Source of the DNA: an uncultured Eubacteriales bacterium | GTDB taxonomy: Bacteria; Bacillota; Clostridia; Oscillospirales; UBA644 | NCBI GenBank assembly: GCA_902373415.1 | Contig: CABKLX010000007.1 | Span: forward strand, 87,894 to 151,893 | Direction of reading: 5' to 3' | DNA: 64,000 bases | Part shown: positions 1 through 64,000 of the stretch, in pieces | Layout: each line of letters opens with the position of its first letter | Position numbering within the stretch: position 1 is the stretch's first letter | Made by a program: the position numbers and the translations under genes | The notes under the pieces: generated by a model | What the model was told of the DNA's origin: nothing | What the model saw: the letters and a program-made list of their open reading frames with translations, nothing else | Database searches by the model: none

Positions 1-99
1 TAGCCGTTTCCGCAATGCTCCGCGAGGTCTATCAGAACTCTCAGCGCGTAACGCCCTCTCGTCGATATCATCATATTGAAACGAACTCCTTAAAAATCG

Positions 100-1059
100 T
101 TATTCCGCGAAAAGCGGGGTCGAAAGGTATCTGTCGCCCGTGTCGGGAAGCAGAACGACGATCGTTTTCCCTTCATTCTCGGGACGTTTCGCAAGTTCGA
201 TCGCCGCGAATGCCGCCGCGCCCGAGGAAATTCCGACAAGAACGCCTTCTTTTCTTCCGATCTGACGGACTGTCTCAAACGCCGCTTCGTTTTCAACGGG
301 GATTATCTCGTCGTATATTTTCGTGTTCAGCACGTCGGGCACAAACCCCGCGCCGATACCCTGTATCTTATGCGCGCCAGCAACGCCCGTTGAAAGGACC
401 GCGGAGGTCTTCGGCTCAACCGCGACCACTTTGATGTTCGGATTTTTTCCTTTCAGATATTCGCCGACGCCCGTTATCGTTCCGCCCGTTCCGACACCCG
501 CGACGAAAATATCGACTTTGCCGTCGGTATCCTCATATATCTCGGGACCGGTTGACGCTCTGTGAACGGCGGGGTTGGCGGGGTTGACGAACTGCCCGGG
601 AATGAAACTGTTCGGGATCTCTTTCGCGAGTTCGTCCGCTTTCGCGATCGCACCTTTCATGCCTTTTTCTCCGGGAGTGAGAACGAGTTCGGCGCCGTAA
701 GCCTTCATAAGCTGTCTTCTTTCAACGGACATCGTTTCGGGCATGACGATTATGATCCGATAGCCTCTTGCGGCGGCGACGCTCGCAAGTCCGATGCCCG
801 TATTGCCCGACGTCGGCTCTATGATGACGGAGCTCTCTTTCAGAAGTCCTTTCTTTTCGGCGTCGTCGATCATTCCCTTTGCGATCCTGTCCTTGACCGA
901 TCCCGCGGGGTTGAAATATTCGAGTTTTGCGACTATCTTCGCTTTAAGACCGTATTCTTTTTCAATATGTGTGAGTTCGAGCAACGGAGTTTTTCCGATA
1001 AGTTCGTCTGCCGAAGCAAAAATTCGTGCCATGTATGTTTCCTTCTTTCTTTTGATCAA
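100..1059 (-). CDS. cysK: cysteine synthase A (O-acetylserine sulfhydrylase, PLP-dependent)
   Basis: 319-aa ORF; N-term [20 protein letters not shown]; PLP-lysine motif SVKDRIA; GNTG glycine loop; full-length CysK/CysM fold-type II architecture. Confidence 0.9.
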
Positions 1060-1067
1060 CTGTTAAT

Positions 1068-2378
1068 TCATTGTTCAACCGCGGAAAACGCTTCGTCGAG
1101 CGCCGCGATAAGATCTTTCACGTTTTCAGTGCCTATCGAAAGCCTGATCGTGTTCGGTTTTATTCCCTGATCGAGAAGTTCTTCTTCCGTCAACTGGGAG
1201 TGTGTCGTGCTTGCGGGATGTATAACGAGCGATTTGACGTCCGCCACATTCGCAAGGAGCGAGAACACCGCGAGATTGTCGATGAATTTCTGCGCTTCCT
1301 TCGCTCCGCCTTTGATCTCAAACGTAAAGATCGAACCGCCGCCGTTCGGGAAATATTTTTCATAAAGCGCGTGGGTCGGCTCGGAAGCGAGCGACGGATG
1401 GTGAACGGCTTCGACCTTCGGATGCGAAGCGAGATATTCGACGATCTTCAACGTGTTTGAAACGTGCCTTTCAACACGGAGCGAAAGCGTTTCAAGCCCC
1501 TGAAGGAACAGGAACGCATGGAACGGCGAAAGCGTTGATCCCGTGTCTCTGAGCAGTATCGCTCTGATATATGTTGCGAACGCCGCAGGTCCTACCGCAT
1601 CCGAGAAGGAGATCCCGTGATAACTCGGGTTCGCGTCGGAGATCCACGGATATTTGCCCGATTTCTTCCAATCGAACGAACCGCCGTCAACGATAACGCC
1701 GCCGATCGCCGTTCCGTGTCCGCCGATGAACTTCGTCGCGGAATGAATGACGATGTCCGCGCCGTGCTCGATCGGTCTGATGAGGTACGGGGTCGCGAAC
1801 GTCGAGTCAACGACGAGGGGAATGCCGTGTCTGTGCGCGATCTGCGCGATCCCCTCGATGTCCGAAACGTCCGAGTTCGGGTTGCCGAGAGTTTCGATGT
1901 AAAGTGCTTTCGTTTCGGGTCTGATCGCTTGCTCTATCTCGTCGGGGTCGTGCGGATCGACGAACGTCGCCGTTATACCCGAAGAGAGGGGAAGCGTGTG
2001 CGCGAGAAGATTGTATGTTCCGCCGTAAATGTTTTTCGAGGAAACGATATGCTCTCCCGCACGGGCAAGAGCGAGGATCGTGTAATTGATCGCCGCCGCC
2101 CCGGAAGCCGTTGCGAGCGCCGCAACGCCGTTTTCAAGCGCCGCGACCCTTTTTTCAAATATGTCGTTTGTCGGGTTCGTCAGTCTTCCGTATATATTGC
2201 CCGCGTCGCGAAGACCGAATCGGTCCGCCGCGTGAGCGCTGTTACGGAAAACGAAGGACGAACTTGCATATATGGGAACGGCTCTCGCATCGGTCGTGGG
2301 GTCGGGAGACTCCTGACCGATATGAAGCTGTTTCGTTTCAAAACTCCAGTTTTTCGGATCTCTTATATTTTCAGACAT
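1068..2378 (-). CDS. metY: O-acetylhomoserine aminocarboxypropyltransferase (sulfhydrylase), Cys/Met-metabolism PLP family
   Basis: 436-aa ORF with MetY-type N-terminus (…QLHIGQESPDPTTDARAVPIYASSSFVF…NPTNDIFEKRVAALENG…) and the PLP-lysine region SATKFIGGHG; directly upstream of and co-directional with cysK. Confidence 0.85.
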   Translation of the reverse strand: MSENIRDPKNWSFETKQLHIGQESPDPTTDARAVPIYASSSFVFRNSAHAADRFGLRDAGNIYGRLTNPTNDIFEKRVAALENGVAALATASGAAAINYTILALARAGEHIVSSKNIYGGTYNLLAHTLPLSSGITATFVDPHDPDEIEQAIRPETKALYIETLGNPNSDVSDIEGIAQIAHRHGIPLVVDSTFATPYLIRPIEHGADIVIHSATKFIGGHGTAIGGVIVDGGSFDWKKSGKYPWISDANPSYHGISFSDAVGPAAFATYIRAILLRDTGSTLSPFHAFLFLQGLETLSLRVERHVSNTLKIVEYLASHPKVEAVHHPSLASEPTHALYEKYFPNGGGSIFTFEIKGGAKEAQKFIDNLAVFSLLANVADVKSLVIHPASTTHSQLTEEELLDQGIKPNTIRLSIGTENVKDLIAALDEAFSAVEQ

Positions 2379-2598
2379 AATATTTCTCCTTGATTTCGGC
2401 AGGTTGACTGCATTTTTTTAATTAAGTTTGTTTCCGCATTTTCCTAATGCGACAGTCAACAGCACATTCGTGCAAGACTCAACGCCGCGCAGACAGGAAC
2501 GGCGAAGCTCTTTTTGCCGTTTCCGTTTCTTTTGTCGGTCATCTTCGCGCTTCCTTTCTTTGTTTCTGTATTTCCTACCAACCGAGTAGGTTGATGTG

Positions 2599-2627
2599 AT
2601 TATACCACGGTATTTCCGATTTGTCAA
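2599..2627 (-). promoter_or_regulatory. sigma-A type promoter for the metY-cysK operon (minus strand): TTGACA, 17-nt spacer, TGnTATAAT
   Basis: reverse complement reads cTATTGACAaatcggaaataccgtggTATAATcac; consensus -35 and extended -10; about 220 nt upstream of the metY ATG. Confidence 0.6.
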
Positions 2628-2828
2628 TAGGTTTTTCAGTTGTTTACAAAAAATACATATTTTTCCGTCTTCTCCGTTTTACCTCCGCTTTTTCTCCCGT
2701 ATATCCGCCATCTTTGCCCGATCTCGGCTTTCCGTGAAAAATTCACACGTTCATCTTTACTTTTTTATATTCGCGTGTTATAATATATGTAAAAAGACAA
2801 ATCAGAAAAATCACAGAGGTGAAAGCGA

Positions 2829-3548
2829 ATGGCAAAGAAAATTTTCGTCGTTGACGATGAGAAAAATATCCGCGACATCGTCCGTTCCTATCTTGAAAAA
2901 GAGGGCTTTAATGTCCTCGTTTTCGAAAACGGCGAGTCTGCGCTCGAAGAATATCTGCATTCCGCCCCGGATATGCTCGTTATCGATATCATGATGCCGG
3001 GCATGAGCGGACTTGAACTTTGCAATGAGATCAGAAAGCACGCCAATACCCCGATAATCATTGTTTCCGCCCGCGACGAGGAGATCGACAGAATTCTCGG
3101 CATCGAAATGGGCGCCGACGATTATATGATGAAACCCTTCTCGCCGAAGGAACTTGTTGCCCGCATCAAAGCGGTGTTCAGAAGACTTGACGGGATGGGA
3201 GCCGAAAAACCCGACGGACAGTCGATTCGCTGCCGAGATCTCGTCATCTATCCTTCGGAGAGACGCGCCGTCAGATCCAAGGACGGAAAAGAGACCGATA
3301 TTTCGTTCACCGCGATGGAGTTCGATTTCCTCAACTTCATGATCTCGAACAAGAACCGCGTGTTCACCCGCGATCAGCTTCTCAAAAATATTTGGGATTA
3401 TCAGTATATCGGCGACACCCGCGCTGTCGATGACCTTGTCAAGAGGATCAGAAAGAAACTCGACGCGAACGAGACCGATTTCTGCATCGACACCGTTTGG
3501 GGCTACGGCTACAAAGTGACGGATTATACCGACAGAAACGATGGCTAA
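2829..3548 (+). CDS. OmpR-family response regulator (receiver + winged-helix DNA-binding domain)
   Basis: 239 aa; N-term KIFVVDDEKNIRDIV with receiver Asp; C-terminal winged helix (…RVFTRDQLLKNIWDY…GYGYK…); RBS gaGGtGaaagcgaATG. Confidence 0.9.
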   Translation: MAKKIFVVDDEKNIRDIVRSYLEKEGFNVLVFENGESALEEYLHSAPDMLVIDIMMPGMSGLELCNEIRKHANTPIIIVSARDEEIDRILGIEMGADDYMMKPFSPKELVARIKAVFRRLDGMGAEKPDGQSIRCRDLVIYPSERRAVRSKDGKETDISFTAMEFDFLNFMISNKNRVFTRDQLLKNIWDYQYIGDTRAVDDLVKRIRKKLDANETDFCIDTVWGYGYKVTDYTDRNDG

Positions 3549-4950
3549 ACGAAAAATAAGAATAAGCATACGCAGGAAAATGGCTTTTTCCTATATTATG
3601 CTTGTTCTTCTCGTCGCCCTTATCTCCGTCGGCTTCATGCTCGTTTTTCTTGACGGATATGTCGTGAGCCGCGAGCGCGAAAGCCTCGAACGCACGGCAA
3701 ATCAGATAAGGGAGTTGAAATTCCGAAATCTTTACGATCCCGGAAGCTCCGACATAGACGCTCTGACTTCGATCGCCTCCGATCGGAACTATTCGGTCGT
3801 TATCCTGAATTCGGATCTGAAATATATCGACAGCATAAACGCCGATTCCCTGATTTCCTTCAACGATTCGGAAGATAAATTCATTTCCTCCGTGATCAGA
3901 AACGATCTCGGGAGCGGAACCGCGTCCGTCGCCGAAAAGGGAAGAGTCCGATTTCTTGTCAGCAGCGTCGGGGTCGAAGATTCGCTGAGGGATTCATATT
4001 ATATCGTCCTTGCCACGCCTGTCACGAATTTCGGCTTCGGAAGCAATTTTTTCAGATTTTATCTGCTTTCGATCCTCTTCGCTTCCGTGTTCGCGCTGTT
4101 GCTCTCGGAAGTCCTTTCGGATAAGATGACATCGGATATAAAGAGACTCAAATACCGCGCCGAACTTCTTGCCGAGCGTAAATTCGACGTCGATGTGCCG
4201 ATCCGTTCAAACGATGAGGTCGGAGAACTTGCGGAGTCTATCGACAAGATGGCGGACAGCATACGGGAATATGACAACAATCAGAAAATATTCCTTCAAA
4301 ACGCTTCGCACGAGTTGCGTACGCCGCTGATGTCGATCCGCGGTTATGTCGAAGGCATAAAAGACGGAGTGTTCACGGACACCGATTATGCCTATGACAT
4401 GATCCTTTCCGAAACATCGCGTCTCGAAAAACTTGTCAATGAAGTTATGTATCTTTCAAAGATTGAGACGGCGGACGGAATGATAAAACTCGTTCCGGTC
4501 GAACTCAGCGATATAATGAGCGAGACGGAAGAACGTGTTCACGGCGTTTTCGATAACAGCGACGTGAAACTCACCGTTGCGGATATTCCGAAAATCGAAA
4601 TGAACGCGGACTGCGACAATCTTTCGACCGCGTTGACAAATATCATAACGAACTGTCTGCGCTACGCAAAGAGCGAGATCAAGATCGAATTTATCGTTTC
4701 CGAAAAACTCATCGTCCGCATTTCCGACGACGGAAACGGTATAAACGAAGCCGATCTTCCGTTTATTTTCAAGCGTTTTTACAAGGGACAGAAGGGCAAA
4801 TACGGACTCGGTCTCGCGATCGCAAAAGCCGTTGCCGAGGCGCACGACGGTTCCGTCCGCGCGTATAACAAGCAACAGTTCCCCGAAAATTTCGGAGAAA
4901 ACGTGACCGGCGCCGTTTTCGACATCGCGCTTCCTTATATTCCCTCTTAA
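3541..4950 (+). CDS. sensor histidine kinase (TM + HAMP + HisKA + HATPase_c)
   Basis: 469 aa; overlaps the regulator stop by 8 nt; two TM segments; H-box FLQNASHELRTPLMSIRGY; C-terminal ATPase G-boxes (…DDGNGI…GLGLAIAK…). Confidence 0.9.
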   Translation: MAKRKIRISIRRKMAFSYIMLVLLVALISVGFMLVFLDGYVVSRERESLERTANQIRELKFRNLYDPGSSDIDALTSIASDRNYSVVILNSDLKYIDSINADSLISFNDSEDKFISSVIRNDLGSGTASVAEKGRVRFLVSSVGVEDSLRDSYYIVLATPVTNFGFGSNFFRFYLLSILFASVFALLLSEVLSDKMTSDIKRLKYRAELLAERKFDVDVPIRSNDEVGELAESIDKMADSIREYDNNQKIFLQNASHELRTPLMSIRGYVEGIKDGVFTDTDYAYDMILSETSRLEKLVNEVMYLSKIETADGMIKLVPVELSDIMSETEERVHGVFDNSDVKLTVADIPKIEMNADCDNLSTALTNIITNCLRYAKSEIKIEFIVSEKLIVRISDDGNGINEADLPFIFKRFYKGQKGKYGLGLAIAKAVAEAHDGSVRAYNKQQFPENFGENVTGAVFDIALPYIPS

Positions 4951-4990
4951 CAGCCGCCGCACAGGGTTAAATAGGATAAATAACGTATTT

Positions 4991-5027
4991 CATCTCCGCA
5001 TAGAATATATGCGGAGATGATCTTTTT
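4991..5027 (+). terminator. rho-independent terminator after the histidine kinase gene
   Basis: stem catctccgcata / tatgcggagatg followed by a T-run (tcttttt); overlaps the first ATG of the next ORF, so that gene may really start at the downstream TTG. Confidence 0.6.
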
Positions 5028-5622
5028 GAAAAAAAAACTGCTTTTTCTCGCCGTCGCATCTCTCTTTTTCCTCGGCGGTTGCGGGATCGACGGATCGGGA
5101 AACGGGAATTTGATATATATCGAATATAAAGGCGCTCTTTACTGTCCCGCGCCCGAAGGCTGGGAAGCCTGCGGCGAAGGGACGGAGATCTCTGCGAAAG
5201 CGGGCTACGGAAGAAAAAGCAAAAAACGGAAATGTTCGGCGGTTTCTTTCGGAGACGGGACTTTTCTCGTATACAGCCACGCAGACACGGAAACGCTTCT
5301 TTGCCGATGCGACTGCGACCTTCCGACAGACGCCGACGCAAACGAGGACAGCGGGATTCTTCTGCGGGTGGGCGACGAGGATATACTTCTCGATCCCGAA
5401 AGCGCGGGAAATCTGCTCGGATGCCTCTGCCCCGAAAGACTGACGGAACAGCCGGAGACCGTTTCCGACATAGGACTCGTTTTCGCCGTTTTCCCTTCCG
5501 TCGGCGCGATGAAACTTCTCGGCGTCGTGCGGAGCCTGAGCGACGGGGGAACCGTTCTTTGCCGCGACGGGAGATCGGGTTATCTGCTCCCCGACGGTTT
5601 TTCGGTTGACAAACTGCGATAG
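5017..5622 (+). CDS. hypothetical lipoprotein
   Basis: 201 aa; signal peptide + lipobox LFFLGGCG; start uncertain (ATG at 5017 lies inside the terminator stem; TTG at ~5026 is an alternative). Confidence 0.55.
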   Translation: MIFLKKKLLFLAVASLFFLGGCGIDGSGNGNLIYIEYKGALYCPAPEGWEACGEGTEISAKAGYGRKSKKRKCSAVSFGDGTFLVYSHADTETLLCRCDCDLPTDADANEDSGILLRVGDEDILLDPESAGNLLGCLCPERLTEQPETVSDIGLVFAVFPSVGAMKLLGVVRSLSDGGTVLCRDGRSGYLLPDGFSVDKLR

Positions 5623-5657
5623 TTGTGATATTATAAAACGGAAAGGGGAGTGCCGCG

Positions 5658-6377
5658 ATGAGAAAAAAACTGCTTGCGACGATCGGACTGTGCGTATGCA
5701 CGGCGTTCTCTTTTTGCGCGTGCGGACTGCTCGGAAAAGAACCGGAACCCACGACTCCGCCTTCGGTGAATAACGGTCTGTCCGCGTCCGTCAAGGTCGG
5801 AAACAAAACGTATTTTTCCGTTGACGGCAGAGGCTTTGCCGAAGATTTTCCGACGGAGGATGTCCTCGACGGAGAAGGACGGGCGGTCAGGGCTGTCGAT
5901 TATCTTCTTTACGGAAAAGAGAAACGGCTGATCGAGGGTTACAGCGAGTATGAATATGACGAAGCCGGCAACATCAAGGTTCGGATAAAGTACGATACTC
6001 TCGGAAATTTTGTTGCGGAATACCGTTACGAGACGGATGAAAAGTTCGGAAAGCCCTCGGAAATATCCGTTTATAACAGCGACGGGGGACTTGAAAGCCG
6101 AACCGAATATACATATGTGCGCGTCATCACTCCCAATCGCGACCCGGGGTATGTTTACACCGAAAAAACCGTGACGGAATACGACGGACAGGGCGCTCTT
6201 ATCGGCACCTGCGAATACGAGTATTATGAGCAGTCCGACGGAAGTCCGAAAACGAAAACATACCGCGACGCTGACGGAAACATAACGATCTCATACGATT
6301 TTGACGAGACGGGAGATTATTCGTATCTTCATATATACGAGAACGGCGAAGAGGTCGAAACGAAAAAAATAGGGTAG
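5658..6377 (+). CDS. hypothetical lipoprotein with YD-like repeats
   Basis: 239 aa; lipobox FSFCACG; RBS aaGGGGAGtgccgcgATG; repeated xYxYDxxGN motifs (EYEYDEAGNIKV, YRYETDEKFG, YEYYEQSDG, YRDADGNITISYDFDETGDY). Confidence 0.65.
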   Translation: MRKKLLATIGLCVCTAFSFCACGLLGKEPEPTTPPSVNNGLSASVKVGNKTYFSVDGRGFAEDFPTEDVLDGEGRAVRAVDYLLYGKEKRLIEGYSEYEYDEAGNIKVRIKYDTLGNFVAEYRYETDEKFGKPSEISVYNSDGGLESRTEYTYVRVITPNRDPGYVYTEKTVTEYDGQGALIGTCEYEYYEQSDGSPKTKTYRDADGNITISYDFDETGDYSYLHIYENGEEVETKKIG

Positions 6378-6445
6378 TATTGAAAAATGAACGGCGGTGA
6401 AGACTTTCGGTCTTCGCCGCCGTTGTATTTTTCTTTTCAAGTCTT

Positions 6446-7210
6446 TTATTTCGCCGCCGCGACGATGATACCGAAGTCTGCTGATTTCAGCGACGCGCCG
6501 CCGATAAGTCCGCCGTCAACGTTGACCTTCGAGAGCAGTTCCGCGGCGTTTTTGGCGTTCATGGAGCCGCCGTACTGGATGGTTATCGCCTGTGCCGTCT
6601 CGTCGCCGTAAAGGTCGGCGAGCGTCTTTCTGATAACTCCGTTGCCCGCATCCGCTTCGTCGGCAGTCGCCGTTCTGCCCGTACCGATCGCCCATACGGG
6701 TTCATACGCGATAACGATCTTTCTCGCGTCTTCCGCTCCGACGCCGTCGAGAGCGTATCTTGTCTGCGTCGTGAGTACGATGTCCGTCGCTCCGCTGTCG
6801 CGCTCTTCGAGTTTTTCGCCGACGCAGAGGATCGGTTTCAGTCCCGCCGCAAGCGCCGCTTTGACTTTGAGGTTGACGGTCATGTCGGTCTCCGCGAAGT
6901 ACTGTCTTCTCTCGCTGTGTCCGATCACGACGTATTCAACACCGAGATCGCGGAGCATGGTCGCGCTGATCTCGCCCGTATAAGCGCCGCTTTCTTTCCA
7001 ATGCAGGTTTTCCGCTCCGACATGGATATTCGAGCCTTTTGCGGCTTCGATCGCGTTCTGAAGATCCACGAAAGGAACGCAGATAACGACTTCGCAATCC
7101 GCGTCTTTAACGACGGGGATCAGTTCTTTTACGAATTCCGTGGTCTCGGACGGAGTTTTGTTCATTTTCCAGTTTCCCGCGATCACGGCTTTTCTTTTCG
7201 CTTTGTTCAT
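6446..7210 (-). CDS. tpiA: triose-phosphate isomerase
   Basis: 254 aa; VIAGNWKMNKT N-terminus, catalytic His (VVIGHSERR) and Glu (AYEPVWAIGTG) motifs. Confidence 0.95.
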   Translation of the reverse strand: MNKAKRKAVIAGNWKMNKTPSETTEFVKELIPVVKDADCEVVICVPFVDLQNAIEAAKGSNIHVGAENLHWKESGAYTGEISATMLRDLGVEYVVIGHSERRQYFAETDMTVNLKVKAALAAGLKPILCVGEKLEERDSGATDIVLTTQTRYALDGVGAEDARKIVIAYEPVWAIGTGRTATADEADAGNGVIRKTLADLYGDETAQAITIQYGGSMNAKNAAELLSKVNVDGGLIGGASLKSADFGIIVAAAK

Positions 7211-7280
7211 TGTATTTTTCCCCTTTTTTTATCATGAAAGGGGATGACCGCGCATCCCCTCTCTTCGAGTTTTTTATGAT

Positions 7281-8468
7281 TTATTTGTCAAGCAGGCACG
7301 CGATACCCGGAAGTTCTTTTCCTTCGAGGAATTCAAGGGACGCGCCGCCGCCGGTCGAAATGTGCGTCATCTTGTCCGCGAAGCCGAGTTTTTCGACCGC
7401 CGCCGCGGAGTCTCCGCCGCCGATGATCGAAACCGCTCCGCTGTCGGCAACCGCCTGAGCAACAGCCTCGGTGCCCGCCGCGAAGTTGGGCCATTCGGAA
7501 ACGCCCATGGGACCGTTCCAGACAACGGTACCCGCGCCGCTGATGGATTTCGCGAAGAGTTCTCTCGTAACGGGTCCTATATCAAGTCCCATCCAGCCTG
7601 CGGGAATGGAATCGGAATATATCGTCATGTGGATCGCGTCTTTGTCGTATGCGCGCGCGATCTCGTTGTCAACGGGAATAAGGAAGTTGACGCCTTTCTC
7701 CTCCGCCTTGTTGAGAAGGTCAAGCGCAAGATCGAGTTTGTCGGACTCGCAGAGCGAGGTTCCGATATTGTTGCCGAGCGCTTTGAAGAAGGTGTAAGCC
7801 ATTCCGCCGCCGACGATTATCGTGTCCGCCTTGTCGAGCAGGTTAGTGATGACCCCGATCTTGTCGGAAACCTTCGCACCGCCGAGAATGGCGACGAACG
7901 GTCTCTTCGGGTCGGAAAGCGCTCCGCCCATGATGCGGATCTCTTTTTCGATCAGGTAGCCGCATACCGCGGGAAGATAATGGGAAACGCCCTCGGTGGA
8001 AGCGTGCGCTCTGTGCGCCGTTCCGAACGCGTCGTTGACATAGATCTCAGCCATCGAAGCGAGTTCTTTCGCAAACTCGGGATCGTTCTTTTCCTCTTCC
8101 TTGTGGAAGCGGACGTTTTCGATGAGGAGAACGTCGCCCTCTTTGAGAGCGGCCGCTTTCGCTTTCGCGTCTTCTCCGATGACATCCTTCGCAAGCTCGA
8201 CTTTTTTGCCGAGAAGTTCGGAAAGTTTCGCCGCAACGGGAGCAAGCGAATATTTCATGTTGAACTCGCCCTTCGGTCTGCCCAGGTGCGAGCAAAGGAT
8301 AACTTTCGCATTGTGCGCGATGAGGTATTTGATCGTAGGAAGCGCCTCGACTATTCTCTTCGGGTCCGTTATAACGTCTCCGTCAAGGGGTACGTTGAAA
8401 TCGCATCTTACGAGTACTTTTTTGCCGTTAACATCAATGTCTTCTACGCTTTTTTTGTTGTAGTTCAT
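7281..8468 (-). CDS. pgk: phosphoglycerate kinase
   Basis: 395 aa; [13 protein letters not shown]…[12 protein letters not shown]-domain motifs; full-length PGK. Confidence 0.95.
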
Positions 8469-8675
8469 ACAATTTCTCCCTTTTATATATATCAGTATTT
8501 TTTTTACGCATTAGGCAATATTAACAATTATGGGTAACAGTATTTTATACTAAAAAACGGTGAAATTCAATACAATTGCTATTTTTTTAACAATAAATTC
8601 GTTTTCGCCGCTTTTTTTCGGCGTATATCCCCCGTATTTCGGCATTTTTCGACCGTTTCCGCGCTTTTCTTCGGT

Positions 8676-8716
8676 TCTTCGGCGCGCTGAAAAAACGCGT
8701 CGGAACCGAAGTTCCG
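8676..8716 (-). terminator. rho-independent terminator downstream of the cytidylate-kinase-like gene (minus strand)
   Basis: perfect palindrome acgcgtcggaac cgaa gttccgacgcgt; on the minus strand it is followed by TTTTT. Confidence 0.6.
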
Positions 8717-8741
8717 ACGCGTTCAATGCTCAAAAAAAGTC

Positions 8742-9365
8742 TTATCTGAGTTCTATGTACTTTTCGATCAGTTCGACGCAATTGTCGATGCCGAATTTGG
8801 AAACGTTGATACAGAGGTCGTAATGCGACGCTTCGCCCCAACGCTGATTTGTTCTGTATTCATAATAGTTGCTGCGCTTCTTGTCGGTCTTTCTGATTAT
8901 GTCCGAGACCTTTTTCGGATCGCATCCGTAAAGGTTGACGGCTCTGTCTTCTCTGAACGCCTCGTCGGCGGTCAGAAATACGCTGACGGTGTCCTTTCTG
9001 TCCCTCAGAATAAAGTCCGCGCATCTTCCGACGATGACGCAACTGCCCTTTTCGGCAAGTTCTTCTATGAGTCCCGCCTGTATCTGGTAGACCTTGTCGT
9101 TGATCGGAAGCACGGTCTCTCCCCAATACGGCGAGCCGCCGTCCATGCCGTAAGCCCCGACCGCAAGGCTGTAAAGCAGACTGTTCGTCGGCTTTTCGTC
9201 AACGCTCTCGAAGACCTTTTCGGACATCCCGTGTTTTTTCGCGGCAAGCGTTATCAACTCTTTGTCGTAAAATTCCGCACCGGTCTTTTCGGCGAGTTTC
9301 TTCCCGATCTCTCTTCCTCCGCTGCCGTACTGTCTTCCGATAGTGACGACAAATTTCTTTCCCAT
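8742..9365 (-). CDS. cytidylate kinase-like family protein (P-loop NMP-kinase fold)
   Basis: start placed at MGKKFVVTIGRQYGSGGREIG (P-loop) with RBS GGAGGTGtgtttATG; the ORF track extends 32 codons further upstream without an RBS. Confidence 0.75.
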   Translation of the reverse strand: MGKKFVVTIGRQYGSGGREIGKKLAEKTGAEFYDKELITLAAKKHGMSEKVFESVDEKPTNSLLYSLAVGAYGMDGGSPYWGETVLPINDKVYQIQAGLIEELAEKGSCVIVGRCADFILRDRKDTVSVFLTADEAFREDRAVNLYGCDPKKVSDIIRKTDKKRSNYYEYRTNQRWGEASHYDLCINVSKFGIDNCVELIEKYIELR

Positions 9366-9432
9366 AAACACACCTCCGAAAAGATTTCTTGACTGAAAAA
9401 GCGCCCCTTGTGCTTTCCCGTCTTCCGTTATT

Positions 9433-9461
9433 ATTTTATCATATCGGCGCGGGAATGTCAA
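9433..9461 (-). promoter_or_regulatory. sigma-A type promoter (TTGACA-17-TAAAAT) for the cytidylate-kinase-like gene
   Basis: reverse complement reads gcgcTTGACAttcccgcgccgatatgaTAAAATaat. Confidence 0.45.
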
Positions 9462-9717
9462 GCGCGGCGGCGGGGCTTTTTTTATTCCCGCTCGGTTTTT
9501 TTACGGGTTTCGTCTCCGCTTTTTTTATCCGTCCGATACCGTGCCGTGAAAAGCGCTCCGTTTTCGCGGAGCAGCGCGAGGGCGTTTGTCGGAGCGTATC
9601 TGAAAATATCCGTTGCCGAAGGCGGGAGGCTTTTTGCGGAATAATCCGCGGGATCGGCGGATCTGTTCACCCCGTCGGTTCCGTCGGAAAAGATCTCTTC
9701 GCCGCAGATCGTCCATA

Positions 9718-10389
9718 TCAGCATCTCTGCGCCCCCGCGTCTATCATTTCATTCAGTTTTTTCATCGCGTCTTTCAGCCCTCCGAGCGCGTCGATGATCC
9801 CCGTCTCAACCGCTTCTTTTCCGTCAAGAAGCGTTCCGACGTCGGTCATCAGTCCTCCCGTCGCGGTCATGAGCCTTCTGTATTCCTCCGCCGAGATCTT
9901 CGAGTTGTCCGCGACAAAGCGTATTATGCGCTCCTGTATCCTGTCGAAGTATGCGAAGGTCTGAGGAACGCCGACGACCATGCCGTTCAGCCGCACGGGA
10001 TGGACCGTCATCGTCGCGCTCGGAGCGATGAACGAATATTTTGCGGAAACGGCGAGGGGAACGCCGATGCTGTGTCCTCCGCCGAGAACGAGCGACACGG
10101 TCGGTTTTGACATCGACGCGATCATCTCGCTGATCGCAAGCCCCGCTTCGACGTCTCCTCCGACAGTGTTCAGAAGTATCAGAAGCCCCTTTATATCGGG
10201 CGTTTCCTCGATCGCGACGAGCGCGGGAAGGACGTGTTCGTATTTTGTCGTTTTTGTCTGAGACGAAAGAAGATAATGCCCTTCGATCTGGCCGATAACG
10301 GTCAGACAGTGTATCCTGTCGATATTGACCGATCCGAAATCTCTTATCCTCTCCGCCTGTTCGTTGAGTTCCTCGTTTTCCTTTGCCAT
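9718..10389 (-). CDS. ClpP/TepA-family serine protease homologue (translocation-enhancing protein TepA-like)
   Basis: 223 aa; ClpP/crotonase fold region [22 protein letters not shown]…; typical of the Firmicute TepA subfamily. Confidence 0.75.
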
Positions 10390-10533
10390 AAAAATCCCTC
10401 CACGTTCAGTTTTTCCTGACGTGAAGGGATATATTCCGCTTTTTGTTCTCTTCGTCCGCGATCTCGGGATTTTTTGCCGACAACGGTCGCGCGGTCAAGG
10501 CGTCGGCCATGTTTTTCGTCGGTTTTTTGATTT

Positions 10534-10995
10534 TTAATTGTCCGTTTTCACGAGTTTTTCGGCGAGCGCGAGACAGTATTCGCGTATCTGACCGTATACT
10601 TCCTCAAATCTGTCCGAATACCAGGGATCTTCGACGTCGTCTGTTGTTCCCGCGAAAGACGCAAGTTTTACGATCTTATGTTCGGGATCGCTTCCGAAAA
10701 TGCGGAGCGTGTTCGCAACGTTTTGCCCGTCCATGCAGACGAAAAGATCGTATTTTCCGTAATCTTCCTTTTTCAGCCTGACCGCCCGTTTTCCGCGGCA
10801 ATCGATCCCGTGCCTTTCAAGCACTCTGCGCGCGGGAGGGTATACGGGGTTTGAAAGCTCTTCGCCGCTCGTCGCCGCCGAGGAAATGAAAAAATCCTTG
10901 CCTTTTCCGCGTTTTTCGAGTATATCTTTCATCACGAACTCCGCCATAGGCGAACGGCAGATATTTCCGTGACAGATGAACATTATCGCACGCAT
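10534..10995 (-). CDS. low-molecular-weight protein tyrosine phosphatase
   Basis: P-loop CHGNICRSPMAE right at the N-terminus; start chosen at MRAIMF with RBS GGAGaaaaaaATG. Confidence 0.85.
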   Translation of the reverse strand: MRAIMFICHGNICRSPMAEFVMKDILEKRGKGKDFFISSAATSGEELSNPVYPPARRVLERHGIDCRGKRAVRLKKEDYGKYDLFVCMDGQNVANTLRIFGSDPEHKIVKLASFAGTTDDVEDPWYSDRFEEVYGQIREYCLALAEKLVKTDN

Positions 10996-11072
10996 TTTTT
11001 TCTCCGTCATCATGTGTTTTTATAACGGATAACGTTTTATATTATACAAACGGTTTCCGTATCGGCACTTTC

Positions 11073-12296
11073 TCAGATCTGCGTGACGTCGCGCGGAGCG
11101 CGCCGCGTCCACTTTCCGTTTGTGAAATCGGGGACAGACAGAGGCATACCTCCTGCCGCGACGGACGCTTCCGACAGCGCCGTTATGCTCATCCACGCCG
11201 CCGCGTCGTATACGTCGATCGGAAATTCCTCGCCGTTCCGCAGACAGTCCGCGAACACCCGGAATTCTATCGCGTCCATGCCTCCGTGACCCGCTTCGAT
11301 CTGCTCCTTCGTTATATTTTTCCACACCGGCGGAAGATACCGCTCTTCATAGGCTGCCGCGTTGTTGTTATATTTACGGTAGTGCTCGGCGGGTTCCCAG
11401 TCTTCTTTGTCCCCCGCGAGAAAAACATAGTTGTTTGACTGCTCGTACATTCCCTTCGTCCCGCGAACGGTCAGTTCCCGCGAATAACTCCGCGGAAGAG
11501 TGGTGTCCAGCCGAAGCGAGATCGTGGAGCCGTCCGCGCAGGTTATGACGGTATTCACGATGTCTCCCTGTCGGAAATTTTTCCCGACCAGTTCGGGATA
11601 TTCCTCCGCGTGCCGTCGGATGTATTCCTCCATCCCCGCCGCGCGTGAAGCGACCGATACAAGGGATACCATGCGGTTTCCTCGGTTGATATTGAGTATC
11701 TTCGCGATCGGTCCCAGTTCGTGCGTCGGATAGTTTTCGCAGTTGCGGGTCAGATAGTTGCGCAGTCTGTAATGACGGTTGCGGTCGCCGCCCGCGATCT
11801 CTTCGCACAGATAGTGTCCGTACGCGCCGTGGCAATGGACGATCTGTCCGAGCAAGCCTTTGCGGACCATCGACGTCGCGAGCAGTTCATCCTTTCCGAA
11901 ACAGCAGTTCTCCATGAACATAAGCGGCGTTCCCGTCGTTTCCTGCGTGCGCACCATATCCCACAGTTCCTCTGTCGAGTATGCGCCGCCGACTTCAAGC
12001 GCAACGGGGATCCCCGCTTTCAGCGCGTCGATTGCGATCGACACGTGCGTCTCCCATGAAGTCGCGATATAGACGCCGTCAAGATCTTTATTTTTCAACA
12101 GTTCTCGGTAGTCCGTGCTTCCCGCGGGACGCTTTCCCGCAGCATTTTCCACGTCGTTCTGCGCTTTTTCCGTGCGGTCGCCGTATTCGTCGCAAACCGC
12201 CGCGATCTCGACGTCCGGCATTTTCAGCAAAATCCCTTTTGTGATGCCTTCGCCGCGCTGTCCGTATCCGATGACCCCGAATTTGAGTTTTTCCAT
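11073..12296 (-). CDS. Gfo/Idh/MocA-family NAD(P)-dependent oxidoreductase
   Basis: start at MEKLKFGVIGYGQRGEG (Rossmann GxGxxG) with RBS GGAGGAGcgaaaaATG; the ORF track's upstream extension is ignored. Confidence 0.8.
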   Translation of the reverse strand: MEKLKFGVIGYGQRGEGITKGILLKMPDVEIAAVCDEYGDRTEKAQNDVENAAGKRPAGSTDYRELLKNKDLDGVYIATSWETHVSIAIDALKAGIPVALEVGGAYSTEELWDMVRTQETTGTPLMFMENCCFGKDELLATSMVRKGLLGQIVHCHGAYGHYLCEEIAGGDRNRHYRLRNYLTRNCENYPTHELGPIAKILNINRGNRMVSLVSVASRAAGMEEYIRRHAEEYPELVGKNFRQGDIVNTVITCADGSTISLRLDTTLPRSYSRELTVRGTKGMYEQSNNYVFLAGDKEDWEPAEHYRKYNNNAAAYEERYLPPVWKNITKEQIEAGHGGMDAIEFRVFADCLRNGEEFPIDVYDAAAWMSITALSEASVAAGGMPLSVPDFTNGKWTRRAPRDVTQI

Positions 12297-12442
12297 TTTT
12301 CGCTCCTCCGATCTTTTGAGGGACTGTGTTTTTCCCGTGATCCGACTTTGCATATTGTAGCATATTTTCGCATGAAAATCAATACGCGGTTCCAAAAAAA
12401 AGAGGCTTCGCAAACGCGAAGCCTCTCTGCCGTATTTGAAAT

Positions 12443-14167
12443 TTAATTGTCCGCAGGCTCTCTGTCGAACGATATAAGGTCTCCGACGACAGAGAACTCG
12501 TACTCGTATTCGTAACCGCCGTAAACGAATTCTATCTCAAATCCGTCATCTTCGATCTCTTCTTTTATGAAGGAGACCGTCTTGCCTGTCAGTCCCGCGT
12601 GTGAAAGCGCGAGAGTTTTGACATCGGAAAGAGAGACATTCGCGCTTCCGCCGCCGTTTGCTCGGAACGGTTCTTTTTCAAATTCATCTATCGAACCTGT
12701 CGCCGCGATTATCTCATACTTATATGTTGCGTCGGCGGTCACAAACTCGATATCGTATTCGCCGTCGTCGAGCCGCGCTTTGGTAAACTTCACGTTTTCC
12801 GCGCTCAGCTTTGCATGGGCAAGTGCTGTCCGTTTCGCATCTTCAAGCGTTTTCACAGCTACGCCCGAAGTTTTTCCGTCTCCGCCGTTCGCAGAGAACT
12901 CGCTTTCGAACGAAACGATGCTTCCCGATACCGAATCTATTCCGACTTCGTACTCCGTTCCCGCGGACACAAACTCAACTTCGTACACCCCGTCATCAAG
13001 TTCGACCGTGACCGACGTCGCCGCAGAAAACCCGACTCCCGCGTATGTCAGCGCGATCTCTTTTGCCTTGTCTGCGGTGATGACGGAAGAAACGCTCGGC
13101 ATGACTGCCGTTTTTTGTCCCGTCGCCTTGTTTTCCGTCTCAAACGATATTATCCTGCCTGTCTGAGACTCTATATCGTATTCGTATTCGATATTGCCCG
13201 CAACGAATTCGATTTCGTATTTCCCGCCGTCGAGTTTTGTCTTTGTGAACAGCGCGTCTTCCGATCTGATATTCGCGTGAGTGAGCGCGATGTCCTTCGC
13301 TTTTTCAAGCGGTATCGCGTTCTCCGGTTTGTTATATCCGTTTCCTCCGTTCCCGTCAAGATCTTCGATTCCGTCTTCGATGTTTTCCCAAAGGGTGTCG
13401 TCTTCGTCTATGTCAACGATGTCGCTGATGTCGATGTTGTTCGCCGAAATTAACTGTGCGAGTTGTCTCAGATTCATTTTTGCAAGTTCTTCCGCTTTGA
13501 AAGACGGATCCTTCTCCGCAAGTTTAAGAACGAATATCGCTTTGCCGACAGAGATTCCGTTATTTGCCGCAAATTCCCGCGCGGCGGAAACGTCCGTCAC
13601 TGTCTGGTCTATGATCGATGCCGTGACGGAATTTTCGCTGAGAGCCTCGTTGATATTGCAGACCACGGCATTTTTCAGTTCGAGAGCCTTTTCTCCGTCG
13701 CTGTTGCTGACGGTGACGAGTATCCCGTTCTTTCCTTCGGTCAGATATCCGTTCCTGACCATCGATCCGACGATCGCGTTTACGGCGACCTTAATATCCG
13801 TCCCTTTCAGTTCCATTCCGTCGAGCACTTTTTCGGCATCCGCGTTGACGGCGTTCACCTCTCGGACAGTGTTTTTTCTGTTCGTTTTTATTTCGATCCC
13901 GGGATTGACGTCAATGTCGATAACCGAGTCGATCGCAAGATTGTTTGCGTAAAAAACACCTCCGAAAGCGCCGAGAAAAATGAGTATGCACGCCGCGAGC
14001 GCCGCAGCGATCAATTTGGGTTTTCTCCCTGTTTTCCTGATTTCATTCATGGTAACGATCCTTTCTTTTTCGGGATCGAGCCTTTTTTCGATCTTATCGA
14101 ACATATCCGAGGGAATGACCGCTCCGATCGCGTCCGAAAGGGTTTTTTCCGTTTTGCGTTTATTCAT
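12443..14167 (-). CDS. membrane anti-sigma factor with four C-terminal PepSY repeats
   Basis: 574 aa; N-terminal cytoplasmic anti-sigma-like segment; single TM (LIAAALAACILIFLGAFGGVF); four ~60-aa repeats of the pattern AK(D/E)IAL(T/S)HA…DDG(K/V/E)YE(I/V)EFV…Y(E/K)Y…G(R/S)I..FE; 8-nt overlap with the upstream sigma gene. Confidence 0.75.
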   Translation of the reverse strand: MNKRKTEKTLSDAIGAVIPSDMFDKIEKRLDPEKERIVTMNEIRKTGRKPKLIAAALAACILIFLGAFGGVFYANNLAIDSVIDIDVNPGIEIKTNRKNTVREVNAVNADAEKVLDGMELKGTDIKVAVNAIVGSMVRNGYLTEGKNGILVTVSNSDGEKALELKNAVVCNINEALSENSVTASIIDQTVTDVSAAREFAANNGISVGKAIFVLKLAEKDPSFKAEELAKMNLRQLAQLISANNIDISDIVDIDEDDTLWENIEDGIEDLDGNGGNGYNKPENAIPLEKAKDIALTHANIRSEDALFTKTKLDGGKYEIEFVAGNIEYEYDIESQTGRIISFETENKATGQKTAVMPSVSSVITADKAKEIALTYAGVGFSAATSVTVELDDGVYEVEFVSAGTEYEVGIDSVSGSIVSFESEFSANGGDGKTSGVAVKTLEDAKRTALAHAKLSAENVKFTKARLDDGEYDIEFVTADATYKYEIIAATGSIDEFEKEPFRANGGGSANVSLSDVKTLALSHAGLTGKTVSFIKEEIEDDGFEIEFVYGGYEYEYEFSVVGDLISFDREPADN

Positions 14168-14738
14168 CGCCGTCCTCCTTTTCGATGTAAAGGCGCATCT
14201 TTCCGATGGCCCGATGATATTTTGACAAGACCGTGTTCAGCGGCATTCCGAGAATCTTTCCTATCTCTCGCGCCTTCATTCCGGCAACGGCTTTCAGCAT
14301 AACGATCTGTCTTTCGTCGTCGTTCAGAACTTCCGTTGCGGCTTGCAGAAGAAGTCTCTGCTCCGTGTTCTCGGTTCTCGAAAACGCTTCGGCGTTCGCT
14401 TTTTCCGCTTCTTCTATGTAACTTTTTCCGCGTTCTTTCCGAAGAACCGTCAGCGCGTGTCTTTTTGCAACGGTGATGATCCATGCCATCGGTTTGCCCT
14501 GAGGCTCATAGTCTCCCGCTTTGTCATAAATGCTCAAAAACGTTTCCTGACAAACATCTTCCGCGTCATGCGCGTTTTTAAGCAAAGAAAGAGCGTAGGC
14601 GTAAACGCCTTTCGACGTTTTTTCGTAAAGTCTGCGCAAAGCGTCCGGACCGTTCCGCGCAACTGCAAGAATATCTTCGTCGCGAACCGCCGCACGGGCG
14701 CGCTCCGAATCTTCCCCGAATGCAAATGTGAAAAGCAT
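14160..14738 (-). CDS. ECF (sigma-70 family group 4) RNA polymerase sigma factor
   Basis: 192 aa; region 2 (…DVCQETFLSIYDK…WIITVAKRHAL…) and region 4 HTH (…MKAREIGKILGMPLNTVLSKYHRA…). Confidence 0.85.
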   Translation of the reverse strand: MLFTFAFGEDSERARAAVRDEDILAVARNGPDALRRLYEKTSKGVYAYALSLLKNAHDAEDVCQETFLSIYDKAGDYEPQGKPMAWIITVAKRHALTVLRKERGKSYIEEAEKANAEAFSRTENTEQRLLLQAATEVLNDDERQIVMLKAVAGMKAREIGKILGMPLNTVLSKYHRAIGKMRLYIEKEDGDE

Positions 14739-15048
14739 TTCTCCGCTCCTTTCATAATGTCAACGCGCATAGACCGGTTTTTATTGCACGACACGCGTAT
14801 GTTTTACAATTTTGTCATAATTTTCCTTGTCGAAGGAGAAAAATTACACCCTGCGATCCTTCTCGCCCTTTTGCGACGAACTCCCGATGATACCGCCTCG
14901 AAAAGTATATTATGATAGATCGTTTCCCCTTTTTCGCAAATATATTCTATCATATCGGAAGAAACAATTCAAGTGTCTCGGATCCGTAAAAAATGCGGAA
15001 CACGAAAGTGCTCCGCAAAAAAATTCGCCTTGAAAAATATTTGTTCGC

Positions 15049-16158
15049 TCAACTCTCCGTCGGAGAGAAGAACCTGTCCGTTTTCTTCGCGACATAGTAG
15101 AAAAGCGCCATCGCGTCTTCTATATCGATGCCGTAATCCGAATTTGAGTGACTGCGTCCGAGTTGCTCGTCCGTGAGATCCGTTTTCTTCGCGACATAGT
15201 AGAAAAGCATCATCGCGTCGGTGATGTCTGTCGAGCCGTCTCCGTCGGTATCGCCGGCAGGGTAGCGGTGCGGATCGGGTATAAGCTTTGTGACTATCGC
15301 GTCATCGTTGAATGCGAGCGTGAACGACGAAGAACTTCCGTCTTTGTTCAGGTATGTTTCGCGGCAGTTCCAGATGTCCGCGTCGGCGTCATGCTTGACA
15401 GAGATCTTCAAATTCATGTAATCCGTGTTCTTCGGGCAGGGGTACACTCTGATATATCCGGGACCGTTTTGCGCTTCGTCGTAATACGACGACTGTTTAA
15501 TATCGTCAAGCGTCACATCGAAAAATACTTTTATGTTGCTGAAAGCGCTGTATACGCCCCAATTATAGTAGATCCGACCCTGCTCATCCACTCTTTCCGA
15601 GCCTTCGGGCGCATTGTCCGCGTTGAACAACTGCGAAACGAACCCGACAATATAATCGATGTTGTCCTTTGTCACGGTTCCGTCATATCCCGACAGAGGC
15701 ATCGGAGCGCTTACGGGATCGTAGTCGATGATCATCGCCATGTAAATAAACGCCACATTGCAGGCTTCCATAAACGGCGTCATCGGGATCGCGTTGCTGC
15801 TCGTAAGCCTTCCGACCGTGAAACGGTATTTTGTCTCCGCCGATCCGCTTTCCTTAACTTCCGTCACTTGGGCTTCAAAATCATAGAGCGAACGGTCGTT
15901 TGTTATGAAAAGAGCGACTTTTTCTCCGTTCCGTTCATTCATGTAGACGGACTCGACCGGAACTCTGACTTCACCGCCCCATATCTTGTGAAAGACGAGC
16001 GTCATGTCATCCGTCCCGACGATCGTCATGCTGTCGTAATTCTGCAAAGGGTTTTCTTCTCTCTTTGCTGAGGTAAAAAGCGAGCAGGAGAGCAGAATTA
16101 CCGCGGTCAGAAGCAGACAAACAGTCCGTTTTGCGATTTTTCCGAAATTCTTTTTCAT
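15049..16158 (-). CDS. secreted protein of unknown function with C-terminal type-I dockerin
   Basis: 369 aa; signal peptide MKKNFGKIAKRTVCLLLTAVILLSCSLF; C-terminal duplicated dockerin segments (AGDTDGDGSTDITDAMMLFYYVAKK / SNSDYGIDIEDAMALFYYVAKK), visible also as a ~70-nt direct repeat at about 15061-15135 and 15163-15250. Confidence 0.75.
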   Translation of the reverse strand: MKKNFGKIAKRTVCLLLTAVILLSCSLFTSAKREENPLQNYDSMTIVGTDDMTLVFHKIWGGEVRVPVESVYMNERNGEKVALFITNDRSLYDFEAQVTEVKESGSAETKYRFTVGRLTSSNAIPMTPFMEACNVAFIYMAMIIDYDPVSAPMPLSGYDGTVTKDNIDYIVGFVSQLFNADNAPEGSERVDEQGRIYYNWGVYSAFSNIKVFFDVTLDDIKQSSYYDEAQNGPGYIRVYPCPKNTDYMNLKISVKHDADADIWNCRETYLNKDGSSSSFTLAFNDDAIVTKLIPDPHRYPAGDTDGDGSTDITDAMMLFYYVAKKTDLTDEQLGRSHSNSDYGIDIEDAMALFYYVAKKTDRFFSPTES

Positions 16159-16343
16159 ATAAACTTCCTCTTTCTCTTTTTACATTATCATTGTAGCATA
16201 TATACATAATGAATTCAATGGATAATGTTCGGGAAAAATCGTTCAAAAAAGCATAATATTATCGGCAGAAAACATCAAACGCGACGTTTTTCCCGTCAAC
16301 GGACGAGTTTTCAAAATCGTCAATATTTTTTTTGTATCGGGGC

Positions 16344-16372
16344 TTGACAAACGCAGAGGAATGTGGTAACAT
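16344..16372 (+). promoter_or_regulatory. sigma-A promoter of the tRNA operon (TTGACA-17-TGgTAACAT)
   Basis: ggcTTGACAaacgcagaggaatgTGgTAACATatt, about 30 nt upstream of tRNA-Val. Confidence 0.65.
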
Positions 16373-16403
16373 ATTAAAGCCGTGGAAATATCCGCGACAA
16401 TGT

Positions 16404-16479
16404 GGGAGTTTAGCTCAGCTGGGAGAGCATCTGTCTTACAAACAGAGGGTCACAGGTTCGAGCCCTGTAACTCCCACCA
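16404..16479 (+). tRNA. tRNA-Val (anticodon TAC)
   Basis: GGGAGTT…AACTCCC acceptor stem; anticodon arm TCTGT-CTTACAA-ACAGA; T-loop GGTTCGAGCCC; ends ACCA (CCA encoded). Confidence 0.9.
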
Positions 16480-16522
16480 CTTTCTTAAACACCGCGCCGA
16501 ACGGTTCGGTCGCATTATATAC

Positions 16523-16599
16523 GGCTTCGTAGTTCAGTTGGTTAGAACGCCGCCCTGTCACGGCGGAGGTCGTGGGTTCGAGTCCCATCGGAGTCGCCA
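16523..16599 (+). tRNA. tRNA-Asp (anticodon GTC)
   Basis: anticodon arm CCGCC-CTGTCAC-GGCGG; T-arm GTGGGTTCGAGTCCCAT; acceptor stem has two G-U pairs; CCA encoded. Confidence 0.85.
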
Positions 16600-16606
16600 T
16601 TTTTTT

Positions 16607-16682
16607 GCGGTATTAGCTCATCTGGTAGAGCGCAACCTTGCCAAGGTTGAGGTAGCGGGTTCGAGCCCCGTATACCGCTCCA
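16607..16682 (+). tRNA. tRNA-Gly (anticodon GCC)
   Basis: GCGGTAT…ATACCGC acceptor stem; anticodon arm CAACC-TTGCCAA-GGTTG; T-loop GGTTCGAGCCC; CCA encoded. Confidence 0.9.
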
Positions 16683-16847
16683 TCGAAATCGTCCTGCAAC
16701 AGCGGGGCGGTTTTTGCTTTACGGCTCTTTTTTCCGCGTTCGGGCTTTTTGATACGGCGCGGAGGCAGACAACAGGTTTTCGTATTTAATAAAAAATATG
16801 ACGGCGCAGAGGTATTTTTCTCTTGTGATGAAAACCGTGCGACAGTG

Positions 16848-16882
16848 ATATGCACCCCAAAAGTCAGACACTTTTGGGGTGC
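16848..16882. other. perfect 14-bp palindromic hairpin (terminator-like) between the tRNA operon and a convergent lipoprotein gene
   Basis: tgcaccccaaaagt cagac acttttggggtgca; no clean T-run on either side, so its function as a terminator is unproven. Confidence 0.4.
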
Positions 16883-16933
16883 ATATCATGTGCGGGTATT
16901 TTATCTGCTTAATATATTTTCCGTTGATTCCGT

Positions 16934-17851
16934 CTATGACGGATAGCGTGCCAGTTTATAATTCTTTATTTCCATCGTGCAGTCGAAACTCCCGTGGATC
17001 TCCCAGCCGATGTTCGTTCCCGTGAAACAGAGATCGTCCGCGGTGATCTGTCTGCCGAAAATGCCGGACTCATTTATCCTGTTTACGAGTTTTTTGATGT
17101 GAGGCGTCAGATCGACCTCAAAGTGTGTCCATTCTTTTGTCGTTTTCAGACGGAGCGCGTTGGTTCTGCCTCCCATTGAATCGACCGTCGAAAGCGCGTA
17201 GATCATGCATCCGCTCGCGATGTCGTGCTGCCAGTTTGTCGGTTGAAGTCCGCGGCTGTCGAATATCCGCATTCCGAACCATACAAACCCCGGTCCGTCG
17301 GTCGCGCGTACATACAGGAATATCAGAAATTCGGCCGCGCTGACGCCTTCACCGACGCAGTCGGGTTTGAAATCCGCGAGACGGAGATCTCCGGAAACAA
17401 CGTACTTACCCGCGCTGAGAGGGGAATCGTCAAAAAAATCGGAGGAGGAGGACGTGTTTTCAAGCAACAGATGCGGCCACGCGTCTTCTCCGGCGGGCGC
17501 GCCGTCGTAGTATCCCGCGGCGTTCAGCCGAAGAGAAACGCTGTCCTGCACGGGATCGTATGTCACGGTCTTTACTTTTCCGTCCGTCAGAACGTTCGGG
17601 TCTCCCGTGTCAACGCGGTCGTCCCACAGGCACGGTCCCGAATTCCATTGGGCGAGGATCCATTCGGGAGACGCGCTGTTTTCGGGAAATGTTCCGAGAT
17701 CTTCATAACTTCCGTCGGAACGGAGTTGACTGCGAACGGCAAAACCGTTCGTAAACCCCGAATTTCCGAATAAATATTTCCGAACACTGCAACTGCTCAA
17801 CAAAACGATCACCAAGATTCCCGATATTATTGCGGATAATACTTTTTTCAT
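16934..17851 (-). CDS. hypothetical lipoprotein
   Basis: start placed at MKKVLSAIISGILVIVLLSSCS (lipobox) with RBS AAGGAGatattttATG; the ORF track's 63-codon upstream extension is ignored. Confidence 0.7.
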   Translation of the reverse strand: MKKVLSAIISGILVIVLLSSCSVRKYLFGNSGFTNGFAVRSQLRSDGSYEDLGTFPENSASPEWILAQWNSGPCLWDDRVDTGDPNVLTDGKVKTVTYDPVQDSVSLRLNAAGYYDGAPAGEDAWPHLLLENTSSSSDFFDDSPLSAGKYVVSGDLRLADFKPDCVGEGVSAAEFLIFLYVRATDGPGFVWFGMRIFDSRGLQPTNWQHDIASGCMIYALSTVDSMGGRTNALRLKTTKEWTHFEVDLTPHIKKLVNRINESGIFGRQITADDLCFTGTNIGWEIHGSFDCTMEIKNYKLARYPS

Positions 17852-18032
17852 AAAATATCTCCTTTTAAGGTTCTGTCCGCCGCCGTTTTCCTCCTCGGAC
17901 AGATAAAGCGCCGCATATATGTTAACCTTATCATAACCCCGACGGTTTGTCAAGCCTTTCGGAGCGAAAAATCGTTTTGTCTCTGATTTTCTGTCGGTCT
18001 TCGGCTGTCTGACACGGTATATCGGCAAAGAA

Positions 18033-18060
18033 AGCGGCATCCGTATTCGCGGATGCCGCT
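18033..18060 (+). other. hairpin 8 nt upstream of the intron 5' fragment (terminator-like homing-site structure)
   Basis: agcggcatccg tattcg cggatgccgct: 11-bp perfect stem, no T-run. Confidence 0.5.
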
Positions 18061-18068
18061 CGGCTTAT

Positions 18069-18127
18069 GTGCGCCCGGTGAGCGCACGTCCTATGGGGTG
18101 AAAGTCCCGAAGTTGCCCGGTAACGGA
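18069..18127 (+). mobile_element. truncated 5' end (about 59 nt of domain I) of a class-IIC-like group II intron
   Basis: GTGCGCCCGGTGAGCGCACGTCCTATGGGGTGAAAGTCCCGAAGTTGCCCGGTAACGG; canonical GUGCG 5' boundary; 54 of 58 positions match the start of the full intron at 21753; similarity stops abruptly at 18127. Confidence 0.65.
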
Positions 18128-18415
18128 GTGTCAACCAAGTACCTCAATCGGTATCTCGCAATGTTCGTCGCTCTCGAACAGGCGGGACGCTCCCTGTTCC
18201 ATCCTGACGTGGATGCAGTTAGAATCATGCTTTCCCGGGTGAATACCGCTCTGCCAATCCGCTCTCTTCGCAAAGATGGCCTTTTGGCAATTTGACGATT
18301 AGGTCCAATGTTTTAAACTAACACGAAAATAATTGTCCGATTTCAACAAAAAAACGGAAGAACCGTCAAAAATGGGTTGTTTTGGAGCCAAATGTGTGGT
18401 AGAATCATTTTGTCA

Positions 18416-18496
18416 AGTTTTAAAACGTTTTAAAACAGAGGAGGCGGGGGCTGCCTGATCCCAATCCGTGTTCCCACATCTTAAAACGTTTAAATA
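18416..18496 (+). promoter_or_regulatory. candidate LacI-family operator palindromes in the rhamnosidase promoter region
   Basis: gTTTTAAAACGTTTTAAAAC (perfect palindrome with a central CG) and a second cTTAAAACGTTTAAat about 45 nt downstream; preceded by ttgttt-17-TGgTAGAAT promoter-like elements. Confidence 0.4.
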
Positions 18497-18602
18497 AAGG
18501 CGCATACCGGCGGCTGCCGGGACACGCGGGCGGGGACGGTTTCCACCGCGTATTGCAAAAATCCCGGTCAATCAGAAAAATCTGTCAGATGGAGGCGGCG
18601 AC

Positions 18603-20774
18603 ATGGCATTTGAAAACAGTTCCTTTATCAAACCGGCGGAGCAGTTTGACCCGGCGCGGCTGGACTACGCGCCCATGTTCCGGAAAAAATTCACGGTGGA
18701 CACGGCGGTGCAATTCGCGGTGCTGACGGTTTGTGGTCTGGGATACGGCTACTATTATCTCAACGGCAGCGAGATGACGCCGGACCTGTTCACGGCGCCG
18801 GTGAGCAACTACGAAAAAACCCTGTGGTACAACCGCTATGACGTGACGGAGCAGATCAAAACCGGAGAGAACATCTTGGCCGTGATCTGCGGCAATGGCT
18901 GGTACAATGAGGGCATCAGGACCGCGTGGGACTATGACGCCGCGCCATGGCGCGACATCCCCAAATTCATTCTGACCCTGGAAATCAACGGAGAAGTGGC
19001 GGTCCGCAGTGACGCAAGCTGGAGATATACCTTAAAATCGCCCTATCTGTATAATCAGCTCCGGGTGGGTGAGCACTTTGATGCCAGATTGTACGACGAG
19101 AACTGGAACCAGCCGGACTTTGACGACAGCGCCTGGGGGTATGCCAAAGAGGATGACCATCCGCCGAAAGGAATCTTCCGGGAGTGCCTTTGCCAGCCCA
19201 TCCGGGTATGCGGCGAATACCCGCCGAAGTCGGTGAAAAAAATCGGAGAGGACCGGTATTTGTTTGACTTTGGGCTAAATATGTCGGGCGTTGCCCGGCT
19301 GAAGGTCCATCAGAGCGCCGGAGACCGGATCGTACTGGAATACGCCGAAAGCATGAATCCGGACAATACCATCCAATACAATGACATGGACAATCCCCAC
19401 TATTACCCGGACAGCCCGTTCCAGACGGACGAATTCATCTGCGGCGGCGGGGAAATGACGTGGACACCCAAATTTACTTATCACGGCTTCCGGTATGTGG
19501 TGGTCACGGGGCTGAAAGAGGCAACCGCGGAAACACTGACGGCGCTGTTTATCCATCAGGATGTAAACCGGATCAGCGACTTTGAATGCTCTGACGAGAA
19601 CCTGAACAGCCTGTTCCGGATCGGCATCCAGGCAACCTGGTCCAATCTGTTCTACATGCCCACGGACTGCCCCACCCGGGAGAAGCTGGGTTGGATGAAC
19701 GATGCCCAAAGCTCCATCGAACAGATGCTGACGGACTTCGACATGGAAAAGCTGCTGACGAAATGGTGGCAGGATATCTGCGACGCCATGCGGGAGGACG
19801 GCATGCTGCCGGGGATTGTGCCCAGTTCGGGTTGGGGTTACGAGTGGGGCAACGGCCCCGTTTCGGAGGGAACCCTGTTTGAGATCCCTTACAGGATCTA
19901 TCTGCACACCGGTGACGATACCCTGCTGAAAAAAGGTCTGACCTATTTCAAAAAGTACAACCGGTATTTGCAGGGCTGCAAGGATGCCAAGGGCGATATC
20001 TGCTACGGACTGGATGACTGGGCGCCTCCGGATAACACGGACAAGGTTGGCGCGGCTTTTATCAACAAGGTGTTTACCATCAAATTCCTGCGGATTACCA
20101 TCCTGGCCCAACGGGTCAGCGGCGAGGACCCGGCGGAAACCCAGGCGCTTCTGGACCGGGAAATTCAGGAAATCCGGAACCGCTACCTGGATGAGACGGG
20201 CCGATGCACCATCCACAAGCAGACGGCGGTGGCCATGCTGGTGTACAACGGTCTGTATGAAAATCTGGCGCCCCTGTCGGAACAGCTGAAAGAACTGGTG
20301 GAGGAAAAGAATTTCCACCACGACTGCGGCATGGTGGGCCTGCGGCGGTTGTACATGGCACTGAATCGCTGCGGCCTGCAGGAATACGCCTACCGCATCA
20401 TCACGGCCAGAGGCTTCCCGTCCTATGTGAGCTGGCTGGAGGACGGCGCCACCGCGCTTTGTGAGTTCTGGGATATGTCGGTGTCTCAAAACCACCATAT
20501 GTATTCCGATTTCATGTCCTGGATGATGAAAACCATTCTGGGCATCGGTGCGGATATTGCCCATCCCGGCTTTACACAGGTGGAAATCAATCCGTATTTC
20601 TTCCGGGAACTCACTTACGCCAGGGGCTATTGCGGTACGGTGCGCGGGCGCATCGGCGTCGCCTGGAAGCGTACGAGTGACAGAATCGAGCTGACGGTGG
20701 AAGTGCCGGAGGGCATGACGGTCACTTGCCGGGGGCAGACCCTGAAAAGCGGCGTCAATGTGATCACCGCCTGA
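18603..20774 (+). CDS. alpha-L-rhamnosidase, glycoside hydrolase family 78
   Basis: 723 aa; GH78 catalytic-domain signature MPTDCPTREKLGWMNDAQ; (alpha/alpha)6 six-hairpin C-terminal region; RBS GGAGGcggcgacATG. Confidence 0.85.
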   Translation: MAFENSSFIKPAEQFDPARLDYAPMFRKKFTVDTAVQFAVLTVCGLGYGYYYLNGSEMTPDLFTAPVSNYEKTLWYNRYDVTEQIKTGENILAVICGNGWYNEGIRTAWDYDAAPWRDIPKFILTLEINGEVAVRSDASWRYTLKSPYLYNQLRVGEHFDARLYDENWNQPDFDDSAWGYAKEDDHPPKGIFRECLCQPIRVCGEYPPKSVKKIGEDRYLFDFGLNMSGVARLKVHQSAGDRIVLEYAESMNPDNTIQYNDMDNPHYYPDSPFQTDEFICGGGEMTWTPKFTYHGFRYVVVTGLKEATAETLTALFIHQDVNRISDFECSDENLNSLFRIGIQATWSNLFYMPTDCPTREKLGWMNDAQSSIEQMLTDFDMEKLLTKWWQDICDAMREDGMLPGIVPSSGWGYEWGNGPVSEGTLFEIPYRIYLHTGDDTLLKKGLTYFKKYNRYLQGCKDAKGDICYGLDDWAPPDNTDKVGAAFINKVFTIKFLRITILAQRVSGEDPAETQALLDREIQEIRNRYLDETGRCTIHKQTAVAMLVYNGLYENLAPLSEQLKELVEEKNFHHDCGMVGLRRLYMALNRCGLQEYAYRIITARGFPSYVSWLEDGATALCEFWDMSVSQNHHMYSDFMSWMMKTILGIGADIAHPGFTQVEINPYFFRELTYARGYCGTVRGRIGVAWKRTSDRIELTVEVPEGMTVTCRGQTLKSGVNVITA

Positions 20775-20821
20775 GCCGTATCCGGCGGAAATCTGGAATT
20801 ACTGAATGAGGGGCGATTGCC

Positions 20822-21547
20822 GTGAACATCATGAAATTACTGGCGGAAAAGGCAAAGGACAACTGGAATGCCCGGCCGGTGACCATTGCGTTTTTGGGGG
20901 ACAGCGTCACCCAGGGATGCTTTGAGATTTACAAAAAGAATGAGACGGAGATTGAAACCGTATTCGACAAAAACAATGCCTATCATACGGATGTGGCCAA
21001 AATTCTCGCCGTTCTGTTTCCCAGCGTGCCGGTAAATATCTTCAACGCGGGCATCAGCGGGGACAATGCGCCCCATGCCCTGGAACGGATGGAGCAGGAT
21101 GTCCTGTGCCATCACCCGGACTTAACGGTGGTATGCTTTGGCTTGAACGACTGCGGCAACGGGGTCGAAAAGGTGGAGCAGTATGCCCAGGCGCTGCGAG
21201 GGATTTTTGAAAAGCTGCGGCAGGCGGGTTCAGAGATCATATTCATGACGCCCAATATGATGAATCCCACGGTCAGCTGTCATCTGACGGACCCGCTGAT
21301 GCGGAGCATCGCGGAGGACACCATGCGCCGGCAGAACGGCGGGGTGTTGGAATGCTACCTGGAGAACGCCAGAAAGGTGTGTAGGGAATATGGGGTCACC
21401 CTCTGTGACTGCTACGAAAAGTGGAAGCTTCTGTATGAGAACGGTGTGGATGTGACGGAGCTTTTGGCCAATAAAATCAACCATCCCACCCGGGAAATGA
21501 ACTGGCTGTTTGCGGTGTCCCTGGTGGACACCATGCTGCGGGGATAA
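20822..21547 (+). CDS. SGNH/GDSL-family hydrolase (esterase / acetylesterase-like)
   Basis: 241 aa; block I AFLGDSVTQG with catalytic Ser; block III GLNDCG; C-terminal DxxH-type motif (NHPTREMN). Confidence 0.75.
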   Translation: MNIMKLLAEKAKDNWNARPVTIAFLGDSVTQGCFEIYKKNETEIETVFDKNNAYHTDVAKILAVLFPSVPVNIFNAGISGDNAPHALERMEQDVLCHHPDLTVVCFGLNDCGNGVEKVEQYAQALRGIFEKLRQAGSEIIFMTPNMMNPTVSCHLTDPLMRSIAEDTMRRQNGGVLECYLENARKVCREYGVTLCDCYEKWKLLYENGVDVTELLANKINHPTREMNWLFAVSLVDTMLRG

Positions 21548-21572
21548 CATCACGAAACAAGGAGGAAACAAT

Positions 21573-21695
21573 ATGAAAACCATCAAAGACAAGCAGCTCC
21601 TGGTCGGAGCGGACTTTGCCGGCTATCCGCTGAAGGAAGTTGTCTGCGAGCATCTGGGGGACTACCCGCTGAAGCTGGAAACCAAGCCGGAATAA
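21573..21695 (+). pseudogene. 40-aa N-terminal fragment of an RpiB/LacA/LacB-family sugar-phosphate isomerase
   Basis: MKTIKDKQLLVGADFAGYPLKEVVCEHLGDYPLKLETKPE* resembles the first ~40 residues of RpiB/LacAB (M.IAIGxDxAGxxLKExIxxYL); intact members are ~150 aa; RBS AAGGAGG present. Confidence 0.5.
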
Positions 21696-21716
21696 ACCCT
21701 CCGGTCACGAAACCAA

Positions 21717-21744
21717 GGCGGCATGCTCCGGCGTGCCGCTTTTT
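21717..21744 (+). terminator. rho-independent terminator (intron homing-site hairpin)
   Basis: GGCGGCATGC tccg GCGTGCCGCT followed by TTTTT; the intron begins 8 nt later. Confidence 0.7.
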
Positions 21745-21752
21745 CATACTAT

Positions 21753-22452
21753 GGGCGCCCGGTGAGCGCACGTTCTATAGGGTGAAAGTCCCGAAGTTGC
21801 CCGGTAGCGGGAAGACTTAGCCAAAGGCAAGGGTGTCCATCGCGAGGTGGAATCTGAAGAAAGCCGGATTTTGGGAGTTAAAAGGTCTCCCAATGGGCAA
21901 AACTCTGGCCTGACGAACAGAAATCGCATATAAGGCCGCCGGCGAGGGTAAGTTTGCCTAGCAAAACAAAGCCCAATAGCTACACGGAATCGCTCGCGGT
22001 AAATGCGGCAGGTAAAGAGAGAAAGAATGTGTGAGTACCCGGGGAGGTCTCACAGGCGCATCAAAGTAGACATATTCGAAAAAAAATGCGTAGTAACAAC
22101 GAACTGTGAGAAGTCAGCAGAGGTCATAGTACCGGAAAAAAACCGGGAAGGGCTGAACAATCGTTAGTCCTTTGGAAACAATGGAAGCTACCGAAAACGA
22201 GGGTAAAGAATCTGATTCAGCTTAGCATCCCGGATTGGGCTGCCTACAGATACGGCAACTCTCGCAAAGGCTATTGGCGATTGTCGGGGACAACAACTCT
22301 CGCGAGAGCAATCTCAAACAAAAGACTCGCACAGGCCGGATACTACAGCATCCTTGACCGGTACGAGTCTCTGCACTTATGCGATTGAACCGCCGTGTAC
22401 CGAACGGTACGCACGGTGGTGTGAGAGGTCGGGGCTATTCAGCCCCTCCTAC
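21753..22452 (+). mobile_element. ORF-less group II intron, class IIC-like, about 700 nt
   Basis: 5' GGGCGCCCGGTGAGCGCAC…GGGTGAAAGTCCCGAAG; domain I-type motifs (TAGCCAAAGGCAAGGGTGTCCATCGCGAGGTGGAATCTGAAGAAAGCCGG; CCCGGGGAGGTCTCA…GAAGTCAGCAGAGGTCATAGTACCGG); domain V GAACCGCCGTGTACCGAACGGTACGCACGGTGGT at 22387-22420; domain VI GTCGGGGCTATTCAGCCCCTCCTAC ending …TAC at 22452; no ORF longer than ~100 codons inside. Confidence 0.75.
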
Positions 22453-22478
22453 TCTATTCTGTTTCGTTTCTCGGCGCG

Positions 22479-23333
22479 TCAGTCTTCTTTTCCGCCGCCG
22501 ATAAGTTCTTCAAGAGCGCCGTCGAGATCGTGCGTCTCGTATTCGTCGATCTTTCCGCCGTCGCAAAGTTCCGCGAGGCTCGGGTCGATCGGGAGGCGGG
22601 CAAGAACGGGAAGCCCGTGCTTCTCCGCGATGCGGTCGATGTTGCTCTTTCCGAAAATATGATGTTCTTTTCCGCAGTCGGGACAGCGGAAATAACTGTA
22701 ATTTTCAACGAGTCCTATAACGGGAATGTCCATTTTTTCCGCCATGTTCACGGCTTTATCCACGATCATGGAGACCAGATCCTGCGGAGACGTGACGATG
22801 ATAATCCCGTCAACGGGTATGGATTGGAACACCGTGAGCGGAATGTCGCCCGTTCCCGGAGGCATATCGATATACATGACGTCAACATCGCCCCAGACCA
22901 CGTCCGTCCAGAATTGCTTGACCGTGCCCGCAATGACGGGACCGCGCCATATTACGGGGGTCGTTTCGTCCTCAACGAGCATATTCAGGCTCATCGCGCG
23001 GACGCCGCTTTTCGATATTCCCGGGTAGATCCCGTTATCGTCGGCAAGTGCGCGGTCGCTTATTCCGAGCATTTTCGGAATAGAAGGACCTGTTATATCG
23101 GCGTCGAGCACGGCGGTCTTGAAGCCTTTTTTCGCAGTCATGACGGAAAGCAGGGAAGTGACGGTCGATTTCCCGACGCCGCCCTTGCCGCTGACAACGG
23201 CATAGACCTTTCCGACGGTGCTCAATGAATTTACGGGTTCCAAAAAACTCTGCGGAGCGTTTCTCGAAGAACAGTTTTCTCCGCAGGTCGAACAGTTATG
23301 AGTGCATTCGCTTATCGGATCATATCCTTTCAA
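22479..23333 (-). CDS. Mrp/NBP35 (ApbC)-family iron-sulfur cluster carrier ATPase
   Basis: 284 aa; N-terminal Cys-rich segment; deviant Walker A GKGGVGKST; CPxC motif near the C-terminus (FRCPDCGKEH). Confidence 0.85.
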   Translation of the reverse strand: MKGYDPISECTHNCSTCGENCSSRNAPQSFLEPVNSLSTVGKVYAVVSGKGGVGKSTVTSLLSVMTAKKGFKTAVLDADITGPSIPKMLGISDRALADDNGIYPGISKSGVRAMSLNMLVEDETTPVIWRGPVIAGTVKQFWTDVVWGDVDVMYIDMPPGTGDIPLTVFQSIPVDGIIIVTSPQDLVSMIVDKAVNMAEKMDIPVIGLVENYSYFRCPDCGKEHHIFGKSNIDRIAEKHGLPVLARLPIDPSLAELCDGGKIDEYETHDLDGALEELIGGGKED

Positions 23334-23413
23334 TGCGATCTTCGGCGGAGCGGCGGATCAAACCGTACCTTTTTACTCCGTCTGACATATTATACCCCCG
23401 TAAAGGCAAAAAG

Positions 23414-23626
23414 TCAAGGGTCAAGATCCTCAATTTCGAATATATCCGAAAAACTTGCAAAATCGTTGCGCTCGATATGCGTCATCTCGTGTTTGAGAAC
23501 GAGTTTCTGCTGATCGGGCGTAAGCGATGAGTTTATATAAATGTTGTAGTCTCCCTCTTCGTCCGTGACGGTCACCCCGCGGATGGTCATCGGAAGCGAA
23601 AGAAGGCGGACGTATATTTCGTTCAT
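23414..23626 (-). CDS. mini ImmA/IrrE-like HExxH metallopeptidase-motif protein (70 aa)
   Basis: contains HEMTHIERND; abuts the stop of the upstream XRE regulator gene. Confidence 0.5.
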   Translation of the reverse strand: MNEIYVRLLSLPMTIRGVTVTDEEGDYNIYINSSLTPDQQKLVLKHEMTHIERNDFASFSDIFEIEDLDP

Positions 23627-24037
23627 TTACCTTCTGTTCTGTTTCAGCGCCTCGATGATCGCGACCGTTCTCTCTATATCCTCACGGCTCGCGTTTTTCG
23701 ACGCGGAGAAAAGCATTTTGACCTCGGGTCTTGTCCTGAGCATCTCTCTGAGTTCGGCAAGATCCTCGTTGAGATGGCGCGTGTTGGGCGTTATCCTCGC
23801 AGACATTTCGGAGTCGAGCAGATAATCGTCTCCGAGTTCTTCGTTTTCCATAAAAAGTGTGTCAACGGACACGTTAAAGTGTTTTGCAATTCTTTGAAGC
23901 ATTTCAAGATCGGGCTTTCTGTTGCCCGTTTCCCACATCGCGACGGTGCTGAGCGCGACGCCGAGCGCCTGTGAAAGTTCTTTTTGCGTCATGCCGCTGT
24001 TTTTGCGCAGGACTTTCAAATTTTCCGAAAACCGCAT
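23627..24037 (-). CDS. XRE-family helix-turn-helix transcriptional regulator
   Basis: 136 aa; HTH SGMTQKELSQALGVALSTVAMWETGNRKP. Confidence 0.8.
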   Translation of the reverse strand: MRFSENLKVLRKNSGMTQKELSQALGVALSTVAMWETGNRKPDLEMLQRIAKHFNVSVDTLFMENEELGDDYLLDSEMSARITPNTRHLNEDLAELREMLRTRPEVKMLFSASKNASREDIERTVAIIEALKQNRR

Positions 24038-24230
24038 AGGTAAACCTCTCTTCTTTTTTCTTTTCCTTATTATACATCACGTTTCGTGATTTGTCAAGAG
24101 GTAAAATGCAAAAAATATCACTTTTTTATTTCCGTTCGGATCTCTGACGCGGAAAAAGACGGTTCTTCCCGCATTTTTTCTTCCTCTCGTAGCGTGACAT
24201 AATATTTTATCGAAAAACGATAAAAATATA

Positions 24231-24259
24231 TTGACAAACATGGAAATATATGGTATAAT
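24231..24259 (+). promoter_or_regulatory. sigma-A promoter (TTGACA-17-TGgTATAAT) of the DUF2975-HTH operon
   Basis: ataTTGACAaacatggaaatatatgGTATAATcac; consensus -35 and extended -10; RBS GGAGG 7 nt before the ATG at 24312. Confidence 0.75.
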
Positions 24260-24311
24260 CACTCCAAACAAAGGTCGTGAATTTTAAAAAACGCCGATCG
24301 GAGGTTCTGAT

Positions 24312-24785
24312 ATGCCGAAAATATCGCGAAAAGCGTCGGTGCTGCTTTCCATATGTCTGACGGTACTGTTTCTTGCGGTTCTGATCGTTTGCGCGTTCGC
24401 AATGCCGATGCTTTGCAATGTGTTTGCGGATATTGCGACGATGCATCCGGGCAGAAGTGAACTCTGCGTCGCGGAGAGAATATACCTGCTTGTTGCGGGA
24501 TATCTGATCGTTGCAGTCGCCGCCGTCGCGGATATTCTGATGTTTCTGCTTCTTTTGCGCATTCGCAGAGGGCTTGTCTTCACGCGCGAAAGCGTGTCTG
24601 TCATACGGGCGGTTTCATGGTGCGCGATCTGTTGCGGAGTGATTTTCGCCCTGCTCGGATACATATTTTATATAGCTTATGTGATCGCCGTTGCCGTTTT
24701 GTTTCTCGGGCTTTGCCTGCGGGTCGTTAAAAATGTCATTGAAGAAGCGACCGAATTGAAAAACGAAAACGATCTGACGGTGTGA
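24312..24785 (+). CDS. DUF2975-type integral membrane protein
   Basis: 157 aa; four predicted TM helices; it forms the usual pair with the immediately downstream small HTH regulator. Confidence 0.65.
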   Translation: MPKISRKASVLLSICLTVLFLAVLIVCAFAMPMLCNVFADIATMHPGRSELCVAERIYLLVAGYLIVAVAAVADILMFLLLLRIRRGLVFTRESVSVIRAVSWCAICCGVIFALLGYIFYIAYVIAVAVLFLGLCLRVVKNVIEEATELKNENDLTV

Positions 24786-24795
24786 GTGTGAAATT

Positions 24796-25005
24796 ATGAT
24801 CATAATAAATCTTGACGTCATGATGGCGAAGCGCAAAATATCGCTGAACGAACTTTCCGAAAAGGTCGGGATCACGCTCGCCAATCTGTCGATACTCAAA
24901 AACAACAAAGCGCGCGCCGTGCGGTTTTCGACGCTCGACGCGATCTGCAAAGCCCTCGACTGCGAGGTCGGGGACATTCTCGAATACAGAAAAGAGGAGG
25001 AATAA
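24796..25005 (+). CDS. small XRE/YozG-like HTH transcriptional regulator
   Basis: 69 aa; KISLNELSEKVGITLANLSILKNNKARAVRFSTLDAICKALDCEVGDIL. Confidence 0.8.
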   Translation: MIIINLDVMMAKRKISLNELSEKVGITLANLSILKNNKARAVRFSTLDAICKALDCEVGDILEYRKEEE

Positions 25006-25009
25006 AACA

Positions 25010-26848
25010 ATGAACGATCCGAAAAAAGACGCGTCCGCGGGTGAAGTTGCGAATGTCTTCCCCGAACGCTCCGACAGCGACCGATCTGCGGGCGGTCATG
25101 CCGAAACTTCCGTTCCGCCGACATCTTCACGGCAGGCGCCTCCGCCGCAGCCCTGTTCGCAGGCACAGCCGCAGACATATTCCGATGCACAGAACCCGCC
25201 GCAACAGCACCCCTATTCGCAGGCACAGCCGCAGATATCTTATCAGCCGTCCGCTCCCGCATACACGGTGGTCGCTCCGACACGCGCGGCGCGCCCGAAA
25301 CGCGAATTTACCGCCGCCGAGTCCGTGTTCGCATGGGTATGCTTTATTCTCGGTTATCTGTTCTGCCGTGTCCTCGCAGGCGGTTTCAACCCGCTCGGAG
25401 GCTTTCTGTTCACCGTTCTGATCTTCTCGGTGACCGCCGCTGTCATAAAGATCGAAAAAGCCCTTCCGCCGTTCGCCGCATGGGTCGCCGCCGTGTCCGG
25501 CGTCGTCCTTGCCGCGTCGCTGATCGTTACGGGCAATGAAACCGTGAGGTTCTTCGCGTATCTTTATTCCGCCGCGGCTTATGTCTATTTCGTTTATGCC
25601 GCGTTCGGGAACAAACTCGAAAAGGGCTTTTCCAATCTGCTCTGTCTCGATTTTGTCAAAGCGGCGTTTATATGTCCTTTCACTTCATTTGCGAATATCT
25701 TCCGCAGTTTCGGCGGAAAAAGCAGGAAAAACGGATCGAAAACGTTTTTGAAAGTCCTTGCCGGCATCGGGATCGCTCTGATCCCCTGCATTGTGATAAT
25801 TTCGCTGCTGTGCTATGACGAACGGTTCCGTGAAATGCTCTCTTTTATAAAAAACATCAATTTCGGCACGGTCGTGTCGCATCTGTTCTCCGCGGCGTTC
25901 GGCGTTCCCGTTGCGATGTACGTTTACGGGCTTCTGACGGGGTCAAAGGATAAAAAAACCGAGAAGACCCTGACGGCGGATGATTGCCGCATGCTCGGAG
26001 AACAGACGCGGATAGCCCCCGCCGTGACGGTTGCCGCCGCGACTTTTCCGATCGCGCTGATATATGTCTTTTTCTTTATTTCCCAATGGCAATATTACGT
26101 TTCCGCTTTTTCGGGGAAAATTCCGAGCGGAACGAGTTATTCCGAATACGCCCGCAACGGCTTTTTTGAGCTGGTCGCCGTTTCGTTCATCAATTTTGTC
26201 ATCATCGCGCTCGTCGGGCTGTTCATTAAGCGCAACGGCAAAGGCGCGGAGATAACGCGAAAGACCGTTTCGGTCGTGCTGAGTCTGATGACGCTCGTCC
26301 TCATCGGAACCGCCGCGTCAAAACTCGTTCTTTATATAGACGCGTACGGACTGACGCCGAAAAGAGTTTACGCGGCGTGGGCAATGCTCGTCCTCGCTGT
26401 CCTTTTCCTGCTCGTCACCGTCAAACAGTTCGCGAAAAAACTTCCGCTCGTGACGGTTTCCGTCTTCGCCGTGATCGTCCTTTTCGCGGGGCTTGCCTTC
26501 TCGAACACGGATTCCCTCATCGCGAGATACAATGTCGATCGCTGTCTTGCGGGAACGCTCGACTGCCTTGACACGGAGGCTCTGACCGAATGCGGCGACT
26601 GCGCCGTTCCTCCGCTCGTCGATTTCGTCGCCGATTATGACGAAAAGAACGGAACGAAAGCCGCCGATCTGAACGTCGAAAACTTCCCGTCGGATATCGG
26701 CTTCGGCGAAAGCAACGACGAAAGGGCGCAGTATATCGCCGCCGTAAGATTTCTGAAAGAAAAGGCGGAGGAGGAAACAGGAGTGTTCTCCGAGACGATT
26801 CCGCGATACAAGGCGCGCAAAGCGCTTGCAAGCATCGGGCTCGGATAA
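25010..26848 (+). CDS. polytopic membrane protein with Pro/Gln-rich N-terminal tail (DUF4153-like)
   Basis: 612 aa; N-terminal ~110 aa of low complexity (PPPQPCSQAQPQ…); at least 10 hydrophobic helices; no recognisable catalytic motif. Confidence 0.55.
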   Translation: MNDPKKDASAGEVANVFPERSDSDRSAGGHAETSVPPTSSRQAPPPQPCSQAQPQTYSDAQNPPQQHPYSQAQPQISYQPSAPAYTVVAPTRAARPKREFTAAESVFAWVCFILGYLFCRVLAGGFNPLGGFLFTVLIFSVTAAVIKIEKALPPFAAWVAAVSGVVLAASLIVTGNETVRFFAYLYSAAAYVYFVYAAFGNKLEKGFSNLLCLDFVKAAFICPFTSFANIFRSFGGKSRKNGSKTFLKVLAGIGIALIPCIVIISLLCYDERFREMLSFIKNINFGTVVSHLFSAAFGVPVAMYVYGLLTGSKDKKTEKTLTADDCRMLGEQTRIAPAVTVAAATFPIALIYVFFFISQWQYYVSAFSGKIPSGTSYSEYARNGFFELVAVSFINFVIIALVGLFIKRNGKGAEITRKTVSVVLSLMTLVLIGTAASKLVLYIDAYGLTPKRVYAAWAMLVLAVLFLLVTVKQFAKKLPLVTVSVFAVIVLFAGLAFSNTDSLIARYNVDRCLAGTLDCLDTEALTECGDCAVPPLVDFVADYDEKNGTKAADLNVENFPSDIGFGESNDERAQYIAAVRFLKEKAEEETGVFSETIPRYKARKALASIGLG

Positions 26849-26896
26849 AAAATACCGCCCCGTTTTCTCTTTCTTCCGTAAAAACTCCTTTCAAAC

Positions 26897-26930
26897 ACCG
26901 TCCGAATATACTTCGGACGGTTCGCTTTTT
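26897..26930 (+). terminator. rho-independent terminator
   Basis: accgtccgaa tatac ttcggacggt followed by tcgcttttt. Confidence 0.7.
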
Positions 26931-27129
26931 GCCCTCAAATGCGCCTATTTTGAAAAATTTTGCATTTATATGTTGCAATATAAGAAAAAGTGTGATAAAA
27001 TAAAAAGCAATCCGCATATAACGGAAAACGGACAAAAGGAGCTTCGGATCTCGGGCTCCGTCACTTTCCGAAAAGCGGAAAAGAACCGATACGCGGGCAG
27101 GAACCGCGCGCAGCGTCAGGAGAAGTATT

Positions 27130-28449
27130 ATGTTGAAAACAGTTAAATTCGGGGGAAGTTCCCTTGCGGACGCCGAACATTTCAAAAAAGCCGCGGCGAT
27201 AGTGAAAGCCGAGGACTGCCGCAGATACGCGGTCGCTTCCGCCCCGGGCAAAAGACATCCCGACGATGAAAAAGTCACCGATATGCTGATCGCACTTTCT
27301 CGCGCCGAGCAGACGGGCGAAGACCCGAAAGCCCTGCTTTCCGCGATCTCCGCGCGTTTTGCCGACATTATAAAAGGGCTTGAACTCGATTTTTCTCTTG
27401 ATGAGGATCTCGCTCTGATCGAGAGTAAAGTTTGCGACGGAACAGCCACCCGCGATTATCTCGCTTCCCGCGGCGAATATCTGAACGCGAAAGTCATGGC
27501 GGAATATCTCGGATATGATTTCATCGACGCCGCCGAGTGTATCTTTTTCGATGAAAACGGTTTCTTTGACGCGGAAAAAACAAACGTCGCTCTCGCAAAG
27601 AGACTGACGAAACACGAACGCGCCGTTCTTCCGGGGTTCTACGGCTCGACGCCCGACGGACAGGTCAAAACTTTTTCCCGCGGCGGCTCCGATGTGACGG
27701 GATCCATTCTCGCAAGAGCCTCCCGCTCCGATGTTTACGAAAACTGGACAGACGTTTCGGGAATGCTCATGGCAGATCCGCGCTGTGTAAAAGACCCGTT
27801 CCGTATCGACACGATAACTTACCGCGAGCTCCGCGAACTTTCGTACATGGGAGCGTCCGTTCTTCACGAGGACGCGATCTTTCCCGTCCGTATCGCGGGG
27901 ATTCCGATAAACATCAGAAATACCAACGCGCCCGATGACAGGGGAACCTGGATCAAGGCGTTTACGAACGAAAAACCGCTTCATGTCATAACCGGTATTG
28001 CCGGCAAAAAAGGGCTGACCGCGATCTACATCGAAAAAGAGATGATGAACAATCAGGTCGGCTTCGGCAAGGTCGTTCTTGAAATACTCGCCGATCACGG
28101 CATCGGGTTTGAACATCTGCCGTCCGGCATCGACACGATGTCCGTCATTGTCAACACCTCCGATTTTGAAGGAGAAAAGCGCGAGGTCGTTCTCAAAGCG
28201 CTTCGCGACAGACTTCATCCGGACACGATAAAGGTTCATGACGACATCGCTCTCGTCGCCGTTGTCGGCAGAGGAATGGTCAACGCCGCGGGTACAGCCG
28301 TCCGCGTTTTTTCCGCGCTCGCAAAACAGCACATCAACGTCAGAATGATAGATCAGGGCTCTTCCGAGCTCAATATAATCGTCGGAGTTGACGCGGATAA
28401 TCTTTATCCCGCGATCCGCGCGATATATTCGGAATTTGTAAGGGGGTAA
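27130..28449 (+). CDS. aspartate kinase
   Basis: 439 aa; N-term KFGGSSLADAEHFKKAA (amino-acid kinase fold) and C-terminal ACT-domain region; RBS caGGAGaagtattATG. Confidence 0.85.
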   Translation: MLKTVKFGGSSLADAEHFKKAAAIVKAEDCRRYAVASAPGKRHPDDEKVTDMLIALSRAEQTGEDPKALLSAISARFADIIKGLELDFSLDEDLALIESKVCDGTATRDYLASRGEYLNAKVMAEYLGYDFIDAAECIFFDENGFFDAEKTNVALAKRLTKHERAVLPGFYGSTPDGQVKTFSRGGSDVTGSILARASRSDVYENWTDVSGMLMADPRCVKDPFRIDTITYRELRELSYMGASVLHEDAIFPVRIAGIPINIRNTNAPDDRGTWIKAFTNEKPLHVITGIAGKKGLTAIYIEKEMMNNQVGFGKVVLEILADHGIGFEHLPSGIDTMSVIVNTSDFEGEKREVVLKALRDRLHPDTIKVHDDIALVAVVGRGMVNAAGTAVRVFSALAKQHINVRMIDQGSSELNIIVGVDADNLYPAIRAIYSEFVRG

Positions 28450-28457
28450 AGACCGAA

Positions 28458-29669
28458 ATGATAGAAAAAGCGTCGAAACTGGACAATGTCCGTTATGAAA
28501 TAAGAGGCCCCGTCCTCGATGAGGCGAACCGTATGATCGCCGACGGCGCGAAAGTTCTCAAACTCAATATCGGCAATCCCGCGCCGTTCGGATTTACCAC
28601 GCCCGAGGAGATCATCCGCGATATGCAGATGAATTTGCACGACTGCGAGGGCTATTCCGATTCAAAAGGCATTTTTTCCGCCCGTAAGGCGATAATGCAG
28701 TACTGTCAGTTGAAACAGATCCCGAACGTCGATGTCGGCGACATATACACGGGCAACGGATGCAGTGAAATGATAACGCTTTCTTTGCAGGCGCTGCTCA
28801 ATTCGGGGGACGAGATCCTTCTGCCCGCTCCCGATTATCCGCTCTGGACGGCTTCCGTCAGCCTTGCGGGCGGCAGACCCGTTCATTATATCTGCGACGA
28901 GAAGAGCAACTGGTACCCCGATCTCGCGGATATCGAGAGCAAGATAACGCCGAAAACGAAAGGCATCGTCGTCATCAACCCGAACAATCCGACGGGCGTT
29001 CTTTATCCGAAGGAAGTTCTTGAAGGCATCGTCGACATCGCGCGCAGACACGGTCTTGTCATCTTCGCCGATGAGATATACGACCGTCTCGTTTTCGACG
29101 GCAAAAAACACTTCGCGATCGCTTCTCTCGCGCCCGACCTTTTCTGCGTCAACATAAACGGACTTTCAAAATCTCACCGTATGGCGGGCTTCCGTTGCGG
29201 TTGGATGTGCCTGAGCGGTCCGAAAGAGGACGCGAAAAGTTACATCGAGGGGCTGAACCTGCTTTCGTCCATGCGTCTTTGCTCGAACGTTCCCGCGCAG
29301 TCGATCATTCAGACGGCGCTCGGAGGCAGACAGAGCGCCGACGATCTGCTTCTCCCCGGAGGCAGGCTTTTCGATCAGCGTGAAGTCATCTATAACGAAC
29401 TCTCCGCGATCGACGGTATCAGCGTTGTCAGACCCGACGCGGCGTTTTACATCTTCCCGAAGATCGACACGCAGAAGATACATATCCGCAACGACGAGAA
29501 ATTCGCGATAGATCTTTTGAAGCAGAAGTATGTTCTGATCTCTCACGGAACGGGTTTCAATATGCCCGAACCGGGCTATTTCCGCATCGTCTATCTGCCC
29601 GAGAAGGAGATCCTGAAAGAGGCGTGCGTGAGACTGAAAGACTTTTTGGCGCATTACGCTCAGTTCTGA
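28458..29669 (+). CDS. class I/II PLP-dependent aminotransferase (alanine aminotransferase AlaA-like)
   Basis: 403 aa; LKLNIGNPAPFGF…; PLP-lysine region SKSHRMAGFRCGW; NPNNPTG motif. Confidence 0.8.
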   Translation: MIEKASKLDNVRYEIRGPVLDEANRMIADGAKVLKLNIGNPAPFGFTTPEEIIRDMQMNLHDCEGYSDSKGIFSARKAIMQYCQLKQIPNVDVGDIYTGNGCSEMITLSLQALLNSGDEILLPAPDYPLWTASVSLAGGRPVHYICDEKSNWYPDLADIESKITPKTKGIVVINPNNPTGVLYPKEVLEGIVDIARRHGLVIFADEIYDRLVFDGKKHFAIASLAPDLFCVNINGLSKSHRMAGFRCGWMCLSGPKEDAKSYIEGLNLLSSMRLCSNVPAQSIIQTALGGRQSADDLLLPGGRLFDQREVIYNELSAIDGISVVRPDAAFYIFPKIDTQKIHIRNDEKFAIDLLKQKYVLISHGTGFNMPEPGYFRIVYLPEKEILKEACVRLKDFLAHYAQF

Positions 29670-29689
29670 TAATATTATACAGCATGAAA

Positions 29690-29727
29690 AAACGGTTTTG
29701 GAGAATAAAGTCTCCGAAACCGTTTTT
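29690..29727. terminator. bidirectional rho-independent terminator between convergent genes
   Basis: AAACGGTTTTGGAGA ataaag TCTCCGAAACCGTTT flanked by an A-run and a T-run. Confidence 0.75.
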
Positions 29728-29814
29728 AATGCTTTTTTTCGTGATTTTTTTCGGCTGAAAACGCCTTTTCCGTCCCATGTCGGGCGAAAGAAAAAGTTTT
29801 TCGCCGCGAGGCGT

Positions 29815-30363
29815 TTATTTTGAGTATACCTCGGGTTTAAGCACGCCGATATAGGGGAGCGCGCGGAATCTTTCGTTGTAGTCAAGTCCGTATCCGACAA
29901 CGAATTCGTCGGGAATGATCTTGCCGACATAGTCGGGCGTGAAGTCAACGACGCGGCGCGACGGCTTGTCGAGCAACGTGCAGGTCCTGACCGAACGCGC
30001 ACCTTTCAGTTTAAGATAATCTATCAGATACGAAAGCGTTCTTCCGCTGTCGATAATATCTTCGACAACGAGCAGATCGCATTTCGCGATGTCCTCGCGC
30101 ATGAGATCGAGAATGATGTTGACGTGACCCGACGAGACTGTTTCGCCGCCGTAAGACGAAACGCGCATGAAATCGATCTCAACGGGGATCGTCAGCCTTT
30201 TCATCAGATCGCCCATGAAAACGACCGAGCCTTTCAGAATGCAGACAAGAACGAGTTTTCTGTCTTCTCCGATATAATCGACGTCGATTTCGTGAGCAAT
30301 GCGCGAAACTATCTCGTTCAACTCTTCCGTGTCGATGAGTACCTTTTCAATTTCTCCTATCAT
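29815..30363 (-). CDS. hpt: hypoxanthine phosphoribosyltransferase
   Basis: 182 aa; PRPP-binding motif LLVVEDIIDSGRTL; typical Hpt length and N-terminus. Confidence 0.9.
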   Translation of the reverse strand: MIGEIEKVLIDTEELNEIVSRIAHEIDVDYIGEDRKLVLVCILKGSVVFMGDLMKRLTIPVEIDFMRVSSYGGETVSSGHVNIILDLMREDIAKCDLLVVEDIIDSGRTLSYLIDYLKLKGARSVRTCTLLDKPSRRVVDFTPDYVGKIIPDEFVVGYGLDYNERFRALPYIGVLKPEVYSK

Positions 30364-30503
30364 TCTTTCCTCTCCCCGATAATATCATATTCTCTTTTCG
30401 CGTATAAACAGGCGCAGGAACATTATAGCACAGCGCGAAAGCATTTTCAAGGTCTGACGGCGAATTTTGTTTTTTTTATATCAAAAAGACCGACCGTCGC
30501 GGG

Positions 30504-31163
30504 TTAGACGTTTTTCGGCAGCCGCGACCGAAGATCTCCGAGATGCGCGTCATATCCGAGTGTTTCGATCCGAAAACCGTCCGCGCCGTGAAAAACGACG
30601 GTGACGGAAGCGTTTGAGACCCAATCGACCTCTTTCATCTTTTCAACGGGAAGCCCCGAAAGAAACGCGGTCATCGCTCTTATCGCCGCGCCGTGGGAGG
30701 TCAGAAGCACCGTTTTTCCCTTGTTTTCCCCGACGATGTCGCACAGCGCCGCAGACACCCGCCCGTACACCTCTTTCAGGCTTTCTCCGCCTGTGCAGAC
30801 GGCTCTTCCGATATCCGTCAGCCAAACGCCGTAATCCGCGGCATAGACTTTTTCGATCTCATCAAAGGGCATATTTTCCCATTTCCCGGCATATACCTCC
30901 GCGATGCGCGGCTCTTTTTCGATCCCGAGCCCCGGATGGAACGCGACGATCTGTCTGCAGGTGTCGAGCGCTCTGCGGAGCGGACTTGAATACGCGCGGT
31001 CGATATGCTCGTTTTTCAGCAATTCGCCCGTCAGCCTTGCCTGCTCGACGCCTCTGTCGGTCAGATCGAGATCGGTCCTTCCCAAAAATCTTTTTGAAAG
31101 ATTCCCGACGCTCTGCCCGTGGCGGACGATCAGTATTTTCGTCCTTTCTCCGTTTTCGTTCAT
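30504..31163 (-). CDS. histidine phosphatase (phosphoglycerate-mutase-like) family protein
   Basis: start at MNENGERTKILIVRHGQS (RHG catalytic motif) with RBS GGAGGAtttcaaatcATG; second His in …LTSHGAAIRAM…. Confidence 0.8.
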   Translation of the reverse strand: MNENGERTKILIVRHGQSVGNLSKRFLGRTDLDLTDRGVEQARLTGELLKNEHIDRAYSSPLRRALDTCRQIVAFHPGLGIEKEPRIAEVYAGKWENMPFDEIEKVYAADYGVWLTDIGRAVCTGGESLKEVYGRVSAALCDIVGENKGKTVLLTSHGAAIRAMTAFLSGLPVEKMKEVDWVSNASVTVVFHGADGFRIETLGYDAHLGDLRSRLPKNV

Positions 31164-31333
31164 GATTTGAAATCCTCCGAAATTGCTTTCCCGAATATCA
31201 TACCACGGCCGCCGCGGAATGTCAACGGGGAAAATAAAATTCACTGTTCGGGTATTGCAAAAAAATGAAATATCTGCTATAATCAACTCATAAGATCATT
31301 ATAGCTAATATATAAACGGAAAAGGAGAACATT

Positions 31334-32668
31334 ATGGGACTTATCAAAGCGGGTATAGGCGCGCTCGGCGGAACTCTTGCCGACCAGTGGAAGGAATTTT
31401 TCTATTGCGATTCCATCGATAAGGAAGTCCTTGTCGTAAAAGGACAGAAGAGAACTTCCGGACGTTCCTCGAACACAAAGGGAAACGACAACATCATTTC
31501 CAACGGATCGGGCATCGCCGTCGCCGACGGTCAGTGCATGATCATCGTTGAACAGGGCAAAGTCGTTGAGGTCTGTGCGGAGCCCGGTGAGTTTACTTAT
31601 GACACTTCGACCGAACCGAGCATTTTTGCCGGCAGTCTCGGTCAGAGCATAAAAGACACTTTCAAAACCATCGGAAAACGTTTTACTTACGGCGGCGATA
31701 CCGGAAAGGATCAGAGGGTCTATTATTTTAACCTCAAAGAGATCATCGACAACAAGTTCGGAACACCCAACCCGATCCCGTTCCGCGTCGTTGACTCAAA
31801 GATAGGGCTTGACGTGGATGTTTCCATACGCTGTTCCGGCGTTTATTCATATAAGATCGCGGATCCGTTGCTTTTCTATACGAATGTCTGCGGAAACGTG
31901 ACCGACGAATACAGACGCGAAGAGATAGACACACAGCTCAAACAGGAGTTTATCAGTTCGTTGCAGCCCGCTTTCGGTAGACTTTCCGAACTCGAACTCC
32001 GCCCCAACCAGATCGTTACCCACAACACCGATCTCGAAAACGCGATGAACGAAACTCTGACCGCGAAGTGGGGACAGTTGCGCGGACTTCAGATCGTCAG
32101 CATCGCTCTCGGTTCCGTAACACTTCCGGACGAAGATGCGGAAATGATCAAACAGGCTCAGCGCACGGCGATCATGCGCGATCCGACAATGGCCGCGGCG
32201 ACTCTCGTCGGCGCTCAGGCGGACGCGATGAAAGCGGCGGCTTCAAACGAAGCGGGTGCGATGACGGGATTCCTCGGCATGGGTATGGCGATGAACACCG
32301 GCGCGGCTCAGAACGCGCAGAATCTGTTTGCAATGGGTCAGCAACAGCAGGCACAGCAGGCACAGGCACAGCCCGCTCAACCCGCGGCTCCCGCGCAGGA
32401 CACATGGAAATGTCCCGGATGCGGCGCGACGGCTTCCGGAAAATTCTGCACCGAATGCGGAACGAAGAGACCCGAGAACGATTCGTGGACGTGCGTCTGC
32501 GGCGCGGTCAACAAGGGCAAATTCTGTCAGAACTGCGGCGCGAAGAGACCCGAGGCGAAAGCGGCGTTCCGTTGCAATAAGTGCGGATGGGAGCCGGAAG
32601 ATCCGACAAATCCGCCGAAGTTCTGCCCCGAGTGCGGAGACCCTTTCAACGACGAGGATAAAAGATAA
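31334..32668 (+). CDS. SPFH (band-7/stomatin-like) domain protein with C-terminal tandem zinc ribbons
   Basis: 444 aa; SPFH-like core; Gln/Ala-rich linker; four CxxC…CxxC ribbons (WKCPGCG…FCTECG, WTCVCG…FCQNCG, FRCNKCG…FCPECG). Confidence 0.7.
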   Translation: MGLIKAGIGALGGTLADQWKEFFYCDSIDKEVLVVKGQKRTSGRSSNTKGNDNIISNGSGIAVADGQCMIIVEQGKVVEVCAEPGEFTYDTSTEPSIFAGSLGQSIKDTFKTIGKRFTYGGDTGKDQRVYYFNLKEIIDNKFGTPNPIPFRVVDSKIGLDVDVSIRCSGVYSYKIADPLLFYTNVCGNVTDEYRREEIDTQLKQEFISSLQPAFGRLSELELRPNQIVTHNTDLENAMNETLTAKWGQLRGLQIVSIALGSVTLPDEDAEMIKQAQRTAIMRDPTMAAATLVGAQADAMKAAASNEAGAMTGFLGMGMAMNTGAAQNAQNLFAMGQQQQAQQAQAQPAQPAAPAQDTWKCPGCGATASGKFCTECGTKRPENDSWTCVCGAVNKGKFCQNCGAKRPEAKAAFRCNKCGWEPEDPTNPPKFCPECGDPFNDEDKR

Positions 32669-32679
32669 AGGAGGACACC

Positions 32680-33768
32680 ATGTCAACCTTGCTTGAATAT
32701 AAATGCCCGTGTTGCGGCGGTGCGATCTCTTTTGACAGCGAACTTCAAAAACTCAAATGCCCTTACTGCGACACCGAATTCGAGGTCGAGACCCTGCGTT
32801 CGTACGACGATGATCTGAAAAAAGAGATCCCCGACGATATGAAATGGCAGACCGAGGCGGGGCGGGAGTGGCAGGAGGGCGAAGCCGAGGGAATGCGCGT
32901 CTATGTCTGCGATTCCTGCGGCGGAGAGATCGTCTGCGACGCGAACACCGCGGCGACGAGTTGTCCTTACTGCGGCAATCCCGTCGTCATGAAAGGCAAT
33001 CTGAGCGGATTTCTGAAACCCGATTACATAATTCCGTTCAAACTCGATAAAAAGGCGGCGAAGGAGGGCTTCCTGAAACATTTGAAGGGAAAGCGCCTGC
33101 TTCCGAAAGTCTTTAAGAGCGAAAATCATATCGACGAGATAAAAGGCGTATATGTTCCGTTCTGGCTGTTTGACACGGATGTAAGCGCGGATATCCGATA
33201 CAGGGCGACGCGCGTGAGGACTTGGAGCGACAGCAGGAACGATTACACGGAAACGAGTTATTACTCCGTTTACAGAAGCGGCGACATCTCGTTCTCGAAA
33301 GTTCCGGTCGACGGCTCTTCAAAGATGGCGGACGATCTGATGGAATCCGTCGAACCGTTTGATTTCGGCGAGGCGAAGGAATTCGCAACGGCGTATTTTG
33401 CAGGTTATCTTGCGGATAAATACGATGTTGACGCGGCGCAGAGCATCGAAAGAGCGAACGAGCGCGTCAAGAGAAGCACCGAGCAGGAGTTTGAAAAGAC
33501 CGTTGTCGGATATGCGACGGTCACTCCCGAAAACAGCAGTATAAGACTTTCAAACGGCGTCGCAAAGTATGCGATGTATCCCGTTTGGCTGTTGAATACG
33601 ACTTGGAAAGATCAGAAGTTCACGTTTGCGATGAACGGTCAGACGGGCAAGTTCGTCGGAAATCTGCCGCTTGACAAGGGCGCGTTTTTCAGGTGGTTCC
33701 TGTCTCTCGGCGGCATCCTGAGCGCGGCGGCACTCGGCATCGGACTTCTTGTCCACTATCTGTTTTGA
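32680..33768 (+). CDS. zinc-ribbon protein with C-terminal membrane anchor (hypothetical)
   Basis: 362 aa; N-terminal YKCPCCGG…KCPYCD and VCDSCGG…SCPYCGN ribbons; C-terminal TM LSLGGILSAAALGIGLLVHYLF. Confidence 0.6.
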   Translation: MSTLLEYKCPCCGGAISFDSELQKLKCPYCDTEFEVETLRSYDDDLKKEIPDDMKWQTEAGREWQEGEAEGMRVYVCDSCGGEIVCDANTAATSCPYCGNPVVMKGNLSGFLKPDYIIPFKLDKKAAKEGFLKHLKGKRLLPKVFKSENHIDEIKGVYVPFWLFDTDVSADIRYRATRVRTWSDSRNDYTETSYYSVYRSGDISFSKVPVDGSSKMADDLMESVEPFDFGEAKEFATAYFAGYLADKYDVDAAQSIERANERVKRSTEQEFEKTVVGYATVTPENSSIRLSNGVAKYAMYPVWLLNTTWKDQKFTFAMNGQTGKFVGNLPLDKGAFFRWFLSLGGILSAAALGIGLLVHYLF

Positions 33769-33782
33769 GGAGGGAAGCGAAT

Positions 33783-34559
33783 ATGAAAAAGAAACTGTTT
33801 TCGTTCGTTGTCCTTCTCGCGGTTATTATGACTTTCGCCGTTCCCGCATTCGCGGAGGCATCCTATGTCGGGCGAGTGTTCGACAACGCGGGTTTTATCA
33901 ATTACGAAGATCTTGAAGCGCTTCAAGGAAAACTCTACGATTATTACGACGAATACGGAACGGAATTTCTCGTATGGACCGATACGGCGGATTTTGAAGT
34001 GAGCGAGGAATCTGTCGAGGATCTGGCCGATTCGATTTACGATGAAATGTTCGACGGAGAACCCGGCAATGAATGCGTTATTCTCGTTGTCATTGACGAC
34101 ACTCTCGAAAAGGATTACGCGTATATCTACACTTCGGGAGAAAAAACGAGGAAAGCGATAAGCGATGACGCCGTTCCTTATCTCCTGGGCGAGTTGAAGA
34201 GCGGAGGAAAATCCGACCGTTTCATGCTTTTCGCCGACGCGTGCGGAACGCTTCTTGCCGATTACGCCGCAACGGGGAAAGAATATAAAGCGCCGTTTGA
34301 ATGGGGAAAAGCCATTCTGATCTCCCTCGTCATCGGTTTTGTCATCGCGATCATCGTCGTTCTGGTGATGAAGGGCAAACTGAAATCCGTCCGCATGAAG
34401 GACAACGCGACCGATTACACCGTGCCCGGCAGTATGAATATCACGGATGGACACGAGTTGTATCTTTACAGCACGGTCGTAGCGACTCCGAAACCGCGGA
34501 ACGATTCTTCTTCCGGTTCGGGCGGTTCGTCTCACGGCGGAGGCGGCGGAAGAGTATAA
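33783..34559 (+). CDS. TPM-domain protein (YgcG-like) with signal peptide, C-terminal TM and Gly-rich tail
   Basis: start at MKKKLFSFVVLLAVIMTFAVPAFA with RBS GGAGGGAagcgaatATG; TPM-like core; TM LISLVIGFVIAIIVVLV; tail SSGSGGSSHGGGGGRV. Confidence 0.65.
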   Translation: MKKKLFSFVVLLAVIMTFAVPAFAEASYVGRVFDNAGFINYEDLEALQGKLYDYYDEYGTEFLVWTDTADFEVSEESVEDLADSIYDEMFDGEPGNECVILVVIDDTLEKDYAYIYTSGEKTRKAISDDAVPYLLGELKSGGKSDRFMLFADACGTLLADYAATGKEYKAPFEWGKAILISLVIGFVIAIIVVLVMKGKLKSVRMKDNATDYTVPGSMNITDGHELYLYSTVVATPKPRNDSSSGSGGSSHGGGGGRV

Positions 34560-34600
34560 GAGTCTGCCGTTTTGCGGATAAACGATAGTATACTGCGATA

Positions 34601-34640
34601 TTGTGTATATGTCCCCGCGACGCATTATGCGCCGCGGGGA
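34601..34640 (+). terminator. rho-independent terminator after the TPM gene
   Basis: tccccgcgacgcattatgcgccgcgggga followed by atgatttt; a second bidirectional hairpin agagaccttcccgaaaaggtctct lies at about 34808-34842. Confidence 0.6.
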
Positions 34641-35083
34641 ATGATTTTGCGCCGAAGATTTTTCCGTTCGGAACGCGGTCACGGAAACAAAACGTGATTT
34701 TTTGAAGGAATTGACCCGATCGCACATTTACGGCGTGCTTGCGGCGGAAAGAGAAAATATATCTCGAAAGAGAGGGGAGAACGGACGGCACGGCGGTCTT
34801 GAAAATAAAAAAGAGACCTTCCCGAAAAGGTCTCTCTTTTATAAGTGAGGATATTCAAACTTTCGGAAGGATTTATCGGGTGCATTCAGCCGCACCGTTC
34901 TCCTTCCCGGTCGTCTATGAATCCAGTATACCATATATTTATTACATAATTGCAAAAGCAGAAAAAATATAATAAAAGTATCGCATTTTTTTACGATTTA
35001 CATAAAGTTTGCATAAGGGTGTCTTTTTTGCCCGAATTATATATTAAAATCAGTATAGATATATTATCGGAAAGGGGAACGGT

Positions 35084-35488
35084 ATGTCTGAAAAAGCCGG
35101 GTGTTTCAGCGTTTCCGAAAACTTTGACACAAAAGCGCTCGCCGAACGCGCTTCGCGGGAAATGAGCGCGATGGGATATGACGTAAAACTCGAAAAGACC
35201 GAAAAAGGTTTTCGCGTCGCTTACGAAAAGGATATCGGGGGCATGGACACTTTTCTCGGCAGATGGCAGAATTCCGTCGCCGAAATTGAAAACAGCGGCG
35301 GCGATCTGAAAGTCTCTTTTCACGGACACCGCGTTGCGGACAAACTGATCGCGTTTGTTCTCGGCGGCTTTTTCTGGGGTTTTCCGTGGCTTTTCGAGGG
35401 GATTGCCGTTCACAATCGTCGGCGTTCGGAGCAGATATTCCTGAATGTCATCTCCGTATATGTAAGCTCGACAAAAGAGGACGATTGA
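35084..35488 (+). CDS. hypothetical protein
   Basis: 134 aa; RBS aaaGGGGaacggtATG; one hydrophobic segment (LIAFVLGGFFWGFPWLF). Confidence 0.45.
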   Translation: MSEKAGCFSVSENFDTKALAERASREMSAMGYDVKLEKTEKGFRVAYEKDIGGMDTFLGRWQNSVAEIENSGGDLKVSFHGHRVADKLIAFVLGGFFWGFPWLFEGIAVHNRRRSEQIFLNVISVYVSSTKEDD

Positions 35489-35647
35489 CGCCCTTCTGCG
35501 TGAAAAGACGAAGAATTGCGGCGAAATGAAGATTTGTGCGACGGCGTTCGTCATAAAATAACGCTTTATTTTCTCGGTTTTTGTCAAAGAATGTCGAGAT
35601 GTGTCGAAAAACGGGGAAACGTGATGAAATCCGTCGAACGGAATGTG

Positions 35648-35676
35648 TTGCAAAAACGCGAAAACCGTTGTATAAT
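35648..35676 (+). promoter_or_regulatory. sigma-A promoter (TTGCAA-17-TATAAT) with ~110-nt structured leader
   Basis: gTTGCAAaaacgcgaaaaccgttgTATAATcgg; leader contains two hairpins (atcggag…ctcccgat; cccgatc cgatg gatcggg). Confidence 0.55.
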
Positions 35677-35786
35677 CGGAGCGTAAGTATCGGAGAACCG
35701 TAAATTTTCGGATCTCGCGGCTCCCGATACCGAAAATACGCCCGATCCGATGATCGGGGTCGGGAAATGTGTAAAAGGAGAAAGTT

Positions 35787-37484
35787 ATGGTTATAAGAGA
35801 TCTGTTTTGCGAGCGATTCGGCTCAAAGGATTACCGTGACGACAGGGTAATCGATTATATCTATCCGAAAAAAATACTGCTGTCCGGCTCCGCGGAAGAG
35901 CCCGAGGCGCTTCTCGACCCGTCTTCCGCGCAGGCGACGCTTGAAAGCGGAAAAGCCTGCGTGCTGAAAAAAGACGGATTTGTTCTTATCGATTTCGGCT
36001 TTGAGATGCAGGGCGGGATCCAGATAGTTACCGATATTTGGGAATATGACACCGACAACACCGCCCGCGTGCGCGTCCGTTTCGGCGAAAGCGCAATGGA
36101 GTGTATGGCTGACTCCGCTCCCGAGAAACGCGGAAGGAAAAACGCGACGAACGATCACGCGATACGTGACGGGATCCACCTTGTGAGCTGGCTCGGAATG
36201 ACCGAGATCGGAAACACGGGCTTCCGTTTCGTCCGTATAGATCTTCTTGACGATATAAGTCTGCCTCTGAAATGCGTCCGCGCGAAATTTCAGTACAGGG
36301 ATCTCAAATATCTCGGCTCGTTTGAATGCGACGACGAGCGGCTGAACGATATATGGAAGACCGCGGCTTATACCGTTCAACTCAATATGCAGGAATACGT
36401 CTGGGACGGCGTCAAGCGCGACAGACTTGTCTGGATCGGCGATATGCATCCCGAAACGTCCACAATACAGTATATTTTCGGCGATCAAAAATGCGTCCGC
36501 GACAGCCTTGACCTGATCCGCGACAACACGCCGCTTCCGAACGTAATGAACGGCATTCCCGCTTATTCGCTCTGGTGGCTTCTGATACATCACGACCGCT
36601 TTATCCATTACGGAGATCTTGAATATCTCGAACAGCAGCATTCTTACATAACCGAATTGCTTCATTATTTCAGCGGCTATATAACCGAGACGGGAGAGAT
36701 CTCGATCGAAAACTGCTTCCTCGACTGGCCGTCCTCGACGAATCCCGACGGACAGCGGGCTGGCGTGCACGCCCTTTTCTGCCTTGTCTGCGACGGCTGC
36801 GCGGAAATGCTCGACGCTCTTTCGGACGTCAGAGAGGCTGATTTTGCGCGTCTCTGCGCGGAGCAACTCAGAAAGTACCGTTATCCTCACAACGGGCTCA
36901 AACAGGCGCTTGCGCTTCAGGTCCTTGCGGGGCTTGCCGATCCGAACGACGCGTATGACGAACTCCTCGGAAAGGACGGCGTTCACGGCTTTTCGACCTT
37001 CCTCGGTTATTATATCCTGAAAGCGCTCGGCGAAGCCGACAAAACAGATTTCGCGCTCGATTGCATCCGCGATTATTGGGGCGGAATGCTCGACCTCGGC
37101 GCGACGACCTTCTGGGAGGATTTCGACATCGACTGGACGAAGAATTGTTCGCGCATCGACGAGATCCTGCCTGCCGATTCGGAAAAATCGGATATACACG
37201 GCGATTTCGGCGGATATTGCTACGTCGGCTACCGTCACAGTTTCTGCCACGGGTGGGCGAGCGGTCCCGCACCGTTCCTCATGGAATATGTCCTCGGCGT
37301 CAGACCGATAGAGGCGGGCAGCAGAGAAGTGCTTATAAGCCCGTCGCTCGGCGATCTGAAATACGCAAAAGGCTCTGTTCCGACGCCTTACGGCGTGATC
37401 GAGGTCAGCCATACAAAAATGCCCGACGGCGGCGTAAAGACAACATACAACGCGCCCGACGGGATCGAGGTCGTTCTCGGTTAA
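35787..37484 (+). CDS. six-hairpin glycosidase, alpha-L-rhamnosidase-like (GH78-related clan)
   Basis: 565 aa; VWDGVKRDRLVWIGDMHPE motif typical of rhamnosidase-like (alpha/alpha)6 catalytic domains; RBS AAGGAGaaagttATG; the longer antisense ORF has no homology. Confidence 0.6.
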   Translation: MVIRDLFCERFGSKDYRDDRVIDYIYPKKILLSGSAEEPEALLDPSSAQATLESGKACVLKKDGFVLIDFGFEMQGGIQIVTDIWEYDTDNTARVRVRFGESAMECMADSAPEKRGRKNATNDHAIRDGIHLVSWLGMTEIGNTGFRFVRIDLLDDISLPLKCVRAKFQYRDLKYLGSFECDDERLNDIWKTAAYTVQLNMQEYVWDGVKRDRLVWIGDMHPETSTIQYIFGDQKCVRDSLDLIRDNTPLPNVMNGIPAYSLWWLLIHHDRFIHYGDLEYLEQQHSYITELLHYFSGYITETGEISIENCFLDWPSSTNPDGQRAGVHALFCLVCDGCAEMLDALSDVREADFARLCAEQLRKYRYPHNGLKQALALQVLAGLADPNDAYDELLGKDGVHGFSTFLGYYILKALGEADKTDFALDCIRDYWGGMLDLGATTFWEDFDIDWTKNCSRIDEILPADSEKSDIHGDFGGYCYVGYRHSFCHGWASGPAPFLMEYVLGVRPIEAGSREVLISPSLGDLKYAKGSVPTPYGVIEVSHTKMPDGGVKTTYNAPDGIEVVLG

Positions 37485-37635
37485 ACGGCAGAACGGTAAA
37501 AACAAATTTATATGCGGCGGGGCTTCCGAAAGAAAGCTCCGCCGATGTTCACGAAAAATTCTCTTTCGTTTTCAAATTTATTCTTTCGGGAGTATTGACA
37601 AACAAAAAAAAATCTGCTATACTTTATAAGCGCTT

Positions 37636-37711
37636 GGGGGCGTAGCTCATCTGGGAGAGCGCTACATTCGCATTGTAGAGGTAGTGAGTTCGAGTCTCAT
37701 CGTCTCCACCA
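37636..37711 (+). tRNA. tRNA-Ala (anticodon CGC)
   Basis: GGGGGCGTAGCTCA…; G3:U70 alanine identity pair; anticodon arm CTACA-TTCGCAT-TGTAG; CCA encoded. Confidence 0.85.
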
Positions 37712-37712
37712 A

Positions 37713-37745
37713 AAATATCCGTGTACCGATGGTGCACGGATATTT
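37713..37745 (+). terminator. rho-independent terminator after tRNA-Ala
   Basis: atatccgtgtaccgatggtgcacggatat followed by ttttatt. Confidence 0.8.
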
Positions 37746-37786
37746 TTATTCGGAAGAGACTCGAAAAGGACGGTTTTGCTTAAATA

Positions 37787-38401
37787 TCAAATTTTACTTC
37801 CGCAGCCCGAACAAAATCTTGCCGAACCGTCAACTTCCTTTCCGCAGTTCGGACAGTGTCTTTTTTGTTCAACCTTAGCTCCGCAGACCGAGCAGAACAG
37901 ATCTCTGTCCGATAATTCCGCACCGCAATTGGTGCAGATTTTTGCGGTTGACGGCTGAACCGAAACGGCAGGCTGAGCCAAAGGAGTAAAAGTCGCTATC
38001 GGCGGTTCGGTCGGGTAAGAGACGGCTGTTATCGCGGTAACTTTATTGCTTTCCTTCAAAAATTCATCAATATTCAGACTGAAAAGTTGTGCGGGAACAC
38101 CCAGCACATCCATTGCTGCTGAGGTAAGGTCGTTGGCGTATTTTTCGTACCTTGCACCGGCGACCTGAGCAACGGAAAAGCGCAGATCTACCGCCGTGCC
38201 GCCATGATACGGAATGAAATGAATTGTGCAGGCGCCGCCGTTCATGTTGTACTTCATGGAAAAATTCAGCCCGAAACTGATCGTGTGGTACGGTTCCTGA
38301 TTGCAATTTCTCCTGAAACGGCTGTTGGTTGCCGCAGTCATATAACTGTTGTAAACGGATACAACATCTGCGGAAAAGAAGTAACAAACATCTCTTCTCA
38401 T
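37787..38401 (-). CDS. hypothetical protein with C-terminal double zinc ribbon
   Basis: 204 aa; RBS GGGAGAatagaaATG; C-terminal CTNCG…FCSVCG…CPNCG…FCSGCG. Confidence 0.55.
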   Translation of the reverse strand: MRRDVCYFFSADVVSVYNSYMTAATNSRFRRNCNQEPYHTISFGLNFSMKYNMNGGACTIHFIPYHGGTAVDLRFSVAQVAGARYEKYANDLTSAAMDVLGVPAQLFSLNIDEFLKESNKVTAITAVSYPTEPPIATFTPLAQPAVSVQPSTAKICTNCGAELSDRDLFCSVCGAKVEQKRHCPNCGKEVDGSARFCSGCGSKI

Positions 38402-38878
38402 TTCTATTCTCCCGAAAATTTTATTCGCTCTGCATATTCGGAACAGCGAAAGTTGTTTACTCCGAACGGTTTGCGCTTGAACATCCGATATGCTATATGT
38501 AACTTTGTGTGTAAATTATACCATACGTAGCGATTTTTGTCAATGAATGTCCTGAAACTTGTCGGGAATAAAATTTCAAAAATCTCTTTGCCGATAATCG
38601 ACGAAAAAGCGCGGAACCCGAATGCGACCTATGTCTGTGTGAGTGCGGGAGAAAGTTTCTGTCCGTCGAAAATTGTAAAACGCTCCGTTTGCATAGAGGC
38701 CGACATAGGCGAAACGCTTCGCGCGGCGGTCGGATCGTGAGATGATGACTGCGTTTGTGTTTTCGCGCGTTTTTCGATAAAAAGGGTGGTGATCTTTTTC
38801 GCACCGCAGAGATCTTTTGCCCGAATGCAAAAATATCCGCATACTTTTCGGTATGCGGATATTCTGTTCCGTTGTTTT

Positions 38879-39070
38879 TTATTCTTTTATCTCGCCCGCC
38901 CATTTGAACGCGAATTTTGCGACGATGACGGCGATGATCTCGTTGATGATCGCCGCCGCGACGATAGTCCCCGATATTAAGGCGGCGACAGACGCGTCGG
39001 CGTCGGTCTCGGAAAGCGTCTTGACGGCGATGCCCGTGAACACGAGAGACACTCCCGAGTGGGGCAACAA
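38879..39070 (-). CDS. small hydrophobic protein (hypothetical)
   Basis: 63 aa; two hydrophobic helices; sits 68 nt downstream of the ATPase gene; weak support. Confidence 0.3.
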   Translation of the reverse strand: MLPHSGVSLVFTGIAVKTLSETDADASVAALISGTIVAAAIINEIIAVIVAKFAFKWAGEIKE

Positions 39071-39137
39071 TTCTGTTATATAATTTCCGAAATATACCCG
39101 AAAACCGTTTTTCGGTCACGGATAAACCGTTTTGCGG

Positions 39138-41780
39138 TTATTTCTTTTTTCTCTTTTTCCCGATCGCGCGGGTTATGAGTTTTTCGATCTCGACAATCGG
39201 GATTATCGCAACGGCGAGCGCGACGGATACACCGAATTCCGCGAGGCTGATCGTCTCAAATCCGAACGCGGCGGCGAGCGGGGGAACAAATATGACGGCG
39301 GAAGTCAGAACGAGCGCGAGGAGCATCGAACCCCATAGCCAGAAATTCTGTTTTCCGAGCGTGAATACCGAATGTTCGCGCGAGCGCATATTGAACGAGT
39401 GGAAGATCTCGACGAGAGAGAGCGTCAGGAACGCCATTGTCATTCCGTCGGGGCTTTCCGTTATTTCCCATCTGCCGGCTTCCATAAAATGTCCGATGAA
39501 ATACGAGACAAGCGTCAGCGTCGCGATAAAAAAGCCCTGAACGGCAACGCCTGCGCCGAGCCCGTTCGAGAAGATCCCGTCCTTTGAGTCGCGCGGGGGA
39601 CGTTTCATCGCGTCCGCTTCGCCCTTTTCCATGCCGAGAGCCAGCGCGGGGAAACAGTCCGTTATAAGGTTGATCCAAAGCAGATGAACGGGGTTCAGTA
39701 TCGCAAAACCGAGCATCGACGCGGTGAACACGGCGAGAACTTCGGCAAGATTGGACGCGAGCAGGAACTGGATCGATTTCCGTATATTGTCGTATATTCT
39801 TCTGCCTTCCTCGACAGCCGAAACGATCGTTGCGAAATTGTCGTCGGCAAGCACCATATCCGCGACGTTTTTCGTCACGTCCGTGCCCGTTATGCCCATT
39901 CCGACTCCGATGTCCGCGTTTTTGATCGACGGAGCGTCGTTGACGCCGTCGCCGGTCATCGCGGTCACTTTTCCGAGCGCGCGCCATGCGTTGACGATGC
40001 GCACCTTATGCTCCGGCTGAACGCGGGCATAGACCGAAAAGTCCTTCACGCGCTCCGCAAATTCTTCGTCGGAGATCCCGTCGAGTTCCGCGCCCGTTAT
40101 CGCCTGTGACGGGTCGGTTATTATGCCGAGTTGCAAAGCGATCGCGGCGGCGGTGTCCTTGTGGTCGCCCGTTATCATAACGGGGCGTATGCCCGCTTCG
40201 CGGCATTTTGCGATCGCGTCTTTGACTTCGGGGCGGATCGGATCTATCATGCCCGAAAGCCCGATATAACACAGATCGTTTTCGAGCGTCTGAGGCTCAA
40301 AGTCATTCGGAAGGCTTTCATGGCTTCTGCGAGCGGCGCACAGCACTCTCAGCGCTTTGTCCGCCATCGTTTTGTTGGCGGCGAGTATCTCTTTTCTGAC
40401 GCTGTCCGTCAGCGGAAGTTCTTCTCCGTTTTTCAGATAGCGCGTACAGCGTTTCAGAACCTCGTCTGGCGCGCCTTTCGTGAACTGTATCAATTCTCCG
40501 CCGACGTCGCAGACAACGCTCATCATCTTTCTCAACGAGTCGAACGGCGCTTCTCCGACACGCCTGTATTTTCCGACGGCGTCCGTCAGCCCGTGCTCGG
40601 TCGCATCGTTGACAAGCGCGCATTCCGTCGGCTCTCCGACAGCCGCTCCGTCCTCGCCCGGCTTCGCGTCGGCGCAGACCGCCATTGCCGTCATGAGTTC
40701 CTTTTCGTCGTCCGTCGAATGCTCGACAACGGTCATCCTGTTCTGTGTCAGAGTTCCCGTTTTGTCCGAGCATATGATCTGCGTGCATCCGAGCGTTTCG
40801 ACTGCGGTCAGCCTTCTTATGACCGCATTGCGCTTCGACATCTTCGTCACGCCCATTGAAAGAACGATCGTCACGACAGCCGCAAGCCCTTCGGGAACAG
40901 CCGCGACCGCGAGGCTGACGGCGATCATAAATGTTTTCATTATCGCGTCAAACGTCACGTTCGGAACAATGCGCAGAACATTGACCGCGAAAACGATGAC
41001 GCAGATGCCCAGAACGATGACGCTGAGGACCTTGCTGAGCTGATTGAGTTTCTTTTGGAGCGGGGTATCGTCGTCCTTTGCGGCGGCGAGCGCGCCCGCG
41101 ATCTTGCCCATTTCCGTGTCCATCCCGACCGCCGTCACGACCGCGACGCCGCGTCCGTAAGACACCGAACTGCCCATATATACCATGTTCTTTCTGTCGC
41201 CGAGCGGTACATCTTTTCCTTTTTCGGCGGTCAGCGTGTCAACGCTTTTGGTGACGGGAACGCTTTCGCCCGTCAGCGCGGATTCCTCGGCTTTAAGGCT
41301 TGCCGCTTCGAGCAGACGGCAGTCCGCGGGAACGGCGTCTCCCGCTTCGAGCAGGACGATGTCGCCGACAACGAGATCCTCGCTTCTGACGCTCAAGGGT
41401 CTTCCGTCACGCAGGACTTTTGAGGTCGCCGCGGATATCTTCTGGAGCGCTTCGATCGCTTTTTCGGCTTTGCTCTCCTGCACGACGCCCAGCACCGCGT
41501 TGATGATAACGACGGCGAGAATGATGAAAACGTCGGTGAACGACTCGTTTTCTATCGCCGCCGTCACCGCGCTCACAGCCGCCGCGACGAGCAGAATGAT
41601 TATCATCGGGTCGGCGAGTTCTCCGAAAAATTTTCTGATAACGGAGGGCTTTTTTGCTTCCGCGAGTTTGTTCTTGCCGTTTGCGGCGAGCCTTTTTTCA
41701 GCCTCTGCCGATGACAGCCCCTCCCGGGACGATCCGACATCGTTCAAAACGGTTTCAAAAGGTTTCAGATATTCTTTCAT
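39138..41780 (-). CDS. calcium-translocating P-type ATPase (PMCA/SERCA-type, P2A/P2B)
   Basis: 880 aa; phosphorylation motif CSDKTGTLTQNRM; TGES actuator motif; MTGDGVNDAPS hinge; 10-TM layout. Confidence 0.9.
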   Translation of the reverse strand: MKEYLKPFETVLNDVGSSREGLSSAEAEKRLAANGKNKLAEAKKPSVIRKFFGELADPMIIILLVAAAVSAVTAAIENESFTDVFIILAVVIINAVLGVVQESKAEKAIEALQKISAATSKVLRDGRPLSVRSEDLVVGDIVLLEAGDAVPADCRLLEAASLKAEESALTGESVPVTKSVDTLTAEKGKDVPLGDRKNMVYMGSSVSYGRGVAVVTAVGMDTEMGKIAGALAAAKDDDTPLQKKLNQLSKVLSVIVLGICVIVFAVNVLRIVPNVTFDAIMKTFMIAVSLAVAAVPEGLAAVVTIVLSMGVTKMSKRNAVIRRLTAVETLGCTQIICSDKTGTLTQNRMTVVEHSTDDEKELMTAMAVCADAKPGEDGAAVGEPTECALVNDATEHGLTDAVGKYRRVGEAPFDSLRKMMSVVCDVGGELIQFTKGAPDEVLKRCTRYLKNGEELPLTDSVRKEILAANKTMADKALRVLCAARRSHESLPNDFEPQTLENDLCYIGLSGMIDPIRPEVKDAIAKCREAGIRPVMITGDHKDTAAAIALQLGIITDPSQAITGAELDGISDEEFAERVKDFSVYARVQPEHKVRIVNAWRALGKVTAMTGDGVNDAPSIKNADIGVGMGITGTDVTKNVADMVLADDNFATIVSAVEEGRRIYDNIRKSIQFLLASNLAEVLAVFTASMLGFAILNPVHLLWINLITDCFPALALGMEKGEADAMKRPPRDSKDGIFSNGLGAGVAVQGFFIATLTLVSYFIGHFMEAGRWEITESPDGMTMAFLTLSLVEIFHSFNMRSREHSVFTLGKQNFWLWGSMLLALVLTSAVIFVPPLAAAFGFETISLAEFGVSVALAVAIIPIVEIEKLITRAIGKKRKKK

Positions 41781-41893
41781 TCATTGCGCTCCTTTCGGGG
41801 ACAGAAAAAAGCGGAAACGGTTTCCGCGGGAAAAAATGTTGCGCTCGGACGCATAAGAAACGGGATCTCCTTTCTCAATGCGTCCGATCTTTA

Positions 41894-43354
41894 TTATTTG
41901 TTCTTGCGGCGCACCAACGGCAAAAACGCGATCATAAGCGGCGAAAGTTCGAGCCTTCCGAGCAGCATTGCGACCGAAAGCACGAGTTTCGCGAATGCCG
42001 GATACGCCGAGTAACTTGTCGCGGGACCGACGAGCCCCAGTCCGGGGCCGATATTGTTGAAGCATGCCGCCATCGCCGAAAAATTCGTTTCGACGTCAAA
42101 TCCCGCCGGAGAGCATGCGCTTATGAGCAGAAAGCCCGCGAAGAAAACAAGACAGTATATCGCCAGATAGTTTCCCGTTCCGTGCAGAGTCATATCGTCC
42201 ACGCGTTTGCCGTCCATCTTCGCGATGGTGACGGATCGGGGGTGAATAAGGCGTTTTCTTTCTCTTCCGAACATTTTGAAGAGAAGTATCAGACGCGAGA
42301 CTTTCAGTCCGCCGCCCGTCGAGCCCGCGCACGCTCCGACGAACATCAGAACAAGCAGTATCGCGCGCGAAAACTCCGGCCACAGATTGAAATCCGCCGT
42401 TGAAAAGCCGGTCGTCGTCATGATCGAGGAGACCTGAAACGCGGAAAGACGTATCGAGTCCGAAACGCTTCCGTACATCGGATAAATGTTGAACGCGATG
42501 ACCGCCGCGCTGACGAGCGCAATCCCGATGTAACAGAGCAGTTCCGCATTTCTGAACGCCGATCTGAACCTTCTTATAAGTATGAAAAAATAGATGTTGA
42601 AGTTCACTCCGAACAGGAACATGAAGACCGTGATCACCCATTGAAGGTAATGGCTGTAAGACGCGATGCTGTCGGCTTTTATGCCGAAACCGCCCGTGCC
42701 CGCCGTTCCGAACGCGTGAATAAGACTGTCGTACAGCGGCATCCCGCCGCAGAGAAGGAGAACGATCTCTATCGCGGTCAGACAGATGTAGATTATATAG
42801 AGTATCTTCGCCGTTTCGCGCATTTTCGGCACGAGTTTGCCCATCGTGGGACCCGGCATCTCCGCGCGCAGTATATGTATCGAACGCGACGATGAGGATG
42901 CGGGCAGGATCGCGACGATCAGAACGAGAACGCCCATACCGCCGATCCAATGCGTGAAACTTCTCCAGAAAAGAAGCCCGCGGCTCATCGCTTCGACATC
43001 GTTCAGAATAGATGCTCCCGTTGTCGTAAATCCGCTGACCGTCTCAAAAAATGCGTCGATGAAAGACTTTATCTCGCCGCTGATGACGAACGGCGCGGCG
43101 CCGATAAGAGACATCGTCAGCCATGCGAACGCAACGATGATGAAACCTTCTTTCGCGTATATGACCTTGTCTTTCGGACGGCAGAACGCCTGTATAATGC
43201 CTCCGAGGAGCCCCGCTCCGACGATCGTGCACGCGAACGACCAAACGGCGTTTTTTTCTTGATATATGACCGACACGATGAGAGGCAGGAGCATCAGCCC
43301 CGCTTCGAGAAGAACGATCTTTCCGAGCAGGGATAAAATCATTTTTTTGTTCAT
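41894..43354 (-). CDS. trkH: TrkH/KtrB-family potassium uptake membrane subunit
   Basis: 486 aa; repeated pore-loop GxG segments ([20 protein letters not shown]); immediately downstream of trkA. Confidence 0.85.
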
Positions 43355-43361
43355 TTCAATC

Positions 43362-44720
43362 CTATTTGAGTATATCGGAGAGATCTCCGAGTTTTTTGTC
43401 CGAAGCGATAACGACGACTCTGTCCCCCGCGAGAATCATGTCCGAACCGCCGGGAATGATCGTTTCTCTTTCTCTTATTATTCCCGCGACGAGGATATTC
43501 TTTTTCAGTTCGAGATCCTTTAACGGGATATTCGCCACTTCCGAGCCGGGACGGACGCTGAATTCGAGCGCCTCGGCTTTTCCGTCCATGACCTTGTAAA
43601 GCGTTTCGACGTTGCTTCCTTCGGAATTAAGAAGTGCGCGGACATAGCGGATAAGCAGGTCGGAAATGGTCTTTTTCGGCGATATTATGCTGTCCACGCC
43701 GAGTTTTTCCGCCATTGCGATAAGTTCTTCCTTGTTGACCTTCGGAATGACTTTCGGAACGGAGAGCGAAGACGCGAATATGGAGATGAGAATGTTTTCC
43801 TCGTCCATTCCCGTCAGCGAAACGAACGCGTCCGTTCCGCGTATGCCCTCTTCGAGCAGAAGTTCCTGTTCCGCGCCGTCTCCGCAGATGATGTCGGTTC
43901 CCGGAAGCGCCTCGCAGAGTTCGAGGCAGGTCTGTCTGTCCTTTTCGACGATCTTGACCGCGTTTCCGCTTCCCGAAAGCATACGCGCGAGATAGTAAGC
44001 CGTTCGGCTTCCGCCGAGGATCATGATGTTGCGCGCCTGTCGTTGTATCAGCCCGAGTGCGCGTATCAGTTTCGTCAACTCGTCGTGTGACGCGACAAGC
44101 CCGATCTTGTCGCCGCTTTTAAGTTCGAAATTTCCGTCGGGAATATAAATATCGTCGCCTCTGCGGACGGCGGTGACAAGAAAGTTCGCCTTGAAACGGC
44201 TTCTGAGATCGATTATTTTTACCCCGCTGAGAGGCGAGTCCTGTTTGAGCCTCATTTCGATCATTTCCAGATACCCGCGCGAAAATGTCTCGATCGTCGC
44301 CGCGAACGGAAGACGGAGCATATTGTAGATTTCCTTCGCCGCGAGAAGTTCGGGGTTGATCGCCATCGCGAGGTCGAGTTGCTGACACATGAAGCCGAGG
44401 CTGTTTTCGTTGTATTCGGGATTTCTTATCCGTGCGATCGTATGTTTCGCGCCGAGGCGTTTCGCGAAAAAGCAACACAGCATATTCGACTCGTCCGAGC
44501 CCGTGACCGCGACGAGCAGATCCGCTTCCGCCGCGCCCGCTTCTTTCAGAACTTCGCAGTCAGCGCCGTTTCCGCAGACGCCGATAACGTCATAGATGTT
44601 CGTCACGGCGGTCACTGTCTCCGCGTCGAGATCGACGGCGACGACGTCCTGTCCCTCCGAAACGAGGCTGGCGACAACGGTCTGACCTATCTTTCCGCAA
44701 CCGATAACGATTATTTTCAT
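43362..44720 (-). CDS. trkA: Trk system NAD-binding subunit TrkA (tandem RCK domains)
   Basis: 452 aa; two Rossmann GxGxxG sites (MKIIVIGCGKIGQ; IMILGGSRTAYY) each followed by an RCK_C-like segment. Confidence 0.85.
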   Translation of the reverse strand: MKIIVIGCGKIGQTVVASLVSEGQDVVAVDLDAETVTAVTNIYDVIGVCGNGADCEVLKEAGAAEADLLVAVTGSDESNMLCCFFAKRLGAKHTIARIRNPEYNENSLGFMCQQLDLAMAINPELLAAKEIYNMLRLPFAATIETFSRGYLEMIEMRLKQDSPLSGVKIIDLRSRFKANFLVTAVRRGDDIYIPDGNFELKSGDKIGLVASHDELTKLIRALGLIQRQARNIMILGGSRTAYYLARMLSGSGNAVKIVEKDRQTCLELCEALPGTDIICGDGAEQELLLEEGIRGTDAFVSLTGMDEENILISIFASSLSVPKVIPKVNKEELIAMAEKLGVDSIISPKKTISDLLIRYVRALLNSEGSNVETLYKVMDGKAEALEFSVRPGSEVANIPLKDLELKKNILVAGIIRERETIIPGGSDMILAGDRVVVIASDKKLGDLSDILK

Positions 44721-44734
44721 ATTTGTTTTCCTTC

Positions 44735-45985
44735 TCAGTCTGTTTCCTTTTCGGGTTCGTCATTCAAAAAGTCCGCGTCGCGCTGTTTTGCGAGCGATAT
44801 GAGTATCCCGACCGTTTTTTCCATCGACGGAACGGGAATGAACTCGCGCACACCGTGGTAATTCGCGCCGCCTGTCGCGAGATTCGGACACGGAAGACCC
44901 ATTTCCGAAAGCCGCGCGCCGTCGGTGCCTCCGCGGACGGGAATCACGGTCGGCTCGACGCCGTTTTCCCTCATCGCCGCTTTTGCTCTGCGGATGATAT
45001 GCATGTGCGGAATTATGTATTCCTTCATATTATAATAACTGTCCTTTATCTGCGCCGTCAGCGTCCCTTCGCCGTAAACGCCGTTCATGTATTCGCAGAG
45101 ATCGGAAACGAACTTCTTGCGTTTTTCAAATTTTCCGCGGTCGTGGTCGCGGATTATCAACTCAACGGAACACAGGCTCTCATCGCCTTCGATCCCGCAG
45201 ACATGGTAAAAACCTTCATAATTTTCGGTGTGCGCCGGCGTCTCCGCGGCGGGCAGACGCGAAATGAACTCCGCGCCTATCAGCGTCGCGTTCTTCATGA
45301 CGTTTTTCGCGGTGCCGGGATGGATGTTGACGCCCTTCACCGTGATCTTCGCGCCCGCGGCGTTGAAATTCTCGTATTCAAGTTCGCCGAGTTCGCCACC
45401 GTCAACGGTGTAAGCCCAGCCGACTTTGAAGTTTTCGAGATCGAATTTGTCAGCGCCTCTGCCGATCTCCTCATCGGGAGTGAAGCCGACGCGGATCGCC
45501 CTGTGCGGAATTTCGGGATGTTCCGCCAGATATTCGCAGGCGGTCACGATCTCCGCGATCCCCGCCTTGTCGTCGGCGCCGAGAAGCGTCGAACCGTCCG
45601 TCACGATCAGTTCCTGTCCGATATATTTTCGGATAAACGGATAATCCGCGACGGTCAGCGTTTCGCCGTTGCCGAGATATATGTCTCCGCCTTCATATTT
45701 AATAATACGCGGTCTGATATTGCTTCCCGATACCGCGGGCGAGGTGTCCATGTGCGCGATCAGTCCGACCGCTGTCTCGTCTTTTCTGTCCTCCGTCGCG
45801 GGCAGAAAGCCGTAAACGTAGCCGTATTCGTCCATTCGGGTCTCTTCCAGCCCGATTTTTTTAAGCTCGTCGGCAAGAAAAGCCCCCAACGCCTTCTGTT
45901 TTTCCGTAGACGGCACGGAAGGAGAGTTTTCGTCCGACGTCGTGTCAAACGAAACGTATTTCAAAAATCTTTCGGTTATATTCAA
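44735..45985 (-). CDS. pepT: peptidase T (tripeptide aminopeptidase, M20 family)
   Basis: 416 aa; N-term MNITERFLKYVSFDTTSDE; M20 metal ligands (AHMDT, …DDKAG…, PDEEIG). Confidence 0.9.
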   Translation of the reverse strand: MNITERFLKYVSFDTTSDENSPSVPSTEKQKALGAFLADELKKIGLEETRMDEYGYVYGFLPATEDRKDETAVGLIAHMDTSPAVSGSNIRPRIIKYEGGDIYLGNGETLTVADYPFIRKYIGQELIVTDGSTLLGADDKAGIAEIVTACEYLAEHPEIPHRAIRVGFTPDEEIGRGADKFDLENFKVGWAYTVDGGELGELEYENFNAAGAKITVKGVNIHPGTAKNVMKNATLIGAEFISRLPAAETPAHTENYEGFYHVCGIEGDESLCSVELIIRDHDRGKFEKRKKFVSDLCEYMNGVYGEGTLTAQIKDSYYNMKEYIIPHMHIIRRAKAAMRENGVEPTVIPVRGGTDGARLSEMGLPCPNLATGGANYHGVREFIPVPSMEKTVGILISLAKQRDADFLNDEPEKETD

Positions 45986-46376
45986 ATCTCCAAACCCTCT
46001 TTATAAATTCGTTTCAGGCATATATTAACACAGACGGGCAAAAAAATCAATAGAGCCGGAGAAAAAAATCCGCATCGTCGCTTTTGTTTTCGATTTATTC
46101 CCGTTTTTTCTCTTTTTTCGGTATTTTACACTATCTTTACCGTTTTTTCGCAATTTATGCCGTTTCTTCGCTTTTCTGCACGGTTTTGATTGCTTTCGGG
46201 CCGAAAAAAAACGAAAGTTTCGTCCATGAAGGAAATATCGTTACACTTTGAGTGACAAAGATGTTTAATTATGCATTCGTTTCCGCATTATGCCGTGAAA
46301 AATTTATCTTTTCACTTTAACACTCCGTTCTGTTTGACGTTTATGCGAAAAAAAAAGGAAGTTTTGCAAAGTTATA

Positions 46377-46405
46377 TTGACAATATTCGTATGATACTAT
46401 ATAAT
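46377..46405 (+). promoter_or_regulatory. sigma-A promoter (TTGACA-17-TATAAT) of the ABC importer operon, followed by a ~200-nt structured leader
   Basis: tataTTGACAatattcgtatgatactaTATAATtga; leader contains the hairpin ggagcgccctctttgccattaggaggcgcggctc. Confidence 0.7.
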
Positions 46406-46606
46406 TGAAAAAAACGAAGAACCGTCATTTCCGGTGTCTGAGGCGAGGCGTCGGCGTTTTTATGCGCCGCGCTGAACGGGTTTCCGCATGTTATTTCCCG
46501 AGGGAATATATGTTTTTGTGACCTGTCGGAGCGCCCTCTTTGCCATTAGGAGGCGCGGCTCTGAGTTTATATTTTACATTTTACATTTTTTGGAGGTATC
46601 ATCTTT

Positions 46607-48733
46607 ATGAGCAAGAAATTGATTGCGCTCCTCCTTCTCGCGGCTTTGGTTGTCGGCTGCGCTCTTACAGGATGTAAGAACGATGGCGACGGACAGACCA
46701 CGACTACCGCTCCCGAGGCGGTTGTCCGCGAGATCCAGAAGGGCACCAGAGTCATTCTCGGCAGCACGACCGAGCTCAGCGGAGACTTCCGTTGGCCCGG
46801 ATTCGGCGGATCTTCCGCGGGTGCGTCCGACCAGGACATCACCAAGCTGACCGTCGGTTACGGTACGATGGAAATCGACCAGAGCGGCGCTTATCAGTGG
46901 AACAAGACTGCCGTTAAGTCTCATAACGAGACCGAAAATGACGACGGAACTTACACCATTGACATCGTTATTAACGAAGGTCTTAAATTCAGCGACGGTT
47001 CCGCGATCACCGCGAAGAACTATGTCGCGAGCATTCTTTCTTTCTCCTCGCCCGTTTCCGTTGCAGCCGGTCACTCCGGTATGAGCGGTCAGGCTTTCGT
47101 CGGCTATTCCGAGTTCAGAGCTTACACAGGCGCTGACGCTCCGGAAGAAGCCAAGAAAGAGTTCTCGGGCGTTCGTCTTCTCGGCGAATACGAGTTCTCT
47201 CTCACCGTTTCTTCGGACTACTATCCGTACTACTTCGCTTACACCTACGGTGCTGTTGATCCCGATTTCCTTGCTCTCGTTCTCGGCGAAGGCGTTGACG
47301 TTAAAGACGACGGCAACGGATGCTACCTGACCGACAACTTCTATGCAATGACCGAAGGCGAAGACGCTACTTACGTTAAAGCCGAAGAGATCAAAGCAAA
47401 CAGATACGACACGACCAAATATCCCTACTCCGGTCCGTACACCATCTCCAAGTGGGATGAGGGCAACTCCGAAGCGACCCTTCTCGCCAACCCCGAGTTC
47501 CAGGGCAACTTCGAGGGCGTTAAGCCGACCATCGAGACCATCGTTTACAGACTCCTCGTTCAGGAGACCCAGCTTGACCAGCTCAAGAAGGGCGAAGTTG
47601 ACGTTCTTTCCGCTATCACCGGCGGTAACGACACCAAGGCTGCTCTTGCCGTTGTTGACGGAACCAACTTCAGCGAAGTTCACTATCAGCGCGCCGGCTA
47701 CGGTAAGATCGAGTTCGAGTGCGACTTCGGTCCCACCATGTTCGCTTCCGTTCGTCAGGCTGTTACCTACGCTCTTAACAGAACCGAGTTCTGCCAGACC
47801 TTCACCGGCGGTTACGGCGTCGTTGTTGACGGACCTTACAGCCCGGATTTCGCGATGTGGAAGGCAGTTAAAGACGACATCACTCTTATCGACTACTCCT
47901 ACTCCGTTGCAAACGCTGAAAAAGCGCTTGTAGAAGGCGGCTGGATATACAACTCCAAGGGTGAGGACTTCGTTCCGGGACAGACCGGCGTTGACGCTGT
48001 TCGTTACAAGAAGCTGACTGCCGAAGAGGCTGAGGCCTGCGGCGGAGTCAACAAGACTTACGCTTCCGTTAACAACACCGACGGCGTTACCTACAAGACC
48101 GTTAAGATCGGCGACGATTACTATATGCCTCTCGCGATCAACTGGTTCGGAACCACGCCCAATGACGTGACCGACCTTCTCAACACCATGCTTGCAAACA
48201 GCAAGGATGTTGCGGGTCTCGGTATGGTTATCCGTTCGACTGTCGGCGACTTCACTCAGCTCCTCGGCGAAATTTACAGAGACGCTTCTTACGGTTATGC
48301 GGGAACCCCGACCTTCGGTATGTTCAACCTTGCAACCGGTTGGAACACCTCCGTTTATGACTATGCGTTCAACTGGTCTCTTGACGAGGCTTACTTCGGA
48401 TACTCCGCGAACAAACTCTACGACGAGTATGACGTAGCATTCCCGTACGACATCACCGCCGAAAAACTCAGCCTTGAAGATGCTATGGCAAAGTCCGGCG
48501 GCAAACTCGGTATGAACTACCTGTCGATGGGTATGGTTTACAACGCCAAGACCGAAGACGAGTACAACGCTTGGTGGGAAGCTTACATCGAAAGATGGAA
48601 TCAGCTTATGCCCGATATCCCGCTGTACTCCAACATGTACTACGACGTATTCAACGCAAAGATCACCGGCTTCGTAACCAGCCCGTTCTTCGGTATGGCA
48701 AGAGCCATCATCTACGCGGACGTTAAAGCGTAA
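46607..48733 (+). CDS. ABC transporter substrate-binding lipoprotein, family 5 (oligopeptide/oligosaccharide type), unusually long
   Basis: 708 aa; lipobox LVVGCALTGCKNDG; SBP_bac_5-like architecture; RBS GGAGGtatcatctttATG; the 801-aa antisense ORF is rejected. Confidence 0.8.
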   Translation: MSKKLIALLLLAALVVGCALTGCKNDGDGQTTTTAPEAVVREIQKGTRVILGSTTELSGDFRWPGFGGSSAGASDQDITKLTVGYGTMEIDQSGAYQWNKTAVKSHNETENDDGTYTIDIVINEGLKFSDGSAITAKNYVASILSFSSPVSVAAGHSGMSGQAFVGYSEFRAYTGADAPEEAKKEFSGVRLLGEYEFSLTVSSDYYPYYFAYTYGAVDPDFLALVLGEGVDVKDDGNGCYLTDNFYAMTEGEDATYVKAEEIKANRYDTTKYPYSGPYTISKWDEGNSEATLLANPEFQGNFEGVKPTIETIVYRLLVQETQLDQLKKGEVDVLSAITGGNDTKAALAVVDGTNFSEVHYQRAGYGKIEFECDFGPTMFASVRQAVTYALNRTEFCQTFTGGYGVVVDGPYSPDFAMWKAVKDDITLIDYSYSVANAEKALVEGGWIYNSKGEDFVPGQTGVDAVRYKKLTAEEAEACGGVNKTYASVNNTDGVTYKTVKIGDDYYMPLAINWFGTTPNDVTDLLNTMLANSKDVAGLGMVIRSTVGDFTQLLGEIYRDASYGYAGTPTFGMFNLATGWNTSVYDYAFNWSLDEAYFGYSANKLYDEYDVAFPYDITAEKLSLEDAMAKSGGKLGMNYLSMGMVYNAKTEDEYNAWWEAYIERWNQLMPDIPLYSNMYYDVFNAKITGFVTSPFFGMARAIIYADVKA

Positions 48734-48971
48734 TCGCCGAACAGTACACACTGTTTTACAGTTACATAGGTTAAAGGACGGGGCAGCCGTTTCGGCTGCT
48801 CCGTTTTCAAACATCTTTATCGGACATCTTCGGGCTTCCGATATATCCGTATGCCCCCGCTTTTTCGGCGAGGGAAAAAGATATTTTTGATCTCCGTGCG
48901 CCTCTTTTTGAGCTTCCGTTTTGCGGATGCGTACGGATATTGCCGGAAATCTGAAATCATGGGAGTTGGGT

Positions 48972-50000
48972 ATGGGCAAATATATACTTAAAAGACTCGG
49001 TTATATGCTCGTTGTCATGCTGATACTCTCTCTGTTGATGTATCTTGTTTATGCAATGATCCCGTTCGACAGAGGACGCGCCGAGGCAGAAAAGCAGAAG
49101 GACGCGTACAAGCATATGGTAGACGGCGGAGCGAAATTTGAACAGTTTATCGAACAGAAGCGACACGAACTCGGAACCGACCGGAACGTTTTCATCCGTT
49201 ACCTCGGCTGGATAGGCATCGTGCCCATCAACGGGCAGTACAACGGGATACTTCAGGGTAATCTCGGTTACAGTTATCAGTATTCGCGAGACGCAAAAGA
49301 CGTTATAATCGAACCGATGAAAAACACCGTTTTCATCAATATTTTCGCAACCGTTCTCGCTCTCGGGATCACGATCCCTCTCGGTATCTTCTGCGCCGTT
49401 CACCGCGGAAGCAAGCGCGACACGGCAATTCAGATCGCAACGATAGTCGGTTACAGTATTCCGACGTTTATCATAGGCATAGTCTTCATCTGGATCTTTG
49501 CAACGATTCTCGGCTGGTTCCCCGTTTCCGGTATGGGAACCCCCGGCGCTAACTATACCGGCGCCCGCGCGTTTTTTGACAAACTTTATTATATGAGTTT
49601 GCCTCTGATCGCGATGACTTTCGCATCCTTGGGCGGTATGACCCGTTATGTCCGCGCTTCCATGACGGAGGCTCTTTCGCTCGACTGCATCAGAACCGCG
49701 AGAGCGAAAGGTCTGCGCGAGAAAACGGTTGTTTACAGCCATGCGTGGAGAAACGCGCTGATCCCCATCATAACTCTTGTTATAGGCTGGTTCCTCGGCA
49801 TATTCTCCGGCTCCATTATGATCGAGAATATTTTCGGACTCAACGGCGTCGGCAAGCTCTATATTCAGTCTCTGAACAACAAGGATTTTGAAGTCGTGCT
49901 TTTGCTTCAAATGTTCTATGTTTTCATCGGACTTATCGGAAACCTTATCATAGATATCGCTTACGGTATCGCCGACCCGCGCGTCCGCGTTAATAAATAA
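48972..50000 (+). CDS. ABC transporter permease (OppB/DppB type)
   Basis: start at MGKYILKRLGYMLVV with RBS GGAGttgggtATG; conserved EAA-like loop (…DCIRTARAKGLREKTVVYSHAWRNALIP…). Confidence 0.85.
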   Translation: MGKYILKRLGYMLVVMLILSLLMYLVYAMIPFDRGRAEAEKQKDAYKHMVDGGAKFEQFIEQKRHELGTDRNVFIRYLGWIGIVPINGQYNGILQGNLGYSYQYSRDAKDVIIEPMKNTVFINIFATVLALGITIPLGIFCAVHRGSKRDTAIQIATIVGYSIPTFIIGIVFIWIFATILGWFPVSGMGTPGANYTGARAFFDKLYYMSLPLIAMTFASLGGMTRYVRASMTEALSLDCIRTARAKGLREKTVVYSHAWRNALIPIITLVIGWFLGIFSGSIMIENIFGLNGVGKLYIQSLNNKDFEVVLLLQMFYVFIGLIGNLIIDIAYGIADPRVRVNK

Positions 50001-50009
50001 AGGAGGACA

Positions 50010-51944
50010 ATGAAAATGAACAAAGAGAAAAAGTCCTCCGAAAAGAGAGTTTTCACTCCTTTGAAGTGGCTCCGCCGTATGTTCTTCGGCGCATCGAAAG
50101 AACTGACCGCTGCGGACGAAAGATATGACAGCCCGGGCAAACTTGCGGTCAAGAGATTTTTCAGAAGAAAGTCCGCGCTTATAGCGGTCATCGTGCTTGC
50201 CGCGATGTTCCTGTTTGTTATAATAGGTCCCATTGTTGCGCCCGTCGATCTGACCGAAACGGGAAGCGAAATGCTTCACACAAACGTTTCGCCGACGATG
50301 AACATGATGAAACTTCCGTCTTCGATGAAAGACGGCACGATCGATATCTCTTCAAGAGGTTCTTTCACCGTCGGACTTGACACGGACGGAAACGTTTACA
50401 CGTGGGGCTATTATTTCAACCATTCCGACGATTCGCAGCGCGACGTCCTCACCGTTCCCGAAGAGGTTCGGAACGCACATATCATTCACGTTGCCGCAGG
50501 ATCCGACCATATTGTTGCGATAGGCGACGACGGCTATGTTTATGCCTGGGGCGAATATGACAACGGACAGTACGGCGACCAAGGCTCGATGAGCGCAATC
50601 TGCCGCCTTATGACCGACGAACTCCCCTCGGACGGAAAGATCGACCCGACGAAAGTCGAGCAGCTCATCTGCGGCCAGCAGGTGACCGCCATTCTTATGG
50701 AAGACGGCAAAATATATGCCTGGGGCAATGACGGACTTTCCGCAACCAACCTTTCTTCAGTTATAAAAGCGGGCAAGGAAAACGGAAAAATCGTCAAGCT
50801 TGCATTCACGAACGACGGCATATACGGAATTGACGAAAACGGAAAATTCGTCAGAGGCAAGAGCACAAAATTCGATTATATCAATGCAAATCTTTCCGTT
50901 GACCAAGCGATAGGAAACCGCAAATGCGTTGATATCGCCGCAACAGGAACCTCCGTTGCGCTTCTTCTTGACGACGGAGAGATCGTGCTTGTCGGCATGA
51001 AAGACCCCGTTCCCGCAGTTGCGGACGGCGACAAGATAATTTCGATCTCCGCCGGCACCCGCCACTATACGGCTGTTACCGAGCAGGGCAGAGTTTACTG
51101 CTGGGGTCAGAGCTACAGAAACCAATGCGAGATCCCCTCTTCTCTCGAAGACGCGGGCTCCGTTGACACCGTTTTTGCTTCCGGGTTCCAGAACTATGCG
51201 TTCAAGGACGGCAAAAATGTCGGCAACTGGGGACTTAAAGGATACCTTATGGGAACCGACGAAATGGGTCGCGACGTGTTCAACCGTCTTATGAACGGCG
51301 GTATGATGACCATGTCCATCGGCGCTGTCGCCGTTATCGTTTCCACGATAATCGGTATCATTATCGGATGTCTTTCGGGCTACTTCGGCGGCGCGGTCGA
51401 TCTGATCCTCATGCGCGTGACGGAGATATTCGGAGCAATTCCGTTCCTTCCGTTCGCACTTGTTCTTTCCGCCGTTCTGAAATATTCGGACGTCAAGGAG
51501 AACACCCGTATCTTTATAATCATGATAATTCTCGGACTCCTTTCGTGGACGGGACTTGCAAAACTCGTTCGCGGTCAGATACTTGCGGAGCGCGAAAAAG
51601 AATTCGTTACTGCCGCACGCTCGATGGGTGTCCGTGAAAGCCGCATAGCGTTCAAACACATTCTTCCGAACATCGTTTCCGTTATTCTTGTAACGGTAAC
51701 GCTCGATTTCGCGGGTTGTATGCTGACGGAGTCTTCGCTTTCATACCTCGGCTTCGGCGTTCAGCTTCCGCGCCCGACCTGGGGCAATATGCTCGACGGT
51801 TCAAAGAACTCGCAGGTTATTCAGAACTTCTGGTGGAGATGGCTGTTCCCCGCGCTGTTCCTGTCCATCGTCGTTATATGCATAAACATCATCGGCGACA
51901 CGCTTCGCGACGTGCTTGACCCGAAATCGGAGGTGGAGAAATAA
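50010..51944 (+). CDS. ABC transporter permease (OppC/DppC type) carrying an ~330-aa RCC1-like beta-propeller in its first extracytoplasmic loop
   Basis: 644 aa; TM1 ALIAVIVLAAMFLFVIIGPIVAP; RCC1-type repeats (GSDHIVAIGDDGYVYAWGEYDNGQYG; GQQVTAILMEDGKIYAWGNDG; GTRHYTAVTEQGRVYCWGQSYRNQCE); then the canonical OppC GTDEMGRDVFNRLM motif and five further TMs. Confidence 0.8.
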   Translation: MKMNKEKKSSEKRVFTPLKWLRRMFFGASKELTAADERYDSPGKLAVKRFFRRKSALIAVIVLAAMFLFVIIGPIVAPVDLTETGSEMLHTNVSPTMNMMKLPSSMKDGTIDISSRGSFTVGLDTDGNVYTWGYYFNHSDDSQRDVLTVPEEVRNAHIIHVAAGSDHIVAIGDDGYVYAWGEYDNGQYGDQGSMSAICRLMTDELPSDGKIDPTKVEQLICGQQVTAILMEDGKIYAWGNDGLSATNLSSVIKAGKENGKIVKLAFTNDGIYGIDENGKFVRGKSTKFDYINANLSVDQAIGNRKCVDIAATGTSVALLLDDGEIVLVGMKDPVPAVADGDKIISISAGTRHYTAVTEQGRVYCWGQSYRNQCEIPSSLEDAGSVDTVFASGFQNYAFKDGKNVGNWGLKGYLMGTDEMGRDVFNRLMNGGMMTMSIGAVAVIVSTIIGIIIGCLSGYFGGAVDLILMRVTEIFGAIPFLPFALVLSAVLKYSDVKENTRIFIIMIILGLLSWTGLAKLVRGQILAEREKEFVTAARSMGVRESRIAFKHILPNIVSVILVTVTLDFAGCMLTESSLSYLGFGVQLPRPTWGNMLDGSKNSQVIQNFWWRWLFPALFLSIVVICINIIGDTLRDVLDPKSEVEK

Positions 51945-53002
51945 TGGCCGACAACATCGAAAAAGCAACTCATCCGAACGAAGAGCCCTTGCTCGAAGTT
52001 AAGAATCTCCACACGTTTTTCAAAACAAGAAACGGTATCGTTAAGGCCGTCAACGACGTTTCGTATTCGATATATCGCGGAAAAACGCTCGGCATCGTGG
52101 GCGAATCCGGCTCGGGAAAGAGCGTTTCCGCAATGAGCATACTGCGTTTGCTTGACGCAAACGGCTATATCGCAGACGGAATGGTCAAGTTTGAGGGCAA
52201 AGACCTTTCAAAATTCTCGACGCAGGAAATGTATCATATTCGCGGCAACCGTATATCGGTCATATTCCAAGAGCCGATGACGAGCCTGAACCCGGTATTC
52301 ACGGTTAAGAGACAGCTTTCCGAGCCGTTTATCATTCACCAGAATATGTCGAAGAAAGATGCGGAGAAAAAGAGCATCGAAATGCTCCGTGCGGTTCAGA
52401 TCCCGAATCCCGAAGCGGTTGCGAGACAGTATCCGCACCAGCTTTCCGGCGGTATGCGCCAGCGCGTTATGATTGCCATGGCGCTTGCCTGCAAACCCGA
52501 TATTCTTATAGCGGACGAACCGACGACCGCGCTTGACGTTACCATTCAGGCTCAGATCCTTCGTTTGATGAACGACCTGCAAAGAGAAAACGGAACGGCG
52601 ATCATGTTCATCACGCACGACCTCGGCGTTATCAACGAAATGGCGGACGACGTCGTCGTTATGTACTGCGGTCAGGTCGTTGAACAGGCTCCTGCGCGTC
52701 TTATATTCACGGATTGCAAGAAGAGCCATCCTTACACCGAGGGCTTGATGTATTCGATCCCGCGTCTGAACGACGACAGAAAGAAACTTGACCCGATTCC
52801 CGGCGTTGTGCCTCACCCGCTCGATCTGCCGAAAGGCTGCAAATTCGCGCCCCGCTGCAAATATTGCACGCGCAGATGTATAGAGGAAGAGCCGCCGCTG
52901 GCAAAGGTTGCGGACAACCAACTTGTTCGCTGCTTCTATCCGGATAAAGAAGAAAGGAGGAGCGCCGCTCATGCAGAAATTACTGTCGATTACGAATCTT
53001 AA
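51944..53002 (+). CDS. ABC transporter ATP-binding protein (OppD/DppD type)
   Basis: 352 aa; Walker A GESGSGKS; signature LSGGMRQR; Walker [13 protein letters not shown]; C-terminal oligopeptide-transporter extension. Confidence 0.9.
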
Positions 53003-54557
53003 AAAGTATTTCCCGATGCCGAAGGCGTCCGTCTTCTCCAAACAGGTATACAACAGAGCAAACGAGGATATAACCCTCAACATTTATAAGGGCGAAACGT
53101 TCGGTCTCGTCGGTGAGTCCGGCTGCGGAAAATCCACGCTTGGTCGCGTTTTGCTCCAACTTTACGAGCAGACCGCGGGAAGCACGATGTATTACGGCAG
53201 AACGCTTGACACGGTCGCTCCCGAATACGTTACGGATACTCTGAAAAACGCCGAAAAATACGTTGCGGAGTACCACAAAGCGCAGGCTCACGCGGATGCG
53301 CTCGAAAAAGCGTGCGAAGAGAAGGGCGAAGCCGCGACCTTCTATGACATTCAGGAAAAAAATCTTGCGGCGTGCAACGCGAAAACGGCGCTTGACAACG
53401 TTGCGAAGATCCTCGGCGGCTTTACCGTCCGCGACACGAAAAAGGGCGCGGATATGCTTCTTTCGAAGTACCGTCTGACCTTTAAGGCGGAAAAGATTCA
53501 GGAGGAGATAGACGATATCGACCTCGACATCTCCGAACTTGAAGCCGATCTTTCGGAAAATACGGCAAAAGCGGAATCCGCAAAGAAAAAGATTGAAAAA
53601 CTCAAAAAAGCCAAGGCTCCGCTTGAATCGGACAAAGAAAAGTTGCTCGGCGAAGCGGCAAAAATCCAGCTTTCGATAGACGAACAGAAAGCAAAGTATG
53701 CGGGCGACGAAGAGTTTGCCGAATACGAAGCAATGCTTGACGACGGCGTCGATCTGAGAAGATTGAAGTATACCGAAATGCGTCTTCTGAGAAAAGACCT
53801 GCAAGTCATTTTCCAGGACCCGTATTCGTCGCTGAACCCGCGTATGACCGTAGGTCAGATAATCGAAGAGGGACTTGTAACGCATAAGTTCTTCAAGCGA
53901 GGCTCTAAAAAAATGCAGGAGTACGTTTTCCAAATAATGAATTCGTGCGGCTTGCAGAATTATATGTACAACAGGTATCCGCACCAGTTCTCGGGCGGAC
54001 AGAGACAAAGGATCTGTATCGCGCGCGCTCTTGCGGTCAAGCCGAAGTTCGTCGTCTGCGACGAATGCGTTTCGGCGCTTGACGTTTCCATTCAGTCGCA
54101 GATCATCAATCTTCTGCAGGACTTGAAGGAAAAAGAGGGACTGACGTATCTTTTCATTTCGCACAACCTCTCCGTTGTCCGTTACATCTCCGACCGTATC
54201 GGCGTTATGTATCTGGGCAATATGGTCGAGGTCGCTCCGACGGACGAGTTGTTCGCCGATCCGCGTCATCCGTATACGATCGCGCTGCTGTCCTCGATCC
54301 CGACGACAGACCCCGACAGCCTGACAAAGGAAAGAATAATCCTCGAAGGCAACATCCCCAGCCCGATCAATCCGCCTTCGGGATGCAAATTCCACACGCG
54401 CTGTTTCATGGCTTGCGATAAATGCAAGGTCGTTCCTCCGCAGCTGACGGAGATCTCCCCGGGGCATTTCGTCGCCTGTCATTTCGCGGATACGCGCAAA
54501 GTCGATGAGAACGGCAATTACCTGTTTGACGTCAAGAAGACGACTAACGAAAGATGA
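52971..54557 (+). CDS. ABC transporter ATP-binding protein (OppF/DppF type) with ~200-aa coiled-coil insertion
   Basis: start at [14 protein letters not shown] with RBS AGGAGGAGcgccgctcATG, overlapping oppD; Walker A GESGCGKST; then Lys/Glu/Ala-rich heptad-like insertion (…KAQAHADALEKACEEKG…EKIQEEIDDIDLDISELEADLSENTAKAESAKKKIEKLKKAKAPLESDKEKLLGEAAKIQLSIDEQKAKYAGDEEF…); normal sequence resumes at LRKDLQVIFQDPYSSLNP, LSGGQRQR, FVVCDECVSALD. Confidence 0.8.
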   Translation: MQKLLSITNLKKYFPMPKASVFSKQVYNRANEDITLNIYKGETFGLVGESGCGKSTLGRVLLQLYEQTAGSTMYYGRTLDTVAPEYVTDTLKNAEKYVAEYHKAQAHADALEKACEEKGEAATFYDIQEKNLAACNAKTALDNVAKILGGFTVRDTKKGADMLLSKYRLTFKAEKIQEEIDDIDLDISELEADLSENTAKAESAKKKIEKLKKAKAPLESDKEKLLGEAAKIQLSIDEQKAKYAGDEEFAEYEAMLDDGVDLRRLKYTEMRLLRKDLQVIFQDPYSSLNPRMTVGQIIEEGLVTHKFFKRGSKKMQEYVFQIMNSCGLQNYMYNRYPHQFSGGQRQRICIARALAVKPKFVVCDECVSALDVSIQSQIINLLQDLKEKEGLTYLFISHNLSVVRYISDRIGVMYLGNMVEVAPTDELFADPRHPYTIALLSSIPTTDPDSLTKERIILEGNIPSPINPPSGCKFHTRCFMACDKCKVVPPQLTEISPGHFVACHFADTRKVDENGNYLFDVKKTTNER

Positions 54558-54820
54558 TATTCAAAGCTTGGCGAAAAATTCCGAAAAAGATCGATCGCGA
54601 AAAAGAGGAAGAACTCAGCCGCGAACCTCTCGAAAAAGGAGACAGGTTCGCTATGCTGACGTCCGCTTTCCTGATGCTGTTTCTTCCCGCGCTCGCCGTC
54701 CTTCTGCTTATGGGCGGTCTGTGTCTTTTGCTTCTCGCGATCTTCTGAAACGAAAAAAAGGAGGGTATATCGCTCGATATACCCTCCGTATTCGCGGATA
54801 AAAATATTTTTCGCCGTTTA

Positions 54821-55825
54821 TTACTCTCCGATGGCGCGTTTGAATTTCGGAAGCACGCCGATGCCGTCCGTTCGGTGGGGCGGAAGCTGGTAAATATCGT
54901 GTCCCGGAAATTCGTTGCCCTCGATCAGAAGAGGTCCGTTTTCCGTCACGCATACGTCCCAGCCGACGAGTCCGACCTGCGGAACGACCTGTCCGGCTTC
55001 GCAGACGAGTTTTATGACTTCGTCCCAGAGCGGGATTTTGAAGCCCTTGATCTCAACTCCCGTCAGCGGGTGCTTTTCGTAAAGATTGCCCGCTTTGTCG
55101 AGCGCAGGATATATGATCTCGCCACGGTCTTCCTCGATGGGAACGACCATACCGCCGCTGTTGAAGTTGTCAACGTATTTTCCGTTGCCTATTCGCAGAT
55201 ACGCGGCGACAACGCGTGTCGTTCCGTCCTTCGCGATCGTTATAACGCGGCAGGTGTTGACCGAATGCGGGTGAAGACGCATCAGATCGGGATGCTGTAT
55301 AACAGGCTCTTCGAGAAGCATGAGATTTGCGTCGGTAAGGTGCTTTTTCAGCGCGTCAACGCTCTCGAAATCGGAAAAATTCAGTTTCTGTATGCCTTTT
55401 CCGCACATTCCGTTTTCGGGCTTTGCCATGAATGTCGGATGCTTTGCGCAGAACTCCGAAATATCCGCGTTCGTGGCGGTATGAACGTCGAGCCAGTCTC
55501 TTTTGAGAAATTTTTCAAAACGGCGGTTGAATTCGAGTTTGTCGTCGATATATTTCATATATTCGGGATCGTTGAAACGCTTGATGAACGCGTTGTTGAT
55601 CCCTCGCGTCACAACGGTCTTTCGCTGTGCGCGGTTGAGATCGTACATCTCGAACAGCGCATAGTCCATATATCCCGCCTGATATTTCAGACCGCAGTTG
55701 ATCATGTCAAAGAATATATAAATTCTGCTCTTTCCCGATTTTTTGTGTACTTCGCCGATCTTTTCAAACATCTTGTCGAAGTGCATCGAAAAGATCCTTC
55801 CGAACAGATATTTAATCTTTCCCAA
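54821..55825 (-). CDS. ATP-grasp family protein (sugar-transfer-associated ATP-grasp type)
   Basis: 334 aa; ATP-grasp features (…FMAKPENGMCGKGI…, …GLVGWDVCVTENGPLLIEGNEFPG…). Confidence 0.6.
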   Translation of the reverse strand: MGKIKYLFGRIFSMHFDKMFEKIGEVHKKSGKSRIYIFFDMINCGLKYQAGYMDYALFEMYDLNRAQRKTVVTRGINNAFIKRFNDPEYMKYIDDKLEFNRRFEKFLKRDWLDVHTATNADISEFCAKHPTFMAKPENGMCGKGIQKLNFSDFESVDALKKHLTDANLMLLEEPVIQHPDLMRLHPHSVNTCRVITIAKDGTTRVVAAYLRIGNGKYVDNFNSGGMVVPIEEDRGEIIYPALDKAGNLYEKHPLTGVEIKGFKIPLWDEVIKLVCEAGQVVPQVGLVGWDVCVTENGPLLIEGNEFPGHDIYQLPPHRTDGIGVLPKFKRAIGE

Positions 55826-55917
55826 AGCAAAGTTCTCCTTTTCGGCGCGATGCCGTCCGTAGTTAAATCAAGTATACCATAAAACATCCGTAAAATCAAT
55901 ATAATCGAAGGAAAAAT

Positions 55918-57372
55918 ATGCATACAGCGGAAAAGATACCGAAAAGATCGCGGACAACGCGCGATATGACGCAGGGAAATCCTTACTCGCATATGGTCGC
56001 GTTTGCGATGCCCGTTCTTTTGAGTCAGATATTTCAGCAACTTTACAACACCGCCGATACGTTCATTGTCGGCAAATTTCTCGGCACCGACGCTCTCGCC
56101 GCAGTCAGTTCGTCGGGAACACTGATATTTCTTCTTACGAGCTTTTTTGTCGGAACGACGATGGGCTCGGGCGTTGTCATTTCAAGGTATTTCGGCGCGG
56201 GCGACGGCGAAAACATCTCGCGTGCGGTGCACACTAACATCGCGTTCGGACTTGTCAGCAGCGTTATTCTGACCGTTTTCGGCGTTGCGTTCACCCCGAC
56301 TTTTTTGACGTGGATGAAAACCGATCCGACCGTTCTGCCGCAGGCGATCGAGTATTTCCGTTATTATTTCCTCGGCGCGACCGCGATGATAATGTATAAT
56401 GTCTGCCGAAGCATCATGAACGCCGTCGGAGACAGCCGAAGACCTTTGTTTTATCTCATATTTTCCTCCGTGCTGAACATTCTGCTCGACCTGCTTTTTG
56501 TCGCGGTATTCCGTTGGGGCGTATGGTCAGCCGCTGTCGCGACCGTTATCTCTCAGGCGGCAAGCGTCGTGCTCTGCTGTTTCCAACTGATGAAAAAGGG
56601 GCAAATCTACAGCGTTTCCCTCAGAAAAATACGTTTTCATAAAGATATGCTCGTCGAGATCATACGCTACGGGCTTCCGTCGGGCATTCAGAATTCCGTT
56701 ATCGGGTTCGCGAACGTTATCGTTCAGACGCAGATCAATTCGTTCGGAAAGTTCGCCACCGCGGGTTACGGTGTTCACGCAAAAATAGAGGGCTTCGCCT
56801 TTTTGCCGATAACGAGCTTTAATATGGCAACCACGACTTTTATCAGCCAGAACCTCGGCGCAAGAGAGTTCGACCGCGCCAAAAAGGGCGCGCGCTTCGG
56901 GATTTTGGCGGCGACTGTCGCCGCAGAGGTCATAGGCGTTCTGAACTATGTTTTCGCCCCTGCTCTCGTCGGATTTTTCGACTCGACGCCCGAAGTGCTT
57001 GAGCTCGGCGTCCGTCAGGCACGCACGGTCGCTCTTTTCTACTGCCTGCTTGCGTTCTCGCACGCGATAGCCGCAATATGCCGCGGGGCGGGCAAGGCGT
57101 TTGTGCCGATGACCATTATGCTTTCCGTCTGGTGCGTGTTCCGTATCGCCTATATCGAAACTGTCGTTCATATTTTTCACGACATAGGCTACATCTATTG
57201 GGCTTACCCGATAACGTGGGGTATCAGCTCGATAATATATATGATTTATTACAAGCATTCCGACTGGGTGCACGGCTTTGAACACGAACCGAAGTCCCTG
57301 CTCTCCCATGTCACCGCGCTGTTCAACCGCAACAAGACAGCTCCGGAAATTCCGGAAGAGGAGGACAACTGA
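55918..57372 (+). CDS. MATE-family efflux transporter
   Basis: 484 aa; 12 TM; MATE N-terminal consensus (PYSHMVAFAMPVLLSQIFQQLYNTADTFIVGKFLGTDALAAVS). Confidence 0.85.
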   Translation: MHTAEKIPKRSRTTRDMTQGNPYSHMVAFAMPVLLSQIFQQLYNTADTFIVGKFLGTDALAAVSSSGTLIFLLTSFFVGTTMGSGVVISRYFGAGDGENISRAVHTNIAFGLVSSVILTVFGVAFTPTFLTWMKTDPTVLPQAIEYFRYYFLGATAMIMYNVCRSIMNAVGDSRRPLFYLIFSSVLNILLDLLFVAVFRWGVWSAAVATVISQAASVVLCCFQLMKKGQIYSVSLRKIRFHKDMLVEIIRYGLPSGIQNSVIGFANVIVQTQINSFGKFATAGYGVHAKIEGFAFLPITSFNMATTTFISQNLGAREFDRAKKGARFGILAATVAAEVIGVLNYVFAPALVGFFDSTPEVLELGVRQARTVALFYCLLAFSHAIAAICRGAGKAFVPMTIMLSVWCVFRIAYIETVVHIFHDIGYIYWAYPITWGISSIIYMIYYKHSDWVHGFEHEPKSLLSHVTALFNRNKTAPEIPEEEDN

Positions 57373-59762
57373 TGGAAAACACAAAAGGAAAAACCGAAAA
57401 GAGCCTCAGCGTTCCGCAGTATTTTTCATGGGTCAACCATAATAACGACGGAACGACCGAGGAAATCACTCTGACGAACCTTGATTTTTTCGCGTGGCTT
57501 AAACGCGAGTTCGGTATGAAGATCGAGATTTACGCGCTTGATGCGGGAAATTTCGATTCCCCCGCGCACATGGCTTTCGATCCCGAAAACGAACAGTTCC
57601 GTCGGAATTTCCCGAACGGTTTTGAAAAGATCGCCGCTCGCGCACGCGAGCTCGGCATAAAGCTCGGCTATTGGTGCGGTCCGGACGGTTTCGGCGAAAC
57701 GGAAGAGGACGCCGAAAAGCGTTCCCGCCAGATAATCGACCTTGTTGAAAAATACGAGGCTGGGCTTTTGAAATTCGACCTTGTCGGCGGCGATATACGC
57801 CCCGAAAAGATACCGATGTTTGAAAAAACGATTATTGAATGCCGAAAGATCTGCCCGGAACTCATCGTGCTTATTCACCGTCTCAATATCGGCGACGCAC
57901 AGCGTTTTGCGACCACTTTCCTGTGGGAAGGGCAGGAGTCTTATACCGATGTGCTTGTCTGCAACGACAGACCTGCGCCGCACCACCGCGAAGGCGGTCT
58001 TGTTCGCGGACTTGTTCCCGGAATGCAGCGTCTGACGGAAGATCACGGCGTATGCCTTTCCTCCTGCCTTGACTTTTTCGAGGACGAACTCGTTTTGCAG
58101 GCGTTCTCCCGCTCGCTGATACTTTCCCCCGAGATATACGGAACTCCCGCGTTTCTGCGCGACGATGAGTTTCCGCGTCTTGCGCGTATATACAATATTT
58201 CCGCGAAGTATGCGCCGCTACTCGTTGACGGGTTCAGGCTCGAAGACGACGATACCTGCCGCTTCGGGGAAAACGCCGTCAGCAGAGGAAACGGCAGAAC
58301 GCGCGTCATGACTTTCAAAAACCTTTCGTGGCAACCGTTTGAGGCGGTCATACGGCTTGACGGAACGGTCGGTCTGGAAGGAGACGGAAAAGTCCGCGTC
58401 GTTCGGTATTTCCCGACACAGCGTCTACTCGGCGATTTTGACTTCGGTTCGGTCGTCCGCGTCACGGTCGATCCGTTCCGCTCCTGCATGATCGTTGCGT
58501 CGCTTGACGGAATAGACGACGTTTTGCTTACGGACTGCGATTACGAAGTCGTGCGCGACGTCGAAAACCGCCCCGTTGAGGTCAATATCGTCCGCGCCGA
58601 CGGAAAAGTCCGCCTGATCTCTCCCTGTTTCGGGAAAGCCGCGCTCGGCGGCGAAAACGCGCCCGAAATTCTCGGTGACGGAGCGGAGATACATCTCGAC
58701 AAATCTGTTCACGCGCCGAAATTCCTCGGAACTTTTGAAAACTGCCCGATCCCGTCTTTCGCGGAAACTCTTTATGAAGCGGCATGCTTCGAGAGCGACG
58801 GCGTGAGTCTTGAAAAAGCCTCTCTTCGCCGCGCGGGAAAGACGAAGTATCCCGAAGTCGAAGCCGCGCGCAACGCGTTTTTCGGTCAGGAGGGCTATTA
58901 TATAAGAGGGTGCGACCCCGAATTTATGTTTGACGGCAAAGACGAAACATTTTACGACGCCCGCTCGCGCAATTACGGACGTCGCGTGAAAAACGGCTGT
59001 CTGCGCATCGATCTCGGAAAGACCGTTGACGCCGATCGCGTCTGCATGGAGGTCTTTTCCGCCGATGAAGGTTCTCTTGCCGCGCTTCCGAACATATATC
59101 CGCAGATGGGCGAGACGTCGCAGGATCTGTTTTCATGGAACGAAATGCCGCTTCTGTCGCGCAGGGAACTCCGCCGCGCCGAAGAGCCGTTTTCGATGGA
59201 GAATGTCAACAGAAAAGGGTATGACATGGGATATCGCGTCCTTGTCGAGTATTCCGTTTCCGCACCGTTCAGGTATCTGCGTCTGCCCGAGCCGCCCGAT
59301 CATATACATTCCCTTCGCTTTTTCAAAAACGGAGAAGAGATCGCGGTCGGAACTCCGAAAGCGAACAATATGCTCGCGGCGTTCAAAAACCGCTCCGTTG
59401 TCAGCACCCGTAAACTGACCGTTGAGATCCCCTCGGACGCGAGGGAAGGCAGTTATATCACCGTCGCCTGTTCGGGCGAACACGGCAGGGAATGCCTTTA
59501 CGCCGCCGCTGTCTGCGGTTCGCGCTTTGTCGGTTGCTTTGACCGCGCGCCCTCGTTCCCCGTGCATTGGTGGGGACATTGGACGATCGACTGTTCGCAT
59601 AATTCATCGCATTATATCCGTATCGGCGACGGTATGCGCGGAAAAAGCGTTGACGTTTATTTGCTTCTGCTTGACGGCGGAGTCGAGGATTACACAGCCG
59701 ACGCGTATCTTTGCGAAGAAAACGGCTCGATGCGCGGCGCGGAACTAAAATTGGAGAGGTAA
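57372..59762 (+). CDS. putative glycoside hydrolase with GH-D clan (GH27/GH36 melibiase-like) TIM-barrel N-domain
   Basis: 796 aa; start overlaps the MATE stop (ATGA); motifs parallel to alpha-galactosidase blocks (LDAGNF~DDGWF; NFPNGF~KFPxGL; GIKLGYWCGPDGFG~GMKFGLWxEPE); large C-terminal beta-rich region; no signal peptide. Confidence 0.45.
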   Translation: MENTKGKTEKSLSVPQYFSWVNHNNDGTTEEITLTNLDFFAWLKREFGMKIEIYALDAGNFDSPAHMAFDPENEQFRRNFPNGFEKIAARARELGIKLGYWCGPDGFGETEEDAEKRSRQIIDLVEKYEAGLLKFDLVGGDIRPEKIPMFEKTIIECRKICPELIVLIHRLNIGDAQRFATTFLWEGQESYTDVLVCNDRPAPHHREGGLVRGLVPGMQRLTEDHGVCLSSCLDFFEDELVLQAFSRSLILSPEIYGTPAFLRDDEFPRLARIYNISAKYAPLLVDGFRLEDDDTCRFGENAVSRGNGRTRVMTFKNLSWQPFEAVIRLDGTVGLEGDGKVRVVRYFPTQRLLGDFDFGSVVRVTVDPFRSCMIVASLDGIDDVLLTDCDYEVVRDVENRPVEVNIVRADGKVRLISPCFGKAALGGENAPEILGDGAEIHLDKSVHAPKFLGTFENCPIPSFAETLYEAACFESDGVSLEKASLRRAGKTKYPEVEAARNAFFGQEGYYIRGCDPEFMFDGKDETFYDARSRNYGRRVKNGCLRIDLGKTVDADRVCMEVFSADEGSLAALPNIYPQMGETSQDLFSWNEMPLLSRRELRRAEEPFSMENVNRKGYDMGYRVLVEYSVSAPFRYLRLPEPPDHIHSLRFFKNGEEIAVGTPKANNMLAAFKNRSVVSTRKLTVEIPSDAREGSYITVACSGEHGRECLYAAAVCGSRFVGCFDRAPSFPVHWWGHWTIDCSHNSSHYIRIGDGMRGKSVDVYLLLLDGGVEDYTADAYLCEENGSMRGAELKLER

Positions 59763-60793
59763 TGAAGATGAAAAGATTCTTTGCAATGTTGCTGTTTGCC
59801 GCCGTTTTTTGCACGTTTTTGGCCGGGTGCACCGTGAGCAAACGAACCGAAGAAACGACCGAAACACCCACAGCGCCCGAACCGGAGCGCGAACGCGATG
59901 AAAACGGTCAATTTGTTTTCGATGTTCCCGATGTCATGAACGGGCTTTACTGCTCCCCGGGGCTTGACTTTGCAAACTCCGAAGATGTCGAGGGAACGGA
60001 TTACGTCAACTGCGTGATTCTTTCCGCTTATGCACAAGACGACCTTGCGGGGCAGATACGCCTTGCGATAAAGAACGGCAACGCATTTTGGATAAACACC
60101 CAGTTCCTTGAAAGAGGAATTGTCAAAGATAAGTGGGGCAGACGCTATATGGCGATTGCCGAAGATTGGCAAAGCGAAATGGACAAGGTCGTTGCGACCG
60201 TGCGCGAAGAGGGCGCGTTCAATTACTTCCTCGGTTTTTATATGGATGAGCCGTTGCTCAACCGCTTTTCCGTCAAAAACATCTATGACTTTTCAAAATA
60301 CAATCACGACACGTTCGGCAAACGCTACTTCATCTGTTTTTCGGTTGAGGGAATAGTTCCGTCCGAATACAACGACGGCGTGACAAACGGACATATGACA
60401 AAACAGTATTCGACATATATCACGGACGCCGCCTACGATATGTATTGGGATTTTGAAACGTATAAAGATAAGTACGAGCGCATAAACGAAAAAATGAAAC
60501 TTGAACTGCCCGACGCTTGCCGCATTTGGTATATCCCGTGGGCATATACGACTGCGGACAAGAGTATGCCTGCCGTCAGGCTTATGGAAAATCAGTTGCT
60601 TGCGCATCTGAACGGAATGAAAGAGTTCCTCGACGGCGAAAAACATAAAGGCGGCTTGATGACATTTTGTTGGAAAGGCGAACATCTCGGCTTTTACGGC
60701 ATGAAAGAAGTCACCGAGCAGGGCTATTGGCAAAACTTCTTTGACAGATTCAAGCAGATAGGCAGAGAAATTACGGGCGAACAGCCCGAATAA
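59762..60793 (+). CDS. hypothetical lipoprotein
   Basis: lipobox FLAGCTVS; start at ATG 59762 (overlapping the upstream stop) or 59768; an internal ~150-nt segment has a diverged copy at 61497-61640. Confidence 0.65.
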   Translation: MKMKRFFAMLLFAAVFCTFLAGCTVSKRTEETTETPTAPEPERERDENGQFVFDVPDVMNGLYCSPGLDFANSEDVEGTDYVNCVILSAYAQDDLAGQIRLAIKNGNAFWINTQFLERGIVKDKWGRRYMAIAEDWQSEMDKVVATVREEGAFNYFLGFYMDEPLLNRFSVKNIYDFSKYNHDTFGKRYFICFSVEGIVPSEYNDGVTNGHMTKQYSTYITDAAYDMYWDFETYKDKYERINEKMKLELPDACRIWYIPWAYTTADKSMPAVRLMENQLLAHLNGMKEFLDGEKHKGGLMTFCWKGEHLGFYGMKEVTEQGYWQNFFDRFKQIGREITGEQPE

Positions 60794-60821
60794 ACAGAAA
60801 AAAGGATTTCGAGGTGTATTA

Positions 60822-61412
60822 ATGGGAGCATTTTTCATCAATCTTCATATCAGAAAAACCGAAACGGCAGATGTGCGTTCGGTCAAGGACGAATTTGCTG
60901 AATATTTGAAAGACAAAGGGTATCAGATGACCGAAAACGGTGATGACGCCGATGATACGGCGTATATTTATACGTCCGACAACAGCGATTGGATAACCGT
61001 TTTTTCGGACGTGCTGGAAATCGGCGACGAGCAGACCTTTGCCGAAATTCTGCACCCGTTTTCGAAAGCTTTGAACACCGACGCGCTTGCCGTTGCCTGT
61101 GTTGACAGTGACTTTCTTTTTATGAATCTTATTAACGACGGCGACGGAACCGACGCTTGGGCAAATGTCGGTTCCGTTGAAGAGTTGGGCATACGCCGCC
61201 GCTCAAATCTGAGCGCGTGGAAAAACAAGGTCTCGGATTTTGAAGCTTTCAAAAGCGCGATGAAAGAGCAGTATGTTTTTGCGGAAGAGTCTCTTAAAAC
61301 GCTTGAAGACGGCGCGAATCTGCCCATGTTTCAGGCAACCGCCTGTTCGGAAATAGCAGACGAACTCGCAAAAGAGGGCGAACTTGTTACCGTTTATCTG
61401 AAATGCCGATGA
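60822..61412 (+). CDS. hypothetical acidic protein
   Basis: 196 aa; no signal peptide; Asp/Glu-rich; no recognised motif. Confidence 0.45.
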   Translation: MGAFFINLHIRKTETADVRSVKDEFAEYLKDKGYQMTENGDDADDTAYIYTSDNSDWITVFSDVLEIGDEQTFAEILHPFSKALNTDALAVACVDSDFLFMNLINDGDGTDAWANVGSVEELGIRRRSNLSAWKNKVSDFEAFKSAMKEQYVFAEESLKTLEDGANLPMFQATACSEIADELAKEGELVTVYLKCR

Positions 61413-61496
61413 AACAGATGAGAAGGTATTGCCGAAGATCTTTTTAATGGGTCTTATTGAGTATATGCCGATAGCCGAAAACCGTCGGGAAGAGAC

Positions 61497-61640
61497 GGAA
61501 AGGGTCGTCGCGACCGTTCGCGGCGAGGGAGCTTTCAATTATTTTCTCGGGTTTTATATGGACAAGCCCCTGCTTAACCGTTTCAGCGCAAAAACCGTTT
61601 ACGGGCTTTCAAAACACAATCACGGGCGCGAAGACCGAAC
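61497..61640 (+). pseudogene. diverged fragment copy of the 59762..60793 lipoprotein gene
   Basis: translation VATVRGEGAFNYFLGFYMDKPLLNRFSAKTVYGLSKHNH aligns with VATVREEGAFNYFLGFYMDEPLLNRFSVKNIYDFSKYNH (residues ~140-180 of the intact gene); about 75% nt identity over ~145 nt; no proper N- or C-terminus. Confidence 0.6.
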
Positions 61641-61698
61641 AGAACTGCCGAAAATGACGGGTTTTGCCCATTTCATTGAAAATTAACAATTAAACCCC

Positions 61699-61726
61699 TT
61701 GACAAATTTTCAAAATGTAGTATAAT
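61699..61726 (+). promoter_or_regulatory. sigma-A promoter (TTGACA-16-TATAAT) of tRNA-Gln
   Basis: ccCTTGACAaattttcaaaatgtagTATAATata, about 30 nt upstream of the tRNA. Confidence 0.7.
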
Positions 61727-61754
61727 ATAAAGGCTTGATACACAGGCGAGGTAT

Positions 61755-61828
61755 TGCGATATAGTGTAAAGGTAGCACAGCAGCCTCTGACTCTGCTTGT
61801 CGGGGTTCGAATCCCTGTATCGCAGCCA
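61755..61828 (+). tRNA. tRNA-Gln (anticodon CTG)
   Basis: U1:A72 start (TGCGATA…TATCGCA) typical of bacterial tRNA-Gln; anticodon loop CT-CTG-AC; T-loop GGTTCGAATCC; discriminator G; CCA encoded; one C-U mismatch at the base of the anticodon stem. Confidence 0.75.
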
Positions 61829-61857
61829 TGATTGCCGACCGAAATAGATGACGTCGG

Positions 61858-61897
61858 TAAAATCCCAGAGACCACAAGGGTTTCTGGGATTTTTTAA
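61858..61897 (+). terminator. rho-independent terminator after tRNA-Gln
   Basis: aaatcccagagaccacaagggtttctgggatttttt. Confidence 0.85.
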
Positions 61898-62068
61898 TGC
61901 AAAAATCACTATGAAAACAAAAAGATGATATTGGGTGAAAAATCGGGTTTTCAAGGATTTGAACATTGCACACTAATTATTAGGGCGGAAATTGCGAAAA
62001 TCAATCGCAATTTCCGCCCCTTTTCGTTCTGACAGAAAAAGATAAATGTTAATTTAATATGTCTAAAA

Positions 62069-62323
62069 GTGGTTTGTTATCGTGGCGTTACTACGTTTAA
62101 CGCAAAAAATGTCAAAGCACTCTCGTGGACATTGGACAGAAGCGTTGTCGAGTGGTTTGCATCACGATTCGATGAAGACGGAACTGTGTATCAGGCACAG
62201 ATAAATGGCTGCCTTTCCGACATTAACAATCAGGCAGAAGCTATGTTTACTCGGCAGATAAAAGAAATGGCAGAAAAGCAAGGTGTAACCGAAGCACTTA
62301 AAGCTGAAAATCAAATGGAGTGA
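62069..62323 (+). CDS. hypothetical protein (AT-rich islet)
   Basis: 84 aa; lies in a lower-GC stretch immediately after tRNA-Gln; no motif recognised. Confidence 0.35.
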   Translation: MVCYRGVTTFNAKNVKALSWTLDRSVVEWFASRFDEDGTVYQAQINGCLSDINNQAEAMFTRQIKEMAEKQGVTEALKAENQME

Positions 62324-62442
62324 GCTGGACGGATTAACAATATCTGTAATCAAGCAACAGAATTTGTAAATGCTGAACTTATATATAATTAAATAGATAT
62401 GACAAATTGCCTGCCAAGATGTTTTGGCAGGCAATTTTACTT

Positions 62443-62823
62443 TTACTTGATTTCAGTTTTCCAAAGTCCGTGGAGGTTGCAGTAAGCATAAACTGCAACA
62501 GGTTTATCTTCGCCGGTGCAAAAGGTAGCTTCCGGGGTATCGCCAGGTTTAAAGGCTCTGCGCTGACCGCCATTCTCAGTTTCAACATAAACCCATTGAA
62601 TGTAGTGCTCCTCGGTCATGGGATGGGTTGTTTCGCCGACTCTTACATAAACGGAACCGTCTTCCAAATTCACAAAAGGCAAGTGCTTTTCTCCCGCCGC
62701 TTCGGTGGTGTTAGGGACCAGCGCCTCCATCTTTTGTCCGCAGCACATCATAGGGACGCCTGCATCGTGAATAAGACCGATCAAATTACCGCAATGGCGG
62801 CAAATATAAAACTTTTCTCTCAT
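62443..62823 (-). CDS. dfx: desulfoferrodoxin (2Fe superoxide reductase)
   Basis: 126 aa; N-terminal desulforedoxin-like CxxC…CC (CRHCGNLIG…MCCGQ); C-terminal SOR domain with His ligands and the C..H pair (…YCNLHGLW…). Confidence 0.85.
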   Translation of the reverse strand: MREKFYICRHCGNLIGLIHDAGVPMMCCGQKMEALVPNTTEAAGEKHLPFVNLEDGSVYVRVGETTHPMTEEHYIQWVYVETENGGQRRAFKPGDTPEATFCTGEDKPVAVYAYCNLHGLWKTEIK

Positions 62824-62835
62824 TTTTCATTCACC

Positions 62836-63981
62836 TTAATAATTTTCTTTACGAACTTCAAAATAAGCTTGCGGATGCTTACATACAGGACATATTTCGG
62901 GAGCCGTAGTACCAACAACGATATGTCCGCAATTGCGGCATTCCCAAACTGTTACACCGGACTTTTCAAATACTGCTCTGGTTTCAACATTTTTAAGAAG
63001 AGCACGGTATCTTTCCTCATGTGCTTTCTCAATAGCGGCAACACCACGGAATTGCTCAGCCAAATCGTGAAAGCCTTCTTCATCTGCTTCTCTTGCCATA
63101 CGATCATACATATCAGTCCACTCAGCATTTTCGCCTTCCGCCGCATGGAGCAGGTTTTCGGCAGTGTCACCAAGCTCGCCGAGAGCCTTAAACCACAGTT
63201 TCGCATGTTCCTTTTCATTTTCGGCAGTCTGCAAGAAAAGTGCTGCAATTTGCTCGAAGCCTGCCTTCTTTGCAACAGAAGCAAAGTATGTATACTTGTT
63301 TCTTGCCTGAGATTCGCCTGCAAATGCTTCCCAAAGGTTCTTTTCGGTCTTGGTACCGGCATAGGGATTCTTGGATTCTTCCTCAAGCTTTACGAATTTT
63401 TCTTTCGGCTGTTTGCAGACAGGACAGGTTTCGGGAGGAGTATCTCCCTCGTGAATATAACCGCATACGGTGCATTTCCATTTTGCCATTTTCGTTACCT
63501 CTTTCTTTTCTATATTTTCATTGAAATTTATGTTATGAAGCAATGCTTCCACCACATCCGCCGGAATATCGGGATAGGATTTTATCTGCTCTAAAAATTC
63601 TTTTGTGTTGGCGCTTTGCGGAAGCATAAAGCCTGCTTCCCGGCAAAGGTCTTCTGCCATAAGTCGAGACGATTTTGCTACCGCCTCCGAAAGTGTATCG
63701 GGCAGCTGGGAAGCTATGTTTTCAGCCTGCGCTTTGCTTTGAACGAGAGCACGCAACGCCTCGACTACTTTATCCGTTTTAGGCTGCTGCGGGGGCAATT
63801 CCTTCGGCATCATTGAAATAGCGCCTGAAGGACATGCCCCGGCACATACGCCGCAGCCGATACACTTATTTGGATCAATGATGCTGTCTTCTGTATCCGT
63901 AGCGCCGGTAGGGCAAACATAAAGGCAAAGACAGTCTTTTGTGCAAAGCCTTAAATTTCGTACTGCATATTTATCTGCCAT
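62836..63981 (-). CDS. fusion of a 2x[4Fe-4S] ferredoxin domain with a rubredoxin-rubrerythrin
   Basis: 381 aa single ORF; N-terminal CxxCxxCxxxCP ferredoxin motifs ([12 protein letters not shown]; [12 protein letters not shown]); a consensus internal RBS AAAGAGGTaacgaaaATG precedes [11 protein letters not shown]…CPVC (rubredoxin-like); ferritin-like diiron motifs (ExxH x2); C-terminal rubredoxin WECRNCGH…CPVC; outer start has RBS GGAGGTGcaagataATG. Confidence 0.75.
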
Positions 63982-64000
63982 TATCTTGCACCTCCTTCTA

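Follow-up and report, generated by a model that had tools for sequence, protein, structure and literature searches.

A truncated class C group II intron fused to a decayed IS1595-family remnant in gut Clostridia

Organisation of the locus

The window, by which we mean the whole stretch of 64,000 nucleotides that was analysed, is part of the ENA scaffold FERR18-1_SAMN06350082_METAG-scaffold_10. The region of interest begins with a terminator-like hairpin (hairpin A) and a short spacer, continues with a stub derived from the 5' end of a group II intron, and passes directly into the remnant of an insertion sequence (Table 1). Rhamnosidase (18603-20774) and GDSL-esterase genes follow, and beyond them lies an ORF-less group II intron, to which we refer as the comparator.

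Several neighbouring features deserve mention. On the minus strand at 16934-17851, a listed 368-aa ORF is really a 305-aa lipoprotein gene with its start at 17851, a signal peptide ending in ...LLSSC and the ribosome binding site AAAGGAG; its product matched no Pfam family and had no homologs between 45% and 98% identity. Just past this gene lies a cluster of three tRNAs (16404-16679), in the third of which a Logan contig (L002) breaks. Upstream of the rhamnosidase gene, at 18408-18494, are two palindromic motifs of the form TTAAAACGTTT(T/A)AA, ~60 nt apart, which are possibly operator sites. Beyond the comparator, the minus strand encodes an XRE-type HTH repressor (136 aa) and then an M78/ImmA-like peptidase fragment (70 aa) at 23414-24037, adjoining an Mrp/ParA gene; such a pairing is typical of mobile-element immunity modules.

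Table 1. Positions of the features that make up the composite locus and the comparator intron (position 1 is the first letter of the window).
Feature	Positions	Strand	Basis or remark
Terminator-like hairpin A (AGCGGCATCCG / CGGATGCCGCT, 4-6 nt loop)	18033..18060		Sequence; DNA fold
80-aa chimeric ORF (hairpin arm, stub and transposase tail)	18053..18295	+	Annotated by gene callers
8-nt spacer CGGCTTAT	18061..18068	+	Final 3-4 nt (TTAT/TAT) like the 5'-exon motif of other family copies
Intron-derived stub, unambiguous part (nt 1-52, domain 1, class C group II intron)	18069..18120	+	Alignment to Rfam-verified 21753-21804
Junction microhomology TAACGG	18121..18126	+	Three-way comparison of the intron at 21 kb, the composite and the L003 transposase remnant
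IS1595-family transposase pseudogene fragment, last ~56 codons and stop (...VSTKYLNRYLAMFVALEQAGRSLFHPD...LLAI*)	18127..18295	+	Translation; P0009 homology
Non-coding right terminus of the IS remnant (...GGTCCAATGTTTTAAACTAACACG)	18296..18325	+	Similarity between copies stops here
Comparator: ORF-less class C group II intron, 705 nt	21753..22457	+	Rfam RF02001 (132 bits), RF01998 (51 bits), RF00029 (D5/D6, 43 bits)
Comparator D1-D3	to 22153	+	Rfam
Comparator D4, a 77-codon maturase C-terminus remnant	22155-22387	+	Translation; GIIM-domain homologs
Comparator D5-D6	22388-22457	+	Rfam

The stub at 18069 is the 5' end of a class C intron

When the window was compared with itself by blastn, 18066-18126 aligned with 21750-21810 without gaps (57/61 identities, 93.4%, E 4e-21), or with 54 identities in 58 positions when counted from the intron boundary (18069-18126 against 21753-21810). 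A preliminary description of this DNA, made from the sequence alone, had recognised here a second, truncated 5' end from the same intron family, beginning with GTGCG and matching at about 93%, and the alignment to an Rfam-verified intron bears this out. It had also placed an abrupt end of similarity at 18127; the edge indeed falls at 18126/18127, and the full 21753 intron used as a blastn query recovered only its nucleotides 1-58 at 18069. The change in base composition claimed for the same point was not found, GC content being ~0.52-0.53 on either side: the segment after 18127 differs by origin, not by composition. In-window blastn returned no third copy of the stub or intron 5' end within the 64 kb.

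Rfam confirms the element at 21753 as a group II intron, and it has traits of class C. The stub is accordingly the 5' end of such an intron, a class C (IIC) relic that is no longer functional. It retains the 5' GUGYG motif of that lineage, as GTGCG, and is contiguous by homology with a verified domain I. Domains V and VI and a complete domain I, the marks of a functional group II intron, are lacking, so that it is a fragment. An Rfam E-value scan of 17000-26000 was blank near 18069-18600 and revealed no catalytic domain in the stub; within that range the D1-D4 and D5/D6 models matched solely at 21836-22457, and D5/D6 solely at 22388-22457. The EBS1 region is likewise absent, and the stub carries no reverse transcriptase (RT)/maturase gene. 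Because it has neither D5/D6 nor any further intron sequence, the stub is predicted to be unable either to splice or to move.

The repeat is rare. An exact 23-mer from it was found in one of 185,579 species genomes and in three metagenome stretches, two of which carry the same pair of loci (stub and 21753 intron) in a sister strain, and the viral contigs that were scanned matched neither this intron 5' 23-mer nor a 22-mer across the junction. The stub is also decaying. Two substitutions, at nt 22 and nt 27, are private to the window strain, whereas the stubs of other strains show 0-1 differences over 52 nt; three relatives (L017-L019) have changed G1 to C and read CTGCG at the boundary. Among the annotated homologs of the 80-aa chimeric ORF, frameshifted C-termini (P0208, P0213) and variable N-termini occur. 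This ORF has no Pfam or NCBIfam match and is most likely a pseudogene artefact.

Hairpin A and the insertion site

Class C introns insert at intrinsic terminators (PMC4424553; PMC7306698), and the stub appears, by analogy, to lie where such introns sit, namely a few nucleotides past a terminator-like hairpin and after TTAT. Hairpin A has a perfect stem of 11-12 bp and a folding energy of -15.3 kcal/mol as single-stranded DNA (z -4.9, with 0 of 200 shuffles equal). Its position 8 nt upstream of the stub, and the TAT immediately 5' of both intron boundaries (18069 and 21753), had been noted in the preliminary description and were found again here; the same TAT precedes the boundary in L013. The distance from hairpin to intron is 5-13 nt in the comparator, in six other copies (L011, L012, L013, L031, L032, L034) and in a relative from Clostridium botulinum. 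Hairpin A, at 8 nt, falls within this range, but its T-rich tail (TTTCTTTG) is on the minus strand, opposite to the stub, and a scan for consensus terminators left it uncalled on both strands. If 18069-22457 is taken out, the hairpin falls ~29 nt past the stop codon of the minus-strand Mrp/ParA gene, for which it would then make a good terminator.

The comparator intron is itself a deletion derivative

The comparator begins 13 nt past the hairpin at 21718-21740, which together with its T-run closes the GDSL-esterase operon. It had been regarded as an intact copy; it is instead a 705-nt deletion derivative, ORF-less, with 77 maturase codons left and a 5' end that reads GGGCG. This U2-to-G change is shared by the window strain and L016, and the sister strain L015 (OLPF01000002.1) has GTGCG. 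D5 reads CGC where the Rfam consensus has AGC, which we take to be a class C (IIC) trait. From 22458, after the 3' end, the sequence runs TCTGTTTCG...

The whole of D4 is a single open frame of 77 codons without a start codon, matching the C-terminus of group II maturases. All 57 homologs of this remnant are 52-134 aa long, many with the GIIM domain (PF08388) alone, and there is no full-length RT among them. The D4 mini-ORF could represent a class C lineage with maturase-only mini-ORFs, or a lineage known from decayed copies only. D1-D3 are 65-69% identical to introns on Firmicutes plasmids. One of these, on the C. botulinum p1 plasmid, has an ltrA RT/maturase gene after it; its 5' boundary shows a hairpin, CTTTTAT and, directly across, GTGCGCCC..., the same layout as at 18069.

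A human-gut contig (L016, 1845-2175, minus strand) bears a different deletion at the genomic site that corresponds to window 21740-22200. There, intron nt 1-113 are fused to maturase domain X (KAKLKELTSRS...), the distal part of D1 through D3 and the RT having been lost, and the copy is left without its ribozyme core. The ancestor at this site must have been full length. Internal deletions are eroding the intron family generally, and those of the window and of L016 at the 21753 site differ.

The downstream half is the right end of an IS1595-family element

The 55-aa tail encoded downstream of the junction matched nothing in Pfam or NCBIfam, and its family was reached only transitively. A search of 5.8 billion proteins gave 15 close homologs, all of 60-102 aa. 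The longest, P0009, extends upstream into ...HLNTVNSLHSRLKEMMKHFNG... and aligns with positions 95-147 of PF12762, its C-terminal third, at 18.1 bits, below the cut-off of 27. In an exhaustive HMMER search, P0009 matched the C-termini of three proteins of 330-360 aa (P0031, P0039 and P0040; E 8e-14 to 9e-10), all of which carry PF12762 (DDE_Tnp_IS1595) above the cut-off, at 48-57 bits. Through P0009, 18121-18325 is linked by homology to DDE_Tnp_IS1595, and it is the right end of an IS1595-family element, made up of the ~57 last codons of the transposase gene and a 30-nt terminus.

The tail also stands alone at other loci, with a constant right end (...AACACG / ...TTTAAACTAACACG) that corresponds to window 18325 and is followed directly by at least four different downstream flanks. 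No inverted partner of the right terminus was present within 17600-18500, as is expected once the left end of an element is gone. A miniature element (MITE) was considered and rejected, because nothing upstream matches the IS right end as a left inverted repeat. In these searches no intact member of the IS subfamily came to light.

Independent remnants (L003-L010 and L020-L026) have left truncation points that cluster within ~30 nt of ...AACGGAGTG. One of them, L020 (1589-1780), is the L003 locus (2768-6120) minus ~3.3 kb, in a deletion that ends at the tail. Immediately before the tail it reads CGGTTACGG, which resembles the CGGTAACGG of the stub. The same contig has a near-perfect 104-nt palindrome at 1572-1675, ~110 nt upstream of the IS tail, whose 52-nt arms are 87% complementary and which may belong to another repeat family.

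The junction is real and old

The two halves meet in a short stretch that could belong to either. The intron reads ...CCCGGTAGCGGGAAG, the L003 transposase gene ...CACTTTAACGGAGTGCC and the composite ...CCCGGTAACGGAGTGTC, and this comparison places the crossover within TA(A/G)CGG. Positions 18121-18126 are ambiguous: the intron has TAGCGG and the transposase gene TAACGG, and the A at 18123 is of the transposase type. The blastn match between L003 and the window begins at 18121. Such a junction resembles the product of a microhomology-mediated deletion. Deletion is also the likely cause because the stub is truncated at its 3' side and keeps an intact 5' end. Abortive reverse transcription was rejected as the origin of the stub: target-primed reverse transcription, when abortive, truncates 5' ends and not 3' ends, and the stub has lost its 3' part.

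An assembly join at 18127, raised in the preliminary description as a possible source of error, is refuted by the recurrence of the junction in independent assemblies. A Logan assembly of SRR5274032 reproduces 16654-22120 exactly, a contig from SRR27538876 is 100% identical over 17852-18602, and the junction is 100% identical in the Logan contigs of two runs (L002, L029). It recurs at 98-99% in OLPF01000002.1 (308 kb), in a pig-gut contig and in others, at least six other assemblies from other samples in all. More than 50 contigs, the longest of 666 kb, carry variants of the 80-aa ORF that start with MPLGL, as at the window locus. The join is real and old, not an assembly error.

The flanks of the composite vary between strains

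In short contigs from other samples, no fewer than five further terminator hairpins precede the identical junction between stub and IS tail (contexts B, C, E, F and G, the window being context A). Similarity to the window starts at, or no more than 5 nt from, intron nt 1 (18064-18069), and each flank has a GC-rich hairpin 5-10 nt earlier. In the window, hairpin A is on the lipoprotein side and the rhamnosidase gene lies downstream. Context B (L012) retains the rhamnosidase flank until the contig ends at 18462, as does context F (L034, also P0212) until 18387; context F is known in two protein variants. Context E (L031) continues into the rhamnosidase at 99.3%. Context G follows an N6/N4 DNA methyltransferase gene, comes from two assemblies that are 6 SNPs apart (L032 and L033), and continues into the rhamnosidase at 98.8-99.4%. 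Among phages, the context-G flank found only a methyltransferase match of 68% identity, in an unannotated faecal phage record. Context C (L011) follows the end of a gene and has a different downstream flank as well; it differs from the window once in the first 115 nt, after which the distal tail diverges by ~22%, a mosaic that looks like a recombination breakpoint. A further contig (L018) combines hairpin A with a flank that departs from the window precisely where the IS ends. The upstream flank ends in TCG, TTG and GCT in contexts B, C and G, respectively, instead of TAT/TTAT. Every long contig has context A.

The simplest reading would be that the junction arose a single time and that the sequence upstream of it was exchanged later. 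In these gut Clostridia each of the two halves is a dispersed repeat: further IS tails exist, and further copies of the intron are found behind other terminators. A Faecousia sp. MAG (Oscillospiraceae) has one more hairpin, after which the intron 5' end lies at the edge of a contig. Recombination could for this reason have exchanged the flanks, and such an exchange would explain why the same junction is met behind several hairpins. The multiple contexts are most likely due to recombination between intron 5' ends at dispersed sites, and some of the short contigs may be assembler chimeras.

Discussion

We consider it probable that the composite is a dead class C intron stub joined by one deletion to a decayed IS1595-family remnant, with flanks that later recombined. 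The order of events would be as follows. A terminator-type hairpin would have had an intron copy of the 21753 family a few nucleotides to its 3' side, and an IS1595-family element would have lain between that copy and the rhamnosidase promoter region. A single deletion, its ends in TA(A/G)CGG, would then have run from intron nt ~53-58 to a point ~57 codons before the stop of the transposase gene, and would have taken the remaining intron, including all its catalytic domains, together with most of the IS. What remained would be the hairpin, 52-58 nt of domain 1 and the last ~200 bp of the IS. Later, homologous recombination between dispersed repeats would have swapped the flanks on both sides in some strains.

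The preliminary description had proposed a second homing event into a terminator-like structure, followed by truncation. A truncated copy does lie behind a hairpin; homing at hairpin A itself is unproven, because the identical junction sits behind at least five others. The later truncation stands in a more specific form, as a fusion to the 3' end of an IS1595-family transposase gene.

Certain observations sit less easily with a deleted intron at hairpin A. Six upstream contexts are many for RecA-type recombination over 58 nt of homology, so that another mechanism may be at work, and the non-A contexts come from short contigs only (0.5-3.3 kb). The ancestral state is unobserved: homolog and exact-protein look-ups yielded neither an empty site nor a full-length copy at hairpin A, and the exact-protein look-ups around the locus returned the same arrangement only. 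A T-run opposite to the stub strand is a non-canonical arrangement for a class C insertion, and the fit of hairpin A to the Mrp/ParA gene in the absence of 18069-22457 would suit insertion of the whole block.

On another reading, the alternative contexts (B, C, E, F, G and that of L018) would be metagenome assembler chimeras, formed at the 58-nt and 205-nt repeats, and the stub would always have been at hairpin A. Non-A contexts are confined to short contigs and long contigs to context A, and iterative-k assemblers can carry low-k chimeras into final contigs. Yet context G was recovered by two assemblers from different samples with 6 SNPs between them, context F exists in two sequence variants, the contig names suggest a final k of 141, which exceeds the 58-nt repeat, and L011 would require two chimeric joins. 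We think it unlikely that chimeras explain all of the variation; were they to do so, only the flank exchange would be affected, and the account of the stub as a deletion relic would be compatible with it.

The whole-block alternative goes further. Here 18069-22457, comprising the stub, the IS tail, the rhamnosidase and GDSL-esterase genes, a hairpin and the ORF-less ribozyme, would move as a cassette bounded by intron 5' and 3' ends, either by homologous recombination into resident intron copies or, more radically, through use of the upstream 5' splice site by the ribozyme and reverse-splicing with its cargo. It would accommodate the minus-strand T-run of hairpin A, as well as the recurrence of stub, IS tail and rhamnosidase (98.8-99.4%) behind five hairpins, starting no more than 5 nt from intron nt 1. 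The stub also keeps CACGUUCU, the 5' strand of the basal helix of domain 1, which could pair with AGAAUGUG at 22021-22028. There is a precedent in C.te.I1, in which repeated partial intron segments are used in splicing (PMC4024640). Against this, no contig that has a non-A upstream flank extends beyond the 3' end of the ribozyme, and all long contigs have context A; L018 and L011 split the stub and tail from the rhamnosidase block; variants with G1 changed to C occur; the stub has no 3' strand for the next stem of domain 1; and no RT is encoded in the unit or among the 57 maturase-remnant homologs. Movement of the cassette is improbable in our judgement, and we give even less credence to the stub as a functional left edge for a cargo unit of ~4.4 kb that relocates behind terminators which differ between strains, by recombination or by splicing and reverse splicing with RT supplied in trans. 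If true, such block mobility would give housekeeping cargo genes a new route from one terminator to another.

A function for the stub and tail, or for their first ~115 nt, is more doubtful still, whether as a regulatory RNA or leader of the rhamnosidase operon, as a decoy 5' splice site or as an 80-aa protein. The first 115 nt hardly vary, and L011, although diverged elsewhere, is no exception; every context keeps the ORF open, and more than 50 contigs retain the composite. The conservation was rejected as evidence of function, since tail-only copies lack such a pattern: within the L003-type tail, these 56 nt are not better conserved than the remainder (3/56 against 4/149 differences). The mosaic of L011, as described above, looks like a recombination breakpoint, no Rfam, Pfam or NCBIfam signal was obtained, and the frameshifted ORF variants, the altered G1 and the private substitutions also argue for decay. 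Finally, although the preliminary description had allowed for a high-copy repeat class without intron features or an assembly artefact at 18127, these can be dismissed, the 58 nt being contiguous with Rfam-verified D1-D6 at 21753 and similar to the 5' end of an RT-encoding intron, the 23-mer rare and the junction identical across independent assemblies.

Comparison with known systems

Bacterial copies of group II introns are mostly truncated or inactivated and lie amid other mobile DNA (PMC4424553). A truncated intron beside IS debris is ordinary in bacteria, and the significance of the stub alone is small. The locus is of more use as an example of decay, in which one lineage within one species presents three deletion products, namely the stub, the copy that has no ORF and that of L016, which lacks a ribozyme core. 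In addition, a 58-nt relic seems sufficient to mark a point of flank exchange between strains.

Truncated copies of class C introns such as B.h.I1 and O.i.I1 are the closest parallel. The stub shares with them the GTGCG 5' end, a GC-rich hairpin a few nucleotides before it and TTAT; it matches the start of the Rfam-verified intron nearby at >93% identity, and its truncation next to other mobile DNA follows the bacterial norm (PMC4424553). It differs in being only 52-58 nt long and 3'-truncated, in the T-run of hairpin A on the other strand, and in the presence of the same truncated junction with the IS behind several hairpins. The downstream half likewise recalls solo-end remnants of the IS1595 family (ISXO2-like), given its homology to the DDE_Tnp_IS1595 C-terminus and a constant right terminus over unrelated flanks. 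It differs from them in that no intact subfamily copy was found, no left inverted repeat matches, and the left truncation points of independent remnants cluster (~30 nt).

A third parallel is with ORF-less introns and C.te.I1 of Clostridium tetani. In our case too a complete ORF-less ribozyme is found, 3.7 kb downstream of the stub on the same strand, and the stub duplicates part of that ribozyme upstream of it, together with a canonical 5' splice-site motif. C.te.I1, however, repeats D5-D6 and 3' exons inside one gene, whereas here it is a 5' stub that is repeated, with two unrelated genes and a terminator before the ribozyme, and any use of this stub in splicing is a candidate function only.

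Follow-up and report, generated by a model that had tools for sequence, protein, structure and literature searches.

Beside the mrp gene of an uncultured gut Clostridia bacterium, genes for a rhamnosidase and a hydrolase lie between two copies of the 5' end of one group II intron, which raises the question of where this segment came from and how it entered its present site. Within the stretch of DNA that we analysed (64 kb; the window), positions 18069-22458 form a four-part mosaic in the intergenic spacer adjoining mrp, which consists from left to right of an intron stump, a relic of an IS1595-family element, a foreign operon fragment and a second intron copy. Every component is an element of an already known kind, and the locus would represent gene transfer of an ordinary kind in a gut Clostridia genome, with boundaries that are unusually legible.

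The arrangement and its flanks

The segment is flanked by native genes. On its left, on the minus strand, lies a lipoprotein-like gene (16934..17851, 305 aa) of native codon usage that has no Pfam family and is a called gene in L001/L094; its cluster at >=90% identity has 316 members, and its next relatives reach <=45%. On its right, also on the minus strand, lies the gene for an mrp/apbC-type Fe-S cluster carrier ATPase (22479..23243; Pfam PF10609, NCBIfam MrpORP/ApbC), its stop codon 20 nt away from the 3' end of the second intron copy. Features described below lie on the plus strand unless marked otherwise. A sequence-only reading of this DNA had described two intron 5' copies bracketing an islet, and these indeed form a direct repeat of 61 nt (18066-18126 and 21750-21810, 93% identical), present in two copies only in the window where chance would provide none; the right copy runs on into a group II intron.

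Conceivably, such an arrangement might be an artefact, a MAG scaffold made chimeric by the repeated intron, given that the same run, as assembled in Logan, is broken inside the intron at nt 376 and 659 and that the intron middle differs between the window and L180. The segment is, however, also present in independent assemblies of other samples, with both junctions covered: one (L139) has 99.2% identity across 17703-21407, another (L180) spans 20499-21865 and 22173-24043, and L096 and L093 give additional support. The left junction (hairpin 1, stump, IS tail, GH78) is unbroken in L002, L096 and L139, and the right junction (SGNH, stub, terminator, intron, mrp) in L180, which is from a different sample. 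The deletion joints share 6-7 nt only, a length that would not lead a de Bruijn assembler astray, and an artefact thus seems to us extremely improbable.

An intron family that inserts behind hairpins

The right-hand copy, intron B (21753..22458), is a 706-nt derivative of an IIC-like group II intron with matches to Rfam RF02001, RF01998 and RF00029 (D1-D4 at 21836-22033 and 22089-22153, D5-D6 at 22388-22457). It had been taken for a full intron adjoining mrp, but its reading frame is lost and its 5' end is GGGCG, not GUGCG. It retains D1-D3, the last ~70 RT/maturase codons (22152-22385, translated) and D5-D6, and lacks roughly nt 420-1605 relative to its ~1886-nt full-length relatives. We set its 3' end by the conserved TCTAT/TCGGT following CCTAC, the 3' exon on the mrp side being TCTGTTTCG...; because these 5-6 nt are conserved in the family past the expected ...CCUAC end, the exact 3' splice site is uncertain. 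The left-hand copy (18069..18126), in direct repeat with 21753-21810, is a 5' stump of an IIC-like intron, nt 1 to ~58, that starts GTGCG and recurs in other samples (L096, L139). Stump and intron B have in common the motif GAAGTTGCCC, rare among 91 metagenome copies, and in L139 they differ at nt 2 and nt 56 only.

In insertion behaviour, size and protein domains the family behaves as class IIC-like. Introns of class IIC insert after intrinsic terminators (PMC1702495, PMC4748821, PMC4424553), and the family resembles B.h.I1 of Bacillus halodurans and O.i.I1 of Oceanobacillus iheyensis in its position a few nt downstream of intrinsic-terminator stem-loops, its very short 5'-exon match (here ...TTAT) and its small size of ~1.9 kb, with RT and maturase present and the endonuclease domain absent (PMC1702495, PMC4748821, PMC4424553). 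The protein of full-length copies (~1886 nt) is 464 aa long and has RVT_1 and GIIM domains but lacks an endonuclease domain. We compared 45 distinct metagenome insertion sites: at 96% of them the 40 nt before the intron contain a hairpin of <=-15 kcal/mol, as do 7% of random 40-mers, the spacer has a median of 7 nt, and TTAT occupies positions -4 to -1. Unlike functional IIC introns, the copies in the window, a 58-nt stump and a GGGCG-starting copy without RT gene, are both dead relics.

Both fit the target rule of the family. The first insertion had as its target motif hairpin 1 (18033..18060, no strand assigned), a GC-rich 12-bp stem-loop (RNAfold -23.3 kcal/mol over the 40 nt that precede the stump) with a spacer of 8 nt, CGGCTTAT; on the minus strand TTTCTTT comes after it, and it is probably the original mrp terminator. 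The target motif of the second insertion was hairpin 2 (21715..21742; RNAfold -19.9 kcal/mol; spacer 10 nt, TTCATACTAT), the operon's intrinsic terminator, homologous to positions 13526-13573 of L003, a contig with the intact operon. A consensus terminator scan listed neither hairpin, and their status as terminators is taken from the RNAfold energies and homology.

An insertion-sequence relic at the left border

While the whole islet had been described as a cassette, its leftmost 200 nt, overlooked at the time, are the 3'-end relic of an IS1595-family (ISXO2-like) element (18127..18325), comprising the 3'-terminal 56 transposase codons (18125-18292), the stop and the right end ...AACTAACACG. 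Longer relatives (P0126, P0131) match PF12762 DDE_Tnp_IS1595 above cut-off just upstream of the common tail. The relic recurs at 95-97% identity in unrelated contexts (L188-L198), in which homology ends at ~18325, and this right end coincides with the start of the intergenic homology to L003 (~18329). The window shares with IS1595/ISXO2-like elements the C-terminal 56-codon tail and the ~30 nt downstream of it at the right terminus, but keeps only the last ~200 nt, without DDE domain or left end; no inverted repeats of the relic were identified in the window.

Stump and IS tail meet at a TAACGG microhomology (18121..18126), as comparison of the native IS (L188, CACTTTAACGGAGTGCCAACC), the intron (CCCGGTA(G/A)CGGGAAG) and the window (CCCGGTAACGGAGTGTCAACC) indicates. 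In L202 the same succession of stump, IS tail and GH78 promoter is found behind another hairpin, with a cassette promoter nearly identical to that of the window. In L203 the joint occurs without the cassette, with a third hairpin upstream, different downstream sequence and an IS tail ~88% identical, so the joint may predate the arrival of the cassette, which complicates a single-step model.

A foreign operon fragment

Downstream of the IS end, the cassette promoter and leader (18326..18602) align to the LacI-GH78 intergenic region of four contigs (L003-L006) in which the operon is intact: LacI, promoter/operator, GH78, SGNH, an RpiB-like isomerase of 190 aa and a terminator. Around each of the closest GH78 relatives (86-87% aa, 84% nt) the genes run LacI, GH78, SGNH, RpiB (190 aa). 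Promoter, operator, GH78, SGNH, rpiB ends and terminator follow in the same order in the window at 84% nt identity, a level at which L003 would be a relative of the donor, not the donor itself. By comparison with these operons the window has no LacI gene and no divergent second GH78, is missing 150 of the 190 rpiB codons, has a 56-nt insert with a second operator copy, and has an unrelated genomic neighbourhood.

The promoter has a -35 element TTGTTT (18377-18382) and an extended -10 element TGGTAGAAT (18397-18405). It is followed by the palindromic putative operator 1, TTAAAACGTTTTAA (18420-18433), and by putative operator 2 (18481-18494), which differs from it by one mismatch and lies within the 56-nt insert not found in relatives; the chance expectation for such palindromes is 0.15 per window. 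Promoter and operator 1 are conserved in L003-L006, where the LacI gene is directly upstream, and the promoter with LacI-type operators that the sequence-only reading had ascribed to the segment does travel with the cassette.

Might this simply be a native, vertically inherited operon, with odd codons from expression level or local mutation bias and the mobile relics incidental? GC3 by itself is just ~2 sd over the mean, although the values for GH78 (0.75) and SGNH (0.73) are the top two in the window (0.615 +/- 0.06 for 40 other ORFs). In synonymous usage, GH78 and SGNH are at distances of 0.279 and 0.360 from 33 safe window genes (z = 4.2 and 6.1), as compared to 0.105 +/- 0.042 and a maximum of 0.204 for native window genes. 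Their distances to the L003 housekeeping genes that flank the intact operon are 0.095 and 0.182, whereas native window genes are at 0.52 (minimum 0.35) from that pool. The CTG fraction (GH78/SGNH) is 0.77/0.57 versus 0.26 in the native pool and 0.78 in the L003 type; for GTG the values are 0.63/0.55, 0.14 and 0.60, and GCC and ATC are likewise elevated. The foreign codon style proposed earlier is therefore borne out for CTG and for GC3, but GGC, CCG and ACC differ only modestly and AAA and TTT in GH78 do not differ at all. GC content is 57% at the L003 locus, ~51% in the window and 49% in a sister genome (L011), and the L003 flank genes have GC3 of 0.72-0.81, except one HTH gene at 0.52. A native origin would be in keeping with the 281 member sequences of the GH78 cluster at 90% identity and with further GH78-like capacity at 35787, where the second rhamnosidase-like gene noted before does have GH78-type domains. 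Against it stand a codon profile that fits a specific other genome type, the absent regulator gene and the rpiB pseudogene, the IS end exactly at the homology boundary, and the absence of the cassette at this site in the sister genome; this already disfavoured reading is, we believe, very unlikely.

Codon usage that is foreign to the window and matches the L003-type housekeeping genes, with mobile relics at both borders and no cassette in L011, makes the horizontal acquisition suggested earlier well supported, the distance between donor and recipient being read from composition only.

L011, the nearest genome relative (Mrp 87% aa), is syntenic with the window from mrp rightwards; beyond mrp it has its own terminator and then unrelated genes, with nothing cassette-like. 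Close orthologs of the left flank are lacking (<=45%), so that synteny is testable on one side only, and an empty site (hairpin 1 directly followed by mrp) was not found. The synteny stops precisely at the intron adjoining mrp, a break that would also be created if a cassette already in the lineage had been moved beside mrp by recombination between intron copies (inversion or translocation). The stump behind different hairpins in the window and L202, with a near-identical cassette promoter downstream, would suit such a relocation, as would the assembly breaks inside the intron, which indicate that it is multi-copy in these samples. The cassette codons, however, lie well beyond the native range but within that of the L003 type, so import at some point is required and relocation would be an added step, not an alternative; moreover, no further cassette-related sequence occurs elsewhere in the 64-kb window. 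We consider relocation improbable.

A probable entry through intron homology

As a whole, the explanation that we favour, with some reservation, is a mosaic formed by the entry of a foreign operon fragment through intron homology, and we infer the order of events as follows. An IIC-like intron would once have been present ~8 nt past hairpin 1, its first ~58 nt being left, and this stump is fused via TAACGG to the final 200 nt of the IS1595-family element. The IS right end abuts an operon fragment that starts ~275 nt upstream of GH78, with the promoter/operator included and the LacI gene excluded, and extends to its own terminator, the rpiB gene having been gutted later by a 450-nt deletion. 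Another copy, from the sub-lineage of the first intron, lies 10 nt past the operon terminator and has since lost its RT gene; presumably, the incoming DNA already had this copy behind its terminator.

Recombination through intron homology is the most likely route of entry, favoured by the rare motif common to both intron copies and by the recurrence of the stump/IS-tail joint behind other hairpins in L202 and L203, which speaks for recombination at the stump. For instance, the right side might have been joined by a homologous crossover with the resident intron and the left side by illegitimate recombination at TAACGG. Integration of a circle with intron nt 1-58 through a single crossover would be equivalent; either route would yield the observed order of stump, insert and complete intron. 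Of the two routes put forward earlier, insertion into a resident intron at nt 59 does not account for the structure, since a simple insertion would not duplicate intron nt 1-58, and co-mobilisation with an intron is the closer to what the structure suggests. The processes to compare are homology-facilitated illegitimate recombination and Campbell-type single-crossover integration, with which the locus shares long homology (the intron) on one side, a 6-nt microhomology joint on the other, and a homologous segment duplicated on both sides of the insert. Unlike in those processes, the anchor, as judged from structure alone, would be a dispersed retroelement and not flanking chromosomal DNA.

Alternatively, the locus may have decayed in place: one intron homed past hairpin 1 and another, independently, past the cassette terminator, the cassette came by some other route (IS1595-mediated or within a larger island), and much was deleted afterwards, namely the larger part of the first intron and of the IS, the LacI gene and anything between. 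Each intron 5' end does obey the target rule on its own (hairpin, 8- or 10-nt spacer, ...TAT), IS1595 tails cut at other points are scattered through related genomes, and the locus is clearly deletion-prone, as shown by the 450 nt missing from rpiB, the reading frame missing from the intron and the other intron deletion seen in L180. Such decay would nevertheless require at least one extra large deletion, ending by chance in the first 58 nt of the intron and in the IS, and would leave unexplained both the same stump/IS-tail joint behind three different hairpins and the lack of leftover sequence between terminator spacer, intron B and mrp. We therefore regard it as rather unlikely, if the most credible of the alternatives.

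The cassette genes in their present site

The third gene of the operon is now an rpiB/lacAB pseudogene of 40 codons (21573..21695). As proposed from the sequence, this stump is of RpiB/LacAB type: by alignment and tblastn it corresponds to residues 1-28 and 179-190 of the 190-aa protein, and it has no Pfam match while its L003 ortholog matches PF02502. The 3' end of the operon was not, as had been thought, lost at the junction, for its own stop codon and terminator are retained. By blastn, window 18576-21655 corresponds to L003 9974-13035 and window 21649-21743, where the final 47 nt of rpiB and the native terminator of relatives align, to L003 13479-13573. The loss is an internal, in-frame deletion of 450 nt between two AGCATCT repeats, with the 7-nt microhomology at 21649-21655 as the joint.

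No LacI-family gene was found in the 64-kb window, and we infer that GH78 and SGNH would probably be expressed from their own promoter free of their cognate LacI repressor, although a LacI paralog elsewhere could bind the operators.

A full GH78 rhamnosidase and an SGNH esterase had been predicted, and both genes are intact. The GH78 alpha-L-rhamnosidase (18603..20774, 723 aa) has four GH78 domains (Pfam PF08531, PF05592, PF17389, PF17390), a length equal to that of its relatives and 86-87% aa identity to P0002/P0003. The SGNH/GDSL hydrolase (20822..21547, 241 aa; Pfam PF13472, PF00657), whose sequence shows the GDS, GxND and His blocks, is probably a carbohydrate esterase. With dN/dS of 0.12 for GH78 and 0.14 for SGNH, purifying selection is acting on both.

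Anatomy of the islet

The islet is bracketed by intron sequence, as the sequence-only reading had described it: two intron 5' copies, recognized through a 61-nt direct repeat (18066-18126 and 21750-21810, 93% identity) and, for the right copy, through Rfam, border a segment that encodes a 723-aa GH78 protein, a 241-aa GDSL/SGNH hydrolase and a 40-codon ORF, the rpiB stub. The window holds no third copy of the repeat, and the chance expectation is none. The window belongs to a metagenome-assembled scaffold of 230,948 bp (ENA ERZ28582824, FERR18-1 scaffold_10). Metagenome contigs L002, L096 and L139 each run without a break through the left junction, from the hairpin over the intron stump and the sequence after it into GH78; L139 derives from another sample and is 99.2% identical to window positions 17703-21407. 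L180, from a further sample, is likewise unbroken at the right junction, from SGNH through stub, terminator and intron to mrp. The arrangement is independent of any single assembly. Short-read Logan assemblies break within the intron, as expected of a multi-copy repeat. A tandem of three tRNA genes on the + strand (16404-16679) lies 1.4 kb to the left of the first hairpin, off the islet boundary.

All the components are of kinds already known, with no new kind of element among them, and relics of mobile elements flanking transferred genes are common. The earlier observation is largely confirmed, with corrections to the nature of the rpiB stub and the state of the intron, and with the addition of an insertion sequence (IS) relic that it had not seen.

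That the two genes encode a full GH78 enzyme and an SGNH hydrolase is borne out by their domains. GH78 matches PF08531, PF05592, PF17389 and PF17390, all far over their cut-offs, so that the four domain types of the family (N-terminal, concanavalin-like, six-hairpin catalytic and C-terminal) are present; NCBIfam rhamnosidase models match as well, yet under their equivalog cut-offs. The SGNH protein matches PF13472 (78 bits) and PF00657 (41 bits), and its translation shows FLGDS, NAGISG, GLND and NHP, corresponding to the conserved blocks GDS, G, GxND and H; an Asp three residues ahead of the SGNH His is absent from the translation. Purifying selection is indicated by dN/dS values of 0.12 (GH78) and 0.14 (SGNH). 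The predicted functional parts of the islet are the promoter, GH78 and SGNH, and the pair of enzymes suggests that plant glycosides or pectic material are stripped of rhamnose and of ester groups.

Origin of the cassette

The closest GH78 proteins, P0002 and P0003 (86-87% aa identity), are encoded on metagenome contigs L003-L006, where the gene order is a divergent second GH78, a LacI-family gene, GH78, SGNH, a 190-aa RpiB/LacAB and a terminator, followed by unrelated genes. Nucleotide identity between the window and these contigs is 84%, from just 5' of the GH78 start through the terminator. The second GH78, divergent from LacI (L003 6414-8588), was not received by the window.

The foreign codon style reported by the sequence-only reading is borne out in part: of the codons it named, CTG stands; GGC, CCG and ACC differ only modestly from native usage, and AAA and TTT in GH78 do not differ from it at all. 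The GC3 values of GH78 (0.75) and SGNH (0.73) are the two highest in the window, although their excess over the 40 other ORFs (0.615 +/- 0.06) is only about 2 sd. Single codons are more telling: CTG makes up 0.77 of Leu codons in GH78 and 0.57 in SGNH, as compared to 0.26 in the native pool (the 33 window genes of unambiguous strand) and 0.78 in the pool of genes flanking the L003 locus, and GTG makes up 0.63 and 0.55 of Val codons, as compared to 0.14 and 0.60; GCC and ATC are raised too. Synonymous-usage distance to the 33-gene window pool is 0.279 for GH78 (z = 4.2) and 0.360 for SGNH (z = 6.1), so the islet genes do differ from the rest of the window, and distance to the L003 flank pool is 0.095 and 0.182, respectively, inside the native range of L003-type flanks. 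Native window genes, in contrast, lie at 0.105 +/- 0.042 (maximum 0.204) from their own pool and at a mean of 0.52 (minimum 0.35) from the L003 flanks. The reading that the islet GC3 is a chance outlier was ruled out by this codon-specific test.

By these distances the codon signature of the cassette is that of L003-type genomes rather than of the host it now sits in, and this match is the main evidence for horizontal acquisition, which is accordingly a supported reading of the rhamnoside cassette, as had been proposed. The housekeeping genes flanking the L003 locus (carA, carB, an NFACT-family gene etc.) have GC3 values of 0.72-0.81, the sole lower flank gene being an HTH regulator (0.52), and GC content is 57% at the L003 locus, about 51% in the window and 49% in L011, the nearest sequenced relative. 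Judging from a dS of ~0.65, L003 is a relative of the donor and not the donor itself. Elsewhere in the window, long ORFs on either strand at 46574-48979, 37787-39119 and 62407-63981 lie at codon distances of 0.29-0.50 from the window pool, and may be further foreign or non-coding segments.

Synteny bears on the same question. Synteny with L011 (Mrp 87% aa identity), the closest genome of the species collection, extends over window 22498-30371, and next to the L011 mrp there is neither intron nor cassette, only its own terminator and then unrelated genes. By the sequence-only reading, a gene order shared by all relatives would have counted against acquisition; the order is not so shared, L011 having no cassette after mrp, and the positive synteny evidence comes from the right side only. 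On the left, the flanking lipoprotein has no relatives above 45% identity, and the best of them, P0149, sits in an unrelated context. An empty site (hairpin 1-CGGCTTAT-TCTGTTTCG-mrp) was not found among same-species contigs, all of which carry the islet. As to a vector, GH78 had no match in viral contigs and the whole islet none in plasmids (distant mode). Within the syntenic right flank, L011 3515-6735 is an indel of ~3.2 kb where the window has ~0.3 kb (26943-26624), and an exact look-up of Mrp returned the 254-aa form as on record and not the 284-aa TTG-start form.

The transfer of this carbohydrate-active operon is well documented, and its recipient is a widespread human-gut Clostridia species; the two boundaries, the decay that followed and the context of donor type are all legible in the sequence.

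Promoter and operators

From ~18329 onwards the window is homologous to the sequence that separates LacI from GH78 in the relatives. As the sequence-only reading had proposed, the cassette appears to bring its own promoter with LacI-type palindromic operators: a promoter (TTGTTT, 17 nt, TGGTAGAAT) and, just 3' of the -10, a predicted LacI-type operator (TTAAAACGTTTTAA, 18420-18433, a CG-centred palindrome) are both conserved in L003-L006, the operator reading TTAAAACG(T/A)TTTAA in the alignment with the relatives. A 56-nt insert in the GH78 leader (18441-18496), missing from L003-L006, holds a second LacI-type operator copy. A consensus promoter/terminator scan missed the conserved promoter as well as both key hairpins, so these calls are based on RNAfold and homology.

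A LacI gene lies directly 5' of the cassette in L003 and L005; in the islet, and in all 64 kb of the window, no LacI-family gene is detectable (the best tblastn match has E = 0.027). A LacI gene left behind predicts unregulated expression of the rhamnosidase and the esterase, and the cassette is probably derepressed, unless its operators are bound by a LacI paralog encoded outside the window. Distant from the cassette, at 61294-61307, the operator palindrome recurs with one mismatch (TTAAAACGCTTGAA), which may be due to chance.

The rpiB stub and the 3' end of the operon

Window positions 18576-21655 correspond to L003 9974-13035 and positions 21649-21743 to L003 13479-13573, and in the rpiB stub residues 1-28 are therefore followed in frame by residues 179-190; the joint lies between two AGCATCT repeats, with 450 nt gone. 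Because the stub keeps its native stop codon, followed by the native terminator hairpin (21715-21742), the loss is internal, which refutes the proposal that the operon had lost its 3' end at the junction with the intron. The identical deletion allele is borne by L180. No Pfam match to the LacAB_rpiB domain (~140 residues) was found in the 40-residue ORF of the window; the L003 ortholog (190 aa) matches PF02502 over residues 10-140. The window rpiB/lacAB is a pseudogene.

An IS1595 relic at the left boundary

What had escaped the sequence-only reading is that 18127-18325, at the left of the islet, represents the tail end of an insertion sequence of the IS1595 family. The 56-aa tail gave no match by tblastn against plasmids, nor did the window fragment in Pfam; an exhaustive search of representative sequences returned 13 short relatives, and two longer relatives, P0126 and P0131, match PF12762 (DDE_Tnp_IS1595) at 33 and 32 bits (cut-off 27), the match ending just 5' of the shared tail. 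The DDE domain is absent from the window relic, which starts beyond it, and terminal inverted repeats were not identified there. The same tail occurs at 95-97% identity in unrelated contexts (L188-L198), with homology ending at ...AACTAACACG, window position 18325; the right end of the IS thus meets the start of cassette homology within a few nt. The tail itself is an inert relic.

The intron family and the state of its window copies

A scan of metagenomes with a 33-nt pattern of the intron 5' end yielded 91 stretches, mainly from human gut, which collapsed to 45 distinct insertion sites once near-identical flanks were merged. At 96% of these sites folding of the preceding 40 nt yields -15 kcal/mol or lower, as compared to 7% of random 40-mers from the same contigs; the median distance from hairpin end to intron is 7 nt, and positions -4 to -1 read T-T-A-T. 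Both window sites obey this rule: hairpin 1 (18033-18060, -23.3 kcal/mol) is followed by the 8-nt spacer CGGCTTAT, and the operon terminator (21715-21742, -19.9 kcal/mol) by the 10-nt spacer TTCATACTAT. Full-length members are ~1886 nt and encode a 464-aa protein with RVT_1 and GIIM domains and without an endonuclease domain. Insertion downstream of terminators, small size and an intron-encoded protein (IEP) without endonuclease are published properties of class IIC introns (PMC1702495, PMC4748821, PMC4424553). The family shares with them the target rule, the small size and an RT/maturase lacking the endonuclease domain, and from target rule, size and IEP domains we call it IIC-like; its 45 distinct insertion sites follow the IIC terminator-targeting rule.

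The full intron that had been reported on the right is not full. Intron B, from 21753 to ~22458, matches RF02001 (132 bits), RF01998 (51 bits) and RF00029 (42.9 bits, gathering 40) within 21836-22457, with Rfam placing D1-D4 at 21836-22033 and 22089-22153 and D5-D6 at 22388-22457; it lacks ~nt 420-1605 of the full element, retaining only the last ~70 RT/maturase codons, and its 5' end, GGGCG and not GUGCG, departs from the canonical GUGYG. The left copy (18069-18126) is a stump of ~nt 1-58 starting GTGCG. Given the mutated start and missing RT gene of intron B and the 58 nt of the stump, both copies are relics and not active members. At the same site L180 (1872-2048, set against window 21866-22172) carries another internal deletion, which removes nt 114 to ~1430 and leaves some of the maturase (GIIM) region in place; the differing deletions indicate that a full-length intron once stood here and has decayed independently by strain.

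After the expected ...CCTAC end, all family members share a further 5-6 nt (TCGGTT, TCGATT or TCTATT; L099-L186 at ~1880-1892 nt from the intron start, window 22454-22459), and the variant follows the intron sub-lineage and not the target. The true 3' splice site seems to lie ~5 nt beyond the usual consensus.

The left joint and the route of entry

The intron reads CCCGGTA(G/A)CGGGAAG, the intact IS reads CACTTTAACGGAGTG and the window reads CCCGGTAACGGAGTG, which makes the left joint an illegitimate crossover located inside TAACGG. A shared motif, GAAGTTGCCC, places the stump and intron B in one rare sub-lineage, and in L139 the only differences between them are at nt 2 and nt 56. Hairpin 1, read on the minus strand, is followed by TTTCTTT and would lie ~28 nt past the mrp stop codon once 18069-22458 is removed; on these grounds it is probably the original mrp terminator and the sole ancestral intron target.

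From left to right, the 5' exon and intron nt 1-58 precede the insert, and the complete intron and the 3' exon follow it, an order that plain insertion into a resident intron at nt 59, as had been suggested, does not yield. Two routes would yield it. In the first, the incoming DNA might already have had an intron copy 3' of its terminator, in which case the right side would have been joined by a homologous crossover in the intron and the left by the TAACGG joint. Alternatively, a circle bearing intron nt 1-58 might have integrated by a single crossover. It is unlikely that the intron carried the cassette as cargo, or that RT template switching was involved, since intron B is a complete ribozyme relic outside the cassette.

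The same joint occurs elsewhere. In L202 (515 nt, from another sample, ERZ27234377; compared at 1-120) a different hairpin precedes a stump, an IS tail and a GH78 promoter that match those of the window at ~99% identity, and in L203 (compared at 1-200) a third hairpin, 3' of another gene, is followed by the stump, an IS tail ~88% identical and other downstream sequence. With identical joints behind three different terminator hairpins, the stump/IS-tail joint has evidently been copied or moved between loci, and these contexts indicate that it may predate its association with the cassette, flanks having been exchanged around it. Such data fit rearrangement via intron and IS homology, in an order of events that they do not fix, and suggest that intron copies act as recombination substrates that reshuffle flanking DNA.

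We speculate, with considerable doubt, that dispersed copies of a terminator-targeting IIC intron serve as portable landing pads for the cassette. The IS tail, promoter, GH78, SGNH, truncated rpiB, terminator and intron nt 1 to ~58 would then move as a unit from one intron copy to another, by single crossover of an excised circle or by homology-anchored recombination, so that one composite would come to stand after a different terminator in each genome, as it does in the window and in L202. If this were true, IIC introns would distribute operons as cargo across terminators and across gut Clostridia, with the cargo outside the ribozyme.

The IS tail has also been found with a second partner. 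In P0123 (104 aa) an IS66-like N-terminal coiled coil (weak DUF6444 match) is fused to the IS1595 tail, at a point just 5' of the IS position (…GVSTKYLNRY) where the stump joins in the window, and thus at nearly the same breakpoint.

Follow-up and report, generated by a model that had tools for sequence, protein, structure and literature searches.

An ORF-deleted class IIC group II intron behind a terminator-like hairpin in a gut Eubacteriales genome

The window analyzed here is a 64,000-nt stretch of DNA from an uncultured Eubacteriales bacterium (GCA_902373415.1, CABKLX010000007.1:87894-151893), and it contains a seemingly empty region of about 700 nt between an intrinsic-terminator-like hairpin and a convergent mrp-like gene. 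This locus raises the question of what occupies the region and, if it is a group II intron, whether the copy is served by a protein encoded elsewhere or is decaying. An initial annotation had proposed an ORF-less, class IIC-type group II intron located just past an intrinsic terminator, and this proposal was supported by Rfam matches, by domain V, by a maturase remnant and by the target sites of the intron family. Judged by its sequence, the 705-nt element at positions 21753-22457 of the window (plus strand) belongs to the group II introns of class IIC, as an ORF-deleted derivative.

Three Rfam group II intron models matched the region, in the correct order and all on the plus strand. RF02001 (D1-D4-3) was matched over the whole model (positions 1-170) at 21836-22033, with 132.4 bits and an E value of 4e-27, and was followed by RF01998 (D1-D4-1) at 22089-22153 with 51.4 bits and by RF00029 (domains V/VI) at 22388-22457. 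At 42.9 bits, the RF00029 match was just above the gathering score of 40; it was found only under more permissive filters and was absent from the gathering scan of the whole window. Thus, the covariance-model check suggested together with the initial annotation gave matches to all three models, and these matches, combined with the strong terminator hairpin described below, make the intron observation real and place it far beyond chance.

The boundaries of the element were set by comparison with related introns. Homology to 20 relatives begins at 21753, at the sequence G(U/G)(G/U)YG, and every upstream flank is different; the 5' start proposed earlier was therefore kept. Relatives for the 3' end were retrieved by an exact match to 30 nt of domain V, and 113 of them had a ..UCCUACUCGAU-type end, with the base after the intron end varying (T, C or G) across the 116 relative tails listed. 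Since the window reads ..CCUACUCUAU|U, the intron end was assigned to 22457 (..CUCUAU), which gives the length of 705 nt. The previously claimed 3' end at 22452 (..TAC) and the corresponding branch point were 5 nt off, and the TAC is internal to domain VI.

The 5' end of the window copy reads GGGCG (21753-21757, plus strand) and agrees with the GUGYG consensus at four of the five positions. Position 2 (21754) is a G where the family otherwise has an invariant U, and this U2-to-G change was the only deviation of the window copy in the 109 columns of domains I to III that were unvarying among 20 relatives. A U (T in the DNA) was present at intron position 2 in four sister alleles (L123, L124, L125 and L126; see below), and GUGCG was also found in a stub of the same family at 18069. 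The change is private to the window strain, and it probably impairs the ribozyme. Both 5' ends quoted in the initial annotation (GGGCG at 21753 and GTGCG at 18069) were present in the sequence.

The core of domain I was located at 21836-22033 (plus strand) by RF02001 and by an alignment of 21 introns. The bulge motif of this domain, AAUCUGAAGAAAG, contains AGAAA at 21858-21862. In the alignment, 18 of the 21 introns carried the AGGAA-type bulge AAUCUGAAGGAAG; the window copy and its closest full-length relative, the intron L075 from an Oscillospiraceae MAG, had the one-base variant AGAAA, and L004 had AAAGAAG. Relative to the Rfam consensus, the window copy also has a 27-nt insertion hairpin at 21862-21888. 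The end of domain I together with domains II and III was assigned to 22089-22153 (plus strand) from RF01998, the domain labels being our reading of the model, and this part includes the conserved segment AGAAGUCAGCAGAGG.

The terminal domain Id hairpin (GCGCAU...AUGCGU) lies at 22057-22092 (plus strand), and its loop holds the candidate EBS1. Two overlapping registers can be read there. The bases AAAG at 22063-22066 are the same four as in the EBS1 of the Eubacterium rectale intron, but they pair with CUAU, the end of the 5' exon, at only three of four positions. The bases GUAG at 22066-22069 could pair with CUAU at all four positions and are complementary to the YUAU ends of three flanks from the same species. 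A search for covariation between EBS1 and the 5' exon ends of the 21 introns found no single consistent register, and L075 has an identical candidate EBS1 loop, yet its exon ends in AGCU.

Domain V is a 32-nt hairpin at 22389-22420 (plus strand), as defined by its fold and by the RF00029 alignment, and it lies within the string GAACCGCCGTGTACCGAACGGTACGCACGGTGGT at 22388-22421. In the minimum-energy fold, the basal helix has 10 bp and the distal helix 3 bp, with an AC bulge (22409-22410) between them and GAAC as the loop. C22391-G22392-C22393 form the catalytic triad (CGC), and G22392 is in a wobble pair with U22417. This agrees with the domain V expected of a group II intron, a hairpin of about 32 to 34 nt whose two helices flank a 2-nt bulge and whose triad G is in a G-U wobble. 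All 13 pairs were held in 89 to 90 of the 90 unique relatives, and the domain V of the window is the family consensus without a single change; its central 30 nt had exact matches in at least 120 DNA stretches from species-representative genomes.

Domain VI was placed at 22422-22455 (plus strand) by its fold and by covariation in the 90 unique sequences. The distal stem pairs 22431-22436 with 22441-22446 (GGGGCT-ATTC-AGCCCC at 22431-22446), and in the RNAalifold consensus of these sequences five of the six distal pairs showed between 3 and 6 Watson-Crick or wobble pair types. Each pair of the domain was kept in at least 80 of the 90 sequences, and basal A-U to G-C covariation was seen as well. 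The bulged branch-point A22451 is the seventh nucleotide counted back from the intron end, in agreement with the 7 to 8 nt from the 3' splice site expected of group II introns. At the foot of the domain, U22422 faces U22455 as a mismatch, against a U-G pair in 85 of the 90 relatives. The domain V string and the GGGGCT-ATTC-AGCCCC stem of the initial annotation were both found in place, and folding reproduced the two helices, bulge and triad of domain V and the bulged branch-point A of domain VI.

Upstream of the element, an intrinsic-terminator-like hairpin with a T5 run occupies 21718-21744 (plus strand), with the stem formed by 21718-21725 and 21732-21739, the loop CTCCGG and the T5 run at 21740-21744. 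A GDSL-lipase gene and a 40-codon ORF precede it. The hairpin (21718-21739, plus the T5 run) folded with -21.8 kcal/mol and a z score of -5.35, and none of 200 shuffled sequences folded as well, even though a simple terminator scan missed it. An 8-nt spacer, CATACTAT, separates the T run from the intron start, so that the earlier placement of the intron 8 nt behind a terminator agrees with what is seen in the window. The final four nucleotides of the 5' exon, CUAU at 21749-21752 (plus strand), form the candidate IBS1, whose pairing partner is putative; the other two flanks from the same species, those of the stub (18065-18068) and of L124, end in UUAU.

The same arrangement was found across the family. 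For the 17 family members with readable 5' flanks, the mean fold of the 50 nt upstream of the intron was -19.7 kcal/mol, compared with a mean of -8.4 kcal/mol in windows drawn at random from these loci (p = 1.6e-10). These flanks were also rich in T. Nearly all 17 carried a strong hairpin with a T-rich tail that stops a few nucleotides short of the intron. Thus, relatives are also found after hairpins with T runs, in line with the post-terminator insertion preference that had been suggested, and the hairpin at 21718-21744 is the structured motif that the intron targeted. An empty, intron-free version of the site was not recovered, and all related contigs of the locus carried the intron.

The region between domains III and V accounts for the loss of the ORF. 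The domain IV remnant spans 22158-22387 (plus strand), as determined by BLAST and by alignment with the full-length L075 and with L124, and it may be closed by a 6-bp basal helix, read from the sequence, between 22158-22163 (CAAUCG) and 22382-22387 (CGAUUG). A deletion junction lies at 22172|22173 (GTTAGTCCTT|TGGAAAC), and on either side of it the window could be aligned with both L075 and L124. Relative to L075, about 1.2 kb is missing. The lost part includes the 5' arm of domain IV, the start codon with its ribosome-binding site and about 390 codons, and where the alignment restarts, with TGGAAAC at 22173, it has reached about maturase codon 393. The intron is ORF-less because of this internal deletion of about 1.2 kb.

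What remains of the maturase gene is a stretch of 72 open codons followed by TGA (22170-22388, plus strand), which corresponds to the C-terminal DNA-binding region and has no usable start codon; the codons run from 22170 to 22385, and the TGA stop at 22386-22388 adjoins domain V. Translation of 22176-22387 gave just two PDB matches, both to class IIC maturases: 7uim_D, in which residues 358-420 of the 427 were matched with an E value of 1.8e-5, and 6ar1, with an E value of 4.1e-5. The remnant is 59.7% identical to residues 393-464 of the L075 intron-encoded protein. Elsewhere in the 64-kb window, which is part of a 231-kb scaffold, no reverse transcriptase was found, and tblastn returned only the 72-aa remnant. 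The earlier statement that the region has no ORF was thus correct with regard to a reverse-transcriptase gene but overlooked the open maturase remnant at 22170-22385. By analogy, the deleted segment probably held the D4a protein-binding arm; DIVa of LtrB is an analogous arm. The E. rectale ribonucleoprotein has its maturase anchored to D4a (PMC10190682). Single-sequence folds of the 5' region of domain IV from the window, L075 and L124 gave z scores of -0.2 to -1.5 and were uninformative for D4a.

Several features assign the element to class IIC. At the RNA level, introns of this class differ from those of classes IIA and IIB in having a domain V distal stem that is 2 bp shorter and a CGC in place of the AGC triad, and they have an 11-nt bulge with a conserved AGGAA in domain I, a short EBS1-IBS1 pairing of 3 to 4 bp, no EBS2 and a terminator stem-loop at the place of IBS2 (PMC1702495). 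Further marks of the class are a single-pair EBS3-IBS3 contact, a position directly past a terminator stem-loop or another inverted repeat, and a protein that combines reverse transcriptase and maturase with a short DNA-binding C-terminus and has no endonuclease domain. The 3-bp distal helix and the CGC triad of the window copy are those of class IIC. The protein of the closest full-length relative leads to the same class. L075 is 87.6% identical to the window over domains I to III, and it encodes a 464-aa protein with RVT_1 and GIIM domains and no endonuclease-family match in Pfam. Against the two class IIC proteins, the GsI-IIC reverse transcriptase and the E. rectale maturase, this protein scored 393 and 373 bits, compared with 150 bits against LtrA (class IIA) and 142 bits against the 6ME0 maturase (class IIB), and its best PDB match was the GsI-IIC reverse transcriptase (E = 1e-116).

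A second, truncated member of the family is present in the window. The stub at 18069-18126 (plus strand) corresponds to intron nucleotides 1-58 with the canonical GTGCG, and it forms a 61-nt direct repeat with the intron (93% identical), which confirms the paralogous fragment reported at 18069. It starts 8 nt past a hairpin at 18033-18060 (-23.3 kcal/mol, z = -4.5) that has no T run. No domain V or VI was found downstream of the stub, and an Rfam scan of 17500-21800 gave no match. A separate candidate in this part of the window, the ORF at 18128-18292 considered as the tail of an IS1595-type transposase, was given up after Pfam, NCBIfam and a tblastn search of plasmids all failed to back it. 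On the other side, the 3' flank of the intron is the convergent gene of an Mrp/NUBPL-type P-loop ATPase at 22479-23333 (minus strand; Pfam PF10609, E = 3.8e-88), which lies outside the element. Its ORF has 284 aa with a TTG start, and a shorter gene call exists elsewhere.

To place the window copy among its relatives, we turned to the alleles of the same insertion found in gut metagenomes. The orthologous locus in L123 (OLPF01000002.1) was 98.9% identical and had the same deletion junction, with GUGCG at the 5' end. The 23-mer across the junction, CGTTAGTCCTTTGGAAACAATGG, occurred once in the metagenome collection, at this orthologous locus, and was not found in viral contigs; thus, there was no sign of this derivative spreading. 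Likewise, no set of several genomic sites carrying the deletion derivative was found in the metagenome collection and the viral contigs, and the window copy is presumably immobile.

Other alleles carried different deletions. In L125 and L126, which are two independent pig-gut metagenome assemblies, the intron lies at the same locus, with the 40-codon ORF and terminator on the 5' side and the mrp-like gene on the 3' side in common with the window, and a different deletion joins about intron nucleotide 113 to about maturase codon 332 via an 11-nt microhomology, TGAAGAAAGCC. This deletion takes away most of domains I to III. From 22173 on, L124 and the window were 99.2% identical over 6.2 kb; in L124, the start codon and 25 N-terminal codons are fused in frame to the last 84 codons, giving a 109-aa ORF (P0001), and the junction lies within a short ATGAAG microhomology. 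Two of the allelic deletions are thus flanked by short microhomologies. Since L125 keeps more sequence on the 3' side and L124 more on the 5' side, at least two of the deletions were independent, and the window deletion, being nested inside that of L124, represents a third event or else a second step. With this nesting, the L124 allele may be a direct ancestor of the window allele. Overall, gut metagenomes contain at least three alleles of this one insertion that differ in their deletions.

Against such descent, the 5' part of the L124 intron was about 95% identical to the window, and its 5' flank differed; this mismatch can be read either as true recombination between copies or as an assembly chimera. 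Polymorphism was greater in the 5' part of the intron than in the flanks. Matches to the remnant further included the short fusion ORFs P0012, P0016, P0018, P0028, P0033 and P0034, which look like deletion derivatives of related introns elsewhere. Additionally, L021 from Phascolarctobacterium is another ORF-less member of the family.

We propose that a class IIC intron, a self-splicing retroelement, reverse-spliced into the DNA just past the hairpin of an intrinsic terminator, as introns of this class do. The inserted copy then lost about 1.2 kb through the internal deletion, and with it the 5' side of domain IV and some 390 reverse transcriptase/maturase codons. Domains I to III, V and VI are still almost intact, with U2-to-G and the loss of the pair at the foot of domain VI as later changes. 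A copy without its own protein, behind a terminator and between convergent genes, would be harmless to the host, and the intron would have been fixed at this site because the site is harmless. Since then, the copy would have been inherited vertically and decayed slowly as one of several differently deleted alleles in the gut species. We consider it highly probable that the window allele is an early-stage decaying, probably immobile class IIC relic with a nearly intact ribozyme and a lost protein gene.

Some of the observations speak against a dead relic. Only 1 of the 109 invariant positions deviates, domain V is perfect, the branch-point A is intact, the maturase remnant is still open and the sister alleles have GUGCG. 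These observations bear on the first alternative, that the copy is non-autonomous but active and is spliced, and possibly mobilized, by the maturase of a related full-length class IIC intron in the genome. The preserved ribozyme, the other family copies and stubs in the species (the stub at 18069, and L124 with its different 5' flank) and a Logan contig that breaks inside the intron, which suggests repeats, make a trans-acting protein possible. The ORF-less L021 is a further point in favor, and action in trans is reported as a possible explanation for the majority of ORF-less introns in bacteria (PMC4424553). However, the 5' arm of domain IV, on which IIC maturases are anchored (PMC10190682), would by analogy have been deleted here, and the window copy is mutated at an invariant 5' position. 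Moreover, no reverse transcriptase is present within the 64-kb window, the junction was seen at one locus only in the metagenome collection and viral contigs, and the same locus carries other deletions, some of them destroying the ribozyme, in a pattern that resembles neutral decay. The post-terminator site is also probably poorly transcribed (PMC8919778). We therefore regard an active copy served in trans as unlikely. The initial annotation had left the choice between a trans-acting protein and a decaying copy; the allelic deletions, the single-locus junction and U2-to-G favor decay.

A broader version of trans service would have the gut species keep ORF-less class IIC ribozymes that are serviced by a master copy, as a 'MITE-like' tier of elements that would also be substrates for flank-reshuffling recombination. 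This idea came from the repeated losses of the maturase gene at one site, the near-perfect ribozyme of the window copy and the different 5' flank of L124, and we hold it to be a rather improbable, speculative reading.

Very little likelihood was given to exaptation, in which the RNA would serve as an extended 3' UTR, as an insulator between convergent operons or as a recombination hotspot and loss of the protein gene would have been selected. Two or three independent deletions of the protein gene at a single locus, the well-kept ribozyme core of the window allele and the divergence of the 5' flanks between strains at the intron boundary would suit such a role. However, L125 and L126 are without most of domains I to III, so ribozyme retention is inconsistent, and the 5' part of the intron is more polymorphic than the flanks. 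The pattern suits the known fate of bacterial introns, 'fragmentation and loss', as described in PMC4496777. Finally, that the region is not an intron but a conserved structured intergenic sequence resembling domain V by chance, as the marginal RF00029 score and its absence from the gathering scan of the whole window might suggest, is refuted by the RF02001 and RF01998 matches (132 and 51 bits), by a maturase remnant in the right place and frame, by the domain I to III homology to L075 with its reverse transcriptase/maturase gene and by a domain V shared with more than 100 introns, and this reading has practically no probability left.

For annotation, the element explains a 700-nt 'empty' intergenic stretch and marks the organism as a past or present host of a widespread Clostridia-type IIC intron lineage. 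The allelic deletion series provides a small natural snapshot of how the protein gene is lost and the intron decays after a harmless landing behind a terminator. It is an illustration at one site rather than a new phenomenon, and the understanding of group II introns is unchanged. It is already established that class IIC introns lie after terminators (PMC1702495, PMC8919778, PMC10190682) and that ORF-less derivatives occur (PMC4424553), and decay by fragmentation is known for bacterial introns as well (PMC4496777).

Among the known systems, E.r.I1 of E. rectale (7UIM/7UIN, PMC10190682) is comparable in several respects. It is a class IIC intron whose target consists of a DNA stem-loop, a short spacer and a 4-nt IBS1, the C-terminal DNA-binding region of its maturase (358-420) aligns with the window remnant, and its EBS1 bases AAAG are also present in the terminal domain Id loop of the window copy. 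In contrast to E.r.I1, the window copy is without about 390 maturase codons and the 5' arm of domain IV and carries U2-to-G, and its 5' exon ends in CUAU instead of CUUU. GsI-IIC of Geobacillus stearothermophilus (6AR1) and B.h.I1 of Bacillus halodurans (PMC1702495) likewise have the CGC triad and the short distal helix of domain V, together with an AGGAA-type bulge and an upstream terminator stem-loop. Both are autonomous and contain the ORF, and GsI-IIC is highly proliferated, whereas the window copy is ORF-deleted with a junction seen at one locus. The spacing from the stem to the insertion is 10 to 13 nt here and 3 to 11 nt for the splice sites of B.h.I1, so that the window copy lies at the upper limit of that range or past it. 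O.i.I1 of Oceanobacillus iheyensis belongs to the same terminator-targeting class IIC, according to PMC4748821. RmInt1 of Sinorhizobium meliloti (PMC4496777) is similar in its inactivation by fragmentation, described there as the general fate of bacterial group II introns, although both intron and host differ. A general parallel is with the bacterial ORF-less introns reviewed by Zimmerly and Semper in 2015 (PMC4424553), which have a domain IV without a reverse transcriptase ORF and derive from an ORF-containing ancestor, and for which a related intact intron in the same genome is usual but not obligatory. Unlike those introns, the insertion described here is represented by several alternative deletion alleles at one site.

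Variation along the ORF-deleted intron was unevenly distributed. Among the window intron, the orthologous locus with the same deletion junction (L123) and an mrp-adjacent intron from a metagenome assembly (L124; ERZ27280560 k141_173666), 17 variable sites fell within the 420 nt of positions 21753-22172, while only 2 were found in the 285 nt of positions 22173-22457. The L124 intron departed from the window on its 5' side (L124:1-486 compared with window 21700-22172): its 5' flank was wholly different, with a hairpin formed by AGACCCAACC and GGCTGGGTCT, followed by 11 nt and then GTGCG, and D1-D3 were only ~95% identical to those of the window intron, compared with 99.2% from 22173 onward. The L124 contig begins 44 nt 5' of its intron. 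Behind this break in flank and identity lies either a chimeric assembly or a recombination event that joined two intron copies. For the discontinuity in variability between the 5' and 3' parts of the intron, gene conversion from other copies is one possible cause, and separate ancestries of the halves are another.

The related contig L002 (Logan SRR5274032_184) ends at intron nucleotide 368, and its aligned intron segment is identical to the window, which suggests that the assembly graph was interrupted at this point by other variants of the intron in the sample. A further deletion allele of the same insertion, in which the ribozyme is destroyed, was present in two independent pig-gut assemblies (L125:130-330 and L126:141-341). 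This deletion arose across an 11-nt repeat, TGAAGAAAGCC, which has one copy in domain I and the other in the maturase gene.

Directly 5' of the terminator lies a 40-codon ORF (21573-21695) with weak likeness to RpiB residues 1-28 (TIGR01120, E 0.035), possibly what is left of a truncated gene. The ORF is annotated as a gene in L002 and in a second related contig (L001), and its sequence was also found in L125 and L126. Farther upstream, the window carries a 58-nt intron stub, the 5' part of a member of the same family, which begins with GTGCG and is 93% identical to window positions 21750-21810. A separate 11-bp hairpin without a T-run is located 8 nt 5' of the stub (hairpin and stub together, 18033-18126), and no intron-like sequence was found downstream of the stub. 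The ORF leading out of the stub (18128-18295), which contains GVSTKYLNRYLAMFVALEQAGRS, was considered as a transposase tail; this assignment was dropped, as the ORF had no match in Pfam, NCBIfam or plasmid tblastn searches. Five tRNA genes were identified with Rfam (16404-16679, 37636-37708 and 61755-61825), three of which form a cluster ~1.4 kb 5' of the stub.

On the reverse strand of L114, a related IIC intron of the 5' GTTTG type starts at 458, 5 nt 3' of GTGCGCCCAGCGGCGCAC, itself the hairpin at the 5' end of a different IIC intron; this looks like an insertion into the stub of another intron, whose first stem-loop served as the target. Another ORF-less family member, with a strong terminator directly upstream, was found in a Phascolarctobacterium MAG (L021:2846-3480). 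Its domain V is just 570 nt from the 5' end, and its ORF loss is independent and occurred in a different lineage. Compared with the Rfam consensus, domain I of the window intron contains an extra 27-nt hairpin (21862-21888). In the family alignment, this insertion was present in L075, the closest full-length relative of the window intron, shorter in L030, L086, L040 and L021, and absent from all other members.

Follow-up and report, generated by a model that had tools for sequence, protein, structure and literature searches.

The window analyzed here, a 64,000-nucleotide stretch of DNA from an uncultured Eubacteriales bacterium, contains a self-contained, conserved block of five genes that encode a family-5 substrate-binding protein (SBP) lipoprotein, OppB, an OppC permease that carries an RCC1-like beta-propeller (hereafter OppC-RCC1), OppD and OppF. 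The data presented below show that OppC-RCC1 is the OppC subunit of a five-component, type I ABC importer of the Opp/Dpp family. The features of the locus are the following:

46377..46405, + strand: candidate sigma-70 promoter, TTGACA-17-TATAAT, 12/12 matches (consensus scan; conserved in loci L001 and L002)
46607..48733, + strand: family-5 SBP lipoprotein, 708 aa, signal peptide with lipobox LTGC (Pfam SBP_bac_5, E 2.6e-31)
48972..50000, + strand: OppB-type permease, 342 aa (Pfam BPD_transp_1 and BPD_transp_1_N; NCBIfam Opp4B, 240 bits, end to end)
50010..51944, + strand: OppC-RCC1 gene, ORF of 644 aa
50010..50246, + strand: cytoplasmic N-terminal tail of OppC-RCC1 (residues 1-56, 17 K/R) and TM1 (residues ~57-79, OppC_N) (Pfam, hydropathy, charge)
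50247..50333, + strand: extracytoplasmic linker of 29 aa (residues 80-108), conserved, with a low-confidence AlphaFold2 model
50334..51236, + strand: seven-bladed RCC1-like beta-propeller (residues 109-409) in the TM1-TM2 loop (Pfam, phmmer, AlphaFold2, Foldseek)
51237..51944, + strand: pre-TM2 GTDxxGRD segment, five-helix BPD_transp_1 core (residues 410-644) and stop codon (Pfam, NCBIfam, OppC alignment)
51944..53002, + strand: OppD ATPase, 352 aa, with an oligo_HPY C-terminal domain (Pfam ABC_tran, oligo_HPY)
52971..54557, + strand: OppF ATPase, 528 aa (Pfam ABC_tran in two stretches; alignment to Rv1281c/OppF)
~53214-53744, + strand: helical insert of OppF, ~175 aa (residues ~82-258), between the Walker A region and the Q-loop

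The initial annotation had described the central gene of this block as an OppC-type permease with an RCC1-type propeller in its first extracytoplasmic loop, followed by a GTDxMGRDVF motif and the remaining TM helices, and this description is borne out by the concordant results of Pfam, phmmer, AlphaFold2 and Foldseek, with the motif before TM2 reading exactly GTDEMGRDVF. The Pfam matches to the permease portions are OppC_N (PF12911) at residues 41-86 (39.7 bits, cutoff 23.9) and BPD_transp_1 (PF00528) at residues 449-639 (113 bits, cutoff 26.4, E 1.5e-32). In phmmer comparisons with the PDB, residues 46-88 align to residues 29-71 of E. coli OppC and residues 410-640 to residues 80-301 of the same protein (8z21_B, E 9e-51 for the latter segment). 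Because the two flanks align in this manner, the insert of ~320 aa can be placed within the TM1-TM2 loop, with E. coli OppC residues 71 and 80 on either side of the insertion point. Among the NCBIfam models, the top match is Opp4C (305 bits, under its cutoff of 350), and the rest are further below their respective cutoffs; judged from these sequence matches, OppC-RCC1 is a member of the family and an equivalog of no named OppC, DppC or NikC transporter. The position of the EAA-type coupling helix reads TAARSMG, and all transport and catalytic motifs in the proteins of the operon are intact (Pfam, NCBIfam, alignment). In an alignment of 58 non-redundant sequences, G411, G415-T416-D417 and G420-R421-D422 are invariant or nearly so, and the linker residues N92, P95 and P103 are conserved at no less than 93%. 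The AlphaFold2 model has pLDDT below 50 in the linker region (residues 73-98) and, in the full-length version, ~55-62 in the membrane domain.

The insert itself is identified as an RCC1-type propeller by several lines of evidence. The Pfam scan suggested at the outset recovered RCC1_2 in four stretches (94.4 bits, cutoff 22, E 2.5e-27) and RCC1 (44.4 bits, cutoff 21.7), which are above their cutoffs as is the BPD_transp_1 match; the WD40_RLD model matches with E 2.5e-33, yet its score of 116 bits is below the whole-domain cutoff of 150. Residues 100-413 match the RCC1-like domains (RLDs) of HERC2, UVR8 and RCC1 in the PDB, with E-values down to 5.5e-26 for the HERC2 RLD, as well as BLIP-II (E 4e-9; phmmer). 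The predicted structure is an ordered propeller, with residues 100-410 forming seven three-strand blades at pLDDT ~80-93 (AlphaFold2; residues 110-133, 158-181, 216-239, 261-292, 306-328, 343-366 and 387-408), and Foldseek retrieved UVR8, HERC2, RPGR and BLIP-II with a probability of 1.00 (TM-score on the BLIP-II target, 0.70-0.74). Each blade is short (~45 aa) and three of them (4, 5 and 7) are degenerate; a single register, (I/V)xxIxxGxxHxxALxxDGxVYxWG, fits all seven. The RCC1 assignment of the initial annotation stands, and its count of at least five or six blades has to be raised to seven. The conserved positions of the propeller are nearly all structural glycines and tryptophans, and no conserved pocket, surface patch or motif beyond structural residues was identified among the 58 non-redundant sequences. 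The ectodomain is acidic (26 K/R vs 45 D/E). A fusion to an SBP fold, of the GlnPQ type, is ruled out by the exclusive match of the insert to RCC1-type domains and by the presence of a separate SBP gene.

The segment that precedes TM1 contains 17 K/R vs 6 D/E. Given this strongly positive N-terminus and the location of the insert between TM1 and TM2 of OppC/DppC proteins solved by cryo-EM, the propeller is assigned to the outside of the cell. In the AlphaFold2 model, the last strand of blade 7 (residues 402-408) passes without a linker into the GTDxxGRD segment, so that the propeller would be rigidly held on the outer face of OppC, and we infer that it sits next to the docking surface for the binding protein. 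The architecture and topology of OppC-RCC1 as described here can be considered practically certain.

The other components of the block combine standard and unusual features. The SBP, a long family-5 binding protein as originally annotated, has as its nearest solved relative the 562-aa OppA 9p48 (E 3e-31), with the surplus length spread over several insertions, and is acidic in its mature form (51 K/R vs 95 D/E). OppB retains a long TM1-TM2 region, corresponding to the SBP "scoop" of DppB, and OppD contains the cysteine pattern C-x5-C-x6-C-x17-C, the spacing of which was compared with the [4Fe-4S] ligands of E. coli DppD. The insert in OppF is predicted to consist of four long helices (AlphaFold2, pLDDT 80-94) and is present in all 73 complete operons of the RCC1 clade, being absent from the sister clade discussed below. 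It is weakly conserved (mean distance 0.60), the length of OppF varies between 513 and 642 aa, and a Foldseek search of the PDB for a solved analogue of the insert matched the ATPase core only.

The five-gene block is kept in ~70 of 80 loci, with the SBP gene located upstream of oppB in 71 of the 80, whereas its flanks are not conserved. The PepT-like M20 peptidase, TrkA, ATP-grasp and MATE genes that surround the block are common only to the two closest genomes (the peptidase gene is divergent and upstream of the block in the window and in these two relatives); in other loci, the block stands alone, with gaps of 200-900 bp. The gene neighborhood was therefore rejected as a clue to the substrate. 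The candidate promoter is followed by a structured leader (~200 nt) that was considered as a possible known riboswitch or RNA leader; this possibility was rejected because no Rfam family matched positions 45900-46700, upstream of the SBP gene, at E-values up to 1. No CodY box was found near the operon, and a link between CodY and peptide nutrition was dropped given that such sites occur only at the chance level across the window. Hints of peptides as the substrate include the identity of the nearest solved SBP (OppA), the M20 peptidase nearby and a Peptidase_M3 gene upstream of the sister-clade operons.

OppC-RCC1 is represented in at least 80 species genomes, at 51-94% identity, from Lachnospiraceae (including the cultured Acetatifactor muris) and Oscillospiraceae. 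In the best 80 species-genome loci, one of which comes from an isolate genome, the match spans residues 1-644 in every case. The same combination of Pfam domains recurs in at least 120 clusters at 90% identity, and ~35 clusters at 50% identity extend down to 31% identity and reach Defluviitaleaceae and Bacilli; the ectodomain length across the family is 294-350 aa. Purifying selection acts on the propeller, with dN/dS values of 0.06-0.11. These observations show that the insertion dates far back, occurs widely among gut Firmicutes and has been inherited along with the rest of the operon. RCC1-OppC proteins are abundant in gut Clostridia of humans, mice and ruminants and are already present in public databases under generic names; our literature search found no paper linking OppC or an ABC permease with RCC1. 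The architecture is indeed unusual compared with the textbook Opp system, as first noted, but it is neither rare nor restricted to Oscillospiraceae: the fusion is found in that family, in Lachnospiraceae and, with more distant members, in Defluviitaleaceae and Bacilli.

Related OppC proteins (for example, P0216, P0223, P0258 and P0257), mostly from human-gut metagenome contigs, form a sister clade in which the TM1-TM2 loop, at the site flanked by OppC_N and the GTD motif, carries different inserts. The insert of P0257 is a PQQ/BamB-like propeller (PQQ_2), and others are alpha/beta repeats that have no Pfam match. With the RCC1 propeller, at least three unrelated types of ectodomains occupy this loop; because related OppCs hold other inserts there, the TM1-TM2 loop of OppC is an insertion hot-spot. 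The sister clade resembles the RCC1 clade in the operon order and in the oversized family-5 SBP (745-814 aa) but differs in the inserts being non-RCC1, in the normal size of OppF (~340 aa) and in that its operon is preceded by the Peptidase_M3 gene and a ~180-aa ORF. A general connection of the OppF insert with ectodomain inserts was rejected in view of the normal OppF of this clade.

Every SBP encoded in an RCC1-OppC operon is 703-842 aa long, and all operons with insert-bearing OppC encode oversized SBPs (medians of 724 and 770 aa). The link between the propeller and a long SBP is nonetheless looser than the initial annotation implied: SBPs of 879 and 918 aa adjoin two of the seven related OppCs with no insert or a small one, from which it follows that the SBP size does not depend on an insert, and the Spearman correlation between the insert and SBP size is not significant.

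A mirror-tree analysis exposed two discordant modules within the operon. The divergence of the propeller tracks that of the SBP, OppB and its own transmembrane domain (TMD) with correlation coefficients of 0.86-0.89, compared with 0.27-0.38 for the ATPase module; between the OppC propeller and the OppF insert, r is 0.38. The signal does not single out the SBP, the correlation being equal for the SBP, OppB and the TMD of the same protein. Within the SBP/permease half, the ectodomain evolves fastest: its mean pairwise distance is 0.42, whereas the SBP reaches 0.35 and the TMD 0.17.

Transport by the five components is expected to be ordinary SBP-dependent, ATP-driven uptake, probably with peptides as the substrate. 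By analogy with characterized importers, we tentatively favor, as the likeliest role of the propeller, that of a built-in docking and retention platform for the SBP. In E. coli DppABCDF, the periplasmic TM1-TM2 region of DppB, the pseudo-symmetric partner permease, is an SBP-engaging scoop that enters the SBP and is disordered in the absence of its partner; DppA caps both permeases, and DppB and DppC differ chiefly in the TM1-TM2 region (PMC12136057). The maltose importer offers a second precedent, a folded permease-loop domain, MalF-P2, that binds MalE throughout the cycle with a Kd of 7-22 uM (PMC6906923). Under the docking scenario, the propeller would touch the oversized, membrane-anchored SBP at one of its lobes, hold the SBP at the translocator during the whole transport cycle and help to shut the outward-facing cavity, as the Ig-like MalF-P2 loop does in the maltose importer, and the hand-over of the substrate would be left to the OppB scoop region that is still present. 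This role is consistent with the linker 80-108, which resembles the DppB scoop in being conserved yet modeled with low pLDDT, with the propeller diverging in step with the SBP, OppB and the TMD and not with the ATPases, and with the oversized SBPs in all operons with insert-bearing OppC. The evidence against it includes the acidity of both the ectodomain and the mature SBP, the unspecific mirror-tree signal, the occurrence of oversized SBPs also next to OppCs without an insert, and the lack of a conserved surface patch on the propeller; furthermore, the fast evolution of the ectodomain equally fits a surface that faces variable external ligands.

The latter point is what independent ligand capture, the main rival explanation, would predict, given that the ectodomain outpaces the rest of the SBP/permease half. 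In this case, the propeller would bind material outside the cell, for example longer peptides, muropeptides, glycopeptides or a polymer from the host or the diet, acting as a second receptor site that concentrates the material and passes it, or fragments of it, to the SBP. Beta-propellers are typically binding scaffolds, and BLIP-II, the closest compact structural match, is a secreted bacterial RCC1-like propeller that binds a protein with picomolar affinity. Surface proteins that gut Gram-positive bacteria anchor through LPxTG also contain RCC1-repeat domains (PMC4449606), and the presence of such dissimilar inserts in one loop (the PQQ/BamB-like propeller and the Pfam-less alpha/beta repeats) fits interchangeable binding modules. 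We nevertheless consider ligand capture a rather unlikely, if serious, alternative: conservation of the propeller reveals no pocket or motif beyond the structural residues, the operon always includes a dedicated SBP, there is no conserved hydrolase or protease neighbor to supply polymer-derived substrates, and the rigid membrane-proximal mount places the propeller under the cell wall near the SBP instead of reaching outward.

Alternatively, the propeller could be a scaffold that brings in another extracytoplasmic protein, for example a second SBP, a regulator, or a protease or peptidase of the cell surface, or that sets the position of the transporter with respect to peptidoglycan. Providing a platform for protein-protein interactions is a classic task of RCC1-like domains, as seen in RCC1-Ran, HERC2, UVR8-COP1 and BLIP-II-TEM-1, and in Gram-positive bacteria, one Opp translocator often serves several SBPs. 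Such a role appears improbable considering that no extra gene is conserved beside the five-gene block and that Pfam detects none of the SLH, LysM, SH3b or LPxTG cell-wall-binding motifs in OppC-RCC1.

The co-occurrence of two clade-specific inserts, the propeller and the four-helix insert of OppF, in 73 of 73 complete operons brings up the scenario in which the propeller senses an external cue and relays it through the permease to the ATPases, with the OppF insert as the cytoplasmic output or input; the system would then signal or be gated, beyond merely supplying nutrients. OppF pairs with OppC in the solved Dpp/Opp complexes (DppC-DppF), and MalF-P2 conveys the periplasmic state to MalK (PMC6906923). 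We regard this scenario as a long shot, since the propeller and the OppF insert fall into separate co-evolving modules (r = 0.38), the latter shows little conservation (mean distance 0.60) in a protein of variable length (513-642 aa), no regulator gene is conserved close by, and the catalytic and transport motifs are all intact. On a broader and equally speculative reading, the RCC1-OppC operon would encode an importer that doubles as a transmembrane sensor, and the TM1-TM2 loop of OppC would be a hitherto unrecognized, modular "receptor slot" of Firmicute peptide transporters; the two inserts would act jointly as a two-sided device, in which the propeller could read an external partner or ligand, and the OppF helical bundle could either gate the hydrolysis of ATP or bring about the recruitment or release of a factor in the cytoplasm. 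Finally, that the propeller is a functionless, tolerated insertion or the product of a mis-assembled chimeric ORF is effectively refuted, even though the TM1-TM2 loop plainly tolerates very different insertions, by the intact, in-frame seven-blade domain in species genomes assembled independently of one another, at least 80 in number and one isolate among them, together with dN/dS of 0.06-0.11 and the steady ectodomain length of 294-350 aa.

If the propeller holds the SBP, this would explain how a receptor with a lipid anchor stays at the translocator in Gram-positive importers, and if it binds ligands, it would provide a new route to a wider substrate range for the peptide transporters of dominant gut commensals. 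The finding alone settles no long-standing question. The system is open to experiment because Acetatifactor muris DSM 23669 carries RCC1-OppC. For structural biology, the complex is a naturally "fiducial-tagged" Opp, with soluble domains of considerable size both outside and inside the membrane.

Compared with the characterized OppC/DppC systems (E. coli OppBCDF, 8z21, and DppABCDF, 8z1v-8z1z; M. tuberculosis OppABCD, 8j5q), the protein described here shares TM1, GTDxxGRD, the BPD_transp_1 core and the coupling helix, and its partners likewise are OppB, a family-5 SBP and two oligo_HPY ATPases that keep the Fe-S cysteine spacing. In place of the ~9 residues between the aligned blocks of E. coli OppC, it has the 29-aa linker and the 300-aa propeller, and unlike the known Opp/Dpp systems, it is accompanied by an OppF with a 175-aa helical insert and an SBP that is ~150-170 aa longer. 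The propeller resembles the RLDs of RCC1, HERC2, UVR8 and BLIP-II in having seven blades of RCC1 repeats, with the secreted BLIP-II being nearest in size and compactness, but differs from them in its location inside a polytopic membrane protein, where the known RLDs are soluble or belong to cytoplasmic/nuclear or secreted proteins, and in sequence, the identity to RLDs being only 15-24%. Nothing suggests a guanine nucleotide exchange factor (GEF), UV-sensing or beta-lactamase-inhibitor activity, and exchange activity would be unexpected outside the cell.

In GlnPQ and OpuA, an extracytoplasmic module attached to the permease brings an accessory function to a higher local concentration. A MalE-MalF fusion is found in Bdellovibrio (PMC6906923). 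In all these cases, the fused module is an SBP fold, whereas the propeller has no similarity to SBPs, and the separate SBP gene is retained. The closest functional model for the propeller is MalF-P2, likewise a folded extracytoplasmic domain that is built into a loop of the permease in a type I importer and adjoins the SBP docking site, with SBP binding being known for MalF-P2 and only predicted for the propeller. The two differ in position (TM3-TM4 of MalF vs TM1-TM2 of OppC), in fold and size (Ig-like, ~185 aa, vs a propeller of ~300 aa) and in the transporter family. MalF-P2 has been called a "unique extended periplasmic domain", with most type I ABC importers lacking such a loop (PMC6906923); RCC1-OppC represents a conserved case of much larger size, with a whole beta-propeller rigidly mounted on an Opp permease.

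The RCC1-OppC gene is the third in a closely packed five-gene block on the plus strand, with a gene in convergent orientation downstream of OppF.

Features of the RCC1-OppC operon and its leader in the window
46377-46405: promoter, perfect TTGACA-17-TATAAT sigma-70 consensus, ~200 nt upstream of the start of the family-5 binding protein (SBP)
46431-46462: terminator-like hairpin with a T-run, 3' of the promoter
~46535-46575: second hairpin, GC-rich, immediately upstream of the SBP ribosome-binding site
46607-48733 (+): family-5 SBP, 708 aa, lipoprotein signal (...ALTGC)
48972-50000 (+): OppB; BPD_transp_1_N and the long TM1-TM2 region kept (Pfam)
50010..51944 (+): OppC with propeller, 644 aa
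51944-53002 (+): OppD
52971-54557 (+): OppF, 528 aa
53214-53744: OppF insert, residues ~82-258, aligned between the strand after Walker A and the Q-loop strand

Pfam, alignment to PDB sequences, AlphaFold2 (AF2) and Foldseek all bear out the initial annotation of this open reading frame as an OppC permease with RCC1 repeats in its first extracytoplasmic loop, next to a long SBP. The Pfam scan proposed there recovered OppC_N (residues 41-86), BPD_transp_1 (449-639) and, across ~107-372, RCC1_2 (94 bits, four stretches) and RCC1 (44 bits). Residues 46-88 align with residues 29-71 of E. coli OppC and residues 410-640 with residues 80-301 (E 9e-51), which places the ~320 extra residues exactly in the TM1-TM2 loop; the middle part matches the RLDs of HERC2, UVR8 and RCC1 as well as bacterial BLIP-II. 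In the AF2 model, which was built from a 37-sequence alignment, residues 100-410 form a beta-propeller of seven blades (pLDDT ~80-93), and the weaker scores of the membrane part (~55-62) reflect the shallow alignment. Foldseek matched RCC1-like propellers with a probability of 1.00, the best target coverage being that of BLIP-II, a compact secreted propeller (TM-score on target 0.70-0.74). All seven blades share the register (I/V)xxIxxGxxHxxALxxDGxVYxWG, and the conserved positions are nearly all structural. The RCC1 blades initially recognized are thus real; the count of five or six gives way to seven in both the model and the register alignment, the lower number being due to the degeneracy of blades 4, 5 and 7. 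Judged by its repeats and its fold, the insert is a true seven-bladed propeller of the RCC1-like kind, with the whole-domain RLD model (E 2.5e-33) staying under the curated Pfam cutoff. The first 56 residues of OppC contain 17 K/R versus 6 D/E, consistent with an N-in orientation, and hydropathy indicates a single helix N-terminal to the insert and the customary five C-terminal to it; taken together with the solved OppC/DppC topology, these features place the propeller outside the cell.

RCC1-OppC truly belongs to the OppC permease family, with all the defining domains, motifs and operon partners, and scores under every NCBIfam equivalog cutoff. An SBP-fused permease was rejected as its class, the insert being an RCC1-like propeller. 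The best 120 clusters at 90% identity (69-94% identical) all have the identical Pfam set and bear no database name more specific than 'ABC transporter permease subunit'. At the best 80 loci from one-genome-per-species GTDB contigs, residues 1-644 are covered without exception, at 51-94% identity. The hosts, from human, mouse, rabbit and ruminant guts, are Lachnospiraceae (Butyrivibrio and Acetatifactor, including the isolate A. muris DSM 23669) and Oscillospiraceae (Faecousia, 'Ruminococcus'). When 1.84 billion representatives at 50% identity were scanned exhaustively with HMMER, ~35 more fusion clusters emerged (550-1142 aa, down to 31% identity), with Defluviitaleaceae and Bacilli among the named members, so that the suggestion of a lineage-specific architecture proved too narrow.

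The order of SBP, OppB, OppD and OppF is intact at ~70 of the best 80 loci, the remainder being truncated contigs, and the SBPs of the RCC1 clade are constantly long (703-842 aa). The five genes are inherited as one block; the flanking genes (a divergent PepT-like M20 peptidase, TrkA, an ATP-grasp protein, a MATE transporter and a 796-aa open reading frame) are common to the window and the two closest genomes only. The last of these (57372-59762, plus strand), directly downstream of the MATE transporter gene, matches no Pfam family at E up to 0.001 and is 73-74% identical in the two closest genomes. Elsewhere in the window, Rfam matches at 21836-22153 (plus strand) to domains D1-D4 (RF02001, 132 bits; RF01998, 51 bits) indicate a group II intron, and tRNA genes lie at 16404-16679, 37636-37708 and 61755-61825.

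The leader (46377-46600) is conserved in the two closest genomes, and its hairpin region after the promoter may be an attenuator or leader; no Rfam family matched upstream of the SBP, and no riboswitch was found there. As clues to the substrate, no CodY box was found, and the flanks of the best 80 loci contain no conserved neighbour gene.

The partner ATPase also carries an insertion. OppF is 513-642 aa long across the RCC1 clade, the excess being an insert of ~175 aa that is present in 120/120 best OppF homologues and in every complete RCC1-clade operon. AF2 predicts four long helices (94-121, 124-152, 156-194, 198-241; pLDDT 80-94), for which Foldseek found no solved structural analogue in the PDB, and the sequence is poorly conserved (mean distance 0.60). 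The insert is confined to the RCC1 clade, sister-clade OppF proteins being of normal length (~340 aa). The C-termini of OppD and OppF (~52880-52990 and ~54380-54490) contain C-x5-C-x6-C-x17-C in the oligo_HPY region. In E. coli DppD, four [4Fe-4S] ligands have the same spacing as in the window OppD, and DppF has C-x5-C-x6-C-x16-C (PMC12136057); judging by these motifs, the Fe-S clusters are probably retained.

The representative search also revealed OppC-like proteins of 440-780 aa in which both membrane parts match and the inserts differ. In this sister clade (for example, P0216, P0223, P0232, P0234, P0236, P0241, P0258, P0263 and P0257; loci L081-L160), inserts of 200-480 aa, unrelated to RCC1, occupy the same loop. 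For most of them Pfam gives no match, one forms a PQQ/BamB-like propeller, and the sequences contain repeated alpha/beta modules. The operon order, taken from 80 loci mostly on human-gut metagenome contigs, is Peptidase_M3, a ~180-aa open reading frame, SBP5 (745-814 aa), OppB, OppC with insert, OppD and OppF. Since unrelated ectodomains occupy the same position, the OppC loop between TM1 and TM2 is a hot-spot of repeated insertion.

This interchangeability supports independent ligand capture by the propeller, as does the faster evolution of the ectodomain, which outpaces everything else in the SBP/permease half (mean pairwise distances: ectodomain, 0.42; SBP, 0.35; OppB, 0.25; OppC membrane domain (TMD), 0.17). 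Propellers are by nature binding scaffolds, and surface-anchored RCC1 proteins occur in gut Gram-positive bacteria (PMC4449606); we consider such capture possible, if unlikely. It appears improbable that the propeller recruits the cell wall or a third partner. That it serves in sensing or regulation through coupling to the OppF insert is quite improbable: mirror-tree analysis of 63 complete operons separates a module of SBP, OppB, OppC ectodomain and TMD (r 0.84-0.94) from one of OppD, OppF core and OppF insert (0.84-0.92), with 0.27-0.46 between them, so that the propeller groups with the outer module and has no special coupling to the insert of OppF. Discordant halves and patchy divergence suggest recombination or module exchange; compared with the two closest genomes, nucleotide identity across the operon (46607-54557) ranges from 0.79 to 1.00 per 300 nt, and dS relative to one of them (L001) is 0.84 in the propeller and 0.12-0.14 in the N-terminal and linker codons, a ~6-fold difference. 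That the propeller is a neutral passenger is effectively refuted: family-wide retention, a stable ectodomain length (294-350 aa) and low dN/dS relative to the nearest orthologues (0.06-0.11; membrane domain, 0.006-0.02) imply a functional, constrained domain.

Full-text literature searches found no paper joining OppC or an ABC permease with RCC1, and we rate RCC1-OppC as an undescribed yet widespread architectural class of Opp transporters. That a type I importer permease bears a full beta-propeller is notable and experimentally attractive for ABC-transporter specialists, the more so as the partner ATPase has its own helical insert and sister clades share the insertion hot-spot; biologically, it may prove to be SBP docking in a modestly elaborated form.

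The role that we tentatively favour is that the propeller would dock the membrane-anchored SBP and retain it at the translocator. The final strand of blade 7 (402-408) runs directly into the invariant G411/G415-T-D/G420-R-D segment, from which we infer that the propeller is held rigidly against the outside of OppC, close to the place that the SBP must occupy; this mount and the MalF-P2 precedent are the grounds for our preference. Every insert-bearing OppC is accompanied by an oversized SBP; the same scan included seven OppCs with no or a small insert, two of which also neighbour SBPs of 879-918 aa. In the mirror-tree analysis, the propeller correlates no better with the SBP than with its own TMD or with OppB. 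The binding protein of E. coli DppABCDF sits as a cap over both permeases, which differ mainly in TM1 and the TM1-TM2 periplasmic region; in DppB, this region is a scoop motif that enters the SBP cleft and is ordered only with the SBP bound (PMC12136057). The 29-aa linker after TM1 of RCC1-OppC, conserved yet disordered in the AF2 model, recalls this scoop. MalF-P2, the one folded domain so far described within a permease loop of a type I importer, binds MalE through the whole cycle and communicates with MalK (PMC6906923); it is not homologous to the propeller and would be its nearest functional likeness.
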